DNA of 64,000 nucleotides, taken from contig JBBTRC010000007.1 of the NCBI GenBank assembly GCA_038065355.1, forward strand, positions 42,333-106,332, in the 5' to 3' direction. Both the position numbers and the translations under genes were made by a program. Positions 1 through 64,000 of the stretch are shown here, in pieces (position 1 is the first letter of the stretch; each line of letters begins with the position of its first letter). This stretch comes from Patescibacteria group bacterium (GTDB taxonomy: Bacteria; Patescibacteriota; Minisyncoccia; Phycocordibacterales; UBA918). The notes below the pieces were generated by a model. The model was not told the origin of the DNA. It saw nothing but the letters and a program-made list of their open reading frames with translations, and did no database searches.

Positions 1-15
1 TAGCAAGTACGGAGT

Positions 16-909
16 TTATCTAATGCCGCTCTCGCAGGCTATGGTTAAGTCTGTGAAAGAGTCTTTGTTAACTTCAAACATATCGTAAGCGCAGTACGGC
101 AAAATATTGGCGGCCGCGGCCGAACGGATGGCGTACTCTCCGGGCGGCAGATCAACGGAGAATGTGCCGTCAGCTGCCGAACTGAACTCCTTGATGACCT
201 GCGACTGGTCGCTCGTCGTCACGACGAGTTTTGTTTGATAGGGTCGGTCGGCACACTGCGGGTCGGGCGGGTCAGAAACAACTGGACAGGTAGGTCCAAG
301 TAGTACGGTGCCTTTTATGCCGCTTCGGCCATCTGTTGTATTTTCTGCAAGGTCGGTGAAGGTTTCGGCAATCTGATCGATGATGACGTCGATAGCAAAC
401 GTTGCTCGTTCTGCTTCACAGGTTTTTCGCTCGACCCCGTCATAATTACCGCACTGTGTCACCTGCGTGCTGAAGGTGAGAATGACGGTGGAGTCGTCGT
501 GGGGAAACGCATACGCATACTGGGTGTAGATACTGCCTGCCGCACCCTCAACCACACTGGTGCGGCAATACTCGCGACTGCCTATGAGCCGACGTTCCGT
601 CCGGCCGGCTCGGACGGAGTCCTCGCCGGCCTCCACACAGGCAAAAGGTTCGCTGAGCACTTGCGCGTGCGGCGGCCAGTCAATCGCACGCTGGTATTTT
701 GTCGGCAACACTTCGGGGTAGCGAAAGGTAATTCTTTGGATGTAGTCGGAGTAGGTCAGCCAATCGTTATGTTCCTCGATGTCTGGCGGAGGGGGAACGG
801 TCGTTACTGAATCCTTTCCCCCGAGCCAATACACCGCCGCGGCCACAATGGCGGGGATTATTATAAAGATGACAACAAAACGCTTTTTCATAATGGAAGT
901 TTGTAGCAC
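16..909 (-). CDS. Hypothetical membrane-anchored extracytoplasmic protein. N-terminal TM helix followed by a PPPP linker and a Cys-containing ectodomain
   Basis: 297-aa ORF. N-terminus MKKRFVVIFIIIPAIVAAAVYWLGG is a signal-anchor. No recognisable catalytic motif. Confidence 0.45.
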   Translation of the reverse strand: MLQTSIMKKRFVVIFIIIPAIVAAAVYWLGGKDSVTTVPPPPDIEEHNDWLTYSDYIQRITFRYPEVLPTKYQRAIDWPPHAQVLSEPFACVEAGEDSVRAGRTERRLIGSREYCRTSVVEGAAGSIYTQYAYAFPHDDSTVILTFSTQVTQCGNYDGVERKTCEAERATFAIDVIIDQIAETFTDLAENTTDGRSGIKGTVLLGPTCPVVSDPPDPQCADRPYQTKLVVTTSDQSQVIKEFSSAADGTFSVDLPPGEYAIRSAAAANILPYCAYDMFEVNKDSFTDLTIACESGIR

Positions 910-1067
910 ATTATCTCAGTGTTACTGTAGCTCCGACGCAACAAATGCACAAGTCAAACCATTTAATTTTCTACACGAGTTTAATCCCAAAAACCTGTCA
1001 CATTTGAATCTTATGCGGACTATGTTACCCTCTTTGCAGACGTTTTTTAACTTGAGAGAGGTGAGTC

Positions 1068-1601
1068 ATGTACGCAAAGCGCGGACTGGAAGACCTGCAA
1101 CCAAACGGTATCTCTGCCAACAGCTTTGAAGAGTTGGCCGACATTGCGGTTGCCGATTTAAAGAGACAAGGCCGAAGCGGCATCGTGTGCGGCCCCATCA
1201 CGACCGGTGGCACGGGCGTGCAGAAATATAATTTCCAAATCTTCAACGCCACCATCAAAGGCCTAGAAACGAACGGCGTCGCCATGTTTAGCCAGATGCC
1301 CTATGAATTTGGCATTCGTCGGTTGACAGTGGAGTGGCACAAACACAACTCCGGCTACTGCGAGCCGATTCTTGAAGTCTTTTACGCCGCATTGCTTGAG
1401 AGCGGACTGATTGACTCCGGACATTTTCTGCCGGGGTGGGCGTCTTCTTATGGGGCACGCTACGAACGAGAGAAACTGGCCACACTCAAAGTGCCAATTC
1501 TTGACGTAGATTTCGAGACGCTCACTGGTTTTGTCGAAGATGAGCACGGCGCTACGCACGCCAAGCACGTGCTTTCGCTTCTGCGACAAAATTGCACCTG
1601 A
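1068..1601 (+). CDS. Hypothetical protein, possibly a nucleoside 2-deoxyribosyltransferase-like (DUF4406-type) fold
   Basis: 177-aa ORF with SD AGAGGTGA upstream. GIVCGPITTGG...YNF...NP pattern resembles the DUF4406/deoxyribosyltransferase N-terminus; weak. Confidence 0.4.
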   Translation: MYAKRGLEDLQPNGISANSFEELADIAVADLKRQGRSGIVCGPITTGGTGVQKYNFQIFNATIKGLETNGVAMFSQMPYEFGIRRLTVEWHKHNSGYCEPILEVFYAALLESGLIDSGHFLPGWASSYGARYEREKLATLKVPILDVDFETLTGFVEDEHGATHAKHVLSLLRQNCT

Positions 1602-1613
1602 CAACGAATATAC

Positions 1614-1642
1614 GAAAGAGCGTCTCGCGACGCTCTTTTTTC
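1614..1642 (+). terminator. Rho-independent terminator after 1068..1601 gene
   Basis: 9-bp stem AAGAGCGTC/GACGCTCTT followed by TTTTTT. Confidence 0.6.
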
Positions 1643-1723
1643 GTGAACTTGACTTCCCATACTTACAATGTACTGTAGTGGCGATTAGCTCTTTACCATA
1701 ACAACAACTCGAAAGGAGATCCC

Positions 1724-3145
1724 GTGGACGCAAAACAAGCTCTTTATCATGCCTCGGAAATGTGGCACAAATTGGCCATCCCGACGTTAGTGGAGTACAT
1801 CAAAATTCCCAACACATCTTCCGATTTCGATCCGAAGTGGAAAGAGAACGGCCACATGGATAAAGTTGTCGACCTCTTCATGACGTGGGCGAAAGATCAA
1901 CCGATTCCCGGCCTTGTTGTCGAACGGTTTGACCTGCCGGAGCGTACCCCGATTATTTTTATGGAAATTCCTCCCTCCGGGGAGGACGTCGGCACAGTCT
2001 TACTCTACGGCCACCTCGACAAACAGCCGGAAATGACCGGTTGGCGAGAGGGGCTCGGTCCGTGGCAACCGGTTCTCGAGGGAGACCGCCTCTATGGGCG
2101 TGGCGGCGCTGACGATGGCTACGCTATGTTTGCGTCGCTCATCGCGGTGCGATTGCTGCTCGAGCAAGGATTACCGCATAGCCGGATTGTGATCATCATC
2201 GAAGCCTCGGAAGAAAGCGGCAGTCCAGACTTGCCGGCGCACGTCGAAGCAATCAAAGATCGCATCGGCGATGTCGAGCTCGTCATTTGCCTTGATTCCG
2301 GTTGCGGCGACTATGAGCGGCTGTGGCAAACGACCTCACTTCGCGGCGTCTGCACCGGAGATCTCACCGTCAAAGTCTTGACGGAAGGTGTACATTCTGG
2401 CGACGCCGGCGGCATTGTCCCCGACAGCGCGCTGTTGGCTTTTTCTCAAATAATGCGGGTGTGCAGATCCACTGGTTTAATCCATCATCAAGAATTCTAT
2501 GTGGATATACCAGCGGATAGGCGAAGACAAGCCAAGGAAACAGGGGAAATATTAGGGAATGCTGTGTATGACAAATTTCCCTGGGTACCAGGCTGTCACC
2601 CTTCTTCCAGACTTGTTCCAGAAGAATTGATCCTTCGTCGCACTTGGTGCCCAACACTCACCCATATTGGTGTAGACGGATTCCCGTCTACGCTCGCTGA
2701 AGCTGGCAACGTCATGCGGCCATACACGACGCTACGACTTTCAGTGCGGACGCCGCCGACTTTGGATGCCAAAAAAGCGCTTGGCATCCTGCAACAGGTA
2801 CTTGGTAAAACTTTACCCGAAGAGACTGAGGCGCAGATCACATTCACTCCCGGCCATGCCGCGAATGGTTGGAATGCACCACCCACAGTTCCATGGCTCG
2901 AAGAAAGCATCAACGACGCTTCACTGAAATTCTTCGGAAAACCAGCGGCGGCGATGGGGGAGGGCGGGACTATTCCGTTCATGGGCATGCTAGGCGAACA
3001 GTTTCCTGAAGCCTGGTTCCTTGTCACCGGCGTGCTCGGTCGCGAATCAAACGCGCACGGTCCGAACGAGTTCTTGCACATTCCGACCGCGATCAATCTC
3101 ACGGCCTGCGTGGCGAAAGTATTGACCGACCACGCCAGTCGCTAA
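1724..3145 (+). CDS. M20 family metallopeptidase (dipeptidase, ArgE/DapE/Dug1-like)
   Basis: 473 aa. Motifs LLYGHLDKQP, GRGGADDGY and EASEESGSPDL are typical of the M20 dimetallo site. Confidence 0.8.
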   Translation: MDAKQALYHASEMWHKLAIPTLVEYIKIPNTSSDFDPKWKENGHMDKVVDLFMTWAKDQPIPGLVVERFDLPERTPIIFMEIPPSGEDVGTVLLYGHLDKQPEMTGWREGLGPWQPVLEGDRLYGRGGADDGYAMFASLIAVRLLLEQGLPHSRIVIIIEASEESGSPDLPAHVEAIKDRIGDVELVICLDSGCGDYERLWQTTSLRGVCTGDLTVKVLTEGVHSGDAGGIVPDSALLAFSQIMRVCRSTGLIHHQEFYVDIPADRRRQAKETGEILGNAVYDKFPWVPGCHPSSRLVPEELILRRTWCPTLTHIGVDGFPSTLAEAGNVMRPYTTLRLSVRTPPTLDAKKALGILQQVLGKTLPEETEAQITFTPGHAANGWNAPPTVPWLEESINDASLKFFGKPAAAMGEGGTIPFMGMLGEQFPEAWFLVTGVLGRESNAHGPNEFLHIPTAINLTACVAKVLTDHASR

Positions 3146-3166
3146 TTTGATTAGCGTCAATCGGCA

Positions 3167-3200
3167 ACCGCCGGAACCTTAGGGTTCCGGCGATTTTTTT
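3167..3200 (+). terminator. Rho-independent terminator after M20 peptidase
   Basis: 10-bp stem CGCCGGAACC/GGTTCCGGCG, TTAG loop, then ATTTTTTT. Confidence 0.65.
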
Positions 3201-3219
3201 ACGAAATTTTAGTCCGATT

Positions 3220-5244
3220 TTACAAAGGTTTTAAAAATGTCGCGGCGCTCCAGCCGTCACTGCCAGTGTCGTAATCGACCTTCCACCAAGTGTAGCCGTT
3301 TGCAGTGACTGGCCCCTCTACAAGTGTGCCACTAGCGCCTGTTGCTTGCGTCCCTGTCACACTGCCACTGGCACTACTGCGCACGTTGAGCGGCCCTAAG
3401 GCCACCACCACCCGACTATTTTGCGTGAAGGTGCTCGCCGCTGTCGGCGTGACCACTGTACTAGCGCTCGCGAGAAACGACCCGGCGCACCAGCCGTCGG
3501 GGCCGTCCTTAAAGTCGACTTTCCACCAGGTGTAGCCATTGGCTACTACCGGTCCACCGACGATAACACCTGTCGCACTGGTTGGTTGGGTTCCAAGCAC
3601 TCCGCCCCCGGCGCTGCTACGGATATTGAGCGGCCCGTCAGTCACTACCGCGCTGCTGCCGGACGAAAGTTCCGACACTGGAGTGACGGCGGGTACCGAA
3701 GTGCCGACTGAGGCAAGCGCAGTGAGTTGCGTATAAAAAGCGGCGTTTCCACTGTTCACGGCTGAATCAAGCGAATTTTTGGCCGGAAAGTTTGTCGACT
3801 TGGTGATACCGCCGAGCGCAATAATGCCGTTTTCGCTCGCGAACGAGGCGCGCGCGGAGTCTGTTCCGCCGCCGCCCACGAAGCTACCGTAGGTCACTTT
3901 GGTCAGGTCGCGATTGAGTTTGACGATAAATGCATCCGACGCTCCGCCGATACTGGTATCGAGAGCATCTTTGGTGACGGGGAAGTTAGGTGAGCCGGTG
4001 TTGCCCGAGATCACTATTTCGCCGGTCGTTTCGAGAAAGGTAGTTCCTTCGCCTTCGTCACGTTTAGTGCCGCCGACGTACGTAGAGGCGACCAACGTCC
4101 GACCGTCTGGAGAAAGCTTGGCAACGTAAGCATCTCCCGTTCCGTTGTTTGCACTTTGGAAAGTGCGTTGAAGGGCTCCTTTGGTGGTGGGAAAGTTGCT
4201 CGAGGTGGTGTAGCCAGTCACATAGGCGTAGCCGAGTGCGTCGACCGCCATTGAATGTGTTTCAAGATCTTCGACCCCAGTACCGCCGAGGTACGTCGCA
4301 TAGAGCAGTTTGCCATTTGCGTTGAATTTTGCGACGACGGTGTCAGCATTACCAGCACGTTTTGTTTGGTACGCGCCAGCGGTAACCGGAAAGTCGTCGG
4401 CATCACTCACGCTGGCGAAGTACACGTCGCCGGTTGGGGCCACCCGAATAGTTGGTTTGCCGGAGTTTTGTCCACTGCCTGAAATGTACGTTGCGTAAAG
4501 AATCTTTGTACCATCGGATGAGAGCTTGGCGTAAATAGTGTTTTGTCCGCCTGGGTGTTTCTTTTGAGCAGCATCAGCCGTAATGAATGAGACTGCGGTA
4601 CTCGATTGGCCAATCGCCAAATGAACCACGTCGTTCTTATCAATATCAATATCTCGGACTACGGTCTGGCGCGCTTCGCCAATATACGTAGACCATTTGA
4701 GCGTACCGGTCGAAGAAAATTTGGCCACAAATCCATTTTGCAAACCGTAGGCGCCGAGCGTGGAGTCGCTGTTGTTTATGAAGTTTTTTTGCGTGACTCC
4801 GGCGGTGGTGGGGAATTGTTCACCGGCTCGGCCGGCGACGTAGACATCACCATGAGGGCCGAGTTCGAGCGCATAGGCGCGATCGTAGTTTGGCCCGCCG
4901 AGGAGCGTAGACCATACTAAGTCGCCCTTCGAGTCAAATTTCATGAGGAAAACGTCCATCGGGCCGTTGGTGCCGAGGGATTTGCCACTGGTACCAAAAG
5001 TGCGGTCGTAAGCTCCGACGGTGGTCGGAAAGTCTGCCGACGCTGTACCCCCGGTTACGTAGATATTGCCTTTCGCATCAATCTCAATATCGCGTGCCTG
5101 CTCCGCGTCGGTTTTAAAGGTGCTCGTACCGTCGAGAATACTGCTACTCTTGAGCGAGTAGCTGGCCAAAGCGTGGAGCGGACTGGCGCTCATAAGAAAT
5201 GCCGTCACGAGGAGGAAAGTAGCGATATTTTTCATACTGTTCAT
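3220..5244 (-). CDS. Secreted beta-propeller repeat (SBBP-type) protein with two C-terminal SH3b-like domains
   Basis: Signal peptide MNSMKNIATFLLVTAFLMSASPLHA. Multiple repeats ending in DFPTT/NFPVT/NFPTTKGA (SBBP hallmark). C-terminus has two copies of LN(I/V)RS...GYTWWKVD(F/Y)..G.DGW, which is the SH3_3 pattern. Start trimmed from the ORF maximum (5325) to the Met preceding the signal peptide. Confidence 0.7.
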   Translation of the reverse strand: MNSMKNIATFLLVTAFLMSASPLHALASYSLKSSSILDGTSTFKTDAEQARDIEIDAKGNIYVTGGTASADFPTTVGAYDRTFGTSGKSLGTNGPMDVFLMKFDSKGDLVWSTLLGGPNYDRAYALELGPHGDVYVAGRAGEQFPTTAGVTQKNFINNSDSTLGAYGLQNGFVAKFSSTGTLKWSTYIGEARQTVVRDIDIDKNDVVHLAIGQSSTAVSFITADAAQKKHPGGQNTIYAKLSSDGTKILYATYISGSGQNSGKPTIRVAPTGDVYFASVSDADDFPVTAGAYQTKRAGNADTVVAKFNANGKLLYATYLGGTGVEDLETHSMAVDALGYAYVTGYTTSSNFPTTKGALQRTFQSANNGTGDAYVAKLSPDGRTLVASTYVGGTKRDEGEGTTFLETTGEIVISGNTGSPNFPVTKDALDTSIGGASDAFIVKLNRDLTKVTYGSFVGGGGTDSARASFASENGIIALGGITKSTNFPAKNSLDSAVNSGNAAFYTQLTALASVGTSVPAVTPVSELSSGSSAVVTDGPLNIRSSAGGGVLGTQPTSATGVIVGGPVVANGYTWWKVDFKDGPDGWCAGSFLASASTVVTPTAASTFTQNSRVVVALGPLNVRSSASGSVTGTQATGASGTLVEGPVTANGYTWWKVDYDTGSDGWSAATFLKPL

Positions 5245-5318
5245 TTTGTCCAATAAAATAAGGGTTATAAGTAAGCCCATACTCTTAATAGCAAATATAC
5301 CATACATTGTGGATAAAC

Positions 5319-5347
5319 TTGACATTTATACTAAAGTGGTGTATCAT
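5319..5347 (+). promoter_or_regulatory. Sigma-70-like promoter TTGACA-17-TATCAT
   Basis: Consensus -35 at 5319-5324 and -10 at 5342-5347, 17-nt spacer, immediately upstream of the small ORF at 5374. Confidence 0.5.
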
Positions 5348-5373
5348 GAGAGGAGGTAAACAGAGGGCTTGAT

Positions 5374-5478
5374 ATGCCAACGAAAACCGACTGGGTAACT
5401 GATTCAAAACGCCTCAACCGGAACGTTTGGCTAGTCGCCATCGCGTTCCTTCTCTTGCTGGCAATTTTTAGCCAGTAA
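5374..5478 (+). CDS. Small single-TM peptide (34 aa). Not in the ORF track because it is too short
   Basis: ATG preceded by GAGGG. Sequence MPTKTDWVTDSKRLNRNVWLVAIAFLLLLAIFSQ has a charged N-terminus and one hydrophobic helix. Flanked by its own promoter and terminator. Confidence 0.4.
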   Translation: MPTKTDWVTDSKRLNRNVWLVAIAFLLLLAIFSQ

Positions 5479-5517
5479 CCGCCTAAAGGGGAAACCTCCT
5501 TCGGGCGGTTTTCTTTT
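5479..5517 (+). terminator. Rho-independent terminator after the small peptide gene
   Basis: Hairpin CCGCC...AAGGGG/CTCCTT...GGGCGG followed by TTTTCTTTTT. Confidence 0.6.
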
Positions 5518-5525
5518 TGCCTACC

Positions 5526-7031
5526 TCACACAATTTTTTTGCGAGTGAGGTGTTCGGTGTAGACACTTTCTTTACGCAGAGAGTAAGAAAGTAGGTACGA
5601 GGTGAACGCGGCAACGATGACGGCGGGCACGATTAGGCCTTCGCCGGTGATTTCAAACATGATAAATAGTGCCGTAAATGGTGCGTGTGTAATGCCAGCA
5701 AAGACCGCGGCCATACCAACCAAGGCAAAGGTAGTGATACTATCAGCGGTACCAAAACCAAATGACCCGAGCGTAAGCGCAAAACTATTTCCGAGCAAGG
5801 TGCCGATGAGGAGCGCGGGAGCGAAGACACCACCTGATCCGCCTGAACCAAGCGTGATGCCGGTCGCGAACATTTTTGCAAAGAGTAACAGCACCATAAA
5901 TAGAAACGGCAGGGAGGATAGTGACAGCAGAGAACTCATGAGCGGGTACGCAGTTGGTTCGTGAATGTAGGGAACGTAGAGTCCGATGAGACCAATCAGC
6001 AGGCCACCGATAGTCGGAGGAATGACGTGAGGCACACGCCAGTGGTGAAACAGGAGCGCCGATCGGTGCAAGATAAAACCAAATAGCAGTGAGATACCGG
6101 CCGCGACGATGCCAAGGACGAGACTAAGGAGTAGGGTTGTGAGGGTGGTGTCGATTTCGTGAGGGAGAGTGAACCGAAGTCCGGGGTAGCCAAGCATACG
6201 CTTGGTGGCCTCGGCCGAGGTAAAGGCGGCGATGATGAGTACCACCAGACTGGTGCGGTCAATTCGTTTTAAGATAAGTTCGGTACTGAATAAGATACCG
6301 GCGAGCGGCGCGCCAAAGGTACCGGCGATGCCCGCCGCCGCACCCGCTCCTAAAAGGAGGCGGGTGCGGCTCTCATCTTGCTTAAATAATTGCCCAATCG
6401 CCGAACCAATCGCCGATCCGATCTGCACGGTCGGCCCTTCGCGTCCGGCCGAACCGCCCGAACCAAGCGTGATGGCGGTGGTGAGGATTTTAATCGGCGC
6501 GATCAGGGCGCGTATTTTGCTGTGTCGGAAGGCGACCGCTTTCATCACTTCTGGCACACCCTCACCCTCGGCCTCGGTGAGTTTTATAAAGGTAAAAATC
6601 AGGCCGACGAGGAAGCCGCCGGCGGTGGGAATAAGCACGCGTTTCCAGTCGGGCAGGGAGGCGAGGTTGCTCGCAAAATCGGCGTCACTCGGAATCTGAA
6701 AAAATATCCAGGTGCTGAACTCAATAAGGAGGTGGAATATGGTCGCACCTATAGCGGCGACGATGCCAGTTGCGACCGCCAGTAGCAAAAGGCTTACGAT
6801 TCCGTGCCTGCTCCAAGTGGTAAATTGACCCATGCAGATACATTGTAGTACACCAATTTGGCGTCCGTTACAGAAAGCTGGTACAGCTCTTGCTCTAATC
6901 ATTACACGTGATACTATCGCCGTAGAAGTTAGAAAGGATATCACGATGAACCCTTTGACCCTTGATCCGCTGCCGACCACGGATGCGGAGTGGGAGGCGA
7001 CTGGGTTTTTTAGATTCAATTCCGTCGACAT
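5526..7031 (-). CDS. ClC family voltage-gated chloride channel / H+-Cl- antiporter
   Basis: GSGGSAGREGPTVQIGSAIG (GREGP selectivity motif), GxFAP motif and many TM helices. The true start is probably internal (e.g. the Met near 6902 or 6833), because the ORF maximum overlaps the divergent hydrolase gene. Confidence 0.75.
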   Translation of the reverse strand: MSTELNLKNPVASHSASVVGSGSRVKGFIVISFLTSTAIVSRVMIRARAVPAFCNGRQIGVLQCICMGQFTTWSRHGIVSLLLLAVATGIVAAIGATIFHLLIEFSTWIFFQIPSDADFASNLASLPDWKRVLIPTAGGFLVGLIFTFIKLTEAEGEGVPEVMKAVAFRHSKIRALIAPIKILTTAITLGSGGSAGREGPTVQIGSAIGSAIGQLFKQDESRTRLLLGAGAAAGIAGTFGAPLAGILFSTELILKRIDRTSLVVLIIAAFTSAEATKRMLGYPGLRFTLPHEIDTTLTTLLLSLVLGIVAAGISLLFGFILHRSALLFHHWRVPHVIPPTIGGLLIGLIGLYVPYIHEPTAYPLMSSLLSLSSLPFLFMVLLLFAKMFATGITLGSGGSGGVFAPALLIGTLLGNSFALTLGSFGFGTADSITTFALVGMAAVFAGITHAPFTALFIMFEITGEGLIVPAVIVAAFTSYLLSYSLRKESVYTEHLTRKKIV

Positions 7032-7800
7032 TCCGCAAAAAATAAGTTACGCACGCACAGTCGGAAACCATTCAACTCTGTTGGCTATGGTGGGCGGCAT
7101 ACCTCGTGACCCGAACAGGCGCGCTATCTTACCAGTAGTTCCTAAATTGTTTGGCCTGCTCGCGTATGAGCTTCAGTCCGAAGAGCACACCAGCCTGTTG
7201 TACCACCAGCCGGGCCTCGGTGCGTCGGGCGGGGACTTTGCTACCGAAACACTTGCCTCACGAGCGCGAACGCTCACTGAGCTTGTAAAGATCTTTGAAT
7301 GCGAGACAAAGTCGTCGCAAGCAATTATTTTTGGATCGAGTGCCGGCGCGTATATGGCATTACGCGCAGCTCGACGATTGCAGTTTGATGGGGCAGTCGT
7401 ACCAAAAGTGGTATTGTTGGCACCGCCAGCTTTTCCTCCGACGATCGACAGTGTGCCCTATGGCCCGGAATTCACGAAGATTGTACGGACTCCGTGGGAT
7501 TTTGCCACCGCACCGATCTTTGACGACTTAGTTGCGTATGTCGAATCTGGCGGATCGGTACTGGTAGTGTATGCCGAGTACGACGAAAACATTCCTCGAA
7601 AAATTCAACAACTGTATCAATCACATGTGGTGCGGTTGCGCGAGCAAGGGAAACCGGTTGCGTACTGGCGCATTCCCGGCGTGACACATTACCTCCGACC
7701 ACCTGATGGAACGGTAGGATACGCTGAATCAAACGACGGGTGCGTGAGAACGGTGGTGTCAAAATTGCGTGACTTCATCACTGGGAAGAATTCTTTCTAA
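6946..7800 (+). CDS. Alpha/beta-hydrolase fold protein
   Basis: Nucleophile elbow GSSAG (GxSxG). SD AAGGA 8 nt before the ATG at 6946. Start trimmed from the ORF maximum at 6832. Confidence 0.55.
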   Translation: MNPLTLDPLPTTDAEWEATGFFRFNSVDIPQKISYARTVGNHSTLLAMVGGIPRDPNRRAILPVVPKLFGLLAYELQSEEHTSLLYHQPGLGASGGDFATETLASRARTLTELVKIFECETKSSQAIIFGSSAGAYMALRAARRLQFDGAVVPKVVLLAPPAFPPTIDSVPYGPEFTKIVRTPWDFATAPIFDDLVAYVESGGSVLVVYAEYDENIPRKIQQLYQSHVVRLREQGKPVAYWRIPGVTHYLRPPDGTVGYAESNDGCVRTVVSKLRDFITGKNSF

Positions 7801-7801
7801 G

Positions 7802-7835
7802 CTCGGCCGCTTTGCGGCCGGGCATTTTTATTATT
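7802..7835 (+). terminator. Rho-independent terminator after hydrolase
   Basis: GC hairpin CGGCCGC-TTTG-GCGGCCG then ATTTTTATTATTTTT. Confidence 0.55.
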
Positions 7836-7909
7836 TTTAGCCATGAAAGCTGGGGATAGACAGTCCGTAGTATACTAATAGAGGTTATTAAATAAATAGG
7901 TAAGCGACC

Positions 7910-8218
7910 ATGTTAACGCTTTATTATAAGGAGACGTGTGTGCACAGCCGCCGAGTAATGCAAGTGGCAAAAGCGCTCAACGTTCCACTCGAGCTTAAAG
8001 ACATTTTTGCTGACGAAGCGACGCTCGCAGAGTTATTGGAAAAAGGTGGCAAAAAGCAGACACCTTTTTTGGTCGATGACGCCAAAAATGTTTCGATGTA
8101 CGAATCGGAGGACATCATCGACTATATCCGTGCCCACTATGCCAGCGCCTCGGCGGTCGCAACCGCGAAGCCTCGAATGCACATCAGCGACGCGGTCTGC
8201 GAATCGTGCGAGGGGTAA
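7910..8218 (+). CDS. Glutaredoxin/GST-N-like thioredoxin-fold protein (monothiol CxxS)
   Basis: MLTLYYKETCVHSRRV..., the CVHS motif near the N-terminus, and ...TPFLVDD... are typical of the Grx/GST_N fold. Confidence 0.5.
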   Translation: MLTLYYKETCVHSRRVMQVAKALNVPLELKDIFADEATLAELLEKGGKKQTPFLVDDAKNVSMYESEDIIDYIRAHYASASAVATAKPRMHISDAVCESCEG

Positions 8219-8221
8219 GAC

Positions 8222-8461
8222 ATGTATGTGAAAGTGCGGGTCTATCCCGGCATGAAAAAAGAAAAGGTAACTGAAATCGGCCCGCATCACTACGAGTGCA
8301 TCCTCAAGGCGCCGGCAAAGCGGAATCTCGCGAACGAACGCCTAAGGGAAATTATTGCTGATATCTACAAGGTGGCGCTACCGGCTGTGCGGATTGTCAC
8401 CGGGCACCGGTCTCCGAGTAAATTGCTTGAGGTCTCATTACCAACACATAAACCTAACTAA
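8222..8461 (+). CDS. DUF167 (YggU-like) family protein
   Basis: 79 aa. MYVKVRVYPGMKKEKV...ILKAPAKRNLANERLREIIADIYKV matches the YggU/UPF0235 pattern. Confidence 0.55.
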   Translation: MYVKVRVYPGMKKEKVTEIGPHHYECILKAPAKRNLANERLREIIADIYKVALPAVRIVTGHRSPSKLLEVSLPTHKPN

Positions 8462-8462
8462 T

Positions 8463-8831
8463 ATGACGTTTCCAACCATTATCTATAAATACAATGGTAT
8501 CTACAGTGGCGAGCAATTGGCAACGCTCACCGATCAAAAACTAGTTACGTTAGAAAAATTCATCAACGACGGAGTGATGGCCACTTGCGAAGTGGAGTTT
8601 GAGAAAGTGACCGCACAACAGCATGGCCAAATCTACCGCGTCGAAGCAAATCTTACCTTGGACGGCACCTTGTATCGGGCGGAAGCGGTGGAAGAAAGTT
8701 TCGAGAAAGCGATAGACGAAGTGCGGAATGAGCTTGATAAAGAATTACGACGGGCGAAAGACAAACAGACCTCGCTCTTAAAGCGAACTGGTCGGAAGAT
8801 CAAAGAGCAACTGCTCGGTTGGAGAAAGTAA
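8463..8831 (+). CDS. hpf: Ribosome hibernation promoting factor / RaiA (YfiA family)
   Basis: MTFPTIIYKYNGIYSGEQLATLTDQKLVTLEKFIN...YRVEANLTLDGTLYRAEAVEESFEKAIDEV shows the typical HPF beta-alpha-beta-beta-beta-alpha layout and conserved residues. Confidence 0.75.
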   Translation: MTFPTIIYKYNGIYSGEQLATLTDQKLVTLEKFINDGVMATCEVEFEKVTAQQHGQIYRVEANLTLDGTLYRAEAVEESFEKAIDEVRNELDKELRRAKDKQTSLLKRTGRKIKEQLLGWRK

Positions 8832-8860
8832 TGAAAACCGATCTCAAATTGAGGTGAGCT

Positions 8861-9724
8861 CTACGAAATTGATTGTAGAAAGCGCGTGAAGTCCATTTCT
8901 TGTTTGCCAGCGGGGACAACGCGGAGGAGGCGGAGCTCGCCCGAGGGGGCGAGCTCCGCCTTTTTAATTTTTACCCGCTCGCCGTTGTAGAGAAAGTAGG
9001 CGTCACCGATTCCAAGGAGTGCATTGATGCGGCACAGTACTAGAAAGGCCGTGTCGCCAGCTGGTAGCGCGTGCGGGTTCAAATCGAGTAAAAAATCTTC
9101 CTTCGCAAATTTGCCCGTGTAGGTAGCGGCTTCATGCATTTGTTCTTGCGGCAATAGCTCACCGGCGAGCCACGCCGGCAGTGCGTCAGCGAGTAGTTCA
9201 CCACCCATTTTTGCGAGTGCACTATCAAGTTCCGGGCCGGGCACGGGCCAATTCTCGCTCGCTATTTCAAAGGGTGCTTGGTCGAGAATTGGCCCGTGGT
9301 CCATCTTCTCATCCATCAACATAATACTGATGCCGATCTCATCACGCTTGTTTTCTAAAATGGCAGTGCGGATAGGGCTTGGCCCCCGAAGTTTTGGCAA
9401 AAGCGACGGGTGTACGTTGAGCACACCGTGTTTCGGAATTTGGAGTAACCATTTCGGCAGTATGAAGTTGTACGCCACGACCACAAACACGCCCCACGCT
9501 TGTTCTGTGAGAGGAGTGAGAGCGGCTTTATCTTTGTATGAAGTCGGTTGAAATACATTAATCTGATGTGCCTCCGCCCATTCTTTTACCGGTGGCGGGG
9601 TGAGCTTTTGCCCGCGGCCGCTTGGCTTATCGGGACTGCAGACGATCAAATCCGGTTGTATATTTGCCGCCCTTAATTCTTCAAGCACAGAAACGCCAAG
9701 CGGCTCGCCGCCAAAAAAGACCAT
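8861..9724 (-). CDS. fmt: Methionyl-tRNA formyltransferase
   Basis: MVFFGG start, N-terminal formyltransferase fold with HPSLLPKLRGPSPI. Immediately downstream of def. Start trimmed from the ORF maximum 9841. Confidence 0.85.
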   Translation of the reverse strand: MVFFGGEPLGVSVLEELRAANIQPDLIVCSPDKPSGRGQKLTPPPVKEWAEAHQINVFQPTSYKDKAALTPLTEQAWGVFVVVAYNFILPKWLLQIPKHGVLNVHPSLLPKLRGPSPIRTAILENKRDEIGISIMLMDEKMDHGPILDQAPFEIASENWPVPGPELDSALAKMGGELLADALPAWLAGELLPQEQMHEAATYTGKFAKEDFLLDLNPHALPAGDTAFLVLCRINALLGIGDAYFLYNGERVKIKKAELAPSGELRLLRVVPAGKQEMDFTRFLQSIS

Positions 9725-9734
9725 TGAGTGTCCA

Positions 9735-10286
9735 CTAGGCGTTGGCATCGTGGGGTGCTTTAGCGGCTTCGTGGACGGTAACGTCGCGCAGTTCGTCCTT
9801 TGTCCAGACTTTTTCAGCTCGGTCGACAAACAGCGTACCATCGAGGTGGTCGTTCTCGTGCTGAATTATTTGCGCCAAGAGGCCGCCGGCGCCACGTGTA
9901 AATTTTTTACCGTGTTCGTCATACGCGACAAGCGTCACGTTGGTGTGACGTCGCACAACGCCATAGCCGTCAGGTACCGACAAGCACCCCTCGCCAACCT
10001 CATGGGTTTTTTTTGAAAATTTAGTAATGTGAGGATTGATAGCGACAAGCGTCGGCAAACGGTCTTCCTCGCCGCTCTGGTCTTCGATTAAAAACAGGCG
10101 CTTCGCTACGCCAATTTGCGGCGCCGCAATCGCCACCGCCGCGTAGCCATCGACACTGTAGGTTTTTATCGCCGCTCGCATGTTTTTGAGAATTTTTTCT
10201 ACCGTGCCATCGGTAAATTCCTCCGGCGTAATCTCCTCCGCAATGCTGTGGAGAGCCATGTGATTTTGTGGTACCAGTTTGGCCAT
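9735..10286 (-). CDS. def: Peptide deformylase
   Basis: All three PDF motifs are present: GYAAVAIAAPQIG (GxGxAAxQ), EGCLS and QHENDHLDG (HExxH). Start at MAKLVPQ. Confidence 0.9.
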   Translation of the reverse strand: MAKLVPQNHMALHSIAEEITPEEFTDGTVEKILKNMRAAIKTYSVDGYAAVAIAAPQIGVAKRLFLIEDQSGEEDRLPTLVAINPHITKFSKKTHEVGEGCLSVPDGYGVVRRHTNVTLVAYDEHGKKFTRGAGGLLAQIIQHENDHLDGTLFVDRAEKVWTKDELRDVTVHEAAKAPHDANA

Positions 10287-10331
10287 ATTTATAGCGGTAT
10301 TATAGCAAAGGAAGCAGATTTTTGCGATACT

Positions 10332-10363
10332 AAAAGAAAACCCTACGCGCGAACGCGTAGGGT
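10332..10363 (-). terminator. Rho-independent terminator after sigma-region-4 gene (minus strand)
   Basis: 10-bp stem ACCCTACGCG/CGCGTAGGGT with T-run on the minus strand (AAAAGAAAA on plus). Confidence 0.55.
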
Positions 10364-10387
10364 AGTGGTCAGTCTCTGGAGCAAAGA

Positions 10388-11110
10388 TCAAAGTTCGGCC
10401 AGGATGTCCTCGTCCAGATGATAGAGAGTGCAACCGTCCTTGGTAACAAATTTTTGCGCAACGGTTTGCCTGAAGAGCCCCATCAATGATGGATGTGAGA
10501 GTTTTTTCAGAGCCCCCGATTCAATTTGCAGCACACGCATCCCACTGATACCTAGCTCTTTCGCAATCTCTTCTGCCGTCGCTTCACGCCCATTGTGCAA
10601 TCCGAAACGCAAGCGCAACACGCGTTCCTCCCGGGATGTTAACTTTGAGAGCGCCTTGGCCAAAGCTTTTCTTGTCTCGTCTGCCTGGAGTAACAGTTCT
10701 GGTGTCGACTGCCCCGATTTAGCATTTGTAAGCTGTTGCACCTCAGCAAATGTCATTTCCGCATGAGCGCGGTTTTTCTTCAGAGAGAGAAATTCTTGCT
10801 CGGTACTGAAGATGTCTTCTGGTAGACACTGAAGTGCAGCGCATATTTCGTGTACGATACTTCGCCAGCTGCCATCTTTAAGTCGGGCGGGTAGCTTCAT
10901 TCCAATCAATAGAAGAATATTGCCGTAAGCACTTGGTTTGCCTATGAGAGTGGCCAAATCTCTGGCGCTTTTAATCTCATGCTCCTCCATTTTGGTAAGC
11001 AGAAGATTGTTTCTGACAATGAACTCAACTCGGAGTGGCTTTGGATTCGACATCGCGTCCTCCCGTAAACTTGCTAATGTAGATTGTACACTGTTTTTAG
11101 TGTATGTCAA
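10388..11110 (-). CDS. Orphan sigma-70 region 4 (RpoD-like 4.1/4.2) domain protein lacking region 2
   Basis: C-terminus LTSREERVLRLRFGLHNGREATAEEIAKELGISGMRVLQIESGALKKLSHPS closely mirrors RpoD region 4.2 including the KLRHPS tail. The N-terminal 140 aa have no region 2/3 motifs. Confidence 0.55.
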   Translation of the reverse strand: MTYTKNSVQSTLASLREDAMSNPKPLRVEFIVRNNLLLTKMEEHEIKSARDLATLIGKPSAYGNILLLIGMKLPARLKDGSWRSIVHEICAALQCLPEDIFSTEQEFLSLKKNRAHAEMTFAEVQQLTNAKSGQSTPELLLQADETRKALAKALSKLTSREERVLRLRFGLHNGREATAEEIAKELGISGMRVLQIESGALKKLSHPSLMGLFRQTVAQKFVTKDGCTLYHLDEDILAEL

Positions 11111-11112
11111 TT

Positions 11113-13005
11113 TTACACAATCCGCTCGGGATTCACTTCTATCTTTATGTAAGGAGGAAGGGTTTTGATGCGTTCCAGTAGAGTTTGATAGGTTGCTTTG
11201 TCATCGGTCTTTAGTCGTAAGAGTGCGTGGGCGAGGGTTTTTTGCGGCGTTGAATTGGGGTTGGTATAAAATTGAGACTCGCCAGACTTAAGGCTGTTTT
11301 TTACCAGTTTACCCACTTCATTCGCGGCGGCCTCCACCCCCGACCATGAGAGCAGAATGAAAGTGGCGTACGGTGGGTAGTGCAACATACGGCGGAGTGA
11401 GATTTCGTCATCATAAAAACGTTCGAGTGCGCCACGCGTGGCATAGGTAAGGAGGGCGTCGGTTTCACTTCGTGTTTGTATCAAGACCTCTTTGGCGGTA
11501 AATTCTCGCAGACGAAGTAATAGTCGAAAAAGAGATTCGTCGGCGCGCCAGGTCGGAATCGAGCGCGTGGCGTCGAGGGACACAACCGCACTCATCTCGA
11601 CACCTCGGCTCAAAAAAGGTAGCGCAATCTGCGTACCGATAAGCACCCCGGATTTTTTGGCAAAAAAATCGTCGGCAATTTTCTTCGCGCGTTTGCCGGT
11701 CGGAGCGGTCAGGTGGTCGATGATAAACGCGTCACTGTCCGGCATTTTTTCTTGCCACTCATCATAAACGTGCTGTACCCCCACACCGCGTTCTCGCAAG
11801 CGCCACGAACCGCACTCGCTGCAGACATCAGCCGCCCGAACTTTTGTGCCCGAGGTGTTTGATACGAACCAGCGTTCTTCTTTATCTCCAGTTCGAGTTC
11901 GAATCAGAGAGTAGGGAGTATTAGAGTCAGGGCAACGAAAGATGTGGCCGCAGTCGATGCAGGCAACGACCGGCGCGAGGCCACTGCGAGCCGCATACAA
12001 AAAGACGTGGCCACGCGCCTCCAGCGTCCGTGTCGCACTCCGTAGCAACTCCGGCGAAAATAGCTGAAACGGGCAGTCGGGTTTTGGTTTGTCTTTCTGT
12101 TTGACGATAGTTAAAGGGGCGGTAAAGGCCAGGCGTTTCACTTCTTCTCCAAGCGTCGTGTACCGCTCGCTTCGCCGGTGCACTTCGTCTTCGGTGCGCG
12201 GGACGGTGTCGCCGAGAATAATACTGCGGCCGGAAACAGCTGCATACGCGATGAGCGCGTCGCGATGGTCGAGGTAGGGACGTTGTCTCGTTTTATAATG
12301 GGGACTGGCGGACTGCTCGACAATGATGCTGAGCAAGTCGATTCGTTCGACGTACGCGTAGGCTGGCGTTGTAATAATGAGTTTGGCCAAGGTTTCGTCT
12401 TCAAGTTTGGCAAATGCATCATCACGTTGGCGCTTGGTGTGGGATGGTGAAATAACGACGAGACGTTCTTCGATACCTTGTCGAAGTTCCTCAACTATAT
12501 AATCGATTTCCACCGCCGTTGGTACCACCAGCAACACCGAACCGCGATGAGCGAAGGTACTCCTAATATGACTTTTGTACGCCAGAATGCGTTCGTCAAA
12601 CCGTCCCGTCAAAATCTGCGGCGTGCTGTCTTCAGTGTGCAGGATTGGGTTTACGACTGGATACGAACGCGCACCCTTGCGCACGTCCGGCGGCAAGAGT
12701 GTGTATATGATAGAACCAACCGTCGCCGGATAGAGCAGAACCAAGCGCGCGGCGGTATCGCGTACGGTTTTGGGCAGCACGGTGGGTTTGTCTTGGTTGG
12801 GCAGTTTGCGTAAAGAAAAGGTGGCCGCTTTGAGCGCCGTTTTTGTACTGCTCACCGGCTTGCTGTCGAGTACGATAGCAGCCTGATTTTTGCCGCGTAT
12901 CGGCACTTGAATAAAGCTCCCGAGCTCGTAGTTGCTACTTGAGAAATAGGAAAGTGATTCAAGCTGGGTGCCACGAATGAGAGGAATGACATGAATCACG
13001 AACAT
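11113..13005 (-). CDS. priA: Primosomal protein N' (PriA) homolog with degenerate Walker A/B
   Basis: N-terminal 3'-DNA-binding domain and central Cys cluster CIDCGH...CPDSNT...CSECGS. Collinear with E. coli PriA, but GxGKT is replaced by TGRFDER and DEEH by VEQS. Confidence 0.75.
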   Translation of the reverse strand: MFVIHVIPLIRGTQLESLSYFSSSNYELGSFIQVPIRGKNQAAIVLDSKPVSSTKTALKAATFSLRKLPNQDKPTVLPKTVRDTAARLVLLYPATVGSIIYTLLPPDVRKGARSYPVVNPILHTEDSTPQILTGRFDERILAYKSHIRSTFAHRGSVLLVVPTAVEIDYIVEELRQGIEERLVVISPSHTKRQRDDAFAKLEDETLAKLIITTPAYAYVERIDLLSIIVEQSASPHYKTRQRPYLDHRDALIAYAAVSGRSIILGDTVPRTEDEVHRRSERYTTLGEEVKRLAFTAPLTIVKQKDKPKPDCPFQLFSPELLRSATRTLEARGHVFLYAARSGLAPVVACIDCGHIFRCPDSNTPYSLIRTRTGDKEERWFVSNTSGTKVRAADVCSECGSWRLRERGVGVQHVYDEWQEKMPDSDAFIIDHLTAPTGKRAKKIADDFFAKKSGVLIGTQIALPFLSRGVEMSAVVSLDATRSIPTWRADESLFRLLLRLREFTAKEVLIQTRSETDALLTYATRGALERFYDDEISLRRMLHYPPYATFILLSWSGVEAAANEVGKLVKNSLKSGESQFYTNPNSTPQKTLAHALLRLKTDDKATYQTLLERIKTLPPYIKIEVNPERIV

Positions 13006-13148
13006 GGGAGGGTATTATAGCAAAATCTCAACCCACCTAGAATTACTATTTTCTACGCCCACCGCCCCAACACCGCCCTCCGAAAATAGTAATTCTAGGT
13101 GGGCTGCAGTCGCAAAACTAAGTGTAACTCAATAGTGGAAGTGTAGAC

Positions 13149-14648
13149 CTAAAACTCGTCTAGGTAGGCGATTTTGGCGCCGAGCGAAGCGAGGCGCTCG
13201 ACCAGCTTTTCGTAGCCGCGGTTAATGCTGTAGATGTTGCGCAACACCGAAGTGCCGGAAGCGCCAAGCATGGCGATCAAAAGAATAGTCGCTGGCCGGA
13301 GCGCCGGCGGACAGATCAGCTCGGTGGCACGAAGTTTCGAAGGGCCGGTAATGTAGATACGGTGGGGGTCAGCTAGGACGGTCTCGGCGCCGAGTTTGTC
13401 GAGCTCGGTAAAATAGATGGCCCGTTTATCGTACATCCAGTCGTGAATCAAAGTTTGACCGGCTGCTTGAGTAGCGATGACGGCAAAAAATGGCAGGTTA
13501 TCAGCATTGATGCCGGGGTAAGGGCGCGAGTGGATTTTATCCGCCGCCGCGGTGAGTTTTGATGGCTTGGTAGTGATGTCAACCAATTTCACTTGACCAT
13601 TGGCGCCGAGGTATGGCTTTGACATGGTGTACTTGAAACCCATCTTTTTTAACGTGAGGAGTTCTAGTTCAAGAAATTCAATCGGACAGCGGGTAATGGT
13701 GATCGAAGAATTAGTCACGATGGCCGCGGTCAAAAAGAACATGCTGTCGGTCGGGTCTTCAGCCAAAGTGTACTCGATGTCTTTTTTAATCTCATCAACT
13801 CCGGTGACGGTGAGTGTGGTGGTACCGACGCCGTCAATCTGCACACCAAGCTCACGCAGGAACACGCACAGCTCCTGCACCATGTAGTTGGCTGAAGCGT
13901 ACTTAATGACAGTAGTGCCGGGGAAGCGGGCGGCGGCCATAAGCACGTTTTCGGTCACGGTGTCGCCCGATTCATAGAGTATGATTTCTTGGGGTTGTTT
14001 TTTCTTGACACTCACCTCGTAGGTGTCGTTGGTGGTTTTGATATCGACACCAAATTCTTCAAGTGCATAGAAATGCGGTCGCACCGTGCGGCTACCGAGC
14101 TTGCAGCCGCCCGACTGCGGTAACGAAAATGTTTTGAGGTGGTGGATGAGCGGCCCGATAAACATGACGATGCTGCGGGTGCGTTTGGCGGATTCGGTGT
14201 TGATGCGTGCTAGGTTAAATGTCCGTGGTGGTGTGATTGAGACAGAGCTTTTGTCCCACTCTACTCGTACGCCGATACTCTGGAGCACCTCAATCAGACG
14301 ATGCACTTCTTCGATACGCGGCATTTTATGAAGTCTCGTCGTGCCGCGATTTAAAAGAGACGCACACAGGAGGCCGACTGCGCCGTTTTTTGATGAATTT
14401 GTTTCGATGGCACCCGTCAGCGTCTGGCCGCCGTCGACACGTACGCTTACGGTACCAGGCGAGAGGGTAATGAGGTTTTTGCCGAGCGCTTTGCCGATAC
14501 GGCGGAGCATGTCGGCACTCACATTTTGCCGGCCCGACTCAATGCGGGCGACCGCGCTCTGGGTAGTTTTAATTTTTTTGGCGAGGGCGGCCTGCGTTAT
14601 CCCAAGTGTTTCTCGCACGTCCGCGATGCGGTTTCCTATGTGTGACAT
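13149..14648 (-). CDS. murA: UDP-N-acetylglucosamine 1-carboxyvinyltransferase (MurA) with fused N-terminal XRE-family HTH domain
   Basis: N-terminus LGITQAALAKKIKTTQSAVARIESGRQNVSADMLRRIGKAL is a classic Cro/C1 HTH. The body has MurA motifs SGGCKLGSRTVRPHF (active-site Cys loop) and a C-terminal RGYEKLVERLASLGAKI. Start at MSHIGNR. Confidence 0.8.
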   Translation of the reverse strand: MSHIGNRIADVRETLGITQAALAKKIKTTQSAVARIESGRQNVSADMLRRIGKALGKNLITLSPGTVSVRVDGGQTLTGAIETNSSKNGAVGLLCASLLNRGTTRLHKMPRIEEVHRLIEVLQSIGVRVEWDKSSVSITPPRTFNLARINTESAKRTRSIVMFIGPLIHHLKTFSLPQSGGCKLGSRTVRPHFYALEEFGVDIKTTNDTYEVSVKKKQPQEIILYESGDTVTENVLMAAARFPGTTVIKYASANYMVQELCVFLRELGVQIDGVGTTTLTVTGVDEIKKDIEYTLAEDPTDSMFFLTAAIVTNSSITITRCPIEFLELELLTLKKMGFKYTMSKPYLGANGQVKLVDITTKPSKLTAAADKIHSRPYPGINADNLPFFAVIATQAAGQTLIHDWMYDKRAIYFTELDKLGAETVLADPHRIYITGPSKLRATELICPPALRPATILLIAMLGASGTSVLRNIYSINRGYEKLVERLASLGAKIAYLDEF

Positions 14649-14656
14649 GAGCAATA

Positions 14657-14676
14657 GCATAGCATATGCGCTATGC
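14657..14676. promoter_or_regulatory. Inverted repeat GCATAGC-n6-GCTATGC (contains palindrome GCATATGC), a candidate operator 9-28 nt upstream of the HTH-MurA start
   Basis: 7-bp perfect arms, overlapping 8-bp palindrome. Position and the fused HTH suggest autoregulation. Confidence 0.35.
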
Positions 14677-14697
14677 GTGGAAGAAACTGTGAAATAC

Positions 14698-14726
14698 TTG
14701 ACAATTAACCTTGAGTGTGATATTAT
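14698..14726 (+). promoter_or_regulatory. Strong sigma-70-like promoter TTGACA-17-TGnTATTAT (extended -10)
   Basis: Consensus -35, 17-nt spacer, TGA-TATTAT extended -10. Confidence 0.55.
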
Positions 14727-14751
14727 GAAGAGAGTCAACAAGAGGTGCGAC

Positions 14752-14907
14752 ATGAAGATTATTTTTAAAGTTCTGCGCGGTATCTGCAGGTTCTTGATTC
14801 TGGCCCTGACGCAGGACCCTTACGCCGAAGTTCGGCGTATAGGTCTGCTCGGCATGCTCGAGGAGCGTCGTCAGAATCCGGCCGCTTTCGCCCATGAGGG
14901 ATGCTAG
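14752..14907 (+). CDS. Small protein (51 aa) in a self-contained promoter/SD/terminator module. Alternatively a ~230-nt sRNA
   Basis: SD AAGAGGTG 4 nt before the ATG. Sequence MKIIFKVLRGICRFLILALTQDPYAEVRRIGLLGMLEERRQNPAAFAHEGC. Terminator follows at 14931. Confidence 0.35.
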   Translation: MKIIFKVLRGICRFLILALTQDPYAEVRRIGLLGMLEERRQNPAAFAHEGC

Positions 14908-14930
14908 ACCGCCGTGTTGACACAATAGGT

Positions 14931-14968
14931 GCCCGAACTTCCGTAAGGAGGTTCGGGCACTATTTTTT
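14931..14968 (+). terminator. Rho-independent terminator
   Basis: Stem GCCCGAAC(TTCC)/(GGAG)GTTCGGGC followed by ACTATTTTTT. Confidence 0.6.
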
Positions 14969-15017
14969 ACCCTCAATTTCCTCTATTTTCTTTAATGCAG
15001 TACTATGATGCTACTGT

Positions 15018-16031
15018 ATGTTTGGTAGCTTTACTCCTAAAGTCGGAATTGATCTTGGTACTACCAATATTTTGGTGTTTGTTCCTGGTCAAGGCATTGT
15101 ATTAAATGAACCGTCGGTGGTGGCCATCTCCGACAACAATCAAGTGCTGGCGGTCGGCACGGAAGCGAAGCTTATGATTGGCCGCACCCCTGACACTATA
15201 CGTGCGTACCGCCCCATGCGTGACGGCGTGATTGCCGACTACCGCGTGACGGAGACAATGCTCCGTTACTTTCTCCGCAAATCCATGAGCAAATACAGTC
15301 TGTTCAAACCAGACGTGATGGTGTCGGTGCCGGCCGGTGTAACCTCGACCGAACGGCGGGCGGTCATCGAAGCGGCCATCAAAGCCGGCGCTAAAAACGC
15401 CTACGTGGTGAAAGAGCCGATTTTGGCCGCCATTGGCGCCGGTGTCCCCATTTATGAGCCGCAGGGACACATGATCGTCGACATCGGCGGGGGTACGATT
15501 GACGTGGCGGTGATTTCGCTTGGCGGCATTGTCGCCGCCAACTCGGTGAAGTGTGCGGGCAACCGCATTGATGCGGCCATCATCGACTACATCAAAAAAT
15601 CCCGCAACCTCTCAGTCGGCGAAAAGACCGCTGAAGAAATCAAAATCCAGATTGGTTCGGCCTTGCCGGTTGAGGAAGAATTAACGATGGACATAAAAGG
15701 ACGGGACGTGTTGTCCGGTTTGCCGCGCACCACCGAACTGAAGACAAATGAAGTAGTGCGCGCAATCAGCCGCGAACTGCGAGAAATGGTCAAAGCCATC
15801 AAAGACGTTTTTCAAGAAACGCCGCCCGAGCTCGCCGCCGACATCATCGATGGCGGCATCATCATGACCGGCGGCACATCGCAACTGCGCAATTTTCCCG
15901 AGCTCATTCGCCGCCGCACCGGCGTGAAAGCGGTGGTGGCTGATCAGGCGCTTTTTTGTGTCGCCAAAGGTACCGGCATTGCGCTTGAACACCTTGATGT
16001 CTACAAACGCGCCGTGTTCGCCAAGAAGTAA
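15018..16031 (+). CDS. mreB: Rod shape-determining protein MreB (solitary paralog, Mbl/MreBH-like position)
   Basis: VGIDLGTTNILVFV...NEPSVVAI, phosphate-1/2 and adenosine motifs of actin-fold MreB, 337 aa. Confidence 0.85.
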   Translation: MFGSFTPKVGIDLGTTNILVFVPGQGIVLNEPSVVAISDNNQVLAVGTEAKLMIGRTPDTIRAYRPMRDGVIADYRVTETMLRYFLRKSMSKYSLFKPDVMVSVPAGVTSTERRAVIEAAIKAGAKNAYVVKEPILAAIGAGVPIYEPQGHMIVDIGGGTIDVAVISLGGIVAANSVKCAGNRIDAAIIDYIKKSRNLSVGEKTAEEIKIQIGSALPVEEELTMDIKGRDVLSGLPRTTELKTNEVVRAISRELREMVKAIKDVFQETPPELAADIIDGGIIMTGGTSQLRNFPELIRRRTGVKAVVADQALFCVAKGTGIALEHLDVYKRAVFAKK

Positions 16032-16125
16032 AAATTTTTCCACAAAAGACTCCGCAGTATCTTTAAGTTTAAAAGGGGATTAGGTCGCATCCTTGTCTCT
16101 GTTTCGCGGTACTATAATAGGTACT

Positions 16126-18888
16126 ATGGAAGGTGTTCCTGCGAAATTTTCTAATCCTCAAGAGGAAATAAACTACTTGCGCGAACGCATCGCCGTGCGC
16201 GAACGGGAACTGCTTGATCGTACACCAGAAATAGACACTGCCGACCGAGAGACCATTGGCCGCCAAGAGCTAAAAGAATATACCAGCTTCACTCCTAAGA
16301 TGGTGCTCAAACCTGACTATGAGCTTACCCATGAGGCACTGACGCGGTCTGTTGAACACATCAAAACCGCATCTGATCCAGCCGAGGAGATTTTGGCTAT
16401 TGCGTACGAAAAGGGAATCAGAAATGCCTTGAGTATTCTCGAAAAGACAGAGAACGCGTTTGTGGTCGACGAAGTGCATCGGCAACTAATAGAGCACCTG
16501 AGGGCCGGCGCAACCCTCGCCAACCTCAAAGAAGGAGTGCCGCCGTGGCATATACTCCACATGACTCTCTACCAAGTGACCTTGCCGGCCGAAGTGGCTC
16601 CGGGCGGACGAGAATACGATCTGGCCGAACTCGCCGGCATGATGCAGCAGCTGTTTGCTGGACTGCGCACTATAGGCTCGGTCAAGGAACACAATCACTT
16701 CACGATTGAGATTGCAGTCGCCAACAACAGCAGTGACATCGTTTTTTACGTCGCGGTGCCCAATGAGTTTACGTCGCTGTTTGAGAAACAAACACACTCA
16801 CTTTTCCCGTCGGCCGTCTTAGAGATACAACCGCACGATTACAACATCTATATAAAAAATGGCAGCACGCACATCGCCGAGATAGCTCTGAAAAAACATC
16901 CAATCTACCTGCTCAAAACTTTTGATACATTCACTTCCGATCCACTGGTAGTGATCTTAAATGCACTGTCGAAAATAGATCACCATGGCACCGGTGCGGC
17001 TGTGCAGTTTGTGGTTCGTCATCCGCGGCGGCAGTATCGCAAGGTGTTTGAACAGATTATCAAGTCCATCGAAAAGGGTACTAAACCACAAGAAGCGATT
17101 GCACAAAGCACCATGGCTGGTGAGTTCGTGGCGACGGTCGGTGAATTGTTCGGGAGCGGCAAGAAAAAAGCCAGTGACGAAGAAGAACCAGTTGTTGTCG
17201 ACACCGCCACGCTTGAGCAGTTTAAACGCAAAATAAAAACTGACCTGGTCGAGGTAAACATCCGCATTGTCGCGTCTTCGGAAAGTGAAGCCAAAGCGCA
17301 ACAAATTTTGACCGAGATCGAGTCAGCGTTTAACCAGTTTGACTCCACCGAAGGCAATCAGATTGTTTTTAAGCAACTTAAAGGCGGCGCGCTTCTCCGG
17401 GCAGAGCAAGCATTTTCGTTTCGGGAACTGACTTCAAACAATCTTTTTCCTCTTTCGCTTGAAGAGCTGTCAACGCTTATTCACTTCCCCGGTAACGGTA
17501 TCCACTCGACGCCGGAGTTCAAACAGTCCTACGCCAAAACCGCCCCGGCGCAAAATGCCATGCCGACCGAGGGCACATTGCTCGGCATCAACAACCATAG
17601 AGGCGTCAAACGGCCCATCTACATCACCGAAGCAGACCGTCTGCGGCATTTCTACATCATCGGCCAGACCGGTACTGGTAAGTCAGTTTTTCTCAAAAAT
17701 CTCATTATCCAAGATATCCAATCCGGCGCGGGTGTCTGTATGATCGATCCTCACGGCACCGATATTGAGGACGTGCTCGGAGCGGTGCCAAAGGAGCGAG
17801 AGCAAGATGTGATTTACTTTGATCCATCCCGCCAAGACCGCGTGCTAGGACTCAACATGCTTGAGTATGACGCGTCCAAACCCGAGCAGAAGACGTTTGT
17901 GGTCAATGAGCTTTTCTCAATCTTTCAGAAGCTCTACGGAGCCAACCCAGAGTCGATGGGTCCGATGTTTGAGCAGTACTTCCGCAATGCCACCTTGCTC
18001 GTCCTCGAAGACCCTGACAGCGGCAACACCCTCATGGATATTTCTCGCGTGCTCGCTGACGCAAAGTACCGCCGACAAAAGCTTGAGAAAGCCACCAACC
18101 CGGTCGTGGTGCAGTTTTGGCGGGAGATTGCGGCCAAAGCCGGCGGGGAAGCGACGCTCGAAAACATTGTGCCGTACATTGTGTCGAAGTTCGACGTATT
18201 CACCGCCAATGACTACATGCGTCCGATTATTGGCCAGCAAAAGAGCGCCTTTAACTTCCGGCAAGTCATGGACGAACGAAAGATTTTGCTCATCAATCTC
18301 TCGAAAGGCCGTCTCGGAGAGATCAACGCCAATCTTATCGGTATGATTGTGGTGGGAAAATTTTTAATGGCTGCGCTCTCGCGTGTCGACGATCCGACCA
18401 AGAGCTTCCCGCCGTTCTATCTTCACATTGATGAATTTCAAAATATTTCGACTAATTCAATAGCGTCCATTTTGTCAGAGGCTCGCAAATACAAACTCGG
18501 GTTGACAGTCGTTCATCAGTTCATTGCGCAATTGGATCCGGTCATCAAAGATGCAGTGTTTGGTAACGTCGGATCAATTGCCGCCTTTCGGGTGGGCAAT
18601 GACGACGCAGTGGCGCTCGAGTCACAGTTTGCCCCAACCTTCACCGCCGCAGAACTCATGAATATTCCAAATTACAACGCGTATCTGCGCGTGCTCGCCA
18701 ACGGTACCCCGACCCTCCCGTTCAGCATCGAGACACTGCCGCTTGAAGATACGGATCACAAACGAGTCGCTGAGCTTATAGAACAAAGCGGCCTTCGCTA
18801 CGGACGACCAAAGCACGACATCGAAGCTGAAATACAAGCACGTTACCAAAGACCAACACCGCCGGTACCGAATGCCCTACGTATGTAG
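16126..18888 (+). CDS. Large soluble P-loop ATPase of the FtsK-HerA superfamily with VirD4/TraG (T4SS coupling protein)-like C-terminal half and a novel ~480-aa N-terminal domain
   Basis: Walker A HFYIIGQTGTGKSV at about residue 520, Walker B FYLHIDEFQN, then ARKYKLGLTVVHQFIAQL (R...G....Q..QL as in VirD4/TraG/TrwB). No TM segments. ATG at 16126 lies 8 nt after a TATAAT (possible leaderless start). The ORF maximum begins at a TTG at 16093. Confidence 0.6.
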   Translation: MEGVPAKFSNPQEEINYLRERIAVRERELLDRTPEIDTADRETIGRQELKEYTSFTPKMVLKPDYELTHEALTRSVEHIKTASDPAEEILAIAYEKGIRNALSILEKTENAFVVDEVHRQLIEHLRAGATLANLKEGVPPWHILHMTLYQVTLPAEVAPGGREYDLAELAGMMQQLFAGLRTIGSVKEHNHFTIEIAVANNSSDIVFYVAVPNEFTSLFEKQTHSLFPSAVLEIQPHDYNIYIKNGSTHIAEIALKKHPIYLLKTFDTFTSDPLVVILNALSKIDHHGTGAAVQFVVRHPRRQYRKVFEQIIKSIEKGTKPQEAIAQSTMAGEFVATVGELFGSGKKKASDEEEPVVVDTATLEQFKRKIKTDLVEVNIRIVASSESEAKAQQILTEIESAFNQFDSTEGNQIVFKQLKGGALLRAEQAFSFRELTSNNLFPLSLEELSTLIHFPGNGIHSTPEFKQSYAKTAPAQNAMPTEGTLLGINNHRGVKRPIYITEADRLRHFYIIGQTGTGKSVFLKNLIIQDIQSGAGVCMIDPHGTDIEDVLGAVPKEREQDVIYFDPSRQDRVLGLNMLEYDASKPEQKTFVVNELFSIFQKLYGANPESMGPMFEQYFRNATLLVLEDPDSGNTLMDISRVLADAKYRRQKLEKATNPVVVQFWREIAAKAGGEATLENIVPYIVSKFDVFTANDYMRPIIGQQKSAFNFRQVMDERKILLINLSKGRLGEINANLIGMIVVGKFLMAALSRVDDPTKSFPPFYLHIDEFQNISTNSIASILSEARKYKLGLTVVHQFIAQLDPVIKDAVFGNVGSIAAFRVGNDDAVALESQFAPTFTAAELMNIPNYNAYLRVLANGTPTLPFSIETLPLEDTDHKRVAELIEQSGLRYGRPKHDIEAEIQARYQRPTPPVPNALRM

Positions 18889-18897
18889 CATATATAT

Positions 18898-20136
18898 ATG
18901 AGCGCCGACAAGCAAAGCACCGAATACCAGAACGTCACCATCGACACCGTGTCCGGACTTGATCTTTTTCTTACCCATATACGGGATGTATACCAAACAG
19001 GACTTCCGAAAAAGTCTGCCAGTTTGAAAAAACAACCCCACAGATCAGTTGCCGACCGGAATCACAAATTTTTACGTACGTACAAAGAGCTTCAGCATGG
19101 CATTATGGCGTGCAAGAAGTCACTTCTCGCCGGCAAGGAAGTGACGACTGCCGAAGCAGGCAAACTGCAAACATTGTACGATCAGTTGCTATCCCTGCGC
19201 GACTCATCTTTACACGAAACGGCCGCTAAAAAAACTCCAGCGGTAGTTCCCGTAGCTTCCACAGCAAAAAATGAAACACACGCCCCATCGTCCGCATTCG
19301 CCACTGACGCGCTAGAAAAGTCTCAATCTACAGTGCCTACCCACTCACTTAGAGAAAAGAAAATACACCCTCTGGCCAGACGTATGTTTCAGAAAGAGGT
19401 GCGAGAAACTAAGCGTCCCTTAGAGACTGCTCGGCTTACAGCAACACCAACACCTTCGCCAGCGACATCAGATAAAAAGAAGAAAGAAGACACGACTCAC
19501 GACAAAGACAAGCAGGTGCCGACTTCGACGAATCCTTCTCGTAGTGCGTCGCCGCCAACACCGGTCACTTTCACACCACAGTCGGCGAGAGTTCGCTCGT
19601 CAGCCCAACCCGCGCCGCCACCAAGACCCACATTCACTCCAACCTCGACCAAAAAAGCCAAAAATCCGTCGGCCACGGCCGCTGTGCGGCCACTTGAATC
19701 CGGCATTGTACAGCCTGACCCAATCCATGAAAAACGATCACTGACGGCCATCTATTTGAATAGGCCTGAATATCGGCAATTTATCGCCGACAACTACTCA
19801 TCGCCAGCTGGATTTGAAAAAATTATTGACAGCACGATCACCGCCATCGAGCGCACACTTACTGACCCAATCGAACGGTGGTTGGGTGAGGTACACGCCA
19901 GTCCGTTTGCTTATTTGGAAAGTATGACACTCTCGGATATTACCGAGTTTAATCAGCAACCGTATGAATTCATCAAGTCAGTACTGGCGAAAGAAAATAT
20001 AAAATACGAAGGCTACGTGCTGTGGGTAGATTTGATACCGGAGATGTTGCGTATCGTTGACGCGCATACCGACATAACCTTCGGCGAATTGTTCGCACGG
20101 TATTTAATTGAAAACGAAATGTTACGGAGTGCGTAG
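18898..20136 (+). CDS. Hypothetical protein with folded N- and C-terminal domains and a long Pro/Thr/Ser-rich disordered centre
   Basis: 412 aa. Central part ...TATPTPSPATSDKKKK...SASPPTPVTFTPQ...PAPPPRPTFTPTSTKK... is low complexity. Tightly spaced after the ATPase. Confidence 0.45.
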   Translation: MSADKQSTEYQNVTIDTVSGLDLFLTHIRDVYQTGLPKKSASLKKQPHRSVADRNHKFLRTYKELQHGIMACKKSLLAGKEVTTAEAGKLQTLYDQLLSLRDSSLHETAAKKTPAVVPVASTAKNETHAPSSAFATDALEKSQSTVPTHSLREKKIHPLARRMFQKEVRETKRPLETARLTATPTPSPATSDKKKKEDTTHDKDKQVPTSTNPSRSASPPTPVTFTPQSARVRSSAQPAPPPRPTFTPTSTKKAKNPSATAAVRPLESGIVQPDPIHEKRSLTAIYLNRPEYRQFIADNYSSPAGFEKIIDSTITAIERTLTDPIERWLGEVHASPFAYLESMTLSDITEFNQQPYEFIKSVLAKENIKYEGYVLWVDLIPEMLRIVDAHTDITFGELFARYLIENEMLRSA

Positions 20137-20201
20137 TCGTAATTCACATCTGTGCGTAACTGTTTTGATTCATCAATTGCAAAAAGTGTTATGATAGGTG
20201 T

Positions 20202-21914
20202 ATGTCCAGCGGAGGTTCTTTTAGTGTAAGTGCCACACGTTCATTTGATCTCGAGTCGCAATCGGGAATTGCGCACGTGCTGACCTCAATTCGTGCCAGC
20301 GATCTTTCAAACTCACAAAAAAACGAGTTGCGTGACATGGTCTTTCTTTATGTGAACGGCGGGCATGATCCGGCCGTGGAGCTTATTCTGGAGAAGAAAC
20401 TCGCCAGCTATGAAGTCGCTCCAGCTCCGAAGAAAGTAACGCCAGGAAGCGTCGTTCGCGCCAACCCGATTGGCGGTGTGCGTCCTGCGCCACGTTCTTT
20501 TGCAATCAAAGGCACCTATCAAGCACCACCACCCGTTGTATCGGCGCCGTCAGCACCTCATGTTGCTGAAGCACCAAAAGCACCAGAGCCGAAGCTCACC
20601 CCCATTCCGGTAGCAACACCCGTTTCACCGCCGCCTCGCTTGCCCGAACCGGAGGCCAAGCCGCTAGTAGAGCCACCAGCGCGCGCCGTGCCGGCCGCTC
20701 CTCCAAAAGTGGCTAGTGTCGCAGTAGCGCCGAACGCTACGCCAAATACGCCAAGCGCCTCAAGCGAGACGCAGAATCAATACTTAGAACGAATCCGCGA
20801 GATCAAATCTATCGTAAACGAAAAGGTCGGCAACCCGGTTAATTTAGTTGATATCAATAATGAAGTGGGGCGTGAGTACATGGGCGCCTTGCTTGATGCG
20901 ATGAAAAAGTTGCACAGCGGTACGTCGGCGGTTTCGGCGATGCGGCGTCTCGAGACTTCATTTATCGCAGTCCAAAGAGCCATTGCCGATCACGAAAAAC
21001 ATCCTACTCATAGTGAGCCGCCAAAGGTTATCATTGCAAAAACAGCCCCGCCGGTTTCACCAAAAATAGAAGAGAAACCAAAAGCACCAGAGCCGAAGCT
21101 CACCCCCATTCCGGTAGCAACACCCGTTTCACCGCCGCCTCGCCCGCCCGAACCGGAGGCCAAGCCGCCAATCGAGCCATCACAACCACGACAATCACCG
21201 CCCACTCCTCCCACTACTGCGGTAAGAGAACAGGTGTCGGCAAATTCCTCATACGTAAAAAGTCAAAAATTACGCATTGAAACACATGATCGTGATGACA
21301 GCGCGCTTACCATTAAGCGACCGGAGCCACCTATGAGAACCCCTGAGCCAGCAGTAGAAGTGAGGCAACCAGCAGCTCCGACTCCGCCACCGATTGCGCA
21401 CACTACACCGATCTCCTCTGACGCTGATAAGCGCTGGGCGGACACGGCTGGTGCGGAATCAGCCACTGCTCCAAGAAGCTCGCCACCAATTACAAAACTC
21501 GACTCGCTGGCAGATCTAAAAAAACCTCGCCGTCCCGACGAATTGCCGACCTCCGCCTCTTTGCAGACTTCCACTGTGAAAGGTGACTCACTCTTCACAA
21601 AAGAAGTCACCGACGGTCTCAACCAGCTCCTGCTCGAGTGGCCAATTTTCAAAAAAAGCGGACTGTTTGGCACCGGTCCGAAAGGGTACGAGCATCCGCT
21701 TTTTAAAAAAATTGCCAATTTGCCGATTCCACTTCTGTTAGCAGGACGTTTTGAGGGCGCGACCCAAGAGATAAAACAAAGCATCACCGACTATATGAAC
21801 GGGTGGCGCTACGAACAGGCAATCATCTACGAGCAAGGAGAAACGTTTGAGCACTACTTACGGCGCGTCATTCGGCACATACTCGATTTGCAAATTAAAA
21901 AAGCCCAGCCATAA
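20202..21914 (+). CDS. Hypothetical proline-rich protein containing a duplicated APEPKLTPIPVATPVSPPPR(L/P)PEPEAKP module
   Basis: 570 aa. Two near-identical 95-nt DNA repeats inside the CDS. Structured N- and C-terminal domains. Confidence 0.45.
   Translation: MSSGGSFSVSATRSFDLESQSGIAHVLTSIRASDLSNSQKNELRDMVFLYVNGGHDPAVELILEKKLASYEVAPAPKKVTPGSVVRANPIGGVRPAPRSFAIKGTYQAPPPVVSAPSAPHVAEAPKAPEPKLTPIPVATPVSPPPRLPEPEAKPLVEPPARAVPAAPPKVASVAVAPNATPNTPSASSETQNQYLERIREIKSIVNEKVGNPVNLVDINNEVGREYMGALLDAMKKLHSGTSAVSAMRRLETSFIAVQRAIADHEKHPTHSEPPKVIIAKTAPPVSPKIEEKPKAPEPKLTPIPVATPVSPPPRPPEPEAKPPIEPSQPRQSPPTPPTTAVREQVSANSSYVKSQKLRIETHDRDDSALTIKRPEPPMRTPEPAVEVRQPAAPTPPPIAHTTPISSDADKRWADTAGAESATAPRSSPPITKLDSLADLKKPRRPDELPTSASLQTSTVKGDSLFTKEVTDGLNQLLLEWPIFKKSGLFGTGPKGYEHPLFKKIANLPIPLLLAGRFEGATQEIKQSITDYMNGWRYEQAIIYEQGETFEHYLRRVIRHILDLQIKKAQP
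20573..20667 (+). repeat. Intragenic direct repeat copy A (95 nt)
   Basis: 93 of 95 nt identical to 21077..21171. Confidence 0.85.
21077..21171 (+). repeat. Intragenic direct repeat copy B (95 nt)
   Basis: 93 of 95 nt identical to 20573..20667. Confidence 0.85.
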
Positions 21915-21921
21915 TAACCTG

Positions 21922-22536
21922 ATGTTGTCGCATCATGCTATTTTGTCGCGCTACGTTGATGTGGAGGATTTTGTTGATATTTCGGTACCGCCGACGACCG
22001 AGTATGTCCGCTTTGATATAGAAAAGTTTGGTATTGATGACGCGCGACGGCTGGTACAGGAAGCCTACCGCCGTCCAACGGAAGGGCATACGGAGCGTCT
22101 TTTGTGCACAGTGTCGAGCGCGGTGACCGTGGAGGCGCAACACGCGCTTTTGAAGTTGCTCGAAGAACCGCCGGTGACGACGAAGTTTGTTTTTGTACTA
22201 CCGGCTGGCGCATCACTTCTCCCGACGCTCCTCTCACGCTTCCACGAACAAGCACCCACGCTGGCGGCGGCTGATACACCGGAGTTTGAAGAATTTTTGC
22301 ACGCCTCATACAGAGAGCGGTTGGCAGTGATTGAAACAAAACTCAAAGCCAAGGACGACAACTGGCAAGCGGCGATAGACAGAGGTCTGCACGCCTACGT
22401 GGAAGGAGCAAGGGGTACGCTTCCGCTTGCAGTACTACAGGAACTACAACTCTTCTTATCTTTTTATCGGAAACGCGGCGCTTCAAATAAAATGCTCCTT
22501 GAGCACCTCTCGATTACTCTGCCGACTCGAAGTTAG
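21922..22536 (+). CDS. holB: Minimal DNA polymerase III delta' subunit-like (clamp-loader AAA+ family, no P-loop)
   Basis: LLKLLEEPP box and LLSRFH (SRC-type) motif. Only ~205 aa. No GxxGxGK(S/T). Confidence 0.55.
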   Translation: MLSHHAILSRYVDVEDFVDISVPPTTEYVRFDIEKFGIDDARRLVQEAYRRPTEGHTERLLCTVSSAVTVEAQHALLKLLEEPPVTTKFVFVLPAGASLLPTLLSRFHEQAPTLAAADTPEFEEFLHASYRERLAVIETKLKAKDDNWQAAIDRGLHAYVEGARGTLPLAVLQELQLFLSFYRKRGASNKMLLEHLSITLPTRS

Positions 22537-22582
22537 CGCAAGAAAGTGTTACACTGCGCGTATAAATCCATACAGCGTCATT

Positions 22583-23125
22583 ATGAATGAAGATTTTGAT
22601 AAACGTTTAGAGGAAGTAAAATCGTGGCTACAAAAAGAATTTGCCGGTATTCGCACTGGTCAGGCCAGCCCAGCCATTCTCGATGGTGTGCGGGTCGAAA
22701 GCTACGGAGTCTTGGTACCGCTCATTCAGGTTGGTAGTATCAGCGTCGAGGACGCGCGGACGCTTCGAGTGTCGCCGTGGGACGCTTCGCAGATTGCGGC
22801 CATTGAACGGGCAATCGGCGACGCCAACCTTGGCGTTTCGGTCTTGACCGACTCGTCGGGCATCCGCGTCAAATTCCCAGAGCTCACGGCCGAGCGCCGC
22901 ACTCAACTTTTGAAGCTGGCAAAAAGCAAGCTCGAAGACTCGCGCATTTCAGTGCGAGGTATCCGCGACGAGGAAATGAAACTGATTGATAAACAAAGCA
23001 AGGAGGGCGCGATTGGCGAAGATGAAAAATTCACTCGTAAAGAAAAGGTACAAACAAAAATCGACGCCATGAACAAAACGCTCGAAGAGCTTTTTGATAA
23101 GAAAGAAGTCGAGCTTCAAAAATAG
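22583..23125 (+). CDS. frr: Ribosome recycling factor
   Basis: MNEDFDKRLEEVKSWLQKEFAGIRTGQASPAILDGVRVESYGVLVPL...ISVRGIRDEE is a full-length RRF. Confidence 0.9.
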   Translation: MNEDFDKRLEEVKSWLQKEFAGIRTGQASPAILDGVRVESYGVLVPLIQVGSISVEDARTLRVSPWDASQIAAIERAIGDANLGVSVLTDSSGIRVKFPELTAERRTQLLKLAKSKLEDSRISVRGIRDEEMKLIDKQSKEGAIGEDEKFTRKEKVQTKIDAMNKTLEELFDKKEVELQK

Positions 23126-23127
23126 CC

Positions 23128-24219
23128 ATGTCAATAATAATTTTTCTTTTGGTGTTGTTTGTGCTGGTCTTGGTGCACGAGTGGGGACATTTTATCGTGG
23201 CCAAAAAAACCGGCATGAGAGTGGACGAATTTGGTATCGGCTTCCCGCCCAAATTATTCAGCCTTAAAAAGGGAGAAACGGAGTATTCTTTCAACCTGTT
23301 GCCAGTCGGCGGTTTTGTCCGGATTTTTGGCGAGAACCCGGAGGAAACAGACGCCGCTTCTTCTGATGCGTCGAGAGCCTTTTCGGCGAGACCAAAATGG
23401 GCACAGGCGCTTGTGCTCGTGGCGGGTGTCGCGATGAATGTGTTGTTTGCGTGGTTTTTATTTACCACCACCTACCTCATCGGCGTACCAACGCCGGTAA
23501 GTGATGATGTAGCGAGCGAAAGTGCGAAACTCTACATCGCCGGAGTACTTCCTGATAGTCCAGCCGACGGGGTGATCCCAAGCGGTGCGGAAATTCTCAG
23601 CATTGCTGACGAAGACGAAACGATCGCCAAACCTTCACCAACTGTTTTTAGCCAGTTTATCAGCGAACGCGCTCCCGACCCAGTGACAATTGTGTTTACA
23701 CACAATCATAAGGAAGAGAGGGTTTCCCTCGCGCCCGTCACGGGTCTAGTAGCTGATAATAAGGAACAGTACCTCATCGGTACTTCGCTCACGTACGTGG
23801 AAATACAAAAACAATCATTCTTTTCCGCGATCGGCAGCGGCTTCACGACTTCTTTGCAGGGACTTAGTGCTATCACGGTTGGTTTACTCACGCTCATCAA
23901 AGATACATTTGTCGGTCAGGCTGACTTTTCAAGCGTCACCGGTCCGGTTGGTATCGTGGGATTGGTGGGTGACGCTGCCGCTTTTGGCTTCACCACCTTA
24001 CTTACTTTTACCGCCATTATTTCACTCAACCTGGCGGTAGTGAACTTACTGCCGTTCCCGGCGCTTGACGGCGGTCGGCTATTGTTTGTGGTACTCGAAG
24101 CCATCGCCAGAAAAAATATTCCGGCCGTGTGGGCGACGCGCGCCAACTTGGTTGGCTTTACACTTCTAATGCTCCTCATGGTGGCAGTGACCTATAATGA
24201 TATTGTTAAGCTACTGTAG
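23128..24219 (+). CDS. rseP: RIP metalloprotease RseP (site-2 protease, M50 family) with PDZ domain
   Basis: HEWGHFIVAK (HExxH in TM1), a PDZ-like segment, and C-terminal LNLLPFPALDGG. Confidence 0.85.
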   Translation: MSIIIFLLVLFVLVLVHEWGHFIVAKKTGMRVDEFGIGFPPKLFSLKKGETEYSFNLLPVGGFVRIFGENPEETDAASSDASRAFSARPKWAQALVLVAGVAMNVLFAWFLFTTTYLIGVPTPVSDDVASESAKLYIAGVLPDSPADGVIPSGAEILSIADEDETIAKPSPTVFSQFISERAPDPVTIVFTHNHKEERVSLAPVTGLVADNKEQYLIGTSLTYVEIQKQSFFSAIGSGFTTSLQGLSAITVGLLTLIKDTFVGQADFSSVTGPVGIVGLVGDAAAFGFTTLLTFTAIISLNLAVVNLLPFPALDGGRLLFVVLEAIARKNIPAVWATRANLVGFTLLMLLMVAVTYNDIVKLL

Positions 24220-24222
24220 TGT

Positions 24223-25488
24223 ATGCGCCAGTCACACCTCTTCACCAAGACTCGAAAGGAAATTCCAGCTGATGAGACGTCTAAGAATGCGGAGCTTCTG
24301 ATCCGCGCCGGTTACGTGCACAAAGAAATGGCCGGCGTATATGCATACCTGCCGCTTGGTCTCTTGGTACAAGAAAAAATCAAACAGATCGTGCGCGAAG
24401 AGATGAGTGCGCTTGGTGGACAGGAACTCATCATGACGGCGCTCCAAAGTAAGGAACTTTGGGAACGGACGCACCGTTGGGATGATGAGGTAGTGGATGT
24501 GTGGTTTAAATCGGAATTAAAAGCGGGTGGGGAAGTCGGCTTCGGCTGGAGTCATGAGGAGCCGATTGGCAACATGATGAAGAACTACCTCTCCAGTTAT
24601 AAAGATCTACCGGTTACGCTCTATCAGTTTCAGACCAAGCTTCGCAATGAACTTAGAGCCAAGAGCGGCGTCATGCGCGGCCGCGAATTTGTTATGAAAG
24701 ATGCCTATTCCTTTGCGCTCGGCGAGGGAGACCACAACGACATCTACGAAAAAATGAAAGGAGCGTACCTGAATGTGTTCAAACGGGTCGGCCTCGGTAA
24801 TGACACCTACGTGACGTTTGCCACCGGCGGCGCGTTTACGCAGTTTAGCCATGAGTTCCAGACAATCTGCGCCGCCGGCGAAGACACTTGCTATATCAGC
24901 AAAGAAAAGGGCATTGCGATCAATGCGGAAGTCATGAATGATGAAGTGCTCAATACACTTGAAGTGACTCGCGAGGAACTCATAGAAACAAAAACAGCTG
25001 AAGTCGGCAACATTTTCAACTTCGGCCGTCAAAAAGCCGAAGATTTAGGACTTATGGTAAAGACCGAAACTGGTGAGAACATTCCTGTCTGGATGGGTTC
25101 ATATGGTATCGGCATCACCAGACTCATGGGAGTGATTGTGGAAAAATTTGCCGATGAAAAGGGAATTGTGTGGCCAGAGGAAGCAGCCCCCTTTACACTC
25201 CACCTCGTGACCCTCAACACCGACGACGCCGAAATAAGAGACTGGGCCGACGGCTTGTACGCAAATTTAAAACGGGCTGGCATAGAAGTACTCTACGACG
25301 ACCGAGATGCGCGTGCAGGAGAAAAGTTTGCTGACAGCGACTTGATTGGAATCCCATACCGAGTGGTGGTAAGCAAAAAAGGCAAAGAACAAGGAAGTTT
25401 TGAGGTGGTGACACGCGCCACTGGTGAAGTACGAAATGTATCTGAAGAGGAACTCTTCCAAGATTTTGCCGCACCCATCGAGACATAG
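24223..25488 (+). CDS. proS: Proline--tRNA ligase, short bacterial form without INS editing domain
   Basis: Class II motifs FQTKLRNELRAKSGVMRGREFVMKDAYSF and GSYGIGITR, plus a C-terminal anticodon-binding domain. 421 aa. Confidence 0.85.
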   Translation: MRQSHLFTKTRKEIPADETSKNAELLIRAGYVHKEMAGVYAYLPLGLLVQEKIKQIVREEMSALGGQELIMTALQSKELWERTHRWDDEVVDVWFKSELKAGGEVGFGWSHEEPIGNMMKNYLSSYKDLPVTLYQFQTKLRNELRAKSGVMRGREFVMKDAYSFALGEGDHNDIYEKMKGAYLNVFKRVGLGNDTYVTFATGGAFTQFSHEFQTICAAGEDTCYISKEKGIAINAEVMNDEVLNTLEVTREELIETKTAEVGNIFNFGRQKAEDLGLMVKTETGENIPVWMGSYGIGITRLMGVIVEKFADEKGIVWPEEAAPFTLHLVTLNTDDAEIRDWADGLYANLKRAGIEVLYDDRDARAGEKFADSDLIGIPYRVVVSKKGKEQGSFEVVTRATGEVRNVSEEELFQDFAAPIET

Positions 25489-25501
25489 TACAATGTTCTA
25501 A

Positions 25502-26572
25502 ATGAACGTATTTACGCGACAACTAAACGCGCTTCTTTCGGCTGTTTCTACCGATATGGCGATCGACTTGGGAACGGCCAACACGCTCGTGTATGTCAAA
25601 GGCAAAGGAATAGTACTCAACGAGCCAACGATTGTCGCTATCAATAAAAAAACCGGCCAACTAGTGGCGGTTGGCAACGATGCAAAGACTATGCTTGGCC
25701 GTACGCCCGCACACATCGAGGTCATTCGCCCGTTGGTTGACGGGGTGATTTCGGACTTCGAAGTCACCGAAGAAATGCTCGCGTACTTGATCGCCAAAGT
25801 GCGCGGTGGTGTCCGTTCAATTGTAGCCCCCCGCATGTTGATTGGTGTGCCGTCTGGGATCACTAACGTTGAAATGCGTGCCGCGCGCGATGCGGCAAAA
25901 AATGCCGGCGCACGCGATGTTTTTTTGATTGAAGAGCCGATGGCTGCCGCCATCGGCGCTAAGTTGCCCGTCGGTAAGCCAATTGGCAGTATGATTATCG
26001 ACATCGGAGGCGGTACCACCGACATCGCCATCATCTCGCTTAATGGCATTGTAGTGTCACGTAACTTGCGCGTCGCGGGCGACCACCTCAATGCGGCGAT
26101 CACTTCATACATTCGCGACCAGTTTAAAATCCACGTTGGCGAAAAAACCGCCGAAGACGCCAAAATCGCTCTGGCTTCAATCGCAGTTACCGAGGGAAAT
26201 AAGGAGCTCGTCGCGCGTGGCCGCGACGTGGTGACCGGCCTGCCGCGCGAGGTCATCATCACCGACGCAGATGTAAGGGACGCAGTCTCGGGACAAGTCG
26301 AAACAATCGTTGAGACGGTGCGAAGCGTGCTTGAAGAAACCCCACCCGAAGTTCTCTCTGACATTATGCAGCGCGGCATCCATCTCTCGGGCGGGGGAGC
26401 ACTGATACCTGGCCTGACCGAGCTCCTTGAACACGAACTCCAGGTGCCGGTCGTGGTGGTCCCTGATCCTCTCCGCGCGGTCGTGCGAGGAGCTGGCATT
26501 GTGGTCGAAAATTTAGACGCCTACGCAGAAATACTTTTAGATCATGAAGGTACGTTCACCACGCAAATTTAA
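25502..26572 (+). CDS. mreB: Rod shape-determining protein MreB (operonic copy)
   Basis: MAIDLGTANTLVYV...NEPTIVAI. Followed by mreC, mreD and mrdA. Confidence 0.9.
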   Translation: MNVFTRQLNALLSAVSTDMAIDLGTANTLVYVKGKGIVLNEPTIVAINKKTGQLVAVGNDAKTMLGRTPAHIEVIRPLVDGVISDFEVTEEMLAYLIAKVRGGVRSIVAPRMLIGVPSGITNVEMRAARDAAKNAGARDVFLIEEPMAAAIGAKLPVGKPIGSMIIDIGGGTTDIAIISLNGIVVSRNLRVAGDHLNAAITSYIRDQFKIHVGEKTAEDAKIALASIAVTEGNKELVARGRDVVTGLPREVIITDADVRDAVSGQVETIVETVRSVLEETPPEVLSDIMQRGIHLSGGGALIPGLTELLEHELQVPVVVVPDPLRAVVRGAGIVVENLDAYAEILLDHEGTFTTQI

Positions 26573-27476
26573 AGACCAACCAATCGTGAGAAATGTGGCG
26601 ATTGCGCTCATTCTCTTGGTCGTTGGAGTAGCGGCTCCAGTCGTGTTTAGTGCGGCGGCCAGATTTGTACTAACTCCGGTACACGTTTTTAATCAGTGGT
26701 TGACCGAGTCGTCAGATACGTTTCCTTCTTATATACGTGAACGCACGGCGCTCTACGAAGAGATAAAAAACCTCAAAAACGAACTGGCCATTGCTGGCCG
26801 TAGCAACATCACTACCGAGCGCCTGTACGAGGAAAATTTACGACTTCGTTCACTGCTTCATGCCTCGACCAGCCCACGCATTGGCGCGGCGGTCGTCGCA
26901 CGACCAGACACCCTGCCGTATGACCTTCTACAGATTGATCAAGGAAGTGAAGCAGGGGTTACGGTTGGCTCGCCCGTGTACATCGGTTCAGACTGGGTGA
27001 TTGGTCTCGTCAAGAGTGTCGCGCCTAAGTACGCCTTCGTCGAACTATTGACTACCCCTGGCTTTTCTTCGACTGTATACATTGCCGGAGCCAACGTGAT
27101 TGCAACTATGGAAGGCTACGGCGGCGGTGTGGCGCGCGTGCGAGTGCCGCAAGGAGTGCCGCTTCAAAGTGGAAATTTGGTACACATTCCTAGTATTGAG
27201 CCAGGCATCTTCGGGCGCGTGTCGCACGTGGAGAACACACCGTCCCAACCCGAACAGTTTGGCTACATCACGCCTGAAATACCCATTCAAAGTATATTTT
27301 TTGTGGCTGTGGCCCCACACGTTCCTATTACTACTGACGGAGAGCTCATCAAAGCACACATAGAAGATTTGCTGATAAAAAATCTATCGCTTGGAGACAC
27401 CGGTACGACCACGACTGCCACAAGCACTGTCGCGAATACCACCGCTAGTACTACAGCAACGGAAAACCAACCATGA
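26544..27476 (+). CDS. mreC: Rod shape-determining protein MreC
   Basis: N-terminal TM, coiled-coil (EEIKNLKNELA...LYEENLRLRSLL), beta-rich C-terminal domain. Position after mreB. Start uncertain (overlaps the mreB end by 29 nt). Confidence 0.6.
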   Translation: MKVRSPRKFKDQPIVRNVAIALILLVVGVAAPVVFSAAARFVLTPVHVFNQWLTESSDTFPSYIRERTALYEEIKNLKNELAIAGRSNITTERLYEENLRLRSLLHASTSPRIGAAVVARPDTLPYDLLQIDQGSEAGVTVGSPVYIGSDWVIGLVKSVAPKYAFVELLTTPGFSSTVYIAGANVIATMEGYGGGVARVRVPQGVPLQSGNLVHIPSIEPGIFGRVSHVENTPSQPEQFGYITPEIPIQSIFFVAVAPHVPITTDGELIKAHIEDLLIKNLSLGDTGTTTTATSTVANTTASTTATENQP

Positions 27477-27721
27477 ACTACCCACTCGCTATTAGTGTGT
27501 ACGTTGGCATCATGATTGCGGTGCTTCACGGAGCGTGGCTCGTGGCCGCTCTCGGCGGCTTATTTTTCTCGTTCCGTTATGGGGCACTCGCGCTGGTACC
27601 CCTGGCATTTTTGCTCGATGGCTACATGGGCGCATTCCATGGAATTCCTATGATGAGTATTGGAGCGACTTTGTGGTACGCACTCTGTGAGTTGATTCGC
27701 GTTCGGTTTAAGTTATTGTAA
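27473..27721 (+). CDS. mreD: Small polytopic membrane protein in the MreD position (MreD-like, short)
   Basis: 82 aa, 3 hydrophobic helices, between mreC and mrdA. Called from synteny only. Confidence 0.35.
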   Translation: MNYPLAISVYVGIMIAVLHGAWLVAALGGLFFSFRYGALALVPLAFLLDGYMGAFHGIPMMSIGATLWYALCELIRVRFKLL

Positions 27722-27725
27722 AGAC

Positions 27726-29444
27726 ATGAGTGCGCTTCGTGATCGGTACACCAAAAACGTCGACGTTGAAGAGGTGCTACTTGATGCTTCTAACATCCCA
27801 TCTTTCAACCGAGGTCGTCTTGAAGGGAAACGCGAACTGCCAATCTCGAAAACCAGCTTACGCACGGTCTCTATATTGTTTCTTATCATCGCGGCCGTAT
27901 TTTTTTATCAAATTTTTTCTTTACAAATTGTGCGCGGCGAAGAGTATCGCAGAATCGCCGAAAACAACCGAGTGGACAAGGCACTCATCATTGCGGAGCG
28001 CGGGGTGGTGTACGACCGCTACGGAGAAATGATGGCTTGGAATGAGGCAGACGAAACCGGCGAGTATGACTTTCCGATCAGAGCCTACACCGACCGCCTG
28101 GGACTCGGGCAGGTCCTCGGGTATGTCAGCTACCCGAAGCGCGACGCACACGGCTTCTTCTTTCGTACCGATTACCTTGGCCGCAACGGCGTTGAAGCGG
28201 CCTACGATCACATTCTGAAGGGTCAAAACGGCAGCAAAATTATCGAAGCAGATGCGCTCCAAGAAGTAGTGAGTGAATTTGCCATTGAGTCACCAACTTC
28301 CGGCCACGAGCTCCACCTTTCCATTGACGCCGAGCTTTCTGAAGCTATGTATAACATCATTGCCACCTCAACCGCGCAGGCTGGTTTCCGGAGCGGCGCT
28401 GGGGCCATTATGGACATTCATACCGGAGAATTGATCGCGCTCACGAGCTATCCTTCCTATGACCCGGAGGTGATGGCTGATGGTGACGACGTGGCGCTTA
28501 TAGAAGCGTATAACAACGACGAGCGCTTGCCGTTCCTCAACAAAGTGATTAGCGGCGCGTATACCCCAGGCTCGATTGTGAAGCCGTTTGTCGCCTACGC
28601 GGCGCTTGATAATAAGATTATCTCGCCGGAAAAGACGATCGTTAGCGACGGGTATATCTTGGTGCCAAATCCGTACAACCCAGATAACCCGTCGCGGTTT
28701 AATGACTGGCGAGTACAAGGACCAATGACCATGCGCGAGGCGATCGCCTTTTCTTCAAACGTCTATTTCTACATCGTCGGCGGTGGATTTGGTGACCAGC
28801 CGGGAGTCGGCATTACCAAGATGGCAGAAAATTTTAGACGCTTTGGTCTGGGGTCGCCAACCGGTATCAATCTGGCGCAAGAACAGCTTGGTGTTGTGCC
28901 TGATCCGGCCTGGAAGACTGAAGTATTTGACGACGACTGGCGCCTCGGCGATACGTACTTCACGGCGATTGGCCAGTTTGGATTTCTCGCGACCCCGATT
29001 CAAATGCTACGTGCCTACGCCGCCCTTGCGAACGGCGGGAAGCTACTCACTCCGCATGTTGAACAGGGAAGAGTGAGCGAAGCGGTTGATTTAGGTTTAA
29101 ATCAAGACTACCTAGAGATCATTCATGAAGGTATGCGCAAGACTGTCAACTACAGCGGCGGTACCGCTCGAGCGCTCGAGCGCTCTGATGTGGCGATCGC
29201 GGCCAAGTCCGGCACGGCCGAGGTAGGTGCGGGCAATGCCTACGTCAATTCCTGGACCGCTGGCTTCTGGCCGTATGAAGATCCGCAGTACGCGTTTGTC
29301 ATGATGATGGATAAGGCACCACGCAGTAACGCGCTTGGCGCCACGAGAATTATGGGCGATGTGTTCGAGTGGATGAGCGTTCATCGGCCGGAGTACCTGG
29401 GAATTGCGAGCGAGGACGTAGATATTGAGGTGACGAATGAGTAG
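27726..29444 (+). CDS. mrdA: Penicillin-binding protein 2 (peptidoglycan D,D-transpeptidase MrdA)
   Basis: SxxK (GSIVKPF), SxN (FSSNVYF), KSGTA. N-terminal TM anchor. Confidence 0.85.
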   Translation: MSALRDRYTKNVDVEEVLLDASNIPSFNRGRLEGKRELPISKTSLRTVSILFLIIAAVFFYQIFSLQIVRGEEYRRIAENNRVDKALIIAERGVVYDRYGEMMAWNEADETGEYDFPIRAYTDRLGLGQVLGYVSYPKRDAHGFFFRTDYLGRNGVEAAYDHILKGQNGSKIIEADALQEVVSEFAIESPTSGHELHLSIDAELSEAMYNIIATSTAQAGFRSGAGAIMDIHTGELIALTSYPSYDPEVMADGDDVALIEAYNNDERLPFLNKVISGAYTPGSIVKPFVAYAALDNKIISPEKTIVSDGYILVPNPYNPDNPSRFNDWRVQGPMTMREAIAFSSNVYFYIVGGGFGDQPGVGITKMAENFRRFGLGSPTGINLAQEQLGVVPDPAWKTEVFDDDWRLGDTYFTAIGQFGFLATPIQMLRAYAALANGGKLLTPHVEQGRVSEAVDLGLNQDYLEIIHEGMRKTVNYSGGTARALERSDVAIAAKSGTAEVGAGNAYVNSWTAGFWPYEDPQYAFVMMMDKAPRSNALGATRIMGDVFEWMSVHRPEYLGIASEDVDIEVTNE

Positions 29445-29581
29445 TTTTAAAGACACGGATCGAGTCCTCCGCTCGCCGTTGGTTCTTATAAAGACGCTTC
29501 GCATCTTGACAAAAACCAAGCTCCGCGAGTTCTTTAAAACTACTCACTCGTCACTGTATCTGGTAACTTTTTTTATGAACA

Positions 29582-29609
29582 TTGACCCGCTCCCGTAACT
29601 GCGTATAAT
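29582..29609 (+). promoter_or_regulatory. Sigma-70-like promoter TTGACC-16-TATAAT upstream of greA
   Basis: Near-consensus hexamers, 16-nt spacer, 18 nt before the greA ATG. Confidence 0.5.
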
Positions 29610-29627
29610 TGGGGGAAATTTTACATT

Positions 29628-30098
29628 ATGAATGACACACAAGCTTTCCTTACCCCTGAGAAATTTGAGGAACTCAAAAAAGAACTCGACCATCTAAAGA
29701 CCGTTCGCCGCAAAGAAGTCGCTGAGTCGCTCGAGTACGCGCGTAGCCTCGGCGACCTTTCAGAAAACGCCGAGTATCAGGAGGCACGTGACATGCAATC
29801 GGCCATTGAGGAACGAATCGGCTACCTGGAGAAGACTATTAAAGAAGCGAAGATTGTGGCGCATGATAAGCATGGTGATGTCGTCGGGCTTGGGTCAAAG
29901 GTGAGTATTCAAAAAGACAAAGATAAAGAAAAGCGAGAATACACGATTGTCGGATCTGACGAAGCCAACATCCATGAGCGCAAGCTTTCGTACCTCTCTC
30001 CCCTCGGCGAAGCGTTGATGGGAAAGCGAAAAGGGGACGATTTTGAGTTTGAAACGCCAGTGGGAAAGCAGAAGTACAAAGTCCTCAAAGTCGAATAG
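29628..30098 (+). CDS. greA: Transcription elongation factor GreA
   Basis: N-terminal coiled-coil ...LGDLSENAEYQEARDMQ... and C-terminal FKBP-like domain. Confidence 0.9.
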   Translation: MNDTQAFLTPEKFEELKKELDHLKTVRRKEVAESLEYARSLGDLSENAEYQEARDMQSAIEERIGYLEKTIKEAKIVAHDKHGDVVGLGSKVSIQKDKDKEKREYTIVGSDEANIHERKLSYLSPLGEALMGKRKGDDFEFETPVGKQKYKVLKVE

Positions 30099-30234
30099 TC
30101 GCGTGCGCAAAAACTCCAGCTACTTTGTTGCTTCCTTCGCTCACATTGTCATCGTATATTGAATACGACTTCAACGCTCGCGGAGTCGCGCCTCGTATCT
30201 GAAGTTTTTTGCATCACGCTTGAATAACGTTAAA

Positions 30235-30272
30235 GCCAAGGCCGGCTCCAAAGGAGCCGGCCTTGGCTTTTT
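30235..30272 (+). terminator. Rho-independent terminator after greA
   Basis: 15-bp perfect stem GCCAAGGCCGGCTCC/GGAGCCGGCCTTGGC, AAA loop, TTTTTCG. Confidence 0.8.
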
Positions 30273-30298
30273 CGGCGTGCTACGCTAGGATTACACAC

Positions 30299-31759
30299 AT
30301 GTCTACCACTGAAGATTTTCGAGCTGACCGAGAAAAAAAAATTGCCCACCTCAAGTCGCTCGGGGTGAATCCTTATCCGGCCAAGGTTGATGTCACACAC
30401 ACTGTGGCCAAAGTGAGTGAGGACTTTTCAGCTCTTGAAGCGAGCAAAACGAGCATCTCTATCGCTGGTCGCATTATGGCGATGCGTGAACACGGCGCAC
30501 TACTTTTTATAGACGTGCAAGATGGTACCGGTAAGCTGCAAGGATTTTGTTCGAAAGACGAGCTCAGAGAAGAACGCTTTTTGCAGTTGCGGGACACCAT
30601 GAGCACCGGTGATTTTATTTCTTTGGCGGGAACCGCCCACACGACAAAGCGCGCCACGCAAGCGATTTTGGTCAAAGACTGGCAGGTAGTCGGGAAAGCG
30701 CTCCAAAATATTCCGACCGAACACTTTGGCATTAAGGACGAAGACGAACGGTTTCGTAAACGTTACCTCGACTTACTGCTCAGCGCCGAAGAACGAGAAC
30801 TGTTTGTCAAAAAAGCCAAATTCTGGGATGTGACCCGTGAGTTTATGAAACGTCATGGGTTTCTTGAAGTGGAAACGCCCACGCTTGAGGTGACGACGGG
30901 CGGCGCCGAGGCGCGGCCGTTTGTGACGCACCACAACGATTTCGATATGGATGTGTACCTGCGCATATCAATAGGTGAGCTGTGGCAAAAGCGCCTGATG
31001 GCCGCCGGTTTTGATAAAACGTTTGAAATCGGGCGAGCGTTTCGTAATGAGGGGACGAGCCCGGAACATTTGCAGGAGTTCACCAATATGGAATTTTATT
31101 GGGCGTATAAAGACTACCAAGCTGGCATGGTGCTCGTGCGCGACCTGTACATTGAGATTGCTGAAAAGGTATTCGGTACGACAAAGTTTGAGATGCGTGG
31201 ACATTCTTTTGATTTGGCCGCTGAGTGGGCTCATATCGACTACAGCGAAGAAATTGAGAAGCAGACTGGGGTAAATATTATGACGGCCAGCGATGAAGAT
31301 CTACGCGCAAAACTTACCGAACTCGGTGTGGTGTACGAAGGCGACAACCGCGAGCGGCTCACCGACACGCTCTGGAAGTATTGCCGAAAACATATCTCTG
31401 GTCCGGCTTTTCTTGTTCATCACCCTAAGCTGGTCGCACCCTTGGCGAAGGCGCGCCCTGACGGAAAGACGGTCGAGATGTTCCAGCCGATTATCGCCGG
31501 TAGTGAAGTTGGTCGTGGCTACAGTGAGCTCAATGATCCAGTCGATCAGCGGGAACGTTTTCTGGTGCAACAGAAACTCATCGATGCCGGCGACGAAGAG
31601 GCCATGATGCCGGACTTTGAATTTGTTGAGATGCTTGAGTACGGAATGCCGCCGACTTGCGGTTTTGGCTTCGGAGAGCGACTGTTTGCTTTTTTGGCCG
31701 GTAAGCCGCTCCGCGAAACCCAGCTATTTCCGCTTATGCGACCAAAAGGAAAGGAATAA
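30299..31759 (+). CDS. lysS: Lysine--tRNA ligase (class II)
   Basis: N-terminal OB anticodon-binding domain, FLEVETP, motif 2 FEIGRAFRNEG, motif 3 GGFGFGERL. Confidence 0.9.
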   Translation: MSTTEDFRADREKKIAHLKSLGVNPYPAKVDVTHTVAKVSEDFSALEASKTSISIAGRIMAMREHGALLFIDVQDGTGKLQGFCSKDELREERFLQLRDTMSTGDFISLAGTAHTTKRATQAILVKDWQVVGKALQNIPTEHFGIKDEDERFRKRYLDLLLSAEERELFVKKAKFWDVTREFMKRHGFLEVETPTLEVTTGGAEARPFVTHHNDFDMDVYLRISIGELWQKRLMAAGFDKTFEIGRAFRNEGTSPEHLQEFTNMEFYWAYKDYQAGMVLVRDLYIEIAEKVFGTTKFEMRGHSFDLAAEWAHIDYSEEIEKQTGVNIMTASDEDLRAKLTELGVVYEGDNRERLTDTLWKYCRKHISGPAFLVHHPKLVAPLAKARPDGKTVEMFQPIIAGSEVGRGYSELNDPVDQRERFLVQQKLIDAGDEEAMMPDFEFVEMLEYGMPPTCGFGFGERLFAFLAGKPLRETQLFPLMRPKGKE

Positions 31760-31780
31760 GGAGGAAAGCAAAAGAAAAAC

Positions 31781-31812
31781 GGCGGCCCTACGGGCCGCCG
31801 TTTTTCTTTTTT
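31781..31812 (+). terminator. Rho-independent terminator after lysS
   Basis: CGGCGGCCC-TAC-GGGCCGCCG followed by TTTTTCTTTTTT. Confidence 0.75.
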
Positions 31813-31842
31813 CATACAATCTTCAAACTGGGATGTGTATAA

Positions 31843-31905
31843 CTGTGGTTGATGGTGGGATGAGGTGGTATAGAATGTTGTGGTGGTGGGAGATAGTGGT
31901 ATACT
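31843..31905 (+). promoter_or_regulatory. mraZ promoter region with array of GTGG boxes at 10-bp periodicity (candidate MraZ operator) and extended -10 TGgTATACT
   Basis: GTGG at about 31846, 31856, 31866, 31880-31889 and 31896. TATACT at 31900-31905 preceded by TG. About 95 nt upstream of the mraZ ATG. Confidence 0.5.
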
Positions 31906-32002
31906 GTGAAAACAGTATGCAAGAGCTAACTTCCGAATCCGCCACAACCGCGTCTCCACATTTGGTTGCGGTCGGTTCGGAAGTTGGCTCGGACTATCAA
32001 GT

Positions 32003-32437
32003 ATGTTGATTGGCGAATACAAGCACACGTTGGATCCCAAGAAACGGCTGTCCTTGCCGTCTAAATGGCGCAAGGAACTTGGGAAATCGCTTGTGGTCAC
32101 TCGCGGACTTGATAACTGTCTCTTTGTATATCCGCTCAAAGAGTGGCAGAAGATCACTGAAAAAGTTGGTCAACTGCCACTTGGTCAAGCGGACACCCGA
32201 AGTTTCAATCGCTTCTTTCTGTCGGGAGCAGTAGAAGTGGAGGTAGATTCAGTTGGACGTATTCTCGTGCCAGATTTCTTGAAAGATTTTGCCACGCTAA
32301 AGAGCAGTGTTGTGCTCGCGGGCATTCATGATCGAATCGAGATTTGGGATGAGAAGAAGTGGGAGAACTATAAACGCACTATCGAAAAACAGGCTGATGC
32401 TTTGGCAGAAAAGCTTGGTGAGATCGGCGTCCTCTAA
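32003..32437 (+). CDS. mraZ: Transcriptional regulator MraZ
   Basis: MLIGEYKHTLDPKKRLSLPSKWR and a second repeat DSVGRILVPDFL (tandem MraZ/SpoVT-AbrB-like domains). Confidence 0.9.
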   Translation: MLIGEYKHTLDPKKRLSLPSKWRKELGKSLVVTRGLDNCLFVYPLKEWQKITEKVGQLPLGQADTRSFNRFFLSGAVEVEVDSVGRILVPDFLKDFATLKSSVVLAGIHDRIEIWDEKKWENYKRTIEKQADALAEKLGEIGVL

Positions 32438-32448
32438 ATCAACTTCGT

Positions 32449-33333
32449 ATGGAACACATCACAGTCCTCAAAGAGGAAGCGGTAGATGCGCTGCACCTAT
32501 CGGCACACAGCACTGTCGTTGACGCTACCTACGGAAGCGGGGGACATGCGAATGCGATTCTCACTCGTCTTAATGAGCGCGGTTGCTACGTTGGCATTGA
32601 TGCCGACGAGAGCGCCCTTACCGGAATCGACGTAGCAAGACACAAAGCCACTGTGCACTTGGTGCACGAAAATTTTCGCAACATCGCGGAAATACTTCGT
32701 TCTTTACATATTGAAAAAGTTGATGCCATCCTGGCCGACCTTGGTTGGCGCATGGAACAGTTTAGCGACGGAGGCAAAGGCTTTTCATTTGCCCAGAGTG
32801 AACCGCTCCAGATGACCTTCGGCGACCCCAACGATTATCCCTTCACGGCCGCCGACATCGTCAATGAGTGGTCGGAAGAGACGCTCGCGAACATCTTCTA
32901 CGGGTACGCTGAAGAACGATTCTCGCGTCGTATCGCCAAGGCCATTGTCGAGGCGAGAGCAAAAACCGTCATTACCACCTCGACGCAACTGGCAAACATT
33001 GTGCTCGCCGCTTTACCCAAGGCCGTAGGGCACAAGCGTATACACGGAGCCACCAAGGTGTTCCAAGCACTTCGCATCGCCGTCAACGACGAGCTCGGCG
33101 CGCTGGAGACACTTTTAAAAGACGGCTTTACGGCTCTGCGACCAGGTGGACACATGGCAATCATCACTTTTCACAGTATTGAAGACCGGCTCGTAAAGCA
33201 CTACTTCCGCGAACTCGTGCGCGAAGGCAGAGGCGACTTTGCACCCAAAAAACCAATTGCGCCGACGGCCACCGAAGCAGCTCACAACCCTCGTGCCAGA
33301 AGCGCCAAATTACGAATTATTAAAAAACTTTGA
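32449..33333 (+). CDS. rsmH: 16S rRNA (cytosine1402-N4)-methyltransferase RsmH (MraW)
   Basis: HITVLKEEAVDAL...VDATYGSGGHA (SAM motif), full length. Confidence 0.9.
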   Translation: MEHITVLKEEAVDALHLSAHSTVVDATYGSGGHANAILTRLNERGCYVGIDADESALTGIDVARHKATVHLVHENFRNIAEILRSLHIEKVDAILADLGWRMEQFSDGGKGFSFAQSEPLQMTFGDPNDYPFTAADIVNEWSEETLANIFYGYAEERFSRRIAKAIVEARAKTVITTSTQLANIVLAALPKAVGHKRIHGATKVFQALRIAVNDELGALETLLKDGFTALRPGGHMAIITFHSIEDRLVKHYFRELVREGRGDFAPKKPIAPTATEAAHNPRARSAKLRIIKKL

Positions 33334-33342
33334 ACTTTTATC

Positions 33343-33648
33343 ATGAACAAAAGTCGCGACCATATCACAAGACAACGACAAACGCTCGCCAGCGTGGGCC
33401 TTTTAGTGACTGTTATTGTCTTGTATATCTACTTTTTAAATATTTCAGTCGTGCACGTGGTCATGCGTAAAGAGGCGGCCAAGTCCGTGAACGAACTCCA
33501 AACAGAAATCGCCATTCTTGAGAGCGCTTTTATTGAATCGCAGCATACGGTCGCGGCTCGTATCGCAACCCTAGAAGGGTACAACCTAGAGAGCGAGAAA
33601 ATCTTCATTACCCGTGGCGATACCAGTTTGGTGTTGCGGGAAAATTAA
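33343..33648 (+). CDS. ftsL: Cell division protein FtsL-like (small bitopic coiled-coil protein)
   Basis: 101 aa, single TM followed by a coiled coil. Conserved position between rsmH and ftsI. Confidence 0.5.
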   Translation: MNKSRDHITRQRQTLASVGLLVTVIVLYIYFLNISVVHVVMRKEAAKSVNELQTEIAILESAFIESQHTVAARIATLEGYNLESEKIFITRGDTSLVLREN

Positions 33649-33654
33649 TCACCT

Positions 33655-35376
33655 ATGCGGCGGGCTCACTTAATACTCCGGATCCGACTGGTATCTGCTG
33701 GCGTTTTACTTTTGGCGCTCGTACTGCTCGCGCGTTTGTATCAAATTCAGATTGTACAGAGCGCCGAATACCACGCACGCGCCGAACGCCAGTATGTGCA
33801 TACAAAGAGCGATTTGTTTTCGCGCGGGTCGATTTACTTTAAAACCCGTGACGGCGAGCATCTATCTGCGGCGGCGGTGCAGTCAGGATTTGTACTGGCG
33901 GCAAATCCCACCCACGTGAATGACAAAGAAGCGTTTTGCACCGCGCTCGCTGATTACATTCAAAACACTCATGAATGGTGTGTAGTCAAAATGTCACAAG
34001 AAGACCGTACCTATGTAGAGCTCGAACAACGTGTGTCAAAGGAAACTGCCGCCACTCTCGAAGAGCTCGTCCCGACTGGTGTATTGCTTTACAAAAATCA
34101 GTGGCGGTACTACCCAGGCGGGTCGGTTGCCGCCCGGACTGTCGGCTTTGTCGGTTATAGTAGCGACGATGGAAATGAGCTGCGTGGTAAGTACGGCCTT
34201 GAACGCCAGTATGACGACGTACTCTACCGTAGCCCGGAGGTGCTCTCGGTCAATTTTTTTGCTGAATTATTTAGCAATGTCGGCGAATTGGTGACTGGCA
34301 AAAACACCGCTCGTTCTGGCGACATCGTTACCACCCTTGAGCCATCTGTCTCGCGGATGCTCGACACGGTGTTGATAGACACCAATGACTTGTACCACAG
34401 CGCGCTGACCGGCGCGGTCATTATGAACCCTAAAACAGGAGCCATCTACGCCATGAACGCAGTGCCCGGGTTTGATTTAAATGATCGAGCGGAGGCGACT
34501 ATTGAGCAATTTAGAAATCCTTTGGTTGAAGACGTGTACGAGTTTGGATCAACCATCAAAGCTCTCACTATGGCCGCTGGATTGGACGCTGGTGCAATTG
34601 CCCCTTACACGACCTACTACGACCCTGGTGAGATCGAACTTGATACCTTTACCATTCGCAACTTCGACGGCCGTGGCCGCGGCACGGTGCCGATGCAAGA
34701 AATTCTTAATCAGTCGCTCAACACCGGTGCGTCATGGATCGTAACGCAAATGGGCAAGCAAAAGTTCCGCGAGTATTTTTTGAATTTTAAACTGGGAAGC
34801 GAAACCGGTATTGACCTCCCGAACGAAGCCTATGGGTTGGTGGACAACCTCCAGTCTCCTCGTGACGTTGAGTATGCGACGGCGTCGTTCGGGCAGGGTA
34901 TCGCGCTCACCCCCATCGCCGCCACCCGCGCATTCGCAGCGCTCGGCAACGGCGGCCACTTGGTGACTCCGCACGTGGCTTCGGGCATCGAGTACAGCGA
35001 CGGCACCTCTAAAGAAATCCGCTACCCAGAAGGAACGCAAGTGCTCAAGCCAGAGACCAGCGAGGAGATCTCTCGCATGTTGAGCGTCGTCGTAGACGAA
35101 GCTTTGCGCGGCGGAAAGGTCGCGCTCCCGCACCACACCATCGCCGCGAAGACAGGCACGGCACAAATTCCCGACCCGGTCAATGGCGGCTACTACGAAG
35201 ACAAGTTTCTCCACTCATTTTTCGGCTATTTTCCGGCCTATGACCCAGAGATTATCGTTTTCATGTATACTGTAGAGCCGCAGGGTGTCCAGTACGCGTC
35301 CGAGACGCTGACCGACCCGTTTATGCAGATTGCAAAGTTTTTGATTAACTACTATTCAATTCCGCCTGACCGCTAA
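33655..35376 (+). CDS. ftsI: Penicillin-binding protein (FtsI-type class B transpeptidase)
   Basis: SxxK (GSTIKALT), SxN (NQSLNTG), KTGTA. N-terminal TM. dcw cluster position. Confidence 0.85.
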   Translation: MRRAHLILRIRLVSAGVLLLALVLLARLYQIQIVQSAEYHARAERQYVHTKSDLFSRGSIYFKTRDGEHLSAAAVQSGFVLAANPTHVNDKEAFCTALADYIQNTHEWCVVKMSQEDRTYVELEQRVSKETAATLEELVPTGVLLYKNQWRYYPGGSVAARTVGFVGYSSDDGNELRGKYGLERQYDDVLYRSPEVLSVNFFAELFSNVGELVTGKNTARSGDIVTTLEPSVSRMLDTVLIDTNDLYHSALTGAVIMNPKTGAIYAMNAVPGFDLNDRAEATIEQFRNPLVEDVYEFGSTIKALTMAAGLDAGAIAPYTTYYDPGEIELDTFTIRNFDGRGRGTVPMQEILNQSLNTGASWIVTQMGKQKFREYFLNFKLGSETGIDLPNEAYGLVDNLQSPRDVEYATASFGQGIALTPIAATRAFAALGNGGHLVTPHVASGIEYSDGTSKEIRYPEGTQVLKPETSEEISRMLSVVVDEALRGGKVALPHHTIAAKTGTAQIPDPVNGGYYEDKFLHSFFGYFPAYDPEIIVFMYTVEPQGVQYASETLTDPFMQIAKFLINYYSIPPDR

Positions 35377-35378
35377 CA

Positions 35379-36713
35379 ATGCCTATGAAAACATTCCTTA
35401 AGTCGTTCGTCATTGCCATTTTGACTTTTGAGGCCTCACTTCTTTTAAAACGTCACCATCCGACCATCGTGGCCGTGACCGGCAGTGTGGGGAAAACTTC
35501 CACCAAAGATGCGATTTACGCCGCGGTGAAAGGTTCGGTGTCCGCCCGAAAAAGCCAAAAGAGTTTTAATTCAGAAATCGGCGTGCCGCTCACCGTGCTC
35601 GGCCTCTCAAACGGTTGGAACAATCCGTTTTTGTGGCTGAAAAATATTTTTGACGGTCTTTTCATTGCCTTGTTTGTAAAAGAATACCCGGCGGTACTCA
35701 TTCTTGAAGCCGGTGTCGACCAGCCTGGCGATATGGCAAAACTCACCGCCTGGGTAAAGCCGGATATCGTCGTGCTGACGAGATTGCCGGCCGTGCCGGT
35801 ACATGTGGAGTTCTTCAAGACTCTCGAAGCCATTGTGGCAGAAAAAATGGTGCTCCTATCGGCGCTCAAGCCAAACGGCACTCTGGTGTACAACAACGAC
35901 GATGAAATCATCGCCAAGGAAAAAGACAAGGTGCGTCAGCGACAGGTGGGCTTTGGCCGTTATGCGCCGACCGATTTCACTGCCTCTGCTGATCGGATTG
36001 TGTACCGCCAAAATATCATCCATGGCCTGTCGTTTGTCGTATCACATGTAGAAGAATCGCACACGGTTACCGCGGCGGGGGTGGTGGGGACACAGTCCGT
36101 CTATAATGTCACCGCCGCGCTCGCTGTCGCGGATGTGCTCGGTGTCCCGCTCTCTGCCGCCGTGGCCAACCTCGCCGACCTTCAGACACCAAACGGCCGG
36201 ATGCGAATTATTCCGGGTTTAAAGGGTAGTACGCTTATTGATGACACCTACAATTCTTCACCTGCCGCCGCCGAAGCAGCGCTCTCAACCTTGCGAGAAA
36301 TTTCTCTGGCCAAACGAAAGATAGCGGTGCTTGGCGATATGCTCGAACTTGGTTCTTTTTCCAATGATGCGCATCGAAAACTAGGCGAGCAGGCGGCTGC
36401 GGCCACTGACCTCTTACTCACTGTGGGCATACGAGCGCGAGTTATTGCCGCCGGCGCGCTCGCGGCAGGGCTTCCCGAAGAAAAAATTCTGCAATATGAA
36501 GATGTCGAACGCGCCGGGCGTGAACTTCAGGGCATTTTGCAATCGGGTGACGTCGTACTTATCAAAGCATCACAGAGTATTCGCGCCGAGCGGATTGTCG
36601 AAGAAGTGATGGCGGATCCAGATCACACCGAACAGCTTCTAGTCCGGCAAGAACCCGAGTGGAAAAAGAAGAAAATTACTCTTGCGCCAGCAAAACCTGC
36701 CGAGGTACACTAA
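35379..36713 (+). CDS. murF: Mur ligase, best fit UDP-MurNAc-tripeptide--D-Ala-D-Ala ligase (MurF) with truncated N-terminal domain
   Basis: P-loop VAVTGSVGKTSTKDAI at residue ~35 (MurF normally has it at ~110). Central and C-terminal Mur ligase domains intact. Confidence 0.65.
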   Translation: MPMKTFLKSFVIAILTFEASLLLKRHHPTIVAVTGSVGKTSTKDAIYAAVKGSVSARKSQKSFNSEIGVPLTVLGLSNGWNNPFLWLKNIFDGLFIALFVKEYPAVLILEAGVDQPGDMAKLTAWVKPDIVVLTRLPAVPVHVEFFKTLEAIVAEKMVLLSALKPNGTLVYNNDDEIIAKEKDKVRQRQVGFGRYAPTDFTASADRIVYRQNIIHGLSFVVSHVEESHTVTAAGVVGTQSVYNVTAALAVADVLGVPLSAAVANLADLQTPNGRMRIIPGLKGSTLIDDTYNSSPAAAEAALSTLREISLAKRKIAVLGDMLELGSFSNDAHRKLGEQAAAATDLLLTVGIRARVIAAGALAAGLPEEKILQYEDVERAGRELQGILQSGDVVLIKASQSIRAERIVEEVMADPDHTEQLLVRQEPEWKKKKITLAPAKPAEVH

Positions 36714-36718
36714 TCAAT

Positions 36719-37270
36719 ATGAATTATATGAAAAATATTATTACCACGTTGGTTCTCGCGCTGCTTTTGACTTCAGCTTTTCCACAGCTCTCGTTCGCCC
36801 AGTCCACCTCGTTTCAACCGACCACTGCTCGCGAGATGATCGCCTACCTCATGGGTCAGATTCAGCAACTGCAAAATCTGAAAGCCATGCTGGAGCGGGC
36901 CGGCAATCCAGCGCGCGTAGTGGCACCTTCAGCGGTGAGTTATGTAACCGTAGACACCTTTGATGCTACCGAGGAAACAGACGTGTCGGCGGCACTCAGT
37001 GGGGAGGTACTGCTGTTTGGCGACGCCACCGCGCAGACGTGGTTTGAATATGGCCAAGACGAGGATTTTCTTGACAGCAAAACGTCCAAAAAAAACGCCT
37101 ATACTCCCTACGACCGTGCGCAAAAGGTGATCGTGACGCGCCTCGAGCCAGATGAAAAATATTTCTTTCGAATAGTGGCGCTCACCAACGACGACCAAGT
37201 TCTCTACGGGAGCGTGGCTACCTTTAGAACAGACGAAGACCCGGATGAAGACGATGACGATGATAATTAA
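36719..37270 (+). CDS. Secreted hypothetical protein with beta-rich body and poly-acidic C-terminal tail
   Basis: Signal peptide MNYMKNIITTLVLALLLTSAFPQLSFA. C-terminus ...DEDPDEDDDDDN. Confidence 0.5.
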   Translation: MNYMKNIITTLVLALLLTSAFPQLSFAQSTSFQPTTAREMIAYLMGQIQQLQNLKAMLERAGNPARVVAPSAVSYVTVDTFDATEETDVSAALSGEVLLFGDATAQTWFEYGQDEDFLDSKTSKKNAYTPYDRAQKVIVTRLEPDEKYFFRIVALTNDDQVLYGSVATFRTDEDPDEDDDDDN

Positions 37271-37272
37271 TT

Positions 37273-37743
37273 ATGCGTAACGTACACGATAGCGCCCCAG
37301 ATTTTGCCCTTCAAGATCAAAACGGGTCCGTGCGTACACTCGCCGAGTACAAAGGGAAGTGGCTGCTTATCTATTTTTATCCCAAAGACGATACGCCGGG
37401 ATGCACGACCGAAGCCTGCACCATTGCCGAAGTGTATGACGAATTTAAAGCGCTTGGCGTCGAGGTGATTGGCATAAGCAAAGACTCGCCGCAGTCGCAC
37501 CAGAAATTCGCCGCCAAATACCACTTGCCATTTACGTTGCTTTCCGATGAATCAACCGATACCATCAAAGCCTACGGCGCCTGGCAGAAGAAAACTTTGT
37601 TCGGTCGCACCGCCATGGGCACTAAACGCGTTTCATATTTAATAAATCCCGCCGGAAAAATAGAAAAAGTGTATCCAAAAGTAGATCCAGCGAATCATGC
37701 CCTTGAGATTCTTGAGGACGTTAGAAAAACAAATGATCAGTAA
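37273..37743 (+). CDS. bcp: Thiol peroxidase Bcp (peroxiredoxin)
   Basis: FYPKDDTPGCTTEAC (peroxidatic and resolving Cys), thioredoxin fold. Confidence 0.9.
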   Translation: MRNVHDSAPDFALQDQNGSVRTLAEYKGKWLLIYFYPKDDTPGCTTEACTIAEVYDEFKALGVEVIGISKDSPQSHQKFAAKYHLPFTLLSDESTDTIKAYGAWQKKTLFGRTAMGTKRVSYLINPAGKIEKVYPKVDPANHALEILEDVRKTNDQ

Positions 37744-37776
37744 AAAGCCGCAGTCAAATTGACTTGCGGCTTTTAA
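37744..37776. terminator. Bidirectional hairpin terminator
   Basis: AAAAGCCGCAGTC-AAATT-GACTTGCGGCTTTT with one bulge. Confidence 0.7.
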
Positions 37777-37788
37777 AGGTTTTTGCCC

Positions 37789-38082
37789 TTAGTGACCCTG
37801 GGGCGATAAGGCCTTGCACGGCAGCGTAGTCGCTACCCCCGCCACTGCTGCTTCAATGTACGGTTTTTTGGCCAAAGGGGCAGCCAAGACGATGCCCGAC
37901 TCGTTACTCTCGGTGAGGTAAATTCTAGAGCCGATCTTTGGCACTTCGTAGCCGCACTCCTCTACGAAGTGTTCACGCAGTCGTTGAGTGTAGTTTTCGT
38001 CAGCTCTTTCAAAGAGCCAAAACATGGCCGGCAGAAGCAATAAAACGGCCACTACACATATCAGTTTCACTGTTGAAGACAT
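37789..38082 (-). CDS. Hypothetical small exported protein
   Basis: 97 aa, N-terminal hydrophobic segment VKLICVVAVLLLLPAMFWLF. Lower GC than surroundings. Confidence 0.4.
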   Translation of the reverse strand: MSSTVKLICVVAVLLLLPAMFWLFERADENYTQRLREHFVEECGYEVPKIGSRIYLTESNESGIVLAAPLAKKPYIEAAVAGVATTLPCKALSPQGH

Positions 38083-38232
38083 GCACCCTCCTCCTTGCTG
38101 TTGGGTTTAAAAGAACGTTTGCACGTATAATACTACAAAGTAGTCTAAAAGTCAAGTTTCCTCTATCCAGTTTATTAGTACCCGAAAGTCGATCCAGCGG
38201 CTCGCGCATACGAAAAGGGGCCTTTTAAGGTT

Positions 38233-38568
38233 TTAAACTTCTAACTCAAACTTCCAGTTCATCTTCACTACCGAGATGTTAAACGGAACGGTAATATTGT
38301 TGTGTTGTTTAAATGGAACAATTTGATCTCGTAGCTTAGCGAGTATTCTTTCCATGTCTTGTTCGGAAACTTCAGAAAATGTAGCGTATACATAAATTTC
38401 AATTGGTGCTGCATTTACCGTCACTTGGTTCGGAGACGCAAAAACAGAAACCTCAGCGGGAGTATATCCCGTTGCTTCTGCCGCAAATTTCTGGATGGCG
38501 GCAGCAACTTTTTGTATTTCTTCCTGTGAAAGTTTGCTCTTTTCGTAGTCAATTCTTACTATGGGCAT
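38233..38568 (-). CDS. Hypothetical protein, possibly tautomerase-superfamily-like (Pro1 after Met)
   Basis: MPIVRIDYEKSKLSQEEIQKVAAAIQKF resembles the 4-OT/MIF-like N-terminal beta-alpha-beta. 111 aa. Low-GC islet. Confidence 0.35.
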   Translation of the reverse strand: MPIVRIDYEKSKLSQEEIQKVAAAIQKFAAEATGYTPAEVSVFASPNQVTVNAAPIEIYVYATFSEVSEQDMERILAKLRDQIVPFKQHNNITVPFNISVVKMNWKFELEV

Positions 38569-38707
38569 GAGTTCATTATATCAAATGTTCCAACATTCCA
38601 TTTTGATGACTCAAATCTGCTGCAATAATCGATCTACACGCTACGTTGCTCGATCCCAGCAAGGGTATTGCTACAAATATTTTGGATATGTTGGCGAATT
38701 AAAGTCA

Positions 38708-39160
38708 TCATTCTGCTCGCTTTTTTCTGCCTGCCACGATGACATGCAGGAGGACGAAAAATGAAAAAATTAGCATCATATTGGCAATAAAAAACAAATT
38801 GAACCAAACGGTTGGTTCCAGATGAGCGCCGTGGGTTGGAGGAATGGTTACGCTGAGTGAAGTATCCTGACTAAAATCAGCGAATCCGAGCCGCCACCAA
38901 AAAACCCGATCAGAAAAAAACAAAGCCCAATAAGGTAGCGCGACCGGGACAAAAACACTTGAAAACAGCGAAAACGGAACCCGCGCCGCTTCTGGCAGCC
39001 ACTGTATTACAGCGAGTCCAGGTTTTGAAACTAGAAATATAAACAAAGATACGTACACAAAGTAGCTACCATAAATCACTAATAGCTTGTTCTTCATACT
39101 CCTTAGTATAGCAGGTAGCGGAGAGTCTCCTATAAAAACAGGAATTTGAAATTCATACAC
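38708..39160 (-). CDS. Hypothetical polytopic membrane protein
   Basis: Multiple hydrophobic helices. Start may be the internal MKNKLLV near 39097. Confidence 0.4.
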   Translation of the reverse strand: MYEFQIPVFIGDSPLPAILRSMKNKLLVIYGSYFVYVSLFIFLVSKPGLAVIQWLPEAARVPFSLFSSVFVPVALPYWALFFSDRVFWWRLGFADFSQDTSLSVTIPPTHGAHLEPTVWFNLFFIANMMLIFSFFVLLHVIVAGRKKRAE

Positions 39161-39192
39161 AAAAACAGTCTCGAATGAGACTGTTTTTGTGT
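39157..39192. terminator. Bidirectional terminator, perfect 16-bp palindrome
   Basis: ACACAAAAACAGTCTC-GAAT-GAGACTGTTTTTGTGT, followed by a second hairpin GCTAGTTCG...CGAACTAGC at 39194-39227. Confidence 0.7.
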
Positions 39193-39258
39193 GCTAGTTC
39201 GTTCCTTCTTGAGTGCTCGAACTAGCTCTCTAGTCGGTGAGCGTTCAGCAGATAGAAA

Positions 39259-39780
39259 TTAACGAATATATTGTTGTATAAAGCTTTTTTCAAAACAATT
39301 GGCTGTATTCGACTGGTCCTTCTCGTGCGTTGAGAAAAATATACTAATAACTATAGCTATTACTGCAAATAATAGTGTCCATGAATTAAAAATTGTTTGT
39401 CTTTTTCTATCCAACGTTCGATCAATAATTTCTATATATGCGGAGCCTTCACTAATATTTTTTCCAACAGCAGATTCAAATTGAAAATAACTAGCAATAT
39501 CTTTGGAGTTTTCTGGTAAACCTTTAAACAAAATATCAGGTGTCTCAAGCTTTTGAACAACAACAAAAAAACGTTTCGCTATATCTTCGTATTGACTACT
39601 ATATTTTCTAAGTCTGCTCGAGTAAAGGGGGAAATTAATTCTGACTCCTTGGATGTCAATAAGAAGCTGTTTGAGCTCATTCAGAATTGGGAAAAGCTCT
39701 TGCTGAACGGTATTCAGTAGTCGCTTTGTTCCTTCCGATACTGGTATTTGTTCCATGTTGGTTACTTCTCGTGCTAGCAC
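39259..39780 (-). CDS. Hypothetical protein with C-terminal TM helix, AT-rich
   Basis: 173-aa ORF (~35% GC versus ~53% locally). The maximal ORF begins 4 nt from the tRNA 3' end. Probable start MEQIPV near 39756. Confidence 0.4.
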   Translation of the reverse strand: MLAREVTNMEQIPVSEGTKRLLNTVQQELFPILNELKQLLIDIQGVRINFPLYSSRLRKYSSQYEDIAKRFFVVVQKLETPDILFKGLPENSKDIASYFQFESAVGKNISEGSAYIEIIDRTLDRKRQTIFNSWTLLFAVIAIVISIFFSTHEKDQSNTANCFEKSFIQQYIR

Positions 39781-39784
39781 GAAT

Positions 39785-39859
39785 TGGTGACCCTACCGGG
39801 AATCGAACCCGGGTTTCCAGGATGAGAACCTGGCGTCCTAGCCGCTAGACGATAGGGCC
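39785..39859 (-). tRNA. tRNA-Glu (anticodon CUC)
   Basis: Reverse complement folds as a cloverleaf: acceptor GGCCCTA/TAGGGTC, D-stem GTCT/GGAC, anticodon stem CCAGG/CCTGG with loop TTCTCAT, T-arm CCGGG-TTCGATT-CCCGG, 3' ACCA encoded. Confidence 0.85.
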
Positions 39860-40063
39860 AAATGTTATCCGGGGAAGAGGATATGTTTGGTGGGCGGCGC
39901 TGGCGAAGCCAGGGGCGGCTCCGGTGGAGCCAGTGATGCTGCTGGCTTCGGTAGCCCGGACCATGACCAGACGCTCGGCATCCCCGGCGCCGGCGATATC
40001 TCCCACGCTGGCTAACCCAGCGCCGCTATTTATAGCAAAAAACCACCAAACCGGAAAGGGCAG

Positions 40064-41911
40064 CTAGTTTGTCTTACGGATTGACTCTTTAATGTCAAAA
40101 CGTGGGTTGACCTTTTTGCCAGGATTGAAGATATCGTCGGGGTCGAAGATGTGCTCAGTTTTTTTGAAAATTTCCAACATGTGCGCGCTAAACATCTTGC
40201 TCAAGTGAGGAGTGCGGATAATGCCGTCGTTGTGTTCACCGCAAATGTTGCCGCCAAATTTGATGGCCGTGTTGAAAAAAACGTCGGCCATTTTTTCAAT
40301 CAACGCTGGAGTCGTTTTGTTGGTGAAATCAAGAAGAGGATAGAAGTGGAAGTGGCCATTGCCGCCGTGTCCATGTATGGCCGACTGGACGTTAAATTCT
40401 TTGAAATGACGCTTCACCTGGGCAAAAAACTTGGAAAGATTTTCCGGCGGTACTGTCATGTCCTCCAAGAAAGCGGCCGGTCGCTTTGTCTTGTCCAAAA
40501 GCTTGGATAGAGAAAAGCTGGCGCGGCGCACTTGCCAGAGCATTTCGGCTTCGTACTGATTCTTCACAACCCGCGCCCGGCCGCCTTTCGCGCTGATGCT
40601 TTTGGCGATAGTGACGGCCGGGGTCTTGGTCGTGGTCTCTTCGTCGAGCGTAATGAGGATGGTGAATTCTGGTACTTTGCCGCCGAAGCGGACGTGGTAG
40701 GTGGTATACATTGAGAACATCACCCGGTAGTACTCGGAACGCTTAATGCGGGCTTTGAAGAAGTCGGGATTTTTGAGGGCGAGTTCATAGGTGAGCGAGT
40801 CGAAAATCTCGATGTTGATAGGATTGTGCTCGAGTGCCTTTACAATCACACTGGCGGCATCGGACAGATCAAAAATAGGCACTACAATGAGCGAGGTATT
40901 TTTCTGAATCGGCAGTGCTCGCAAGGTGAGGTGCGTGATGATGCCGATAGTGCCTTGGCTACCGGAGAAAAGACGGGTGAGGTCAAACACTCCTTTGCCT
41001 TTCTTGAAAGCCTCAACGCCATTGGGCAAGACGTGCCAGAGCGAATACCCGGAAGAATTTTTTGGTGTCGGCGGCTGGCTCTTCTTTATTTCCACTTCGT
41101 TTTTGTTGATGAGTTCAAAAATCTCCCGTGCAATCCGCGCGTGTTCATGATCTTGTTTGATAAGGAGTTTAAATTCGCGGTAGGTAATGGGCTTGATGGT
41201 GTAGGTGTTGCCGTCTTTGAGCACCACATCAAGCGACTCAACCCAGTCGGCACAGTGGCCATAACGAAGCGAGTCCGGACCGGCGGCATTGTTGGCAATG
41301 GAGCCACCGATACTGCAGATATCTTTTGAAGAGGTATAAGGCGGGAGGTAGGCTTGGTGAGCCTTGAGTTTCTTTTCAACATCGCGCCACATGGCCCCGG
41401 GTTCGCAGGTGAAAATAATCTTTCCTTTCTTCTCAATCACTTCGCCGATGTGAGTGAGGTGCGCACAGACGTCGATCACAATTGAGTCGGTGAGTGAGCC
41501 ACCCGAAAGCCCAGTGCCGGCTGCCCGGGGGGTGAGTGAAAGGGAAGAGAAGCGTTTGGTTTCGCGCGCAATCACCCTGGTGGCGATTTCTACGTCGTGC
41601 CTGTTCTTAGGTTGGATCACCACTTGCGGGCGAATGCTAAAAATACTCTCGTCGGTACTGTAGGTGTCAAGTAATTTTTTGTCACTAGAAATGCCGCCGC
41701 GAAAGCCGCTCTCCCGCAGCATTTTTTCTATCAACAAATGACCAAGCGGGTTGCGCTTAAAGCCGTCGGTTACCGAAACGGCTTTCGCGGCGCGTTTTGC
41801 CTCGGCCATTTGTGTCGACGGCGAAATTACTTTTCGCTTGGCGCTTTTGCGCGTTTTTGGCTTCGGTTTAACCACAGTCATTACCTCCGAGGAACTCGTT
41901 TCCATTACCAT
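40064..41911 (-). CDS. FAD-linked oxidase (GlcD / D-lactate dehydrogenase-like) with basic N-terminal extension
   Basis: FAD-binding PCMH region ...TPRAAGTGLSGGSL... and C-terminal HGHGGNGHFHF ... GGNICGEHNDG typical of the FAD-oxidase_C domain. Confidence 0.8.
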   Translation of the reverse strand: MVMETSSSEVMTVVKPKPKTRKSAKRKVISPSTQMAEAKRAAKAVSVTDGFKRNPLGHLLIEKMLRESGFRGGISSDKKLLDTYSTDESIFSIRPQVVIQPKNRHDVEIATRVIARETKRFSSLSLTPRAAGTGLSGGSLTDSIVIDVCAHLTHIGEVIEKKGKIIFTCEPGAMWRDVEKKLKAHQAYLPPYTSSKDICSIGGSIANNAAGPDSLRYGHCADWVESLDVVLKDGNTYTIKPITYREFKLLIKQDHEHARIAREIFELINKNEVEIKKSQPPTPKNSSGYSLWHVLPNGVEAFKKGKGVFDLTRLFSGSQGTIGIITHLTLRALPIQKNTSLIVVPIFDLSDAASVIVKALEHNPINIEIFDSLTYELALKNPDFFKARIKRSEYYRVMFSMYTTYHVRFGGKVPEFTILITLDEETTTKTPAVTIAKSISAKGGRARVVKNQYEAEMLWQVRRASFSLSKLLDKTKRPAAFLEDMTVPPENLSKFFAQVKRHFKEFNVQSAIHGHGGNGHFHFYPLLDFTNKTTPALIEKMADVFFNTAIKFGGNICGEHNDGIIRTPHLSKMFSAHMLEIFKKTEHIFDPDDIFNPGKKVNPRFDIKESIRKTN

Positions 41912-41952
41912 AAGTATAGCAAGACTGGTCTTTTAATGTGCTGGCTTTCCAC

Positions 41953-41990
41953 AAAACAAAAATAGCCGCGCGAAGAAAATCGCGCGGCTT
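41953..41990 (-). terminator. Terminator of 42003..42425 gene (minus strand)
   Basis: AGCCGCGCGA-AGAAAA-TCGCGCGGCT with A-run on the plus side (T-run on minus). Confidence 0.6.
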
Positions 41991-42002
41991 TGAAGTCAGG
42001 TG

Positions 42003-42425
42003 TTAAGCATTCGCGGCAAACGGCAGTGTCAAGACAGGATGACGCTTGATGCCAGCTACCCGCCAGTCTCCGAGTATGTCGAAGCCAAGGAACCTTTCGT
42101 TGGTGAGCGCAGGAAACTCCTCTTTGATTTCGCTCTCAAGCTTATCTGTGTAAAACTCGAGCAGGCAGGCGGAATTTTTCAGCTGTTCCCTAAGCACCCA
42201 TTGCCTGATTGCATTCTTCTCGCCGCGTAGGTTTGTGGCGTCGAAGGCGGCGTCTTTAGCAATCTGTGCACACAGAACCATCAGACACTTCGTGTACGCG
42301 CTTTGGATTGGTCCAAGAATCTCGTGTTTCTTTGGGTCCAAGGGGATTGCGTATGCTTGCACCGTGGGCACACTCGTCTTTTCGTGGGCTTCCTTGTCGA
42401 AAGCCAAAGCTTCGCTTCCACGCAT
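42003..42425 (-). CDS. Hypothetical protein, paralog of 42531..43019 (shared C-terminal EF...DWRVA..K motif)
   Basis: 140 aa. ...EIKEEFPALTNERFLGFDILGDWRVAGIK aligns with ...AIRTEFKLNPEDDFVVLSGWRVALLK of its neighbour. Confidence 0.45.
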   Translation of the reverse strand: MRGSEALAFDKEAHEKTSVPTVQAYAIPLDPKKHEILGPIQSAYTKCLMVLCAQIAKDAAFDATNLRGEKNAIRQWVLREQLKNSACLLEFYTDKLESEIKEEFPALTNERFLGFDILGDWRVAGIKRHPVLTLPFAANA

Positions 42426-42485
42426 TACTGTACTCCCAACAACTCCAATACCATTATAACTCCGTTGTGGGTGACAATCAAAAAG

Positions 42486-42523
42486 GTATAAAAAAGGTCG
42501 CGCGAGCGTAAGCTCGCGCGACC
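42486..42523 (-). terminator. Terminator of 42531..43019 gene (minus strand)
   Basis: 12-bp stem GGTCGCGCGAGC/GCTCGCGCGACC, GTAA loop, A-run on plus. Confidence 0.65.
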
Positions 42524-42530
42524 AACAATT

Positions 42531-43019
42531 TCAACCATTATTCGCGACCAAGACGAGCGAAGGCCGCTTTGTCTCGCTAAGGTCATCTTCCTCGTCATCG
42601 AGTCGAGGCAGAGGCGGTGCTTTCAACAAAGCGACGCGCCAACCAGACAGGACGACAAAATCATCTTCGGGGTTGAGCTTAAACTCTGTTCGAATGGCCT
42701 GTCTGGTAGTTTGCAGAGCGAGTTCAAGTATGTCTCGACGTGCCTTCAGGAGCTGGAGCACTCCCGTAAATTCGCTGGTTCCGCGCATTAGCTTGTTGGC
42801 GCGTGCCAGTATTCTCTTCGTCTCCTCTGTCTGTTCGTGAATAAGCTGACAGAGATTGCGTGACCCAATCGACAATTTTCCGAGCACCTTGTGGCGGACT
42901 GGGTTGTAAGATGCTGCTGAACCTTGGAATCGAGGATTCAATTTTCGTGACTGCACTTCTTTAAGCATCAGGTCGAGCGCTGACGAAACAACTCGTCCGT
43001 TGGTTTGGCACGCGGGCAT
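42531..43019 (-). CDS. Hypothetical protein, paralog of 42003..42425
   Basis: 162 aa. Shares the ...TEF...F..LsGWRVAllK motif. Acidic tail DDEEDDLSE. Confidence 0.45.
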   Translation of the reverse strand: MPACQTNGRVVSSALDLMLKEVQSRKLNPRFQGSAASYNPVRHKVLGKLSIGSRNLCQLIHEQTEETKRILARANKLMRGTSEFTGVLQLLKARRDILELALQTTRQAIRTEFKLNPEDDFVVLSGWRVALLKAPPLPRLDDEEDDLSETKRPSLVLVANNG

Positions 43020-43096
43020 GGTTTTCTCCGTGTAATGTGGAAGGACAAAAGCTGGTGCAATAGTACAATAAAACCATATATTTGTCCATTATCATA

Positions 43097-43123
43097 TAAA
43101 AAACCCGCGCGTCGCCGCGCGGG
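43097..43123 (-). terminator. Terminator of 43147..43584 gene (minus strand)
   Basis: CCCGCGCG-TCGC-CGCGCGGG preceded by AAAAAA on plus. Confidence 0.6.
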
Positions 43124-43146
43124 CTTGAAGTGATGAAGAAAGACCG

Positions 43147-43584
43147 CTAGAGTCCGATCACGACGCCGCGAGGGCCGATGTCGAGTAGATTCATCATGCT
43201 GGCTTTGTCCTTGTCACCTTTGAGTGAAATGGCGATTTTGTTGCCATCGACGAGTAGCATCATTCCATCTTTTCCAAGACGAGCTTGAATAGCAAGATAC
43301 ATTAGGCACTGGGTGTGTTCGACGTAATCCATGAGACAGCTGGCCTCCTTGACTCGGCGGCGGTTTTCACCAACAGTGATTGTTTCGTCTCCTTTGGTTA
43401 GTTGTTTGACTTCGCTAAAAATCTGTAAGACAAGCGAGAAAAGCCGCCGTTCCCGGTCGTTCATCTGGCCGATTATTTGCAGCTGTTCAGCAGCAAGATC
43501 GACACTTTTGATCTCAGGAAACGACGTAGGTGTTTCGAAATCGTTGCCGGTAACTGCATTGGCAAGGCGGTCAAGAAAGTCCAT
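43147..43584 (-). CDS. Hypothetical protein
   Basis: 145-aa ORF with its own terminator. No recognisable domain. Confidence 0.4.
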   Translation of the reverse strand: MDFLDRLANAVTGNDFETPTSFPEIKSVDLAAEQLQIIGQMNDRERRLFSLVLQIFSEVKQLTKGDETITVGENRRRVKEASCLMDYVEHTQCLMYLAIQARLGKDGMMLLVDGNKIAISLKGDKDKASMMNLLDIGPRGVVIGL

Positions 43585-43697
43585 GAAAACCTCCGTTTGG
43601 ACTGGTGGAATCTAGTACATTACAAAGAACAGAACTCATAGTATACAAAAGTAAGTTATTTTGTCAATAAAAATTTCGGTGTGGTATTCTTAGCGGC

Positions 43698-45407
43698 ATG
43701 ACCCAAAGCCAAGCGCTTGATATCCTCAAAACCGGCGCCAATATCTTCCTGACTGGCGAACCGGGCGCCGGCAAGACGCATGTGATCAACCAGTACATCG
43801 CGTGGCTCGAGGCAGCTGGGCTCCACGTCGCGGTGACGGCCTCGACCGGCATCGCCGCCACCCATATCGACGGCATGACCATTCATTCCTGGAGCGGCAT
43901 CGGCATTAAAGACACGCTGTCACCGTACGATCTGGAGTTTATTACGACCAAAGAAACGGTCGTAAAGCGAGTGCGACGCGCGCAGGTCTTAGTGATTGAC
44001 GAAATCTCTATGCTCGACGGGCGCGTGCTCGATATGGTGGATGTAGTATTGCGTACAGTCCGCCAAAAGCCGGAGGCTTTTGGCGGACTGCAGGTGGTAG
44101 TGGTTGGTGACTTCTTCCAGCTACCACCGGTCACAAAGCAAGGCGACGTTATGCGGTATGCCTTTGAGTCGCGGGCATGGGATACACTCAAGCCGCTTAC
44201 GTGCTACATCACCGAGCAGTATCGTCAGGAAGACGAACTTTTGCTCGGGCTACTGGCGTCAATCCGCCGCAATGAAATAGAAGATGATCACTACACACTC
44301 CTACAAGAGCAAACAGAAATTGCCTACGAGCAGATTGAACCAACGCGCTTATATACCCACAACGCCGATGTGGACGCGGTGAACGCCAAAAAACTCGCCG
44401 AGCTACCCGGCGCAGGAAAGATATTTGAAATGCACGGCCGTGGTCGAAAGTCTCTGATCGAAGGGTTGGTAAAAAACTGCCTATCACCCGAACGGCTCAT
44501 ACTAAAAGAAGACGCTATGGTGATGTTTACCAAAAACAATTTTGAAGCCGGCTACGTGAACGGCACGCTTGGGCGCGTGGTGGCTTTTGTGGAAGGTTCG
44601 CCAGTGGTTGAAATCGCTGACGGTACGCGCATTACAGTAGAGACGGAGTCGTGGGAGGTGGTCGAGGATAAGAAAATTCTGGCATCAATTGAGCAACTAC
44701 CGCTTCGCCTCGCCTGGGCGATTACCGTACACAAAAGCCAAGGCATGTCGCTTGACGCCGCTGAAGTTGATCTTTCAAAAGCCTTTGTGTACGGGCAAGG
44801 CTACGTGGCGCTCTCGCGGGTACGTTCGCTCGACGGTCTCAAGGTGCTCGGTATGCATCCGAATGCGCTCCAGGTTGATCCAAAAATTGTTGAACGGGAC
44901 AAAACATTCCGCGGCGATTCAGAAGCGGCAGAGGAGGCTTTTGTCGCCATGGACGAGCGGGAAGTGGCTGACATGCACGAACGGTTTGTGGTAGCCAATG
45001 GCGGAAAACTGCCGAAAGAAGGCGATATTGGGAAGCGGTCGGTGGCCGAACGGGTGCAGGCAGAAAGTACTTTTGCCCACACCAAAAAACTCCTGCTGGA
45101 GAGCAAAGCGGTGGCGCACATTGTACGCTTGCGTTCGCTCACCGAATCAACCGTCTGGGCCCACATTGAAAAGCTTGCCGCTGATGGACAGCTGGCGCTT
45201 GGCGACCTTAAGCATCTTGAGCCAGCCGACATCGACTGGAAGCGTGCGCGCAACGACTTGGACGCGGCCATGATGCAACATGGTACTCTAAAACTCAAAC
45301 CAATTTTTATCGCCTGTGGCGAAAAATATGATTACAACCACGTGCGTCTCGCCCGCACTCAGTTTTTATTAGAAGGCAAACGAGCAAAATCAGAAGATGT
45401 TTTTTGA
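43698..45407 (+). CDS. Pif1/RecD-family (SF1B) DNA helicase with C-terminal winged-HTH-like extension
   Basis: Walker A LTGEPGAGKTHV, motif IVVVGDFFQLPPV, motif ITVHKSQGMSLD. 569 aa. Confidence 0.8.
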   Translation: MTQSQALDILKTGANIFLTGEPGAGKTHVINQYIAWLEAAGLHVAVTASTGIAATHIDGMTIHSWSGIGIKDTLSPYDLEFITTKETVVKRVRRAQVLVIDEISMLDGRVLDMVDVVLRTVRQKPEAFGGLQVVVVGDFFQLPPVTKQGDVMRYAFESRAWDTLKPLTCYITEQYRQEDELLLGLLASIRRNEIEDDHYTLLQEQTEIAYEQIEPTRLYTHNADVDAVNAKKLAELPGAGKIFEMHGRGRKSLIEGLVKNCLSPERLILKEDAMVMFTKNNFEAGYVNGTLGRVVAFVEGSPVVEIADGTRITVETESWEVVEDKKILASIEQLPLRLAWAITVHKSQGMSLDAAEVDLSKAFVYGQGYVALSRVRSLDGLKVLGMHPNALQVDPKIVERDKTFRGDSEAAEEAFVAMDEREVADMHERFVVANGGKLPKEGDIGKRSVAERVQAESTFAHTKKLLLESKAVAHIVRLRSLTESTVWAHIEKLAADGQLALGDLKHLEPADIDWKRARNDLDAAMMQHGTLKLKPIFIACGEKYDYNHVRLARTQFLLEGKRAKSEDVF

Positions 45408-45927
45408 TATGTGGCGCCTTAGAGTAGTGCGCCGCTCTAAGCGGCGACGCACCCGCACTAAAGTTGACGCACACTATCTAGAACACAAAGAAGCGGCGCG
45501 CGAGCTTGTGCTCGCGCGCCTTGCTCACTTCAACCAATACTATGGCTTCTCTTGGAACCGCGTCTCGATCAAAAACCAACGTCGCTCGTGGGGAAGTTGT
45601 TCAGCAAAAAAGAATCTTAATTTTAATTACAAAATCCTCTTCCTGCCGCCTCACTTACAAGATTACATTGTGGTGCACGAGCTTTGTCATCTGATGCACC
45701 TGCACCATCGGCAGGATTTTTGGCACTTAGTGGCCGAGCAAATTCCTGACTACCGAAATTGCAGAAACGAAATAAAAATCATCGACCGGAGCGGCCATCG
45801 CGAGGCCGCCTTCACAGCAGTACTGGCCCGTTATCAATCGTATGCCAAAGAGCCAGCGACGCGACCGACCGGTGCGGCGACCAATTCTCCACGGTCGAGC
45901 GAATTTTCCGCACAAAATGTGGCTTGA
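45397..45927 (+). CDS. DUF45/YgjP-like metal-dependent hydrolase (WLM/M48-like HExxH)
   Basis: YIVVHELCHLMHLHHRQDFWHLVAEQIP matches the DUF45 HExxH...H...FW signature. Confidence 0.65.
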   Translation: MFFDMWRLRVVRRSKRRRTRTKVDAHYLEHKEAARELVLARLAHFNQYYGFSWNRVSIKNQRRSWGSCSAKKNLNFNYKILFLPPHLQDYIVVHELCHLMHLHHRQDFWHLVAEQIPDYRNCRNEIKIIDRSGHREAAFTAVLARYQSYAKEPATRPTGAATNSPRSSEFSAQNVA

Positions 45928-46444
45928 GTTGGTAGTGCTTATATAGACTATTCATAAGTCCCAGATCACCAAAAGAAAACACATCCTTGCGTGCGAGCGA
46001 GAATAGCAAAAACATTTCCGCCGTCCACCGGCCAACGCCGTAGAGCTTGGTGAGCTCGGCAATGACCTCTTCGTCGGTCATATGCACGAAATTCCTTACG
46101 GGAATTTCGTGCCACACCTCCGCATTGTGTTTTAGGTACTGCGTCTTCTTTTCAGACAGTCCACAAGCTTTGAGGGTAGCAAAGTCGGCCGCGAGCACGG
46201 CCTCGGGCGTAAGTTCTTTCAGTAGCGAAACCACTCGCGCTTTTATGGAACGAGCGGCGGCCGTGCTGATCTGTTGGCTGATGATAGAGCTCACAATACT
46301 TCCAAAATACTCGGTTGGTTTTTTTGGTTGCGGGATGGCAATTGGCGCGGTTGCCTCAAGCGAATGCGCGAGCAACCGCGCCATAATCTGGTCGTTTTTC
46401 TTGAAATAGGCGAGAGCGAGAGCCGTATCAACTATTGCAGTCAT
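45812..46444 (-). CDS. HhH-GPD superfamily DNA glycosylase (AlkA / 3-methyladenine glycosylase II-like)
   Basis: HhH LTKLYGVGRWTAEMFLLF followed by the catalytic-Asp region DVFSFGDLGL. C-terminus WSPHRSVASLALW. Confidence 0.75.
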   Translation of the reverse strand: MTAIVDTALALAYFKKNDQIMARLLAHSLEATAPIAIPQPKKPTEYFGSIVSSIISQQISTAAARSIKARVVSLLKELTPEAVLAADFATLKACGLSEKKTQYLKHNAEVWHEIPVRNFVHMTDEEVIAELTKLYGVGRWTAEMFLLFSLARKDVFSFGDLGLMNSLYKHYQLKPHFVRKIRSTVENWSPHRSVASLALWHTIDNGPVLL

Positions 46445-46467
46445 ACCAAGTACTATATACTAGATTT

Positions 46468-47643
46468 ATGGAATTCATCGCCGCGTTTATCGCCTCTTTA
46501 GCCACGTTTTTCGGCCTCGGAAATGTAGACCAAACTCCGCCAGTCTACGTGCCGGATGTGGTAATTGAAGAGAAACTTACCGCCACAACTTCCGCGACCA
46601 CTTCGCCATCGCTACAAACTATGATTGTCGCCGGCGGGTGCTTCTGGTGCGTCGAGGCTGATTTGGAAAAAGTTGAAGGTGTAAAAGAAGTTGTGTCAGG
46701 TTACTCTGGTGGCACTACCGAACATCCGACCTATCAAGATTACAGTGCCGGCGGGCACCGCGAAGCCGTCGAGGTGACCTACGACCCAACCCAAGTTTCG
46801 TTTGAAGATATTTTGATTGTGACGATGAAAACGACCGATCCGACCGACGACGACGGCACGTTTTACGACCGTGGCGATGAGTACTCAGCCGCTTTCTATT
46901 ACGTCACTCCGGAACAAAAAACCATCATAGAAAATCTCATCAAAGAAGTGGACGAACACGGGCCTTACGACAAACCACTCGCCGTTGACGTTGAACCAGC
47001 GGCAACCTTCTGGCCGGCTGAAGACTACCATCAAGATTACTACCAAGGCACTCTGACAAAGTTAAAATACGAGTACTATCGCAACGCCTCCGGCCGCACT
47101 GCGTTTATAGAGAAGTACTGGGGAGCAAATGACCACAGTCCTCGACTGTCCTGGCGAAAAGATGAAACTGCTATCAGTAATAATAAAAAATATATGTGGA
47201 GCAACTATGTAAAACCAAACAAAGAGGAACTTAAGGCCACGTTGACTGACATCGAGTACAAAGTAACTCAAGAAGAGGGGACTGAACGAGCAGGTACGAG
47301 CGATCTCGATAAAAACTACGCTTCTGGCATCTATGTCGACATCCTTTCCGGTGAGCCGCTGTATTCTTCAAAGGATAAATATAATTCAGGCACCGGCTGG
47401 CCTTCATTTGCCAAACCAATTACTCCCGATGCGCTTACTTTGCACGAAGACAGAAAACTTTTCGCAGTCCGCACCGAGACCCGTTCGGCCATTGCTGATA
47501 ACCACCTCGGACATGTGTTTGATGATGGTCCGGCTGATAAAGGCGGCCAGCGCTACTGCATGAATGGTGCCGCGCTTCGCTTCATTCCCAAGGAGGAGAT
47601 GGAAGCTGAAGGATACGGTGACTTTCTTCAGTACGTAGAGTAG
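46468..47643 (+). CDS. msrAB: Exported bifunctional peptide methionine sulfoxide reductase MsrA-MsrB fusion
   Basis: N-terminal hydrophobic anchor. MsrA motif GGCFWCVEA. MsrB domain ...GTGWPSF...RYCMNGAALRF with catalytic Cys. Start uncertain (ORF maximum 46435 is a TTG). Confidence 0.8.
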   Translation: MEFIAAFIASLATFFGLGNVDQTPPVYVPDVVIEEKLTATTSATTSPSLQTMIVAGGCFWCVEADLEKVEGVKEVVSGYSGGTTEHPTYQDYSAGGHREAVEVTYDPTQVSFEDILIVTMKTTDPTDDDGTFYDRGDEYSAAFYYVTPEQKTIIENLIKEVDEHGPYDKPLAVDVEPAATFWPAEDYHQDYYQGTLTKLKYEYYRNASGRTAFIEKYWGANDHSPRLSWRKDETAISNNKKYMWSNYVKPNKEELKATLTDIEYKVTQEEGTERAGTSDLDKNYASGIYVDILSGEPLYSSKDKYNSGTGWPSFAKPITPDALTLHEDRKLFAVRTETRSAIADNHLGHVFDDGPADKGGQRYCMNGAALRFIPKEEMEAEGYGDFLQYVE

Positions 47644-47649
47644 GTACAA

Positions 47650-47687
47650 AGACGCCCGCGATCAGAAATGGTCGCGGGCGTTTTTTC
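47650..47687 (+). terminator. Rho-independent terminator after msrAB
   Basis: ACGCCCGCGA-TCAGAAATGG-TCGCGGGCGT followed by TTTTTT. Confidence 0.75.
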
Positions 47688-47689
47688 CA

Positions 47690-47965
47690 TCACCACCACT
47701 CGTCGCCGTAAACCCGCACCATTAGAGAGGCTATCCACAAACCAGCGATAAAGCAAGCAAGTATGGAAGCTCCTAGTGCGTACAGCATACGAAAATGATA
47801 GGCAATGACTGTGGGATCTGCGCTGTCTGGTCGCGGAAACTTCTCTATCAAGAGCCAGATTTGTGAGCCAGCGGCGAGCGCACACAAAGCTATGCACGCG
47901 AAGTACGCCAGACGATAGACCCATACGTACTCGAACTCGACCCGACCCCTATCCGCAATGTACAT
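47690..47965 (-). CDS. Hypothetical small membrane protein (2-3 TM)
   Basis: 91 aa, hydrophobic. An overlapping alternative frame 47628..47924 also exists, so the choice is uncertain. Confidence 0.3.
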   Translation of the reverse strand: MYIADRGRVEFEYVWVYRLAYFACIALCALAAGSQIWLLIEKFPRPDSADPTVIAYHFRMLYALGASILACFIAGLWIASLMVRVYGDEWW

Positions 47966-48010
47966 AATTTACCTCCAAAGCTGTCGAATCTTTATCATAT
48001 ATTAAGTGTT

Positions 48011-49261
48011 ATGTCAACGAATTTCTGCTGTGTTAGCATATCGGGTATGAAATCAAGGTTGATAGCCGCGACCATCGTGCTCGTGACATTTTTGGGGGTA
48101 TTGTTTCCAGTAACAGCTGGCTACGCGCAATCGGACGCACCCACTGTCTACATGTTTGGCCGTGACGATTGCGGTTTTTGTAAGAAACAATTTGCCTACT
48201 TGCAAAAAGAAGGCATCAACTACGAATATTTAAATGTAGTGACCGACGATGAGGCGAAGCGGCTTTACGATGAAATCACCGCCAAACACGAAATTTCAAA
48301 AGTGACGCCAGTCACGGTGATTGGTGAACGCGTCCTCGTTGGTTTTAACGGTGCAGAAACAACCGGCCAGGCGATTAAAGAGTCGATTGACGCGGCGCGC
48401 GCCTCGGATATCCGTACGCTCGAAGACCACCTGCTGCGCGCGCCGCGTCAAAGCGTCTCGGACGCTGGCAGCTGTACCGACCTCGAGTGCGAAGCTGGCA
48501 CCGGGCAGTTTGTATTTGAACTCCCGTTTCTTGGTATCGTTGATTTACAAACTTTCTCGCTGTTTACCCTATCAGCGGTGCTCGGTGTGATCGACGGTTT
48601 CAACCCGTGCGCGATGTGGGTCTTGATCACCTTTCTTGTTATTCTCTCGCAAGCTGGCAGCAAACAGAAGATGATTTTCTTGGCGGGAGTTTTCATTCTA
48701 GCCGAAGCCATCATGTACAACCTGATCCTCAATGTCTGGTACAAGACGTGGGACTTTGTCGCGCTTGATCAGTACGTCACTCCGCTCGTTGGCTTTCTGG
48801 CGCTCGGCGGGGGAGCCTTCTTCCTGTGGCGTTGGCACAAAAACAAAGATGCGACTCTGGTCTGCGATATCACCGACTTAGACACGCAAGCAAAAACTAT
48901 CAACAAACTCAAAGCCGTAGTCAGCCAACCGATCACGGTCGCGTCTATTCTGGCAATTCTTCTCATCGCCTTCTCAGTCAACATTATCGAGTTTGCCTGC
49001 TCCATTGGTATTCCACAAGCGTATACAAAGATTCTTGAATTGAACGTACTGTCATTTTTCGAACGACAGTTCTACATTTTTATCTATACGCTTGGCTACA
49101 TGGTCGACGATTTCGTTGTTTTTGGTCTGGCCATTTGGGGTTATTCAAAACTACAAGCGCACGGTGGCAAGTATGCGCAACTTTCACTCCTCATTGGCGG
49201 CATCTTGATGCTGCTTCTTGGCGCGCTTCTCATACTGAGTCCAGACGCGCTGGTGTTGTAA
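48011..49261 (+). CDS. Thioredoxin/glutaredoxin-fold domain fused to CcdA/DsbD-like integral membrane thiol-disulfide transporter domain
   Basis: N-terminal TM, then Trx-like domain with CGFC (YMFGRDDCGFCKKQF). Membrane domain has Cys in TM helices (GFNPCAMW, IEFACSIG) as in the CcdA/DsbD family. Adjacent to exported MsrAB. Start may be the Met at 48047. Confidence 0.5.
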   Translation: MSTNFCCVSISGMKSRLIAATIVLVTFLGVLFPVTAGYAQSDAPTVYMFGRDDCGFCKKQFAYLQKEGINYEYLNVVTDDEAKRLYDEITAKHEISKVTPVTVIGERVLVGFNGAETTGQAIKESIDAARASDIRTLEDHLLRAPRQSVSDAGSCTDLECEAGTGQFVFELPFLGIVDLQTFSLFTLSAVLGVIDGFNPCAMWVLITFLVILSQAGSKQKMIFLAGVFILAEAIMYNLILNVWYKTWDFVALDQYVTPLVGFLALGGGAFFLWRWHKNKDATLVCDITDLDTQAKTINKLKAVVSQPITVASILAILLIAFSVNIIEFACSIGIPQAYTKILELNVLSFFERQFYIFIYTLGYMVDDFVVFGLAIWGYSKLQAHGGKYAQLSLLIGGILMLLLGALLILSPDALVL

Positions 49262-49264
49262 CAA

Positions 49265-49330
49265 AAAAGCCCACCGAAATGCGAACGTAATTCATTTATA
49301 GAAGTTGGTTCTAATTAAGGTGGGCTTTTT
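49265..49330. terminator. Long-range hairpin (12-bp stem AAAAAGCCCACC/GGTGGGCTTTTT, ~42-nt loop), bidirectional terminator-like
   Basis: A-run/T-run embedded in the stem, positioned between convergent genes. Confidence 0.45.
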
Positions 49331-49341
49331 CTAGCCTACCC

Positions 49342-49587
49342 TCAAATTTTCCAAAGTTTGAATCCCGAGTAACTCGAGACAAAAGCGATGACGGGTGACG
49401 CAATTAAGAGGCGCGTCGTAAACACCGTTTCGTCGCTCAAGATGTAGATCCCGTGTTCGGGGTCAATCATGAGGACAAGTGACAAGAACGCAAAGAATGC
49501 GCCAAGCACCAACGCCGGAACTGAGAGTAGCTTGATGATGATTTTCCAAGTCGGAATCACATCACCAGTGCTAGAGATGATGGTCAT
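49342..49587 (-). CDS. Hypothetical small membrane protein
   Basis: 81 aa, two hydrophobic helices. Confidence 0.3.
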   Translation of the reverse strand: MTIISSTGDVIPTWKIIIKLLSVPALVLGAFFAFLSLVLMIDPEHGIYILSDETVFTTRLLIASPVIAFVSSYSGFKLWKI

Positions 49588-49694
49588 TTCTGACCTCCTT
49601 TCAAAGGACTGTTACCAAGTAATTATACACAAATCAAAAATATTGTCAATAGTACTGGTGGGTGCTGGAAATACTATGATACATAAGTATTTAT

Positions 49695-50375
49695 ATGGCC
49701 GTACCATTGCCTGAGTTGCTACTCATAGACAAACCCGCCGGTATCACTTCGATGGATGTTATTCGTCGGCTGCGGCGGTTGACCGGTGTCCGCAAAATGG
49801 GCCACGCGGGCACGCTTGATCCGCTGGCGACTGGACTTATGCTGATTGGTGTCGAAAAGGGCACCAAACGGCTCACTGAACTGGTGAAACTAGATAAAGA
49901 ATATCTGGCCGAAGTACGAATCGGCGAGTCGCGCACGACGGGGGATTTGGAAGGAGACATTGTCGAAACCAAGGAGATGACAGAATTGGAAGAACAGAGC
50001 ATTGCTGACACGCTCTCCACTATGGTCGGTGAGATTGAGTTGCCGGTGTCGGCGTACAGTGCGATTAAAAAAGACGGAGTGCCGATGTACAAAAGAGCTA
50101 GACAGGCGGCAAAACAGGGAGAAATGGTGGATGAATTACCAGTGCGAAAAATGAAAGTGTACGAAGCAGAGTTGTTACGCTATGAAATTGGTGACGGAAG
50201 AGCGGTGGCAACCGTCCGTTTTGCCGTCGGAAGCGGTACGTACATTCGCTCGCTGGCGGAAGAACTCGGTCGTCGCCTGGGGTATCCAGCGACTTTGCAA
50301 AACTTGCGCCGGACGAAGGTGGGGGAGTTTCGTATCGAAGACGCCAAGCAGATTGAAGATTTTAAAAAAGAATAG
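49695..50375 (+). CDS. truB: tRNA pseudouridine(55) synthase TruB (no PUA extension)
   Basis: LLLIDKPAGITSMDVIRRLRRL...GHAGTLDPLATGLMLIGV with catalytic Asp in GTLDP. Confidence 0.9.
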   Translation: MAVPLPELLLIDKPAGITSMDVIRRLRRLTGVRKMGHAGTLDPLATGLMLIGVEKGTKRLTELVKLDKEYLAEVRIGESRTTGDLEGDIVETKEMTELEEQSIADTLSTMVGEIELPVSAYSAIKKDGVPMYKRARQAAKQGEMVDELPVRKMKVYEAELLRYEIGDGRAVATVRFAVGSGTYIRSLAEELGRRLGYPATLQNLRRTKVGEFRIEDAKQIEDFKKE

Positions 50376-50405
50376 CCGCGCGCTGACATACGTCAGGCGC
50401 GCGGC
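50375..50405 (-). terminator. GC hairpin terminator serving minus-strand gene 50412..50702 (possibly bidirectional)
   Basis: GCCGCGCGCTGAC-ATAC-GTCAGGCGCGCGGC, A-run on the plus side. Confidence 0.55.
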
Positions 50406-50411
50406 CGTAAG

Positions 50412-50702
50412 CTATCGTTGACTCGGCGCAACTCGCCGCCGTTGGAACAAAATCGCGGCGGACATGAACGCATCGAGTTGATGTTGTGTCGTTCGGTCGG
50501 TAGCCTTTATGGTCACGGTGCCTTCCTCGTTTGTGACCTCAAGCTTTCCATTAAAGAACGTCTGAAGTGCCGCGAGATGCCGACCTTCCACATCGGCGCC
50601 TCGGGCCGTCCAGATAAAATTCTCGTCTACAGCGGGGTGGTTTTTAACGTTGCTCAAGAGTTGACTCCTTAGATTTGCAAAACGGTTGAAAACCACCACC
50701 AT
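50412..50702 (-). CDS. Hypothetical protein
   Basis: 96-aa ORF with terminator. No recognisable domain. Confidence 0.35.
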   Translation of the reverse strand: MVVVFNRFANLRSQLLSNVKNHPAVDENFIWTARGADVEGRHLAALQTFFNGKLEVTNEEGTVTIKATDRTTQHQLDAFMSAAILFQRRRVAPSQR

Positions 50703-50780
50703 ACACCCACTACATTAAAGCATAAGTCATCATGTTTGTAAAGAAGTAAAGAAAACCGCCGACGATAGTATCGTGGGCGG

Positions 50781-51062
50781 TCAAAGTAGGTTGAGTTGTT
50801 TGGCTTTTTCTTTGCGTCGCTGTCCTCTTTTGTCCGCTTTGGCATGCCTTTCGCGCGCGTAAGTTTTCAATCGAGTACTCAGCTCGTTTGTAAGTGCAGC
50901 CAGCTTGTCGTTTGCCAATCCGTCTATTTGATATGTACTGACGGTCGATGAAAGCGCAAGAAACTCTCGAGCAATTTGCCACGAGTATTTTTCCCAAGAA
51001 TTTGGGAATTTACTACAGTGAGGCAAATATTTAATGAGTCGCTTGAATAGTTCCTCATCCAT
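50781..51062 (-). CDS. Hypothetical protein with basic C-terminal tail
   Basis: 93 aa. 8-nt overlap with the upstream ORF (translational coupling). Overlapping alternative frame 50710..50997 rejected. Confidence 0.3.
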   Translation of the reverse strand: MDEELFKRLIKYLPHCSKFPNSWEKYSWQIAREFLALSSTVSTYQIDGLANDKLAALTNELSTRLKTYARERHAKADKRGQRRKEKAKQLNLL

Positions 51063-51450
51063 CTCGCGCCCCGCGACACTTGATGAATGCGGACAGCTTT
51101 GGCAGCAAAGCCATCACTTCCTTCAAATGCTCTCCTCGTTCTCGAAGATCCGCCAAAGCTTTCCCTTTGTGATCAACTAACGCCCGGCAGGTGGGGTCCC
51201 CGAAGGAACTCACATGAAAGCACGAAGTAGTGCCAAAACCACGTCGCGTCAGCCAGAGTTCGTTACAAACAACATCAAACGACGCAGACCAACGGTCGTC
51301 GTCGCGAAGCTTCTGCCAGCGATTGTTGTTGCGAGCGACAACGCTTTTACGTAGGCGCTCCAATGCTTCTTCGAGCGCAGTCGGTTCACCAAGCTCGTTT
51401 TTTGCGATCAAGGCTCTGTCGACGAAGTCGACTTCAAATAATGTGGCCAT
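51055..51450 (-). CDS. Hypothetical protein (Cys/His-containing)
   Basis: 131 aa, ...TSCFHVSSFGDPTCRALVDHKG... No known motif recognised. Confidence 0.35.
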   Translation of the reverse strand: MATLFEVDFVDRALIAKNELGEPTALEEALERLRKSVVARNNNRWQKLRDDDRWSASFDVVCNELWLTRRGFGTTSCFHVSSFGDPTCRALVDHKGKALADLRERGEHLKEVMALLPKLSAFIKCRGARDG

Positions 51451-51512
51451 TCGAACTCTCCCTATGTTGAAGGTTCACCTTCCGTATTTATACCACAAAT
51501 ACTTAAAAAAGT

Positions 51513-51731
51513 CTACTTGTCCTCCTCTGGCACATTGCCATCTTCTGGAATCCGGCCGTCTGGATCTACTATGTGGTAGTTGGCATCCGTGCCCATACGA
51601 ACGGCTTCATAAGCCACTTGTGTCTCCGACGGCAGGGTCACCTCGTCGATGGACTTTTCTTCAACCCCATTTTCTACGATGGCGTCAGGGTTTTCGGGAG
51701 AGGTTTTCTTTCCAAAAAATTCTTTGAACAT
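51513..51731 (-). CDS. Small acidic hypothetical protein
   Basis: 72 aa, rich in Glu/Asp/Pro. Confidence 0.3.
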   Translation of the reverse strand: MFKEFFGKKTSPENPDAIVENGVEEKSIDEVTLPSETQVAYEAVRMGTDANYHIVDPDGRIPEDGNVPEEDK

Positions 51732-51750
51732 AACGTGTGCTACTTATTAT

Positions 51751-52203
51751 CTAAAATAATGATTCGACGACCGCTTTGACATCGCCGCCGTCAGCTTTGC
51801 CAGCGAGCTCTTTCATGGCTGCGCCGACCAGCATACCCATTTTACTCTTGTCGGTAATGCCAAGCTCGGCCTTTTTTGCTTCGACAATCGGACGGATCTC
51901 TTCCTGGCTCATGAGGGTAGGGAGGTAGCTCTCGAGGACGGCTAATTCGGCTTTTTCTGGATCGGCGAGGTCAGTGCGGCCGGCCGCTTCGTACTGCACA
52001 ATTGACTCCTTTCTTTGTTTGGCAAGTCGTTTAATGACTCCGAGTACTTCTTCGTCTTTCAGTATTTCTTGCGGCGTGCGCTTAGTGGCGACTAATTCAT
52101 TGGTAAAGGCGGTCAGCATGCTACGAACGGTGCGCAACTTCACCTCCTGCTTGGCTTTCATGGCTTCTTTCAGCTCGCCTTTGATGGATTCGTGTAGGGT
52201 CAT
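51751..52203 (-). CDS. GatB/YqeY domain-containing protein
   Basis: Collinear with YqeY: LKEAMKAKQEVKLRTVRSMLTAF...LAKQRKESIVQYEAAGRTDLA...ELGITDKSKMGMLVGAAMK. Confidence 0.8.
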   Translation of the reverse strand: MTLHESIKGELKEAMKAKQEVKLRTVRSMLTAFTNELVATKRTPQEILKDEEVLGVIKRLAKQRKESIVQYEAAGRTDLADPEKAELAVLESYLPTLMSQEEIRPIVEAKKAELGITDKSKMGMLVGAAMKELAGKADGGDVKAVVESLF

Positions 52204-52263
52204 ATAAACGATTTTAACACAAAAACCTCCCGACGTTGTCCGTCGGGAGGCGTTGGTGGTTTG

Positions 52264-53073
52264 TTAGTCCCAACCTAATGCTCGTTCGATTGCCGCGTCA
52301 ACATATCGAACGAGGAAGATGAACATATCGTAGAGGAAGTGTATCAGGATTGCTACCAGTAGCCCGTGCTGAAACATGATCAAGAAAAGGAGCATTCCGA
52401 TGAACCATGAGTTCACAAACCCCAAGAGTCCCTGATAGCGGTGACCGTTTCGAAACATACCGTTTGAAACAATCACCGCACTTCCGACCGCCCAGCCGTA
52501 GCCATTGAACAAGATATGTTCGAGTAGGCCAAGCGTACTTAGGTTTGCAATTGGACCAACAACGCTGGTGTAGAGCCAGCTGTAGATCCCAAAGGTCACG
52601 ATATTAAGAACGTACACCCACGGAACTGCTATAAAGAAGAGAAGCCACCGAAAGATGATCTCCTCAAAGACCCCGGCCATTAAACTAAGAGCAAAGCCCT
52701 TCGAGAGAAACTGTTCAGCATCACGGTTGAGACGCGCTTCATTTCTAGTCAGGATCGAGACAATCGTTGTCAACCCGGCTCCCCAGGCAAAAAGCGGCCA
52801 CGCTTGAATGATCGGTTCAAAACTCAACTTTGGTATCACCCAAAACTCAAATAGTCGAAACGGAATTATGTTTGGTGCGAGCAGTTCGACGAACGAAACA
52901 ACACCAAACAAAACAATCGTTTCAATAGCCAGCAACACAGTGCGCTCGTGGACATCCACTCGGTCGAGGATTACTTTTGGTAAATACCGTTCGAGTGCGT
53001 GCGCAACGCGTTCTTGGGCGCCGCGATAGTGACGAGGATCGTTTGTACAGTCATCAGAAAAAGACGTTTGCAC
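52264..53073 (-). CDS. CPBP family intramembrane metalloprotease (CAAX protease-like)
   Basis: EEIIFRWLLF (EExxxR motif 1), later conserved His motifs, polytopic. Confidence 0.6.
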   Translation of the reverse strand: MQTSFSDDCTNDPRHYRGAQERVAHALERYLPKVILDRVDVHERTVLLAIETIVLFGVVSFVELLAPNIIPFRLFEFWVIPKLSFEPIIQAWPLFAWGAGLTTIVSILTRNEARLNRDAEQFLSKGFALSLMAGVFEEIIFRWLLFFIAVPWVYVLNIVTFGIYSWLYTSVVGPIANLSTLGLLEHILFNGYGWAVGSAVIVSNGMFRNGHRYQGLLGFVNSWFIGMLLFLIMFQHGLLVAILIHFLYDMFIFLVRYVDAAIERALGWD

Positions 53074-53189
53074 AGATGCACTCCCTTCGTATCAGGTGTG
53101 GTTTTTCTACAAAAATAATAACAATTAAAATGACTTTGTCAATATCTTAAAAAAGGGATGTACAAGGTACATGATATGATAGTCACACT

Positions 53190-54272
53190 ATGGATCCAGT
53201 GATGATTTTGATTGGGTTGGCGATTGTTATTTTGCTTGTCTTAGTCTACGGGCTGTTTTTCCGGAAGCCACCAGCGCCCGACAACCAAGGCCTCATCCTT
53301 ATGCAGCAACGCCTGGAGGAGCTGACCCGCACCATGGACAGTCGCTTGGGTGAGACCAACAAAGCCATGCAGGAGGGGGCACGTCTACAATTTCGCGAAA
53401 GCAAGGAGTTGATTCAGGAGATCAACAAAGAAATGAATGAGCAACTCCGTAATGTCGTGAAGGGTGTGACAGAAGTGCAAGAAAGTTCCAAGCAAGTTTT
53501 CAGCGTGGCCGAGCAGTTGCAGAATCTTGAAAAGGTTTTAAAACACCAGAAGCAACGAGGGAATTTGGGAGAGGCCAGCCTACAGTTGGCGCTTGAGAAC
53601 ATGCTACCGGCCGGTGCCTACCGGATACAGTACCAATTTCCAGGTGGCGAAACTGTCGATGCAGTCATTGAAACGAAAGACGGCTTGATTCCGGTTGATG
53701 CGAAGTTTTCGCTCGACAATTATCGCCGTCTCGTCGACGCGCAGACCGACTCCGAGCGAGAACTTCTAGAGAAAGAATTCAAAAACGACCTCAAAAAACG
53801 CATCGACGAGACGGCGAAATACATTCGTCCGAAAGACGGCACCCTGCCGTTTGCTTTTATGTACATTCCGGCCGAGGCGATTTACTACGATCTGTTGGTA
53901 AACGAAGTTGGTTCAATCAAGGTCAATACGCGCTCGCTCATCGACTACGCATATAAAGACAAGAACGTGATCATTGTCTCACCGACGACCTTCACTGCCT
54001 ATCTGCAGTCTGTCTTGTACGGTTTTCGGGCGTTTAAGATTGAAGAGAGCGCCAAGCAAATCGGGAAGCAAGTCGAACTCCTCGGCCGACATCTCCAGGC
54101 CTACGACGAATATTTTAAAAAGGTCGGCAATTCGCTCGGCACCACCGTCAACCACTACAATGCTGCGCAAAAAGAACTCGGAAAAATAGACAAAGATGTG
54201 GCGAAGATAGCGGGTGAGGGAATGGAGATAGAAATGCTGGCGCTGGAGAAACCGGATAGGACAGAGGAATAG
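53190..54272 (+). CDS. rmuC: DNA recombination protein RmuC
   Basis: N-terminal TM, long coiled-coil, C-terminal RmuC nuclease-like domain (...DGLIPVDAKFSLDNYRR...FAFMYIPAEAIYYD...). Confidence 0.8.
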   Translation: MDPVMILIGLAIVILLVLVYGLFFRKPPAPDNQGLILMQQRLEELTRTMDSRLGETNKAMQEGARLQFRESKELIQEINKEMNEQLRNVVKGVTEVQESSKQVFSVAEQLQNLEKVLKHQKQRGNLGEASLQLALENMLPAGAYRIQYQFPGGETVDAVIETKDGLIPVDAKFSLDNYRRLVDAQTDSERELLEKEFKNDLKKRIDETAKYIRPKDGTLPFAFMYIPAEAIYYDLLVNEVGSIKVNTRSLIDYAYKDKNVIIVSPTTFTAYLQSVLYGFRAFKIEESAKQIGKQVELLGRHLQAYDEYFKKVGNSLGTTVNHYNAAQKELGKIDKDVAKIAGEGMEIEMLALEKPDRTEE

Positions 54273-54340
54273 AAAATATAGAATAGAGGACAGAAAATAG
54301 GGAAGAGAAAAGAGAGTACGGAATAGAAAGTAAGTAAAAG
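54243..54340 (+). repeat. Polypurine low-complexity tract with degenerate GGAATAGAAA-type repeats
   Basis: About 95 nt that are over 90% purine on the plus strand, between the rmuC stop and its terminator. Confidence 0.6.
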
Positions 54341-54378
54341 AAAACCGCGCCAATGCAAGTGCATGGCGCGGCGGTTTC
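54341..54378 (+). terminator. Rho-independent terminator after rmuC
   Basis: CCGCGCCAATGCA/TGCATGGCGCGG hairpin then CGGTTTCT. Confidence 0.6.
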
Positions 54379-54606
54379 TGATGCGCGACTTATTTAGTTC
54401 CGAGCACCAAAAACAAAGGAATGAAGCAAGCAATTAAGAAGAAAATCGCCGAGACAACTTTTCGGTTGATCCCGAAGAAGTTGGCAATCGGAACTTCGAT
54501 CGTCGCGTTCAGTCTTTCAAAATATGCTCGCATGGTGACTCCTTTTAAGTTCCATCTATCATTATACACGAAAAATGCAAAAAGTCAAGTATGCGCTGGA
54601 ACAGCC

Positions 54607-54634
54607 TTGCAAAAAGGCTCGATTCTTGTATACT
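54607..54634 (+). promoter_or_regulatory. Sigma-70-like promoter TTGCAA-16-TATACT upstream of rplU
   Basis: Near-consensus hexamers 10 nt before the rplU ATG region. Confidence 0.45.
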
Positions 54635-54644
54635 CTCGGTTCAT

Positions 54645-54974
54645 ATGGCAACAAAAACTAATACCCAATCTTTTGCCGTGATCTCAACCGGCGGCAAGCA
54701 ATATGTCGTCCACGAAGGCGATGTGCTTAAGGTTGAGCTCCTCGGCGACCATAAAGAGGGCGACAAAATCACCTTTGACAGCGTGCTGATGACTGACGAT
54801 GGCGCAAAGGCTAAAATCGGCGCACCGACAACTGGCGGCAAAGTCACCGCGACCTATCTCGGCGAGAAAAAGGGCAAGAAGCTCACCATCATCCGCTACA
54901 AAGCCAAGAGCAACCGCGACCGCCGCCTCGGCCATCGCCAACACTACGCAGAAATAAAGATTGAGAAGATTTAG
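54645..54974 (+). CDS. rplU: 50S ribosomal protein L21
   Basis: MATKTNTQSFAVISTGGKQYVVHEGDVLKVE...GKKLTIIRYKAKSNRDRRLGHRQHYAEIKIEKI. Confidence 0.9.
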   Translation: MATKTNTQSFAVISTGGKQYVVHEGDVLKVELLGDHKEGDKITFDSVLMTDDGAKAKIGAPTTGGKVTATYLGEKKGKKLTIIRYKAKSNRDRRLGHRQHYAEIKIEKI

Positions 54975-54980
54975 TAAAAA

Positions 54981-55045
54981 TTCCCCGAAGACCGGGGAAT
55001 TTTTAAAAGCCGGTGAACCTGAGAAGGTTCACCGGCGCGTTTTTG
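54981..55045 (+). terminator. Tandem hairpin terminators after rplU
   Basis: TTCCCCG-AAGAC-CGGGGAA+TTTTT, then GCCGGTGAACCT-GAGAA-GGTTCACCGGC+GCGTTTTT. Confidence 0.7.
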
Positions 55046-55316
55046 GCAGGTCTTTCTCCATCACTACCAAACTGCGACTACGTGGCAGGGGAGTGAGCGC
55101 CTGCCACGCGAGTATGTGCTCATAGGTGTGGCGGGCGGTTCGGGGAAACTTATCCAGAAGTTCAACGTAGTACACATGGCAGGTGGTGAGAAAATACGTC
55201 GGTTCGCCTGCCTGCTGTTTTTTAAAACGGAGGTATTCAAAAAGTTCCTGCAAGGTGAACGAAGCCTCGATGCCATCTCTGTCGACGACAATGGTGTAGG
55301 TGCCATCAATCTTCAT
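55029..55316 (-). CDS. Hypothetical protein
   Basis: 95 aa. The 3' end lies inside the second rplU terminator hairpin, so doubtful. Confidence 0.25.
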   Translation of the reverse strand: MKIDGTYTIVVDRDGIEASFTLQELFEYLRFKKQQAGEPTYFLTTCHVYYVELLDKFPRTARHTYEHILAWQALTPLPRSRSLVVMEKDLPKTRR

Positions 55317-55644
55317 TAATGAACCTCCTTTCCTCCCTTACCCTACAAAAAGATGCGTCCATACGCAATTTGACAATGAGTATTTGAAATGTATAATATC
55401 GAGAGTTGAGTTTTGTTGCGTCTTTCAGTGTTATCAAAAACCACAAAGAGGGAGAACACGATGTTGGAGAATAATCCCGAAACATACGCTGACACACTCG
55501 AAGGTCGTCTGGTCGACGAAAAGATCAGTCCACGTCGCGAGCCGGTTCGTTATGATCATGACACGACGGTCGACGAGGACACACTGTACGACGAAAGACG
55601 TTGACGATAGGCGGTCTCGCTTTGCGAGACCGCCACAACATTAT

Positions 55645-56259
55645 TTACGCGCGATTTTTCAGCGCGTTTTTTATTGTCTCAGCGTCAGCGTACTCGAGCT
55701 CGCTGCCGGTTGAAAGTCCGCGGCCCAGGTGGGAGATTTTTCCGCCAGTGTTTTTTAGTATCGGTGCAACAATTGACTCGACAAACCGAGCGGTGTTTTC
55801 GCCATCGGGGTTAATTGAAAAGCCAAGTATTACTTCCTGCAAATTGTCCTTGGCTCGTGCCTCTACTGTGGCCTTGAGCGCACCGCCACGCAGTTTTTGC
55901 GAGTCGACCGAGTTTAGAAGTGGCACGGTACCGCCGAGTACAAAGTACAACCCGTCGTACACTCCAGCTCGTTCGATGGCCTGGATATCTGAATCGCGCT
56001 CGACGACCAGGAGTCGCGCGTGGTTACGGCTTGACAAGGTGCAAATTGAGCACAGCCGTTCTTCCGTGGTTGTTGAAAAAAAGCGATGGCAGCTCTGACA
56101 CTCGACGACCGTTGATTGGATGTTGGTGATGAGTTTGGCGAGTTCGGCGATGTCGGCCGGGTTCAGAGTGAGTACGTGGAAAGCAAACCGTTTGGCCTGG
56201 CGTGCGCCAACACCCGGGAATTTTTCAAAGAGGGTAATGAGTTTGTCTAAATCGGACAT
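55645..56259 (-). CDS. recR: Recombination protein RecR
   Basis: HhH FPGVGARQAKRFAFHVL, C4 zinc finger CQSCHRF...CSIC, Toprim domain. Confidence 0.9.
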   Translation of the reverse strand: MSDLDKLITLFEKFPGVGARQAKRFAFHVLTLNPADIAELAKLITNIQSTVVECQSCHRFFSTTTEERLCSICTLSSRNHARLLVVERDSDIQAIERAGVYDGLYFVLGGTVPLLNSVDSQKLRGGALKATVEARAKDNLQEVILGFSINPDGENTARFVESIVAPILKNTGGKISHLGRGLSTGSELEYADAETIKNALKNRA

Positions 56260-56369
56260 ACGAGAAAGTGTATCATTGTTTGGTGTTCTGCCGTCCAGCG
56301 ATTTGGCTCGGGGAAAAGAGCCAAATCGGGACGTAAATTCACAATAGTCGCTTCCGCTCGTTTGTTCAT

Positions 56370-57746
56370 TTAAAAATCCTCACCGCCTCCAGCAGCGGCA
56401 TGCTGGGTATCGAGATTGAGGAAGCGGACGTGCTTGTCGTCGAAGTAGAGTTCAGCCTTGCCGACCGGGCCATTGCGGTGCTTTTCAACCAGAATTTCCG
56501 CGATATTCGGCCGTTCGGATTCTTTATCTTTGTTCATTTTGTCTTCGCGATGAATAAACATCACCACGTCAGCATCTTGCTCGATAGAGCCAGAGTCGCG
56601 AAGGTCGGAGAGACGTGGCTTGCCGCCGCGTTGTTCGACTGCTCGCGAGAGCTGTGAAATTGCCAACACTGGTATTTCAAGCTCGCGCGCGAGGATTTTG
56701 AGTGAGCGAGAAATCTCGGTCACTTGTTGCACCATACTGTCGCTGCTCTTCGTCAGAGTGGGGGACATAAGCTGGAGGTAGTCGACAATCAGCATGTCGA
56801 GCCCGTATTCGTTCTTGAGCCGCCTGGCGGCCGAACGCATCTTCACAATGTTGAGTGCCGCCTCATCGATGATGTGAATGGGCGCCTTATGGAGTTTGGT
56901 CATGGCGGCTTGGAGCGCTTCGTACTCATGGTCGTTGGAGAGGCGGCCAGTGCGTAGTTTCCAGGAGTCCACACCCGCTTCGGCCGCCAGCATGCGATCG
57001 ACAAGCTGCTGATCACTCATTTCGAGCGAAAAGATACCAACCGAAGCGTTGTATTTAAGCGCGGCGTTTCTCGCGATATCAAGCGCAAAGGTCGTCTTAC
57101 CCATAGAAGGCCGCGCTGCAATGATGATTAAGTCGGATTTCTGAAAACCAGCCAGCAAGTTGTCGATCGCGGTGTAGCCGGAGGGAACGCCGCGTTGAAT
57201 GTGTTGGTTCTCGCTCAAATGTTCAAAGCGTTCCCAGGCTTCTTGGAGAGCGCTTCCGATGGTGCGGAATTTTTGTGCGCTCGGCGCTTGGGTAGCCTGG
57301 AAGATTTTTTTCTCGGCTTGGTCAAGCGCTTCGTCGACGCTCTCCGGATCGGAGTAGCCGATCTCGGCAATGTCGTCGGCCGCATGAATGAGGCCACGTA
57401 AAGTCGCCTTGGCCTGCACTTGGTCGGCGTAGTACGAAGCGTTGCCGGCGGCGGGGACAGTCTCGATGAGCTCGGTCACGTAAGCCGCGCCGCCGACACG
57501 CTCCAGCTGTGACATTTCCTTGAGCTTCGTCACGACCGACACGAGATCGATCGGGTCGCCCTTGGAAAACAATTTCTGAATGGCGTCGTAGATCTGGCGG
57601 TGTTTGTCAGCGTAAAAGCTCTCTGGGAATACGGTCACCGATACATCGTGCATCACATCCGGCTTTAGGATGATGGCTCCGAGGAGCGCCTTTTCGGCGT
57701 CGACGTTATGCGGTGGGTTGCGGAGCGAACGGTTGGTGTCGGCCAT
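56370..57746 (-). CDS. dnaB: Replicative DNA helicase DnaB
   Basis: N-terminal PPHNVDAEKALLGAIIL, Walker A GARPSMGKTTFAL, RecA-fold C-terminal domain. Confidence 0.9.
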   Translation of the reverse strand: MADTNRSLRNPPHNVDAEKALLGAIILKPDVMHDVSVTVFPESFYADKHRQIYDAIQKLFSKGDPIDLVSVVTKLKEMSQLERVGGAAYVTELIETVPAAGNASYYADQVQAKATLRGLIHAADDIAEIGYSDPESVDEALDQAEKKIFQATQAPSAQKFRTIGSALQEAWERFEHLSENQHIQRGVPSGYTAIDNLLAGFQKSDLIIIAARPSMGKTTFALDIARNAALKYNASVGIFSLEMSDQQLVDRMLAAEAGVDSWKLRTGRLSNDHEYEALQAAMTKLHKAPIHIIDEAALNIVKMRSAARRLKNEYGLDMLIVDYLQLMSPTLTKSSDSMVQQVTEISRSLKILARELEIPVLAISQLSRAVEQRGGKPRLSDLRDSGSIEQDADVVMFIHREDKMNKDKESERPNIAEILVEKHRNGPVGKAELYFDDKHVRFLNLDTQHAAAGGGEDF

Positions 57747-57882
57747 AGGTAAGACCTAGTGTAGCAAATTTATCAGACCCTTGTTTTTGGGCCGTTTCGA
57801 ACAAAATAGGGGATTACCTGTGAATATTGACATTTTAGTAATTTCGTGTATAATAAAAGAGAAACCAAGAAAGGTTCTTTGA

Positions 57883-58116
57883 ATGAGCAGATTGGGTGTT
57901 CAAGAAATACAAGAAATCGAAGAGTCAGCGAAAAGCTCTGCCGCCGGGACGAAACTGACGTTCAATGCGATATTGGGCATGATTATGCTCGCGGCACTGG
58001 CCCCTGGTCTCATCCGCCTATTTTTTACGGACGCCGGACACACTCTCGCTGAAACCTCTGAGACCATGGTGTTTTTCGTCGCAGCGGCGACGTTGAAATA
58101 CATCAGAAAAGGTTGA
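57883..58116 (+). CDS. Hypothetical small membrane protein
   Basis: 77 aa, two hydrophobic segments, followed by a strong terminator. Confidence 0.35.
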   Translation: MSRLGVQEIQEIEESAKSSAAGTKLTFNAILGMIMLAALAPGLIRLFFTDAGHTLAETSETMVFFVAAATLKYIRKG

Positions 58117-58133
58117 GGCGGCAAACAGTCTCT

Positions 58134-58172
58134 AAGCCGCAGCGGAAATTCATTTCCGCTGCGGTATTTTTA
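58134..58172 (+). terminator. Rho-independent terminator
   Basis: 13-bp stem CCGCAGCGGAAAT/ATTTCCGCTGCGG then TATTTTTATT. Confidence 0.75.
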
Positions 58173-58191
58173 TTAAACAATTTTTGTTGCA

Positions 58192-58300
58192 CCACCACCT
58201 TCCATCACACTCAGAGAGTAGTGACTATGGCTGGGTGGGTTTGGCTGGGGCAGCCAAGGAGCGTGCGATTCGAGTGTGATGGAAGGTGGTGGATTTTTAC
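58192..58300 (+). repeat. 21-bp perfect inverted repeat (arms 58192-58212 and 58272-58292) enclosing a 59-nt loop, followed by ATTTTTAC
   Basis: CCACCACCTTCCATCACACTC ... GAGTGTGATGGAAGGTGGTGG. Unusually long perfect stem immediately after another terminator. Confidence 0.85.
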
Positions 58301-58308
58301 TCCACTAT

Positions 58309-58415
58309 TGTCACCTTTGGGCAGTGAGCAGTGTCTTCAAGCTGGTAGCCTTTGAGTTTTATCGCGTCGCGCAGTGTATCAGCCTCAAGCCAATTGCAGG
58401 CGATACTCCGGGACT
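58309..58415 (-). pseudogene. Diverged duplicate of the cysS 3' end (C-terminal ~35 codons), gene fragment
   Basis: Minus-strand translation ...NWLEADTLRDAIKLKGYQLEDTAHCPKVT matches the CysS C-terminus ...NWIEADTLRDAIKLKGYQLEDTPHGPKVTKAE (61593..). DNA about 78% identical with no indels. Confidence 0.75.
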
Positions 58416-58514
58416 TATACACCGTACTGGTCGTAGAGCGCGTTGTTTTCTATTTGTAAACGATATAATGGAGGAGAAGCTTTTTAATATTTACGTAACT
58501 ACTAAAACAATCGT

Positions 58515-58880
58515 ATGGGAAAGCCGTTGATTATGATGATGATCTTGATGCTTATCGCGCTATTTTTTGCCGGGCAGGGCGTGTACATGCACCACAAGGT
58601 GGCAATAGAAGAAGCGACGTTTCACGCGTTGCAACAGGATTACTTTATTCTTTCAAAAGCGGAGCGCGAGGCGGCACCGACTGGTTCAGAGCTCAACCAG
58701 CGACTGGTCGAGATTCAAAATTATCCATCAACTCTGCTTGAGCTTAAGCTCGTCGGAGTAGGGAAGATTCTGACCGGTATCTTCGTGTTGCTATTCGGCA
58801 TTTTGATCGCGCTTATCATGATGCCAGTTCGCCTTGGTAACCGCGTTGGTAACATTATTAAAACTCAGCAAAGCTCATAA
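58515..58880 (+). CDS. Hypothetical membrane protein (N- and C-terminal TM helices, coiled-coil middle)
   Basis: 121-aa ORF. GTG/ATG start after an AT-rich region. No recognisable domain. Confidence 0.4.
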   Translation: MGKPLIMMMILMLIALFFAGQGVYMHHKVAIEEATFHALQQDYFILSKAEREAAPTGSELNQRLVEIQNYPSTLLELKLVGVGKILTGIFVLLFGILIALIMMPVRLGNRVGNIIKTQQSS

Positions 58881-58888
58881 ATATTTCT

Positions 58889-60007
58889 GTGGCCGCGAAT
58901 ACGTTTGACCGGATTATTATCGGAGCCGGTTTCGCTGGCTTGTCGGCCGCGTACCACTTCAGTCTACTCGGTGAACGGGTAGTGGTGCTCGACCGTGGTT
59001 CAGGAAAGGACAACGCCAGCTTCGCTTCAACAGCGGAAATGAACCATGACCCGGATGTCAATTGGGACAAAGTTATTGCTGTGCACGGACTCGAGGCCGC
59101 CAAAGACATTTGGCAATTGACCGAAAAAGCCATCGTGCTGCTGACAGCTTTTGCACACAGAGAGGGTAGCGAGCACTTTGAAGCCAAGCGCGTACCCGCG
59201 CACATGTTCAGCACGACCGCAGAGGGGAGAAGCGCGATTGAACACAAATACGGACGCTATCGGGCGCTTGGCGCAAAAGTGACGCTTGAATCTAATCCTC
59301 ACCTGCTCCATCCATCTTTCAAAGCCGCGCTCACGCTCGTGGGGGATGGGCGTACCAACAATCAGGCGATTTTGCGCACGCTTCGGCGAGCGGTAAAACA
59401 AAATGGCGGGATGGTTTATCACCAGAGGGAAGTGGAGCACATTGAGCCAGGGTCTCCGGTTCATGTGCATACCAGCCACGGCGAGGTGCTCTCTGCCCGG
59501 CGAGTCTTGGTGGCGACTGGTGATCAGTCAATTCCGAAGTTGAAGCGTTTTCCGATTGAGCGACAGCGCACGTACGTTGTTCGCTATGAGTCGCCGCGCT
59601 TAGCCGAGTTGTACCGCACCGCTATGATGTGGGATGTCGCCGAACCATTTCACTACATTCGCTCCTTTGCAGGGCGGCAACTGTGGGTTGGCGGCGAAGA
59701 TGCGCGGGCGGACTCGACGACAAAACACACCGAGTCACAAGCGCTCAAACGACTCCATGAATTTTCCAAGGAAGTGCTACGGCTTGATCGTTCATACACA
59801 CCAACCGGCCATTGGAGCGGGGTCTTTTTCCCGACCGCTCGTTCTCTGCCATACATTATTCCAGCTGATGAAAGCGGTATTGGGTACAGTATTGGTTTTG
59901 GCGGTTCGGGGTTACTGATGAGTTTTGTATCCGGCTACTTGCAAGCCAAGTGGGCGAAAAAACAAGAATCGCATTATCAGCATTTGTTCGCAGATGATCG
60001 AAGATGA
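58889..60007 (+). CDS. FAD-dependent oxidoreductase (DAO family, glycine/D-amino-acid oxidase-like)
   Basis: N-terminal Rossmann motif DRIIIGAGFAGLSAAYHF...VVVLDRG. 372 aa. Confidence 0.75.
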   Translation: MAANTFDRIIIGAGFAGLSAAYHFSLLGERVVVLDRGSGKDNASFASTAEMNHDPDVNWDKVIAVHGLEAAKDIWQLTEKAIVLLTAFAHREGSEHFEAKRVPAHMFSTTAEGRSAIEHKYGRYRALGAKVTLESNPHLLHPSFKAALTLVGDGRTNNQAILRTLRRAVKQNGGMVYHQREVEHIEPGSPVHVHTSHGEVLSARRVLVATGDQSIPKLKRFPIERQRTYVVRYESPRLAELYRTAMMWDVAEPFHYIRSFAGRQLWVGGEDARADSTTKHTESQALKRLHEFSKEVLRLDRSYTPTGHWSGVFFPTARSLPYIIPADESGIGYSIGFGGSGLLMSFVSGYLQAKWAKKQESHYQHLFADDRR

Positions 60008-60106
60008 TCGAAGATGAAGAACACATGAAAGAAAAGCGGTACTACGTCGTAGTAACGAAAGGAGTAAACCGGTTTTTGTTCTTGCATCTTAAAGGAGGAG
60101 ATCTCT

Positions 60107-60547
60107 GTGACAGAACTTTCGTCTGGCCAGCCAGGTGAACGTTTCGTGCTACCGCACGATGAGATGGCGTTTCGTCGAGTCTACCGCGAGCTACTTGCTC
60201 GCGAAGCTATTACCACGGTCTTTCGGCCGGGCAAACGTCAGTGCGGCGACTGGCGCGGTTACTGTCCTGGTGACATTGTGACTGCAAAAGTGATTGCGGA
60301 GGTGGGTTTGGATCGCGCGCGCGTAGCGCCGATTTTCTTACCCGAACCGCGCAAAGTGATTCGAATCGATGAAGTTAAACTCGTTCGAATCGGTGACTTG
60401 GAGGCGCATGATTTCGTAAACGCAACTCCGGATGTGACATCAAAAGCCCAACTACAATGGCATCTTGGTCTTGTATACAACTTGGACAAAGAGACGCTTA
60501 GCGATGACACGCCTATCACAAAGATTACATTCAGCTACCAGCGCTAA
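60107..60547 (+). CDS. Hypothetical protein, possible ASCH/PUA-like beta-barrel
   Basis: GTG start 7 nt after SD AAAGGAGGAG. 146 aa. Weak resemblance to ASCH. Confidence 0.4.
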   Translation: MTELSSGQPGERFVLPHDEMAFRRVYRELLAREAITTVFRPGKRQCGDWRGYCPGDIVTAKVIAEVGLDRARVAPIFLPEPRKVIRIDEVKLVRIGDLEAHDFVNATPDVTSKAQLQWHLGLVYNLDKETLSDDTPITKITFSYQR

Positions 60548-60563
60548 CAAAGGAAAGGTCTCT

Positions 60564-61538
60564 ATGACACAACTATATCGCCTCGCAACACTGCCGCATG
60601 GCAACCCGAACTCGCTTGAAGATTTTGAAACGTACGACCTGACGCCGATCGACCACGAGTATCCCGGTCGCTTTGCGAAAAAAGCCAACCACGTGTTTCG
60701 TTCACTCGACCTACCGATTGGTTTTGCCATGGTGGTGGCTGACCCGAAGGAGGCAGATGCTGTCTATGATAATTTTCGTAAAGATCCAAAATATCGCGGT
60801 GGCGGAACCGGTTCTGGTTTTAAAAATAAAGCACCGGCCTTTCTCGACGTTTTGGATCCACTCGCACGTCGGATCGATGCCGTCAATGTGGTGGTCAAAA
60901 AGGATGGTGCACTCCACGGGTACAACACCGACGGTACGGGCTTTGTGTTCGGACTCAAGGAATTGTTCGCTTGGGAAAAAGACATACACTCTCTTATGGG
61001 TGCAAAAGTGTTGCTCGTTGGTGCCGGTGGCACTGCTGACGCTATTGCCTTTGCGCTCGCCGGTGAGCTTGTACAACTTGATATTGTCAACCGAACAGCT
61101 GAAAAAGCAGTCAAGCTGGCAGAACGCATCACCCACACGCTAGGTATACGAGCTACGGGTTACGGTGAAGACGCGCTTGCCAGGCTAGTGCCCGACGCAG
61201 ACATTATCATCAATGCCTCGACAAAAAGCGCCGAAGGTCCGCTCAAGGACTTTGCCGCCCTCTCATCCGCCGACGGCGATCTTGAGCACAATCTTCGCGA
61301 TAGTGAGCGAGTGATTGCGACAGCCAAACGCTCGGCGGTCGTGTGCGACGTGAATCTCCGCGATAGCGTGTCGCCCACGTTGTCTCTGGCCAAGCAGTAC
61401 GGGCTTCTGACACAGGACGGCCGAGCCATGAACTTCCACCAAGCGGTGGAGGCGCTCTGGCTCATTCATGCCGATGACTTTAGGACTCAGGAAGCAGATA
61501 AACGCACCGTTGCTCGACTCATTGAAGCGGTCTCATGA
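60564..61538 (+). CDS. aroE: Shikimate/quinate 5-dehydrogenase family protein (AroE-like)
   Basis: GYNTDGTGFV (NTDxxG substrate motif), VLLVGAGGTADAIAFAL (NAD(P) Rossmann), IVNRT and IIINAS motifs. Aligns along the length of E. coli AroE. Confidence 0.7.
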   Translation: MTQLYRLATLPHGNPNSLEDFETYDLTPIDHEYPGRFAKKANHVFRSLDLPIGFAMVVADPKEADAVYDNFRKDPKYRGGGTGSGFKNKAPAFLDVLDPLARRIDAVNVVVKKDGALHGYNTDGTGFVFGLKELFAWEKDIHSLMGAKVLLVGAGGTADAIAFALAGELVQLDIVNRTAEKAVKLAERITHTLGIRATGYGEDALARLVPDADIIINASTKSAEGPLKDFAALSSADGDLEHNLRDSERVIATAKRSAVVCDVNLRDSVSPTLSLAKQYGLLTQDGRAMNFHQAVEALWLIHADDFRTQEADKRTVARLIEAVS

Positions 61539-61560
61539 CTTCGTAAGTTAAAAAATATAG

Positions 61561-61593
61561 AAAACCGACGCCACACTGTGGCGTCGGTTTTTT
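61561..61593. terminator. Bidirectional terminator between AroE-like gene and cysS
   Basis: AAAACCGACGCC-ACACTGT-GGCGTCGGTTTTTT. Confidence 0.75.
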
Positions 61594-63005
61594 CATTCAG
61601 CTTTTGTCACTTTTGGGCCGTGGGGAGTGTCCTCAAGCTGGTAGCCCTTCAGCTTGATGGCATCGCGCAGAGTATCAGCTTCGATCCAGTTGCGGGCGAT
61701 GCGGGTGGCTTCGCGGCGGTCAACGAGCTCTTGTATATCGGCTGGCAGTTCATCTGCCGCGACTACGCCGAGTGAACGCCGGCCGTCTTCTTGGTTTTCA
61801 GATAATCCGATATCGAGCACGTCATCCATGGCCATGAGGGTGCCGCATTTTGTGTGGTTATCGAGAGTGTTGTCGCGGATCATTTCCCACATGCATGCAA
61901 TGGCGCCGGGAGTGTCAAGATCGTTTGCGAGCATAAGGTCAAATTTTTCGAGATAGCGGGGTTCGGGGGCGCTGGCTTTTTGTTTAAATTCTTCGTACAT
62001 GTAGCGCTTCAGGCGGTAGAGCGCCTGCTTCGCTCCTTGGAGCGCGTCCCAGGAGAAGTTGATAGGGGAGCGGTAGTGGGCGGTGAGGAGCCAGTAGCGG
62101 TAGTCGTCACCGGAGAATCCCCGGTCCATGAGGTGGCGCAAGGTAATGCCATTGCCGAGCGACTTGGCGATTTTGGCGTTGTCGATAGTGATGAAAGCAT
62201 TGTGGAGCCAATACTTGGCAAAGTGTTTTCCGGTAGCGGCTTCACTTTGTGCAATCTCGGCGTTGTGATGAACCGGAATATGGTCGATGCCTCCGGTGTG
62301 GATGTCGATCTCTTTACCGAGCGTAGCCATCGCCATCGCTGAACATTCAATGTGCCAGCCGGGGAAGCCTTTACCCCAGCGGCTGTCCCAGCCAAGCTCA
62401 CCCTTTTTCCAGACGGCAAAGTCAGCCGGATGCCGCTTTTCGCTGTTGACCTCAACGCGCGCGCCGCTTTTAAGTTTTTGTACGTCGATTTTGCCTAAGC
62501 GCCCGTAGGTCGGGAATTTGGAAATGTCGAAATAAACACCGTCTCCCGTTTCGTAAGTGAAGCCCTTCTCATCGAGGGTCTTTATAAGTGCGATCTGTTT
62601 TTTAACGTACTCGCTGGCTCTGGCCCAAGTGGTCGGCGGCAAGATACGCAGTGCCTCCATATCGGCGAAGAACGCCTGAATGTACGTGTCGGAAAGCTGG
62701 CGCATCGCTTCGAGCGAAACCGGCAGCCCTTCTCGCATGAGACCTTTCATCATTTTGTCTTCGCCGGCATCACCATCGTCGGTAAGGTGGCCAAAGTCGG
62801 TGAGGTTGATGGTGTGTTTTACCAGATATCCACTTCGTACTAGAACGCGCTTTAAGATGTCGGCAAATACATAGGAGCGCAAGTTGCCGATGTGCGCGTA
62901 GTCGTAGACGGTCGGGCCGCAGCTGTACATGGTCACCTGCGGGCTACGGAGCGGCGTAAATACTTCAAGCTTGCCCGTTTCGGTATTAAAGAGTCGTATG
63001 TCCAT
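61593..63005 (-). CDS. cysS: Cysteine--tRNA ligase
   Basis: Start MDIRLFNT. HIGH-like motif HIGNLRSY, zinc-binding Cys, KMSKS-like KIAKSLGN, anticodon-binding C-terminus. ORF maximum 63047. Confidence 0.9.
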   Translation of the reverse strand: MDIRLFNTETGKLEVFTPLRSPQVTMYSCGPTVYDYAHIGNLRSYVFADILKRVLVRSGYLVKHTINLTDFGHLTDDGDAGEDKMMKGLMREGLPVSLEAMRQLSDTYIQAFFADMEALRILPPTTWARASEYVKKQIALIKTLDEKGFTYETGDGVYFDISKFPTYGRLGKIDVQKLKSGARVEVNSEKRHPADFAVWKKGELGWDSRWGKGFPGWHIECSAMAMATLGKEIDIHTGGIDHIPVHHNAEIAQSEAATGKHFAKYWLHNAFITIDNAKIAKSLGNGITLRHLMDRGFSGDDYRYWLLTAHYRSPINFSWDALQGAKQALYRLKRYMYEEFKQKASAPEPRYLEKFDLMLANDLDTPGAIACMWEMIRDNTLDNHTKCGTLMAMDDVLDIGLSENQEDGRRSLGVVAADELPADIQELVDRREATRIARNWIEADTLRDAIKLKGYQLEDTPHGPKVTKAE

Positions 63006-63142
63006 GGCGACGGGAGGCGACGGTTTTTTGAAGAGATTTTGCAACATGGACTTCTAGTGTAGCAAATAACAGGCAAAACATCCTATCCCCCACTACAAAC
63101 ACCATTTTTTGGCGACTCTACGCCAGTGTGAGATAATGCCAC

Positions 63143-64000
63143 TATGTCGATTGAACATAATCCCAAAGAGAAAAAAAATAGTGCCATATTGGGGTATGGT
63201 TTGGCACTCGTTTTGGCCGCCGCCGCCTTCGTATCTGGTGTGCAGTTTGGCCAGCGCGAAATTCCTCTCAACGATCAGACGGCCGGTCTCTACAATTTAT
63301 TTTTTGGCCAAGAGGAGACGGTAGACCCATCAGACCGTCCAGACCTCTCCAAACTCTGGGAGGTGTGGGATTTGCTTGAAGAAAAATATGTGACGGCGAG
63401 TTCAACTGCCGGCGTTACAAAAGAGGAACGCATTGAGGGCGCTATCGAGGGTCTGGTTGACACCTACGGAGATCCCTATACGGTGTACTTACCTCCCGAG
63501 GAGGCGGCTCACTTCAATGAGGACATCTCCGGCAACTTCAGCGGTGTTGGTATGGAGGTGGGGCTACGCGACGGTCTTGTGACCATCATTGCGCCACTCC
63601 CAGAGACACCAGCCGCCAAGGCTGGCCTGCTCGCTGGCGACGTCATTGTCAAAATTGACGAGACTACCACCGAAGACATGCGCATTGACGAAGCGGTGCG
63701 GTTGATACGTGGAGAAAAGGGAACTGTTGTCATTTTGACCATTTTCCGCGAAGGCGAAGATGAATTTCTCACCATACCGGTGACCCGCGACACGATTGAA
63801 ATTCCCACCGTCAAAACCGAAAAAGTCGACGATACCTTTATCATCGCGCTCTACACTTTCAACGCCCTTTCTGAGCAAAAAATGAAAGATGCGCTTACCG
63901 ACTACCTACAAAGCGGCTCAACCAAACTCATTCTCGATCTGCGCGGTAACCCTGGCGGTTTTTTGCAAAGCGCCGTGGCTATCGGGAGCTATTTTCTGCC
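63143..64000 (+). CDS. S41 family C-terminal processing peptidase (Ctp/Prc-like), 5' partial running off the window end
   Basis: ATG at 63143, open to the window end (286 codons). N-terminal TM, PDZ domain (GMEVGLRDGLVTIIAPLPETPAAKAGLLAGDVIVKID), LDLRGNPGG motif. Not in the ORF track because no stop lies in the window. Confidence 0.8.

Follow-up and report, generated by a model that had tools for sequence, protein, structure and literature searches.

A Patchwork of Conserved and Orphan Small Genes Forms an AT-Rich Segment behind tRNA-Glu(CUC) in a Groundwater Patescibacteria Genome

Introduction

Islands and integrative elements that carry tyrosine integrases are known to occupy the 3' ends of tRNA genes, and a dip in GC content beside a tRNA is routinely taken for a sign of foreign DNA, namely an island. 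Protein genes can also be placed behind tRNAs as distal members of tRNA operons, such as tufB in the E. coli operon thrU-tyrU-glyT-thrT-tufB. As well, the tyrT-distal 178-bp repeats (rtT, RttR) of E. coli follow a tRNA, where three copies of AATCCTTCCCCCACCACCA spaced by 178 nt are located after tyrV and an inverted GGGGAAGGAT is present in each unit.

Here, an AT-rich block beside tRNA-Glu(CUC) in a groundwater Patescibacteria genome is confirmed as real within an analyzed stretch of 64,000 nucleotides (the window). Like tRNA-linked islands, the segment abuts a tRNA 3' end, deviates towards low GC, is occupied by small hypothetical genes, and differs in content among relatives at the same tRNA; unlike them, it has neither an integrase nor a tRNA-end repeat in the window, and two of its genes are kept at the tRNA across genera, with low GC family-wide. 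Similar to the protein genes of the E. coli tufB and tyrT-tyrV-rttR/tpr operons, one of these genes, p165, lies a few to about 30 nt behind a same-strand tRNA, with no room for a promoter and with strong terminator hairpins following, although the genes are unrelated and co-transcription here is a prediction. The E. coli rtT repeats resemble structured units of relatives and not the window. The segment is a patchwork of two conserved small genes that are habitual behind tRNA-Glu and two orphans, and we consider it, on balance, to be a composite trailer of tRNA-Glu(CUC) rather than a single decayed integrase island, as which an earlier note on this DNA had tentatively described it. In the literature on tRNA-linked islands in Patescibacteria, nothing relevant was found. 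The relatives show that the island reading is mostly wrong at this locus, which advises caution with composition-based island calls in Patescibacteria, whose genes are almost all without annotation.

Results and Discussion

Gene Content and Base Composition of the Segment

The segment is anchored by a tRNA-Glu(CUC) with an encoded CCA (39785..39859, minus strand), and its placement in the earlier note was borne out by ARAGORN and Rfam (RF00005, 62 bits). The four minus-strand ORFs described there are also present at 37789-38082, 38233-38568, 38708-39160, and 39259-39780 (97, 111, 150, and 173 aa). They are called p97, p111, p150, and p165 here, the last after its likely start at ATG 39756 (165 aa; 39259..39756), which is aligned with the start in 24 homologues and is taken by gene callers, while the ORF stays open back to GTG 39780 (173 aa). 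The segment lies directly at the tRNA 3' end (39785), from which the p165 ORF is 4 nt (GTG) or 28 nt (ATG) off, so that the 4-nt gap claimed previously belongs to the GTG and becomes 28 nt with the likely start. The gene order on the tRNA strand is tRNA, p165 (28 nt on), a double hairpin, p150, and p111. The double hairpin (39157..39227), recognized by repeat search and folding, consists of a 16-bp perfect stem and a 9-bp stem (-38.2 kcal/mol, z -8.7 to -9.1), while a bidirectional terminator hairpin (37744..37776; -19/-18.5 kcal/mol, z -5.3/-5.4) is located between p97 (37789..38082, minus strand) and the convergent gene bcp (37273-37743, plus strand). Both hairpins had been correctly recognized from the letters, with about -38 and -19 kcal/mol here, but the former, proposed as a boundary of the islet, is internal, between p165 and p150.

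The same Hainich H41 groundwater samples yielded seven more contig loci in which the segment is identical (100%), and it is therefore no chimera. Differences in ORF length among the Hainich contigs are gene-calling differences only.

Calculated over 500-nt sliding intervals, the GC content of the 64 kb has a mean of 0.510 (sd 0.036) and a minimum of 0.34, and all intervals below 0.43 fall within 37901 to about 39900. The sliding-window check proposed in the earlier note thus gives a non-uniform composition, with one dip that is unique in 64 kb and spans three ORFs (38083-39784). The GC3 values are 0.36 (p111), 0.40 (p150), and 0.25 (p165, the window minimum) versus 0.58±0.04 in the host, as calculated from 31 long ORFs. 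The codon positions of p97 (GC1/2/3 = 0.55/0.42/0.58) equal those of the genome, and this gene is outside the AT-rich block because its composition is native. The depressed GC once ascribed to all four genes therefore holds for three (GC3 0.25-0.40) and fails for the 97-aa ORF. No significant match was obtained for the four ORFs against Pfam, NCBIfam, PHROGs, and PADLOC.

Integration Signatures at the tRNA

As the earlier note had recognized, no integrase or recombinase is encoded within ±10 kb of the segment (precomputed Pfam, all genes; ORF-sized genes). A directly repeated tRNA 3' end, for which the earlier note proposed a search near 37750-38230, exists nowhere in the 64 kb, where searches with an 18-mer (at most 3 mismatches) and an 11-mer (at most 1) recovered only the tRNA itself, and a general repeat search of the window also returned no copy of it. 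One chance-level match to the tRNA 3' end lies 12 kb off on the other strand. No relative of the p111 or p165 families was detected in viral contigs, so phage origin gains no support. An integron cassette array, with its small, promoterless genes on one strand, was considered as well and not adopted, with no repeated attC-like structure present between the genes.

p111, a Predicted Tautomerase-Fold Protein beside the dcw Cluster

Two conserved families of unknown function are defined by this segment, one with a Pro1 tautomerase-type fold and one membrane-anchored, helical, and linked to tRNA 3' flanks. The former is represented by p111 (38233..38568, minus strand), whose homologues form 40 clusters with 55-79% identity and are nearly all exactly 111 aa long. 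The AF2 model of p111 (pLDDT 90.8) has the order E-H-E-E-H-E, with two beta-alpha-beta units in one chain, and its Foldseek matches in the PDB include MIF, Cg10062, cis-CaaD, and MSAD at E 2e-6 (215 matches below 1e-3; probability 1.0; TM-scores 0.6-0.7), with 8-20% identity to solved members among the matches listed. P2, which would be Pro1 after Met removal, is kept in at least 90% of the 40 sequences (alignment A2). Judging from the model, p111 is predicted to have a tautomerase fold like that of MIF and cis-CaaD, and its Pro1 is conserved; at the level of the fold, AF2 and Foldseek thus uphold the previous label "tautomerase-like". Like the tautomerase superfamily (MIF, D-dopachrome tautomerase, cis-CaaD/Cg10062, MSAD, and fused 4-OT), p111 has a duplicated beta-alpha-beta unit, a length near 111 residues, and a Pro that directly follows the initiator Met and is near-invariant. 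It differs from the superfamily in that it matches no curated model and that catalytic residues beyond Pro1 are not assignable: none of the Pfam and NCBIfam tautomerase or MIF models matched at E below 0.1-1, and a profile search of PDB sequences gave nothing below E 0.39.

In four of seven related genomic contexts, p111 is located just behind tRNA-Glu(CUC), beside the dcw cluster. The tRNA precedes p111 on its own strand in L016 (6 nt), L014, and L045, and the locus includes MurF and dcw genes in L016 and L045, and dcw genes without MurF in L014, while the p111 locus of L017 retains an FAD-oxidase/PIF1/YgjP/HhH-GPD flank. The GC3 of p111 is below that of the host in all six relatives (6/6), and its dN/dS is 0.06-0.13. 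Hence, the synteny comparison proposed in the earlier note finds the 111-aa gene in the same position with depressed GC3 in L014, L016, and L045, the pattern which that note had associated with a core rather than an acquired gene. Judged from gene order in related genera, p111 is an ancestral neighbor of tRNA-Glu(CUC) at the dcw cluster.

p165, a Conserved Family behind tRNAs

The homologues of p165 fall into 26 clusters with 45-80% identity and conserved length, and the motifs KLETPD and EIIDRTLDRK are invariant in their alignment (A1). The AF2 model of p165 is all-helical (pLDDT 85.5), with a bundle of three helices, and a single transmembrane segment (residues 122-140) anchors the C-terminus of the protein in the membrane. 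Only generic helical bundles at E above 0.06 were returned by the fold search, and the p165 profile matched no PDB sequence. Its dN/dS is about 0.06 versus the homologue in L029, the closest relative found (PBP 76-77% and MurF 56% identical), where tRNA-Glu is likewise followed by p165, adjoining MurF.

Of 15 dereplicated contexts, nine have a same-strand tRNA within 300 nt upstream of p165, and in seven of these nine it is tRNA-Glu. The GC3 of the family is below that of the host in 9/9 higher-GC hosts (for instance, 0.26 versus 0.57 in L029) and about equal to it in four low-GC hosts. The 165-aa gene thus also recurs at the same tRNA position with low GC3 in a relative, as a core gene would according to the earlier note. 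p165 belongs to a conserved family of unknown function tied to tRNA 3' flanks, those of tRNA-Glu and at times of other tRNAs, across many settings that otherwise have nothing in common.

The neighborhoods of p165 are wholly different between genomes, and in L024 the gene adjoins a resolvase and a methylase, with two structured repeat units on its flanks; these settings look like mobility. No neighbor, such as an integrase or a toxin partner, recurs across the contexts of p165. Compared between L029 and the window, p165 has a third-position similarity of 0.60, against 0.31-0.41 for the flanking genes.

Taken together, the p111 and p165 families are AT-richer than the host in nearly every higher-GC genome, and the dip is therefore a long-standing trait of the genes and no sign of recent import. 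The AT-rich conserved genes can thus be regarded as long-term residents of the tRNA-Glu flank, whose low GC travels with the family. Low GC3 that persists in genes of vertical descent is unusual, and it would also fit repeated transfer from an AT-rich pool, which speaks against the trailer reading. The mobile-looking contexts of p165 and its synonymous similarity to L029, which is above that of the flanking genes, speak against it as well.

A Variable Slot between tRNA-Glu and p111

The stretch between the tRNA and p111 contains nothing in L016, one DUF2200 gene in L014, two structured repeat units in L045, and two genes in the window. Relatives with zero, one, or two genes or repeats in this slot mark the tRNA flank as a recombination hot spot, and the earlier proposal of a hotspot at the tRNA-Glu 3' flank is sustained within this clade. 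Because p165 and p150 are missing at the tRNA-p111 site in L016, L014, and L045, their presence reads as an insertion in the lineage of the window, which disfavors the trailer reading. According to a partial-island explanation, p165 and p150 (about 38700-39784, the most AT-rich 1.1 kb) would have been inserted by site-specific recombination at the tRNA-Glu 3' end, between the tRNA and the resident p111, with the integrase and the distal repeat since lost. This agrees with the tRNA of L016 lying 6 nt from p111 and with L045 having only non-coding repeat units in between, with the orphan status of p150, with the p165 GC3 being the lowest in the window, and with homologues of p165 being found, in settings unrelated to one another, behind tRNA-Glu(CUC), Glu(UUC), Ser, and Trp. 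In L020, L021, L029, L030, and L039, the tRNA-p165 junction has direct repeats of the tRNA 3' end, which also point to it. However, the repeat of the relatives sits between the tRNA and p165, so that on the classical model p165 would be the original flank and not inserted DNA. Moreover, the window has no repeat distal to p165 or p150 and no integrase, p165 has no recurrent partner gene, viral contigs lack the family, and the closest relative, L029, already has tRNA-Glu followed by p165. We therefore regard a partial island as possible and rather unlikely. Under the preferred trailer reading, the content of the slot would turn over by recombination at the tRNA 3' end, and p165 and p150 would be the likeliest additions, made in the common ancestor of the window and L029 or earlier.

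Structured Repeats behind tRNAs in Relatives

In L029, an insert of 213 nt, in which 17 nt of the tRNA 3' end are duplicated, occupies exactly the junction that has no interruption in the window. Units of this rtT-like type, 128-215 nt long and sometimes in tandem, were found in L029, L030, L039, L045, and L024, behind several different tRNAs. Each unit is closed by a copy of the tRNA 3' end, 14-20 nt long, and holds an inverted copy too, and the module of 128-138 nt folds into a closing stem, formed by the inverted and direct copies, and three covarying hairpins. The window's intergenic gaps contain no degenerate copy of the structured module, and model R1 matches only the tRNA itself in the window (15.6 bits), even with filters off. 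These units point to an rtT-like structured repeat family behind tRNAs in the phylum, of which one L029 unit was scanned against Rfam with no match. They differ from the E. coli rtT repeats in sequence, as far as the L029 unit is concerned, and in fold, as well as in their occurrence behind various tRNAs and, in L024, on the flanks of protein genes.

In L024, two modules flank a 121-aa gene together with the p165 homologue, which would make p165-type genes the cargo of cassettes targeted to tRNA ends, with the modules as attachment sites and the promoterless, AT-rich small genes on the tRNA strand of the window as an old array whose sites were lost. The stem of a module folded as a single strand rebuilds a duplex copy of the tRNA end, which is the logic of integron attC and CTX-phage attP sites, and we consider this extension improbable. 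In a milder version, the modules together with the tRNA could serve as punctuation for RNase P or RNase Z, freeing short-leader mRNAs of these genes.

p150, p97, and a Probable bcp Relic

Neither p150 nor p97 was found in any other genome. The polytopic membrane ORF p150 (38708..39160, minus strand) has three to four hydrophobic segments and only self matches among 5.8 billion proteins, and it is annotated by NCBI as 129 aa from ATG 39097 instead of the 150-aa ORF. p97 has an N-terminal signal or anchor helix by hydropathy and a strong Shine-Dalgarno site, AAGGAGGAGG, and one self match only among 1.84 billion cluster representatives. The two orphans, together with the uncertain start of p150, could be taken to mean that the AT-rich block is decaying DNA under the AT mutational bias of a reduced genome, with partly spurious ORFs. 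This very unlikely reading is already refuted for p111 and p165, which are under strong purifying selection (dN/dS 0.06-0.17 over the two families), have conserved lengths, and both give confident structure models, while p97 stands against it with its genome-like codon-position GC and its ribosome-binding site.

On the plus strand, 38178-38199 matches 37671-37692 in bcp at 19 of 22 nt, all three mismatches being at synonymous third positions (3/3), and reads YPKVDPA in frame; none of 300 shuffles reached 19/22. A second match, GGCYTTT(T)AAGGTTTT, is collinear with the first. On these 22 + 16 nt, 38178..38234 is probably a relic of an older bcp 3' end with a collapsed terminator. It marks the border between native GC and the AT-rich part, dividing p97 from the AT-rich genes. 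Within the trailer reading, p97 would have come separately, on a piece of about 485 bp with a replacement bcp 3' end and terminator, which entered the old bcp 3' end and left the relic at 38178-38199. If this is true, the bcp of a p97-less sister should end in ...YPKVDPAARAYEK... and be convergent with p111, with no gene in between.

The view that all four ORFs are one old decayed island at tRNA-Glu with its integrase lost, suggested by the tRNA abutment, the low GC, the small hypothetical genes, and the hairpin end at 37744-37776, is the least probable. It is already refuted for the most part, since related genera have p111 syntenic with the tRNA and the dcw cluster and since p97 has native composition, arguments to which the bcp relic between p97 and the other three ORFs and the lack of both tRNA-end repeat and integrase are added; of that view, the variable tRNA flank stands and the single acquired unit of four genes does not.

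Predicted Transcription from the tRNA Promoter

The 28-nt leader between the tRNA and p165 (39757..39784, minus strand; ATTCGTGCTAGCACGAGAAGTAACCAAC), delimited by sequence comparison and folding, forms a small hairpin (-5.1 kcal/mol, z -2.0), and it recurs after the tRNA 3' end, or after its direct repeat, in L029, L030, and L020. Since the leader is only 28 nt long, there is no room for a promoter of p165 itself. Gaps between a tRNA and a same-strand gene are similarly short in relatives, namely 29 nt in L025, 6 nt in L016 (p111), and 3 nt in L014 (DUF2200 gene). Thus p165 may be transcribed by read-through from the tRNA promoter, and tRNA processing would free an mRNA that ends at the 39227-39157 hairpins, the putative terminator of the tRNA-p165 transcript. 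As for p111, an extended -10 box, TGATATAAT (38575..38583, minus strand), was read from the sequence; it ends 6 nt ahead of the ATG, and the TATAAT spacing is alike in L045. This box suggests a separate, nearly leaderless p111 transcript, so p111 may be driven by its own extended -10 promoter. We infer the joint transcription, the mRNA processing, and the promoters from spacing alone.

Composition and gene content of the segment

The tRNA-Glu(CUC) gene (39785-39859, minus strand), which was predicted by both ARAGORN and Rfam and carries an encoded CCA, is the sole tRNA in the window, and it is followed by a segment filled by four minus-strand ORFs (37789-39780), as described in the earlier note. 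The GC content of the window averages 51.0% (sd 3.6%, 500-nt windows), and the low-GC dip adjoining the tRNA is real, since all windows below 43% are confined to 37901 to about 39900, with the lowest value (34%) at 39001-39700. The genome, a member of the Patescibacteria, was recovered from Hainich groundwater well H41, and the segment is 100% identical in seven further contig loci of these samples, drawn from ENA and Logan run assemblies; it is, therefore, no assembly artefact. According to codon-position analysis, the GC3 of 31 long ORFs is 0.58±0.04 (minimum 0.49), while p165 (39259-39756; 0.25), p111 (38233-38568; 0.36), and p150 (38708-39160; 0.40) show the three lowest values among the plausible genes of the 64 kb. 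Depressed GC had been ascribed to all four ORFs, but p97 (37789-38082) has GC1/2/3 of 0.55/0.42/0.58, matching the genome, and the AT-rich block is therefore delimited to 38083-39784. The two hairpins proposed to bound the segment also exist, at 37744-37776 (-19 kcal/mol, z -5.3) and 39157-39227 (-38 kcal/mol, z about -9). However, the latter consists of two adjacent hairpins rather than one, and it is internal to the AT-rich block, where it separates p165 from p150 instead of forming a boundary.

Both p150 and p97 are orphans. The former, annotated by NCBI with 129 aa and possessing three to four hydrophobic segments, matched only itself among 5.8 billion proteins, and the latter, with a hydrophobic helix at its N-terminus and a strong Shine-Dalgarno site, matched only itself among 1.84 billion cluster representatives. 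Between p97 and p111, a stretch of 22 nt (38178-38199) matches 37671-37692 within the 3' end of bcp, a plus-strand gene (37273-37743) convergent on p97, at 19 of 22 positions, which was reached in none of 300 shuffles. It translates in frame as YPKVDPA, the mismatches all fall on synonymous third positions, and a collinear match to the sequence past the bcp terminator lies downstream. This stretch, whose position coincides with the compositional boundary, is probably what remains of a previous bcp 3' end and its collapsed terminator (38178-38234, compared with 37671-37783). On the simplest reading of the sequences, bcp would formerly have ended at 38178-38199, convergent on p111, and about 485 bp containing a replacement bcp 3' end, its terminator, and p97 might have been inserted later. 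The genes p183, bcp, and p97, which stand between MurF and p111, are confined to the lineage of the window, and the region downstream of the cell-division (dcw) cluster is generally plastic.

Conservation of p165 and p111

According to homologue alignment, p165 starts with the ATG at 39756, which makes the protein 165 aa long and leaves a gap of 28 nt to the tRNA. Its homologues, which form 26 clusters (45-80% identity), share the invariant motifs KLETPD and EIIDRTLDRK. The AlphaFold model (pLDDT 85.5) predicts a three-helix bundle continuing into a C-terminal membrane helix, and structure and family searches with p165 returned no significant match. After dereplication, 15 contexts of p165 were obtained, nine of which have a same-strand tRNA no more than 300 nt upstream, namely Glu(CUC) (window, L029, L020, and L030), Glu(UUC) (L021 group, L025/31, and L034/37), Ser(UGA) (L027), and Trp(CCA) (L039), while a few per cent of genes would be expected so near to a tRNA by chance on a rough estimate. 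The flanks of p165 are otherwise wholly different between these contexts, with no recurring neighbour gene. A short leader past the tRNA end (CAATTCGTGCTAGCACGAG) is common to the window, L029, and L030, and partly to L020.

A short conserved hairpin (TTCGNG-loop-CNCGAG) is also present before p165-family genes, directly past the tRNA end or its repeat (39757-39784 in the window, and upstream of the homologues in L029, L030, L020, L034, and L021). With two changes in L030, its stem stays paired only through G-U, a hint of an element that acts at the RNA level.

The p111 family comprises 40 clusters (55-79% identity), almost all members of which are exactly 111 aa long, and Pro2 is near-invariant, as are many further positions. 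No Pfam or NCBIfam model matched p111. Its AlphaFold model (pLDDT 90.8) contains two beta-alpha-beta units, and Foldseek with this model gave 215 matches below E 1e-3, such as MIF, D-dopachrome tautomerase, Cg10062/cis-CaaD, MSAD, and fused 4-OT (E about 2e-6). As judged from the model, p111 is a divergent subfamily with a predicted tautomerase-superfamily fold and a catalytic-type Pro1.

In relatives, p111 recurs near the same tRNA. In L016 (GCA_964384895.1; 78% identity), MurF is followed by tRNA-Glu(CUC) and, after only 6 nt, by p111; in L014 (72%), DUF2200 stands between tRNA-Glu(CUC) and p111, convergent on the dcw cluster and oriented as in the window; in L045 (GCA_964616425.1; 65%), 327 nt of non-coding repeats separate the two, convergent on MurF and the dcw cluster. 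In L017 (63%), p111 adjoins the FAD-oxidase/PIF1/YgjP/HhH-GPD block, which flanks the tRNA in the window, and in L019 and L046 it occurs without the tRNA. The PBP of genera sharing the pair is only 46-50% identical to that of the window. This synteny implies that tRNA-Glu(CUC) and p111 were already paired by the cell-division cluster in the ancestor of several genera. The GC3 of p111 is below that of the host in all six relatives (0.33/0.46, 0.48/0.55, 0.31/0.38, 0.46/0.82, 0.21/0.28, and 0.39/0.43), and that of p165 in nine of nine higher-GC hosts (e.g., 0.26/0.57, 0.22/0.45, and 0.19/0.50), being about equal to the host value in four low-GC hosts. The dN/dS values of 0.06-0.17 indicate strong purifying selection on both families, which are conserved, persistently AT-rich, and apparently vertically inherited. 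The proposal of an acquired island does not hold for p111, which keeps both its tRNA position and its depressed GC3 in relatives.

In L019 (7800-10400), a relative of 58% GC, p111 lies within a low-GC stretch of about 2.4 kb (42-47% vs about 60%), accompanied by a Ser-hydrolase, a C39-like peptidase, and a 210-aa ORF, with no tRNA close by. When 33655-46444 was compared with L029, L016, L014, and L045, tRNA-Glu and its trailing genes were found in both orientations relative to dcw/MurF.

Recombination at the tRNA 3' end

The tRNA 3' end has no further copy in the window, as a direct repeat or otherwise, and recombinase genes are absent within ±10 kb, in line with the lack of an integrase noted before. 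Neither the p111 nor the p165 family was found on viral contigs. Direct repeats of the tRNA end do occur in L020, L021, L029, L030, and L039, where they are positioned between the tRNA and p165. L029 is the closest relative found (identity of 76-77% for PBP, 56% for MurF, and 83% for p165), and its block of MurF, two small ORFs, tRNA-Glu(CUC), and p165 is inverted with respect to the window. At its tRNA/p165 junction, an insert 213 nt long includes a duplication of 17 nt (ATTCCCCGTAAGGTCAC), and the window shows exactly the corresponding empty site. If repeats in this position are read by the classical integration model, p165 belongs to the original flank, and it is the short insert that arrived later. 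The inserts and repeats in relatives thus identify the tRNA flank as a recombination hot spot in the clade of the window, which retains one part of the earlier interpretation, but the genes of the window are not delimited as an island, let alone as a single acquired and decayed one. Most of the earlier observation itself was borne out. The segment is most plausibly a composite trailer of tRNA-Glu, and an insertion of p165 and p150 alone at the tRNA is a less likely alternative.

The tRNA genes directly abutting the p165 leader (window, L025, and L034) encode CCA, while among the module-bearing loci compared (L029, L020, L021, and L030), the tRNA is without encoded CCA and the displaced repeat has it. 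On the other side of the tRNA, towards the FAD-oxidase gene, the loop of a hairpin (GGCGGCGCTGGCG...CCAGCGCCGC) holds a GC-rich stretch (69%) of about 100 nt (39905-40018), of which the window has no second copy. In L008, a different assembly from this population, the hairpin lacks the stretch, and L007 shows a run of N at the site; either the population is polymorphic here or the assemblies differ.

Structured modules behind tRNAs in relatives

The inserts behind tRNAs of relatives contain a module of 128-138 nt, which was not found in the window. In its closing stem, which encloses three hairpins, a direct copy of the local tRNA 3' end is base-paired with an inverted one, and an alignment of five modules revealed compensatory change at 21 of 37 pairs. 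A covariance model (R1) built from these five matched further modules after tRNA-Tyr in L039 and tRNA-Pro in L040, and two in L024, with a 121-aa gene and a p165 homologue between them; L045 carries two units in tandem. Modules are located at L029:3709-3921, L030:3081-3218, L039:4894-5030 and 3922-4047, L045:5696-5823 and 5847-5980, L024:7348-7463 and 8572-8750, and L040:5044-5188, and they follow tRNAs for Glu, Trp, Tyr, and Pro in Patescibacteria. The fold of the L029 insert has a z of -12, and an Rfam scan of this unit gave no match. Their closest known analogue is the set of tyrT-distal rtT repeats of E. coli, whose architecture is parallel in having direct and inverted copies of the tRNA 3' end. 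In the tyrT/tyrV locus of E. coli K-12, which we checked directly, tyrV is followed by three 178-nt-spaced units; the last 19 nt of tRNA-Tyr form the end of each unit, and part of this sequence recurs within the unit in inverted orientation. These units are the rttR/tpr region, which was mentioned previously (bioRxiv 10.1101/2024.07.17.603846).

Proposed transcription

There is no room for a promoter before p165, and its transcription should therefore depend on that of the tRNA; the p165 mRNA would then be freed by tRNA processing and would end at the double hairpin at 39157-39227. An extended -10 box (TGATATAAT; 38575-38583) ends 6 nt ahead of the p111 ATG, with identical spacing in L045, and this sequence feature suggests that p111 may be on a separate, nearly leaderless transcript. 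Genes starting 3-30 nt behind tRNA-Glu are recurrent in relatives (L014, L016, L025, and L027). In E. coli, tufB is a distal protein gene of a tRNA operon, and the arrangement likewise resembles the tyrT operon with tpr.

Follow-up and report, generated by a model that had tools for sequence, protein, structure and literature searches.

The stretch of DNA analysed here, 64,000 nucleotides long and referred to below as the window, belongs to a metagenome-derived Patescibacteria genome; contig names of matching assemblies place the organism in Hainich groundwater well H41, and identical proteins are deposited at NCBI as 'Patescibacteria group bacterium' with locus tags AAB388_. It carries an intact minus-strand cysS gene (61593..63047, 484 aa; an exact look-up of this protein gave no hit, and its annotated form has 470 aa) and, on the same strand, dnaB (56370..57746). 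The cysS stop (61593) and the dnaB start (57746) are separated by 3,846 nt. Read from cysS to dnaB, this gap contains a bidirectional intrinsic terminator, four plus-strand genes, 110 nt of unique sequence, a remnant of a second cysS 3' end, a hairpin element and a unit built around a small gene, orf77. A 3.3-kb stretch of inserted genes thus separates the intact cysS from the remnant, and it follows from the order of features that the remnant lies on the dnaB side, where relatives have the 3' end of cysS.

The four genes of the inserted block encode a membrane protein (orf121, 58515..58880), an FAD-dependent oxidoreductase of the Pfam DAO family (58889..60007), a protein without a family match (orf146, 60107..60547) and a shikimate-dehydrogenase-like protein (60564..61538, 324 aa from its likely start), the last being identical to NCBI AAB388_01545 (Patescibacteria group bacterium). 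The 110 nt upstream of orf121 (58405..58514) form the end of the block, and the terminator (61561..61591, 15-nt arms) lies between the shikimate-dehydrogenase-like gene and the resident cysS. Few close homologues of the shikimate-dehydrogenase-like protein were found, the best non-self match being 66% identical. In other genomes, orf146 always precedes a shikimate-dehydrogenase-like gene, and we observed the orf146 gene directly upstream of, or overlapping, a distinct gene of this kind on several contigs (L112, L113 and L114-L116). More distant homologues of the pair likewise occur together in otherwise unrelated contexts, so that the two genes look like a conserved two-gene module. On the dnaB side, orf77 (57883..58116, plus strand) is predicted to encode a small membrane protein and has a sigma-70-like consensus promoter (57827-57854) and a canonical intrinsic terminator (58136..58165, plus strand; 13-bp stem and T-run); it matches no family, and the related loci contain no homologue of it. 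Searches of Pfam, NCBIfam and PHROGs revealed no recombinase among the four block proteins or orf77, and the base composition of the insert shows no anomaly.

The remnant (58294..58404, minus strand) comprises 35 sense codons, a stop codon (58297-58299) and 3 nt beyond it, and forms a direct repeat with the resident cysS tail (61590..61700, minus strand). The two segments, which bound positions 58405-61589, lie in the same orientation and match at 89 of 111 nt (80%) without gaps (blastn, E 6e-26); a repeat search recovered the same pair. This significant alignment bears out the preliminary description, which had proposed a diverged copy of the cysS 3' end with about 78% identity over about 110 nt and no indels. 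Translated from the minus strand, the remnant ends in ...SIACNWLEADTLRDAIKLKGYQLEDTAHCPKVTIVE and the resident CysS in ...RIARNWIEADTLRDAIKLKGYQLEDTPHGPKVTKAE. Homology between the tails begins sharply at ATCGCC (58404 / 61700) and extends 3 nt past the stop codon, while the sequences upstream of ATCGCC are unrelated. The longest identical run between the tails measures 14 nt (GGCTACCAGCTTGA) and lies inside a conserved coding stretch. The remnant is non-functional, since it has no plausible start codon or ribosome-binding site and since conserved positions of CysS are altered in it (R->C, G->C and K->I). Elsewhere in the window, a 106-nt direct repeat (20573-20678 versus 21077-21182, 94% identical) is an internal repeat (KAPEPKLTPIPVATPVSPPPR...) of a proline-rich ORF of 570 aa (20202-21914).

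This arrangement was compared with that of related loci. The resident CysS is 73-79% identical to its best homologues among the matches listed, and those of them that carry a taxon name are labelled Kaiserbacteria, Paceibacteria or Parcubacteria. A search of genome contigs with the full-length protein gave only matches of at most 48% identity among those listed; these were dominated by the universal motif WHIECSAM, and the NCBI relatives with 73-79% identity were absent among them. The set used for synteny was assembled from loci found with the C-terminal 107 aa of CysS in metagenome contigs, together with the closest CysS and DnaB homologues. In these relatives, an S41 (ctpB-like) peptidase gene on the opposite strand is followed by cysS, dnaB directly downstream and recR, and then by rplU and rmuC on the opposite strand. 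This order holds in all contigs that reach far enough, namely 22 metagenome contigs plus L128 and L129/L130 (about 24). The spacer between cysS and dnaB in these Kaiserbacteria-like contigs ranges from 66 to about 780 nt, and its longer versions contain small membrane-protein ORFs on the opposite strand. None of the roughly 24 contigs contains a homologue of any of the four block genes, and a second cysS tail is absent from all of the approximately 110 loci that carry one. The window has retained the S41 peptidase neighbour upstream of cysS, and its 3,846-nt gap stands against empty sites of 66-780 nt in relatives. The recombination breakpoint between dnaB and the gene block that the preliminary description had suspected is supported, as the related contigs have cysS adjoining dnaB without the block.

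As a separate observation on these two genes, an identical 14-mer (ATTTGCTACACTAG in gene sense) precedes both start codons: in the window it lies at 57756-57769, 9 nt before the ATG of dnaB, and at 63054-63067, 6 nt before that of cysS. The extended -10-like motif TGCTACACT within it suggests a shared promoter type that would give rise to leaderless or very short-leader mRNAs of dnaB and cysS.

A related block was found at the same site in a second lineage, represented by a 3.6-kb Logan contig (SRR33375159; L112). Its gene order is dnaB (90% identical to that of the window at the amino acid level), a homologue of orf121 (79%), a homologue of orf146 (54%), a shikimate-dehydrogenase-like gene, which encodes the 66% match mentioned above, and a cysS tail. 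The contig lacks the FAD oxidoreductase gene, orf77, the hairpin and the remnant, and no repeats flank its block. The orf121 homologue starts 167 nt from dnaB, and BLAST detected no similarity between this spacer and the end of the insert in the window (58405-58513). Block and remnant are separable, given that L112 combines a related block between cysS and dnaB with the absence of a remnant, and the presence of the block in a second lineage means that members of this group have gained genes in the cysS-dnaB spacer more than once. The remnant must have arisen after the window and L112 split, because the dnaB genes of the two are only 76% identical at the nucleotide level and a remnant of that age would be unrecognisable. 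The cysS tail of L112 resembles the remnant (76% identity) slightly more than the resident tail (71%), the two comparisons differing by five sites. Although DnaB of L112 ranks first among the relatives of the window protein, its lead is marginal (89.9% versus 89.3%) and does not establish L112 as a sister lineage.

The substitutions that distinguish the two tails of the window indicate how they diverged. Across the 35 shared sense codons, Nei-Gojobori counts gave 23.8 synonymous and 81.2 nonsynonymous sites with 15 and 6 differences, respectively, which corresponds to pS 0.63, pN 0.074 and a dN/dS of 0.06. The differences are thus nearly all synonymous, which means that the tails diverged as working genes in separate lineages. 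Simulations of in-situ copying followed by neutral decay predicted about 15-23 replacement differences at the observed synonymous divergence, and the probability of 6 or fewer was at most 0.004. Both tails therefore belonged to functioning cysS genes of different lineages during most of their divergence.

We further polarised the replacements with 31 relatives. In the remnant alone, an R that 29 of the 31 relatives have and a G that all 31 have are both replaced by C, and a third change of the remnant, K->I, falls within the near-invariant VTK of the tail; in the resident tail, no invariant residue is changed. About three neutral replacements at some 81 replacement sites imply that selection on the remnant ceased only a short time ago on the scale of the two alleles' age. 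Its decay since the event is slight, and the event happened recently in comparison with the divergence of the alleles. The two lineages were fairly close relatives, because the tails are 82% identical to each other in their 96-nt core, where either is at most 77% identical to any relative, and because they have the rare KGYQLED in common. Judged from these sequences, donor and recipient were related lineages whose silent sites had nonetheless diverged as in separate species; gene conversion may have contributed. The idea of a decayed second cysS, possibly acquired horizontally, accordingly stands in part: the remnant comes from a second, diverged cysS allele and horizontal exchange was involved, but its decay is slight.

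We consider the 111-nt segment to be a dead and displaced cysS 3' end that probably stems from recombination between two related Kaiserbacteria-like lineages. The scar itself would most plausibly have formed by a joining that was homologous at one end and illegitimate at the other, a combination defined as homology-facilitated illegitimate recombination (PMC3240628). Starting from the ancestral gene order, as preserved in the relatives (ctpB-like peptidase, cysS, dnaB, recR), DNA of a related lineage would have entered by homologous recombination within a conserved flanking gene, either cysS or dnaB, and its other end would have been joined illegitimately at 58404/58405. Two polarities can be envisaged. 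In one, the block would have been imported together with some or all of cysS, with the anchor in cysS, and the remnant would be the native tail. In the other, the block would already have been resident, as the L112 arrangement illustrates, and a segment with the cysS tail, the hairpin, orf77 and the 5' part of dnaB would have been imported through a dnaB anchor, making the remnant the foreign tail. Both polarities fit the data equally. In a sliding-window comparison of CysS with 119 homologues, the nearest neighbour remained constant and no mosaic signal appeared, which can be attributed to the star-like family tree, in which synonymous sites are saturated.

A route in two steps would end in the same anatomy and the same synonymous-biased divergence, and we regard it as possible but doubtful. 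A full cysS would have been inserted together with the block, so that two cysS genes existed transiently, and a later deletion would have spared just the final 111 nt of one of them; the end of that deletion could account for the sharp boundary at 58404/58405. This route requires two events instead of one, and no relative with two cysS copies exists among the roughly 110 loci.

Site-specific integration at the cysS 3' end is a weaker candidate still, and we think it unlikely. An island carrying a mimic of the cysS tail would have integrated there, the 111-nt repeats would represent attL and attR, and the integrase would since have been lost or act in trans. Direct repeats of a target 3' end that bound a cargo and leave the gene intact are the classic anatomy of such islands, relatives have empty sites, the 14-nt identical run could be a crossover core, and the module of orf146 and the shikimate-dehydrogenase-like gene occurs in unrelated contexts. 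However, none of the four block genes encodes a recombinase recognised by Pfam, NCBIfam or PHROGs, the viral and proviral contigs searched yielded no relative of the cysS tail, and L112 carries related cargo at the same site without repeats. Moreover, a second tail was present in none of the roughly 110 loci, so that cysS does not look like a recurrent attachment site. Together, these observations argue against an integrase-mediated insertion.

An old duplication of the cysS tail within the genome, followed by neutral decay of the extra copy, had been suggested in the preliminary description and now appears very improbable. In its favour, each tail matches the other better than it matches any relative over the 96-nt core. 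The low dN/dS and the 6 replacements in place of the predicted 15-23 reject a neutral in-situ duplicate (P<0.005), the remnant has no indels and has kept its stop codon, and a decay limited to about three replacements at conserved residues speaks against a great age. A collapsed or chimeric repeat in this metagenome-derived assembly can be dismissed almost entirely, given that the 80%-identical repeat is too diverged for collapse and that three other assemblies from the same groundwater population, made from replicate samples or with a different assembler, reproduce the region: Logan ERR3858138 (L085; 100% identical over 57303-58903), ENA ERZ1292628 (L084; 99.9% over 61486-64000) and a 31-kb contig of ENA ERZ1292633 (L117; 99.994% over 46370-64000) that spans the whole region including both repeats. 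The misassembly about which the preliminary description had cautioned is thereby in practice excluded.

The hairpin element adjoining the remnant requires a separate explanation. It measures 101 nt (58192..58292), starts 4 nt past the remnant stop codon and consists of perfect 21-bp arms (58192-58212 / 58272-58292; 21 of 21 positions complementary) around a 59-nt interior that pairs further. The inverted repeat reported previously was thus confirmed in its dimensions, 59-nt loop included. It is unique in the window, none of 100 shuffles gave 2 matches, and its fold has z-scores of -6.5 to -8.5 against shuffled controls. A homologue of the left arm and interior (58199-58271; 75% identity over 73 nt, E 4e-8) exists at another locus in a relative (contig L107, 752-824). 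There it occupies intergenic DNA, with the rpmA terminator on one side and, on the other, the stop codon of a convergent gene for a peptidyl-prolyl isomerase. In the L107 copy, the outer stem is present with a sequence that differs from that of the window, and the interior is conserved. The two genomes agree in the placement of the element, which closely follows the canonical terminator of a plus-strand gene and lies 4-10 nt beyond the stop codon that ends a minus-strand gene. They also agree in folding, the plus strand being more stable than the minus strand by about 11-12.5 kcal/mol in each copy. Loosely placed 6-mers, the only candidates for a target-site duplication, bracket the two hairpins: ATTTTT 6 nt before and directly after that of the window (region 58186-58298), and TATAAA 8 nt before and directly after that of L107 (region 741-846). 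The window and 0.75 Mb of related loci were searched with nhmmer and with a covariance model built from the two copies, and no further copy came to light. Rfam 15 gave no match at gathering score and no credible one at E<=10.

These features contradict the earlier view that the inverted repeat flanks the duplication. It lies on one side only and is hence neither a flank nor a by-product of the duplication; it is a separate, conserved and discrete hairpin element, independent of the cysS-tail duplication. The claim that terminator architecture had been duplicated along with the tail holds for the stop codon, the A-run and the hairpin position, which recur in both tails, but the hairpins themselves are not homologous. 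In relatives, the terminator hairpin of cysS occupies the same position as the 101-nt element. A U-tract (AUUUUUAC) is found on the plus strand of the element only, with none on the cysS-sense strand. The most likely readings are a 3'-end or insulator structure between convergent genes and a low-copy palindromic mobile element; tentatively, the element would probably serve convergent genes as a 3'-end structure, terminator or insulator placed between them.

Several other identities for the hairpin were considered and rejected. As an intrinsic terminator it would be atypical, with a 21-bp stem and a 59-nt interior in place of a short, GC-rich stem and a loop of 3-8 nt, and the consensus scan did not call it. 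The best sub-threshold Rfam match, XIST_intron, is spurious (23.5 bits versus 70). An SRP RNA, with which the element shares GCAGCCAAGG, was discarded because there is no GNRA-capped helix 8 and no Rfam score. A micro-ORF (MAGWVWL... versus MFGWIWL...) was likewise abandoned, as its differences are spread about equally over codon positions and the L107 version reaches a stop after 13 codons. Ten viral-contig matches to a 17-base pattern from the hairpin scored poorly with the HMM of the element and represent chance seeds. The window also contains other long inverted repeats that are unrelated to the cysS-side hairpin in sequence. One is intergenic (13029-13106; 25-nt arms, 28-nt spacer), and in the other (29430-29554; 24-nt arms, 77-nt spacer) the left arm overlaps the last 15 nt of an ORF (27726-29444).

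There is a slim chance that the locus holds something beyond this, either because the hairpin is an undescribed element of Kaiserbacteria-like genomes (a mobile palindrome or a structured RNA at convergent junctions) or because orf121, orf146 and the shikimate-dehydrogenase-like gene form a spreading cassette. If so, the long perfect palindrome could have provoked the DNA break that was repaired into the scar, and the cassette would use the cysS and dnaB flanks as landing pads between lineages.

Taken as a whole, the preliminary view of a rearrangement scar with a second, diverged cysS tail is supported by the repeat, the synteny and the substitution pattern. The scar is of a known kind, a displaced gene end left behind by the acquisition of foreign DNA, and reflects an ordinary event that reveals no new mechanism. 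It is of value as a clean trace, one that can be dated, of how related lineages of uncultured, ultra-small bacteria in groundwater exchange DNA; here a housekeeping synthetase gene was severed 111 nt from its end, yet an intact copy was preserved. The substitution pattern discriminates between a sequence that diverged elsewhere and arrived recently and one that was duplicated in place and decayed slowly. The locus documents inter-lineage recombination at a conserved junction in Patescibacteria, one at which accessory metabolic genes can be inserted, as at least two lineages show, with the neighbouring conserved hairpin as the only unexplained item.

The individual features have parallels in several known systems. 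Correia, ERIC and RUP are small palindromic intergenic elements, and the hairpin resembles them in its length of about 100 nt, its terminal inverted repeats, its intergenic location at gene ends and the existence of a related copy at another locus elsewhere. It differs in its scarcity, with one copy in 64 kb and only the L107 copy in 0.75 Mb of related loci, in the lack of a clear target-site duplication, and in that the arms differ between copies while the interior is conserved.

Genomic islands can target the 3' end of a gene for a tRNA, tmRNA or protein, and their att sites then duplicate that gene end. As in such islands, the target gene here is intact by virtue of a supplied tail, and the displaced tail, an imperfect direct repeat, marks the opposite end of the cargo. 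Unlike them, the locus has no integrase, no longer identity core and no recurrence at the site in relatives, and the cargo of L112 is free of repeats. Genes for T6SS effectors, Rhs and CdiA proteins are accompanied by displaced 'orphan' 3' ends downstream; these genes encode polymorphic toxins, for which displacement is recurrent and adaptive. The scar shares with them the combination of a new 3' end, cargo and a displaced old 3' end, as well as recombination via conserved upstream sequence, whereas it concerns a housekeeping aminoacyl-tRNA synthetase and a single event.

A further parallel is provided by the products of homology-facilitated illegitimate recombination, which are known from naturally transformable Acinetobacter, Streptococcus pneumoniae and Pseudomonas stutzeri. 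The present case differs from these in that it is inferred from the natural metagenome genome of an uncultured member of the Patescibacteria. In both, foreign DNA absent from relatives adjoins a conserved anchor gene, an abrupt junction contrasts with a presumably homologous one that leaves no visible trace, and a truncated fragment of the recipient or donor is left behind. The window shows the expected hallmarks of such products, namely a duplicate derived from another lineage (dN/dS 0.06 and pS 0.63, with in-situ decay rejected at P<0.005) and an insert at a conserved anchor that is absent from relatives (3,846 nt versus 66-780 nt).
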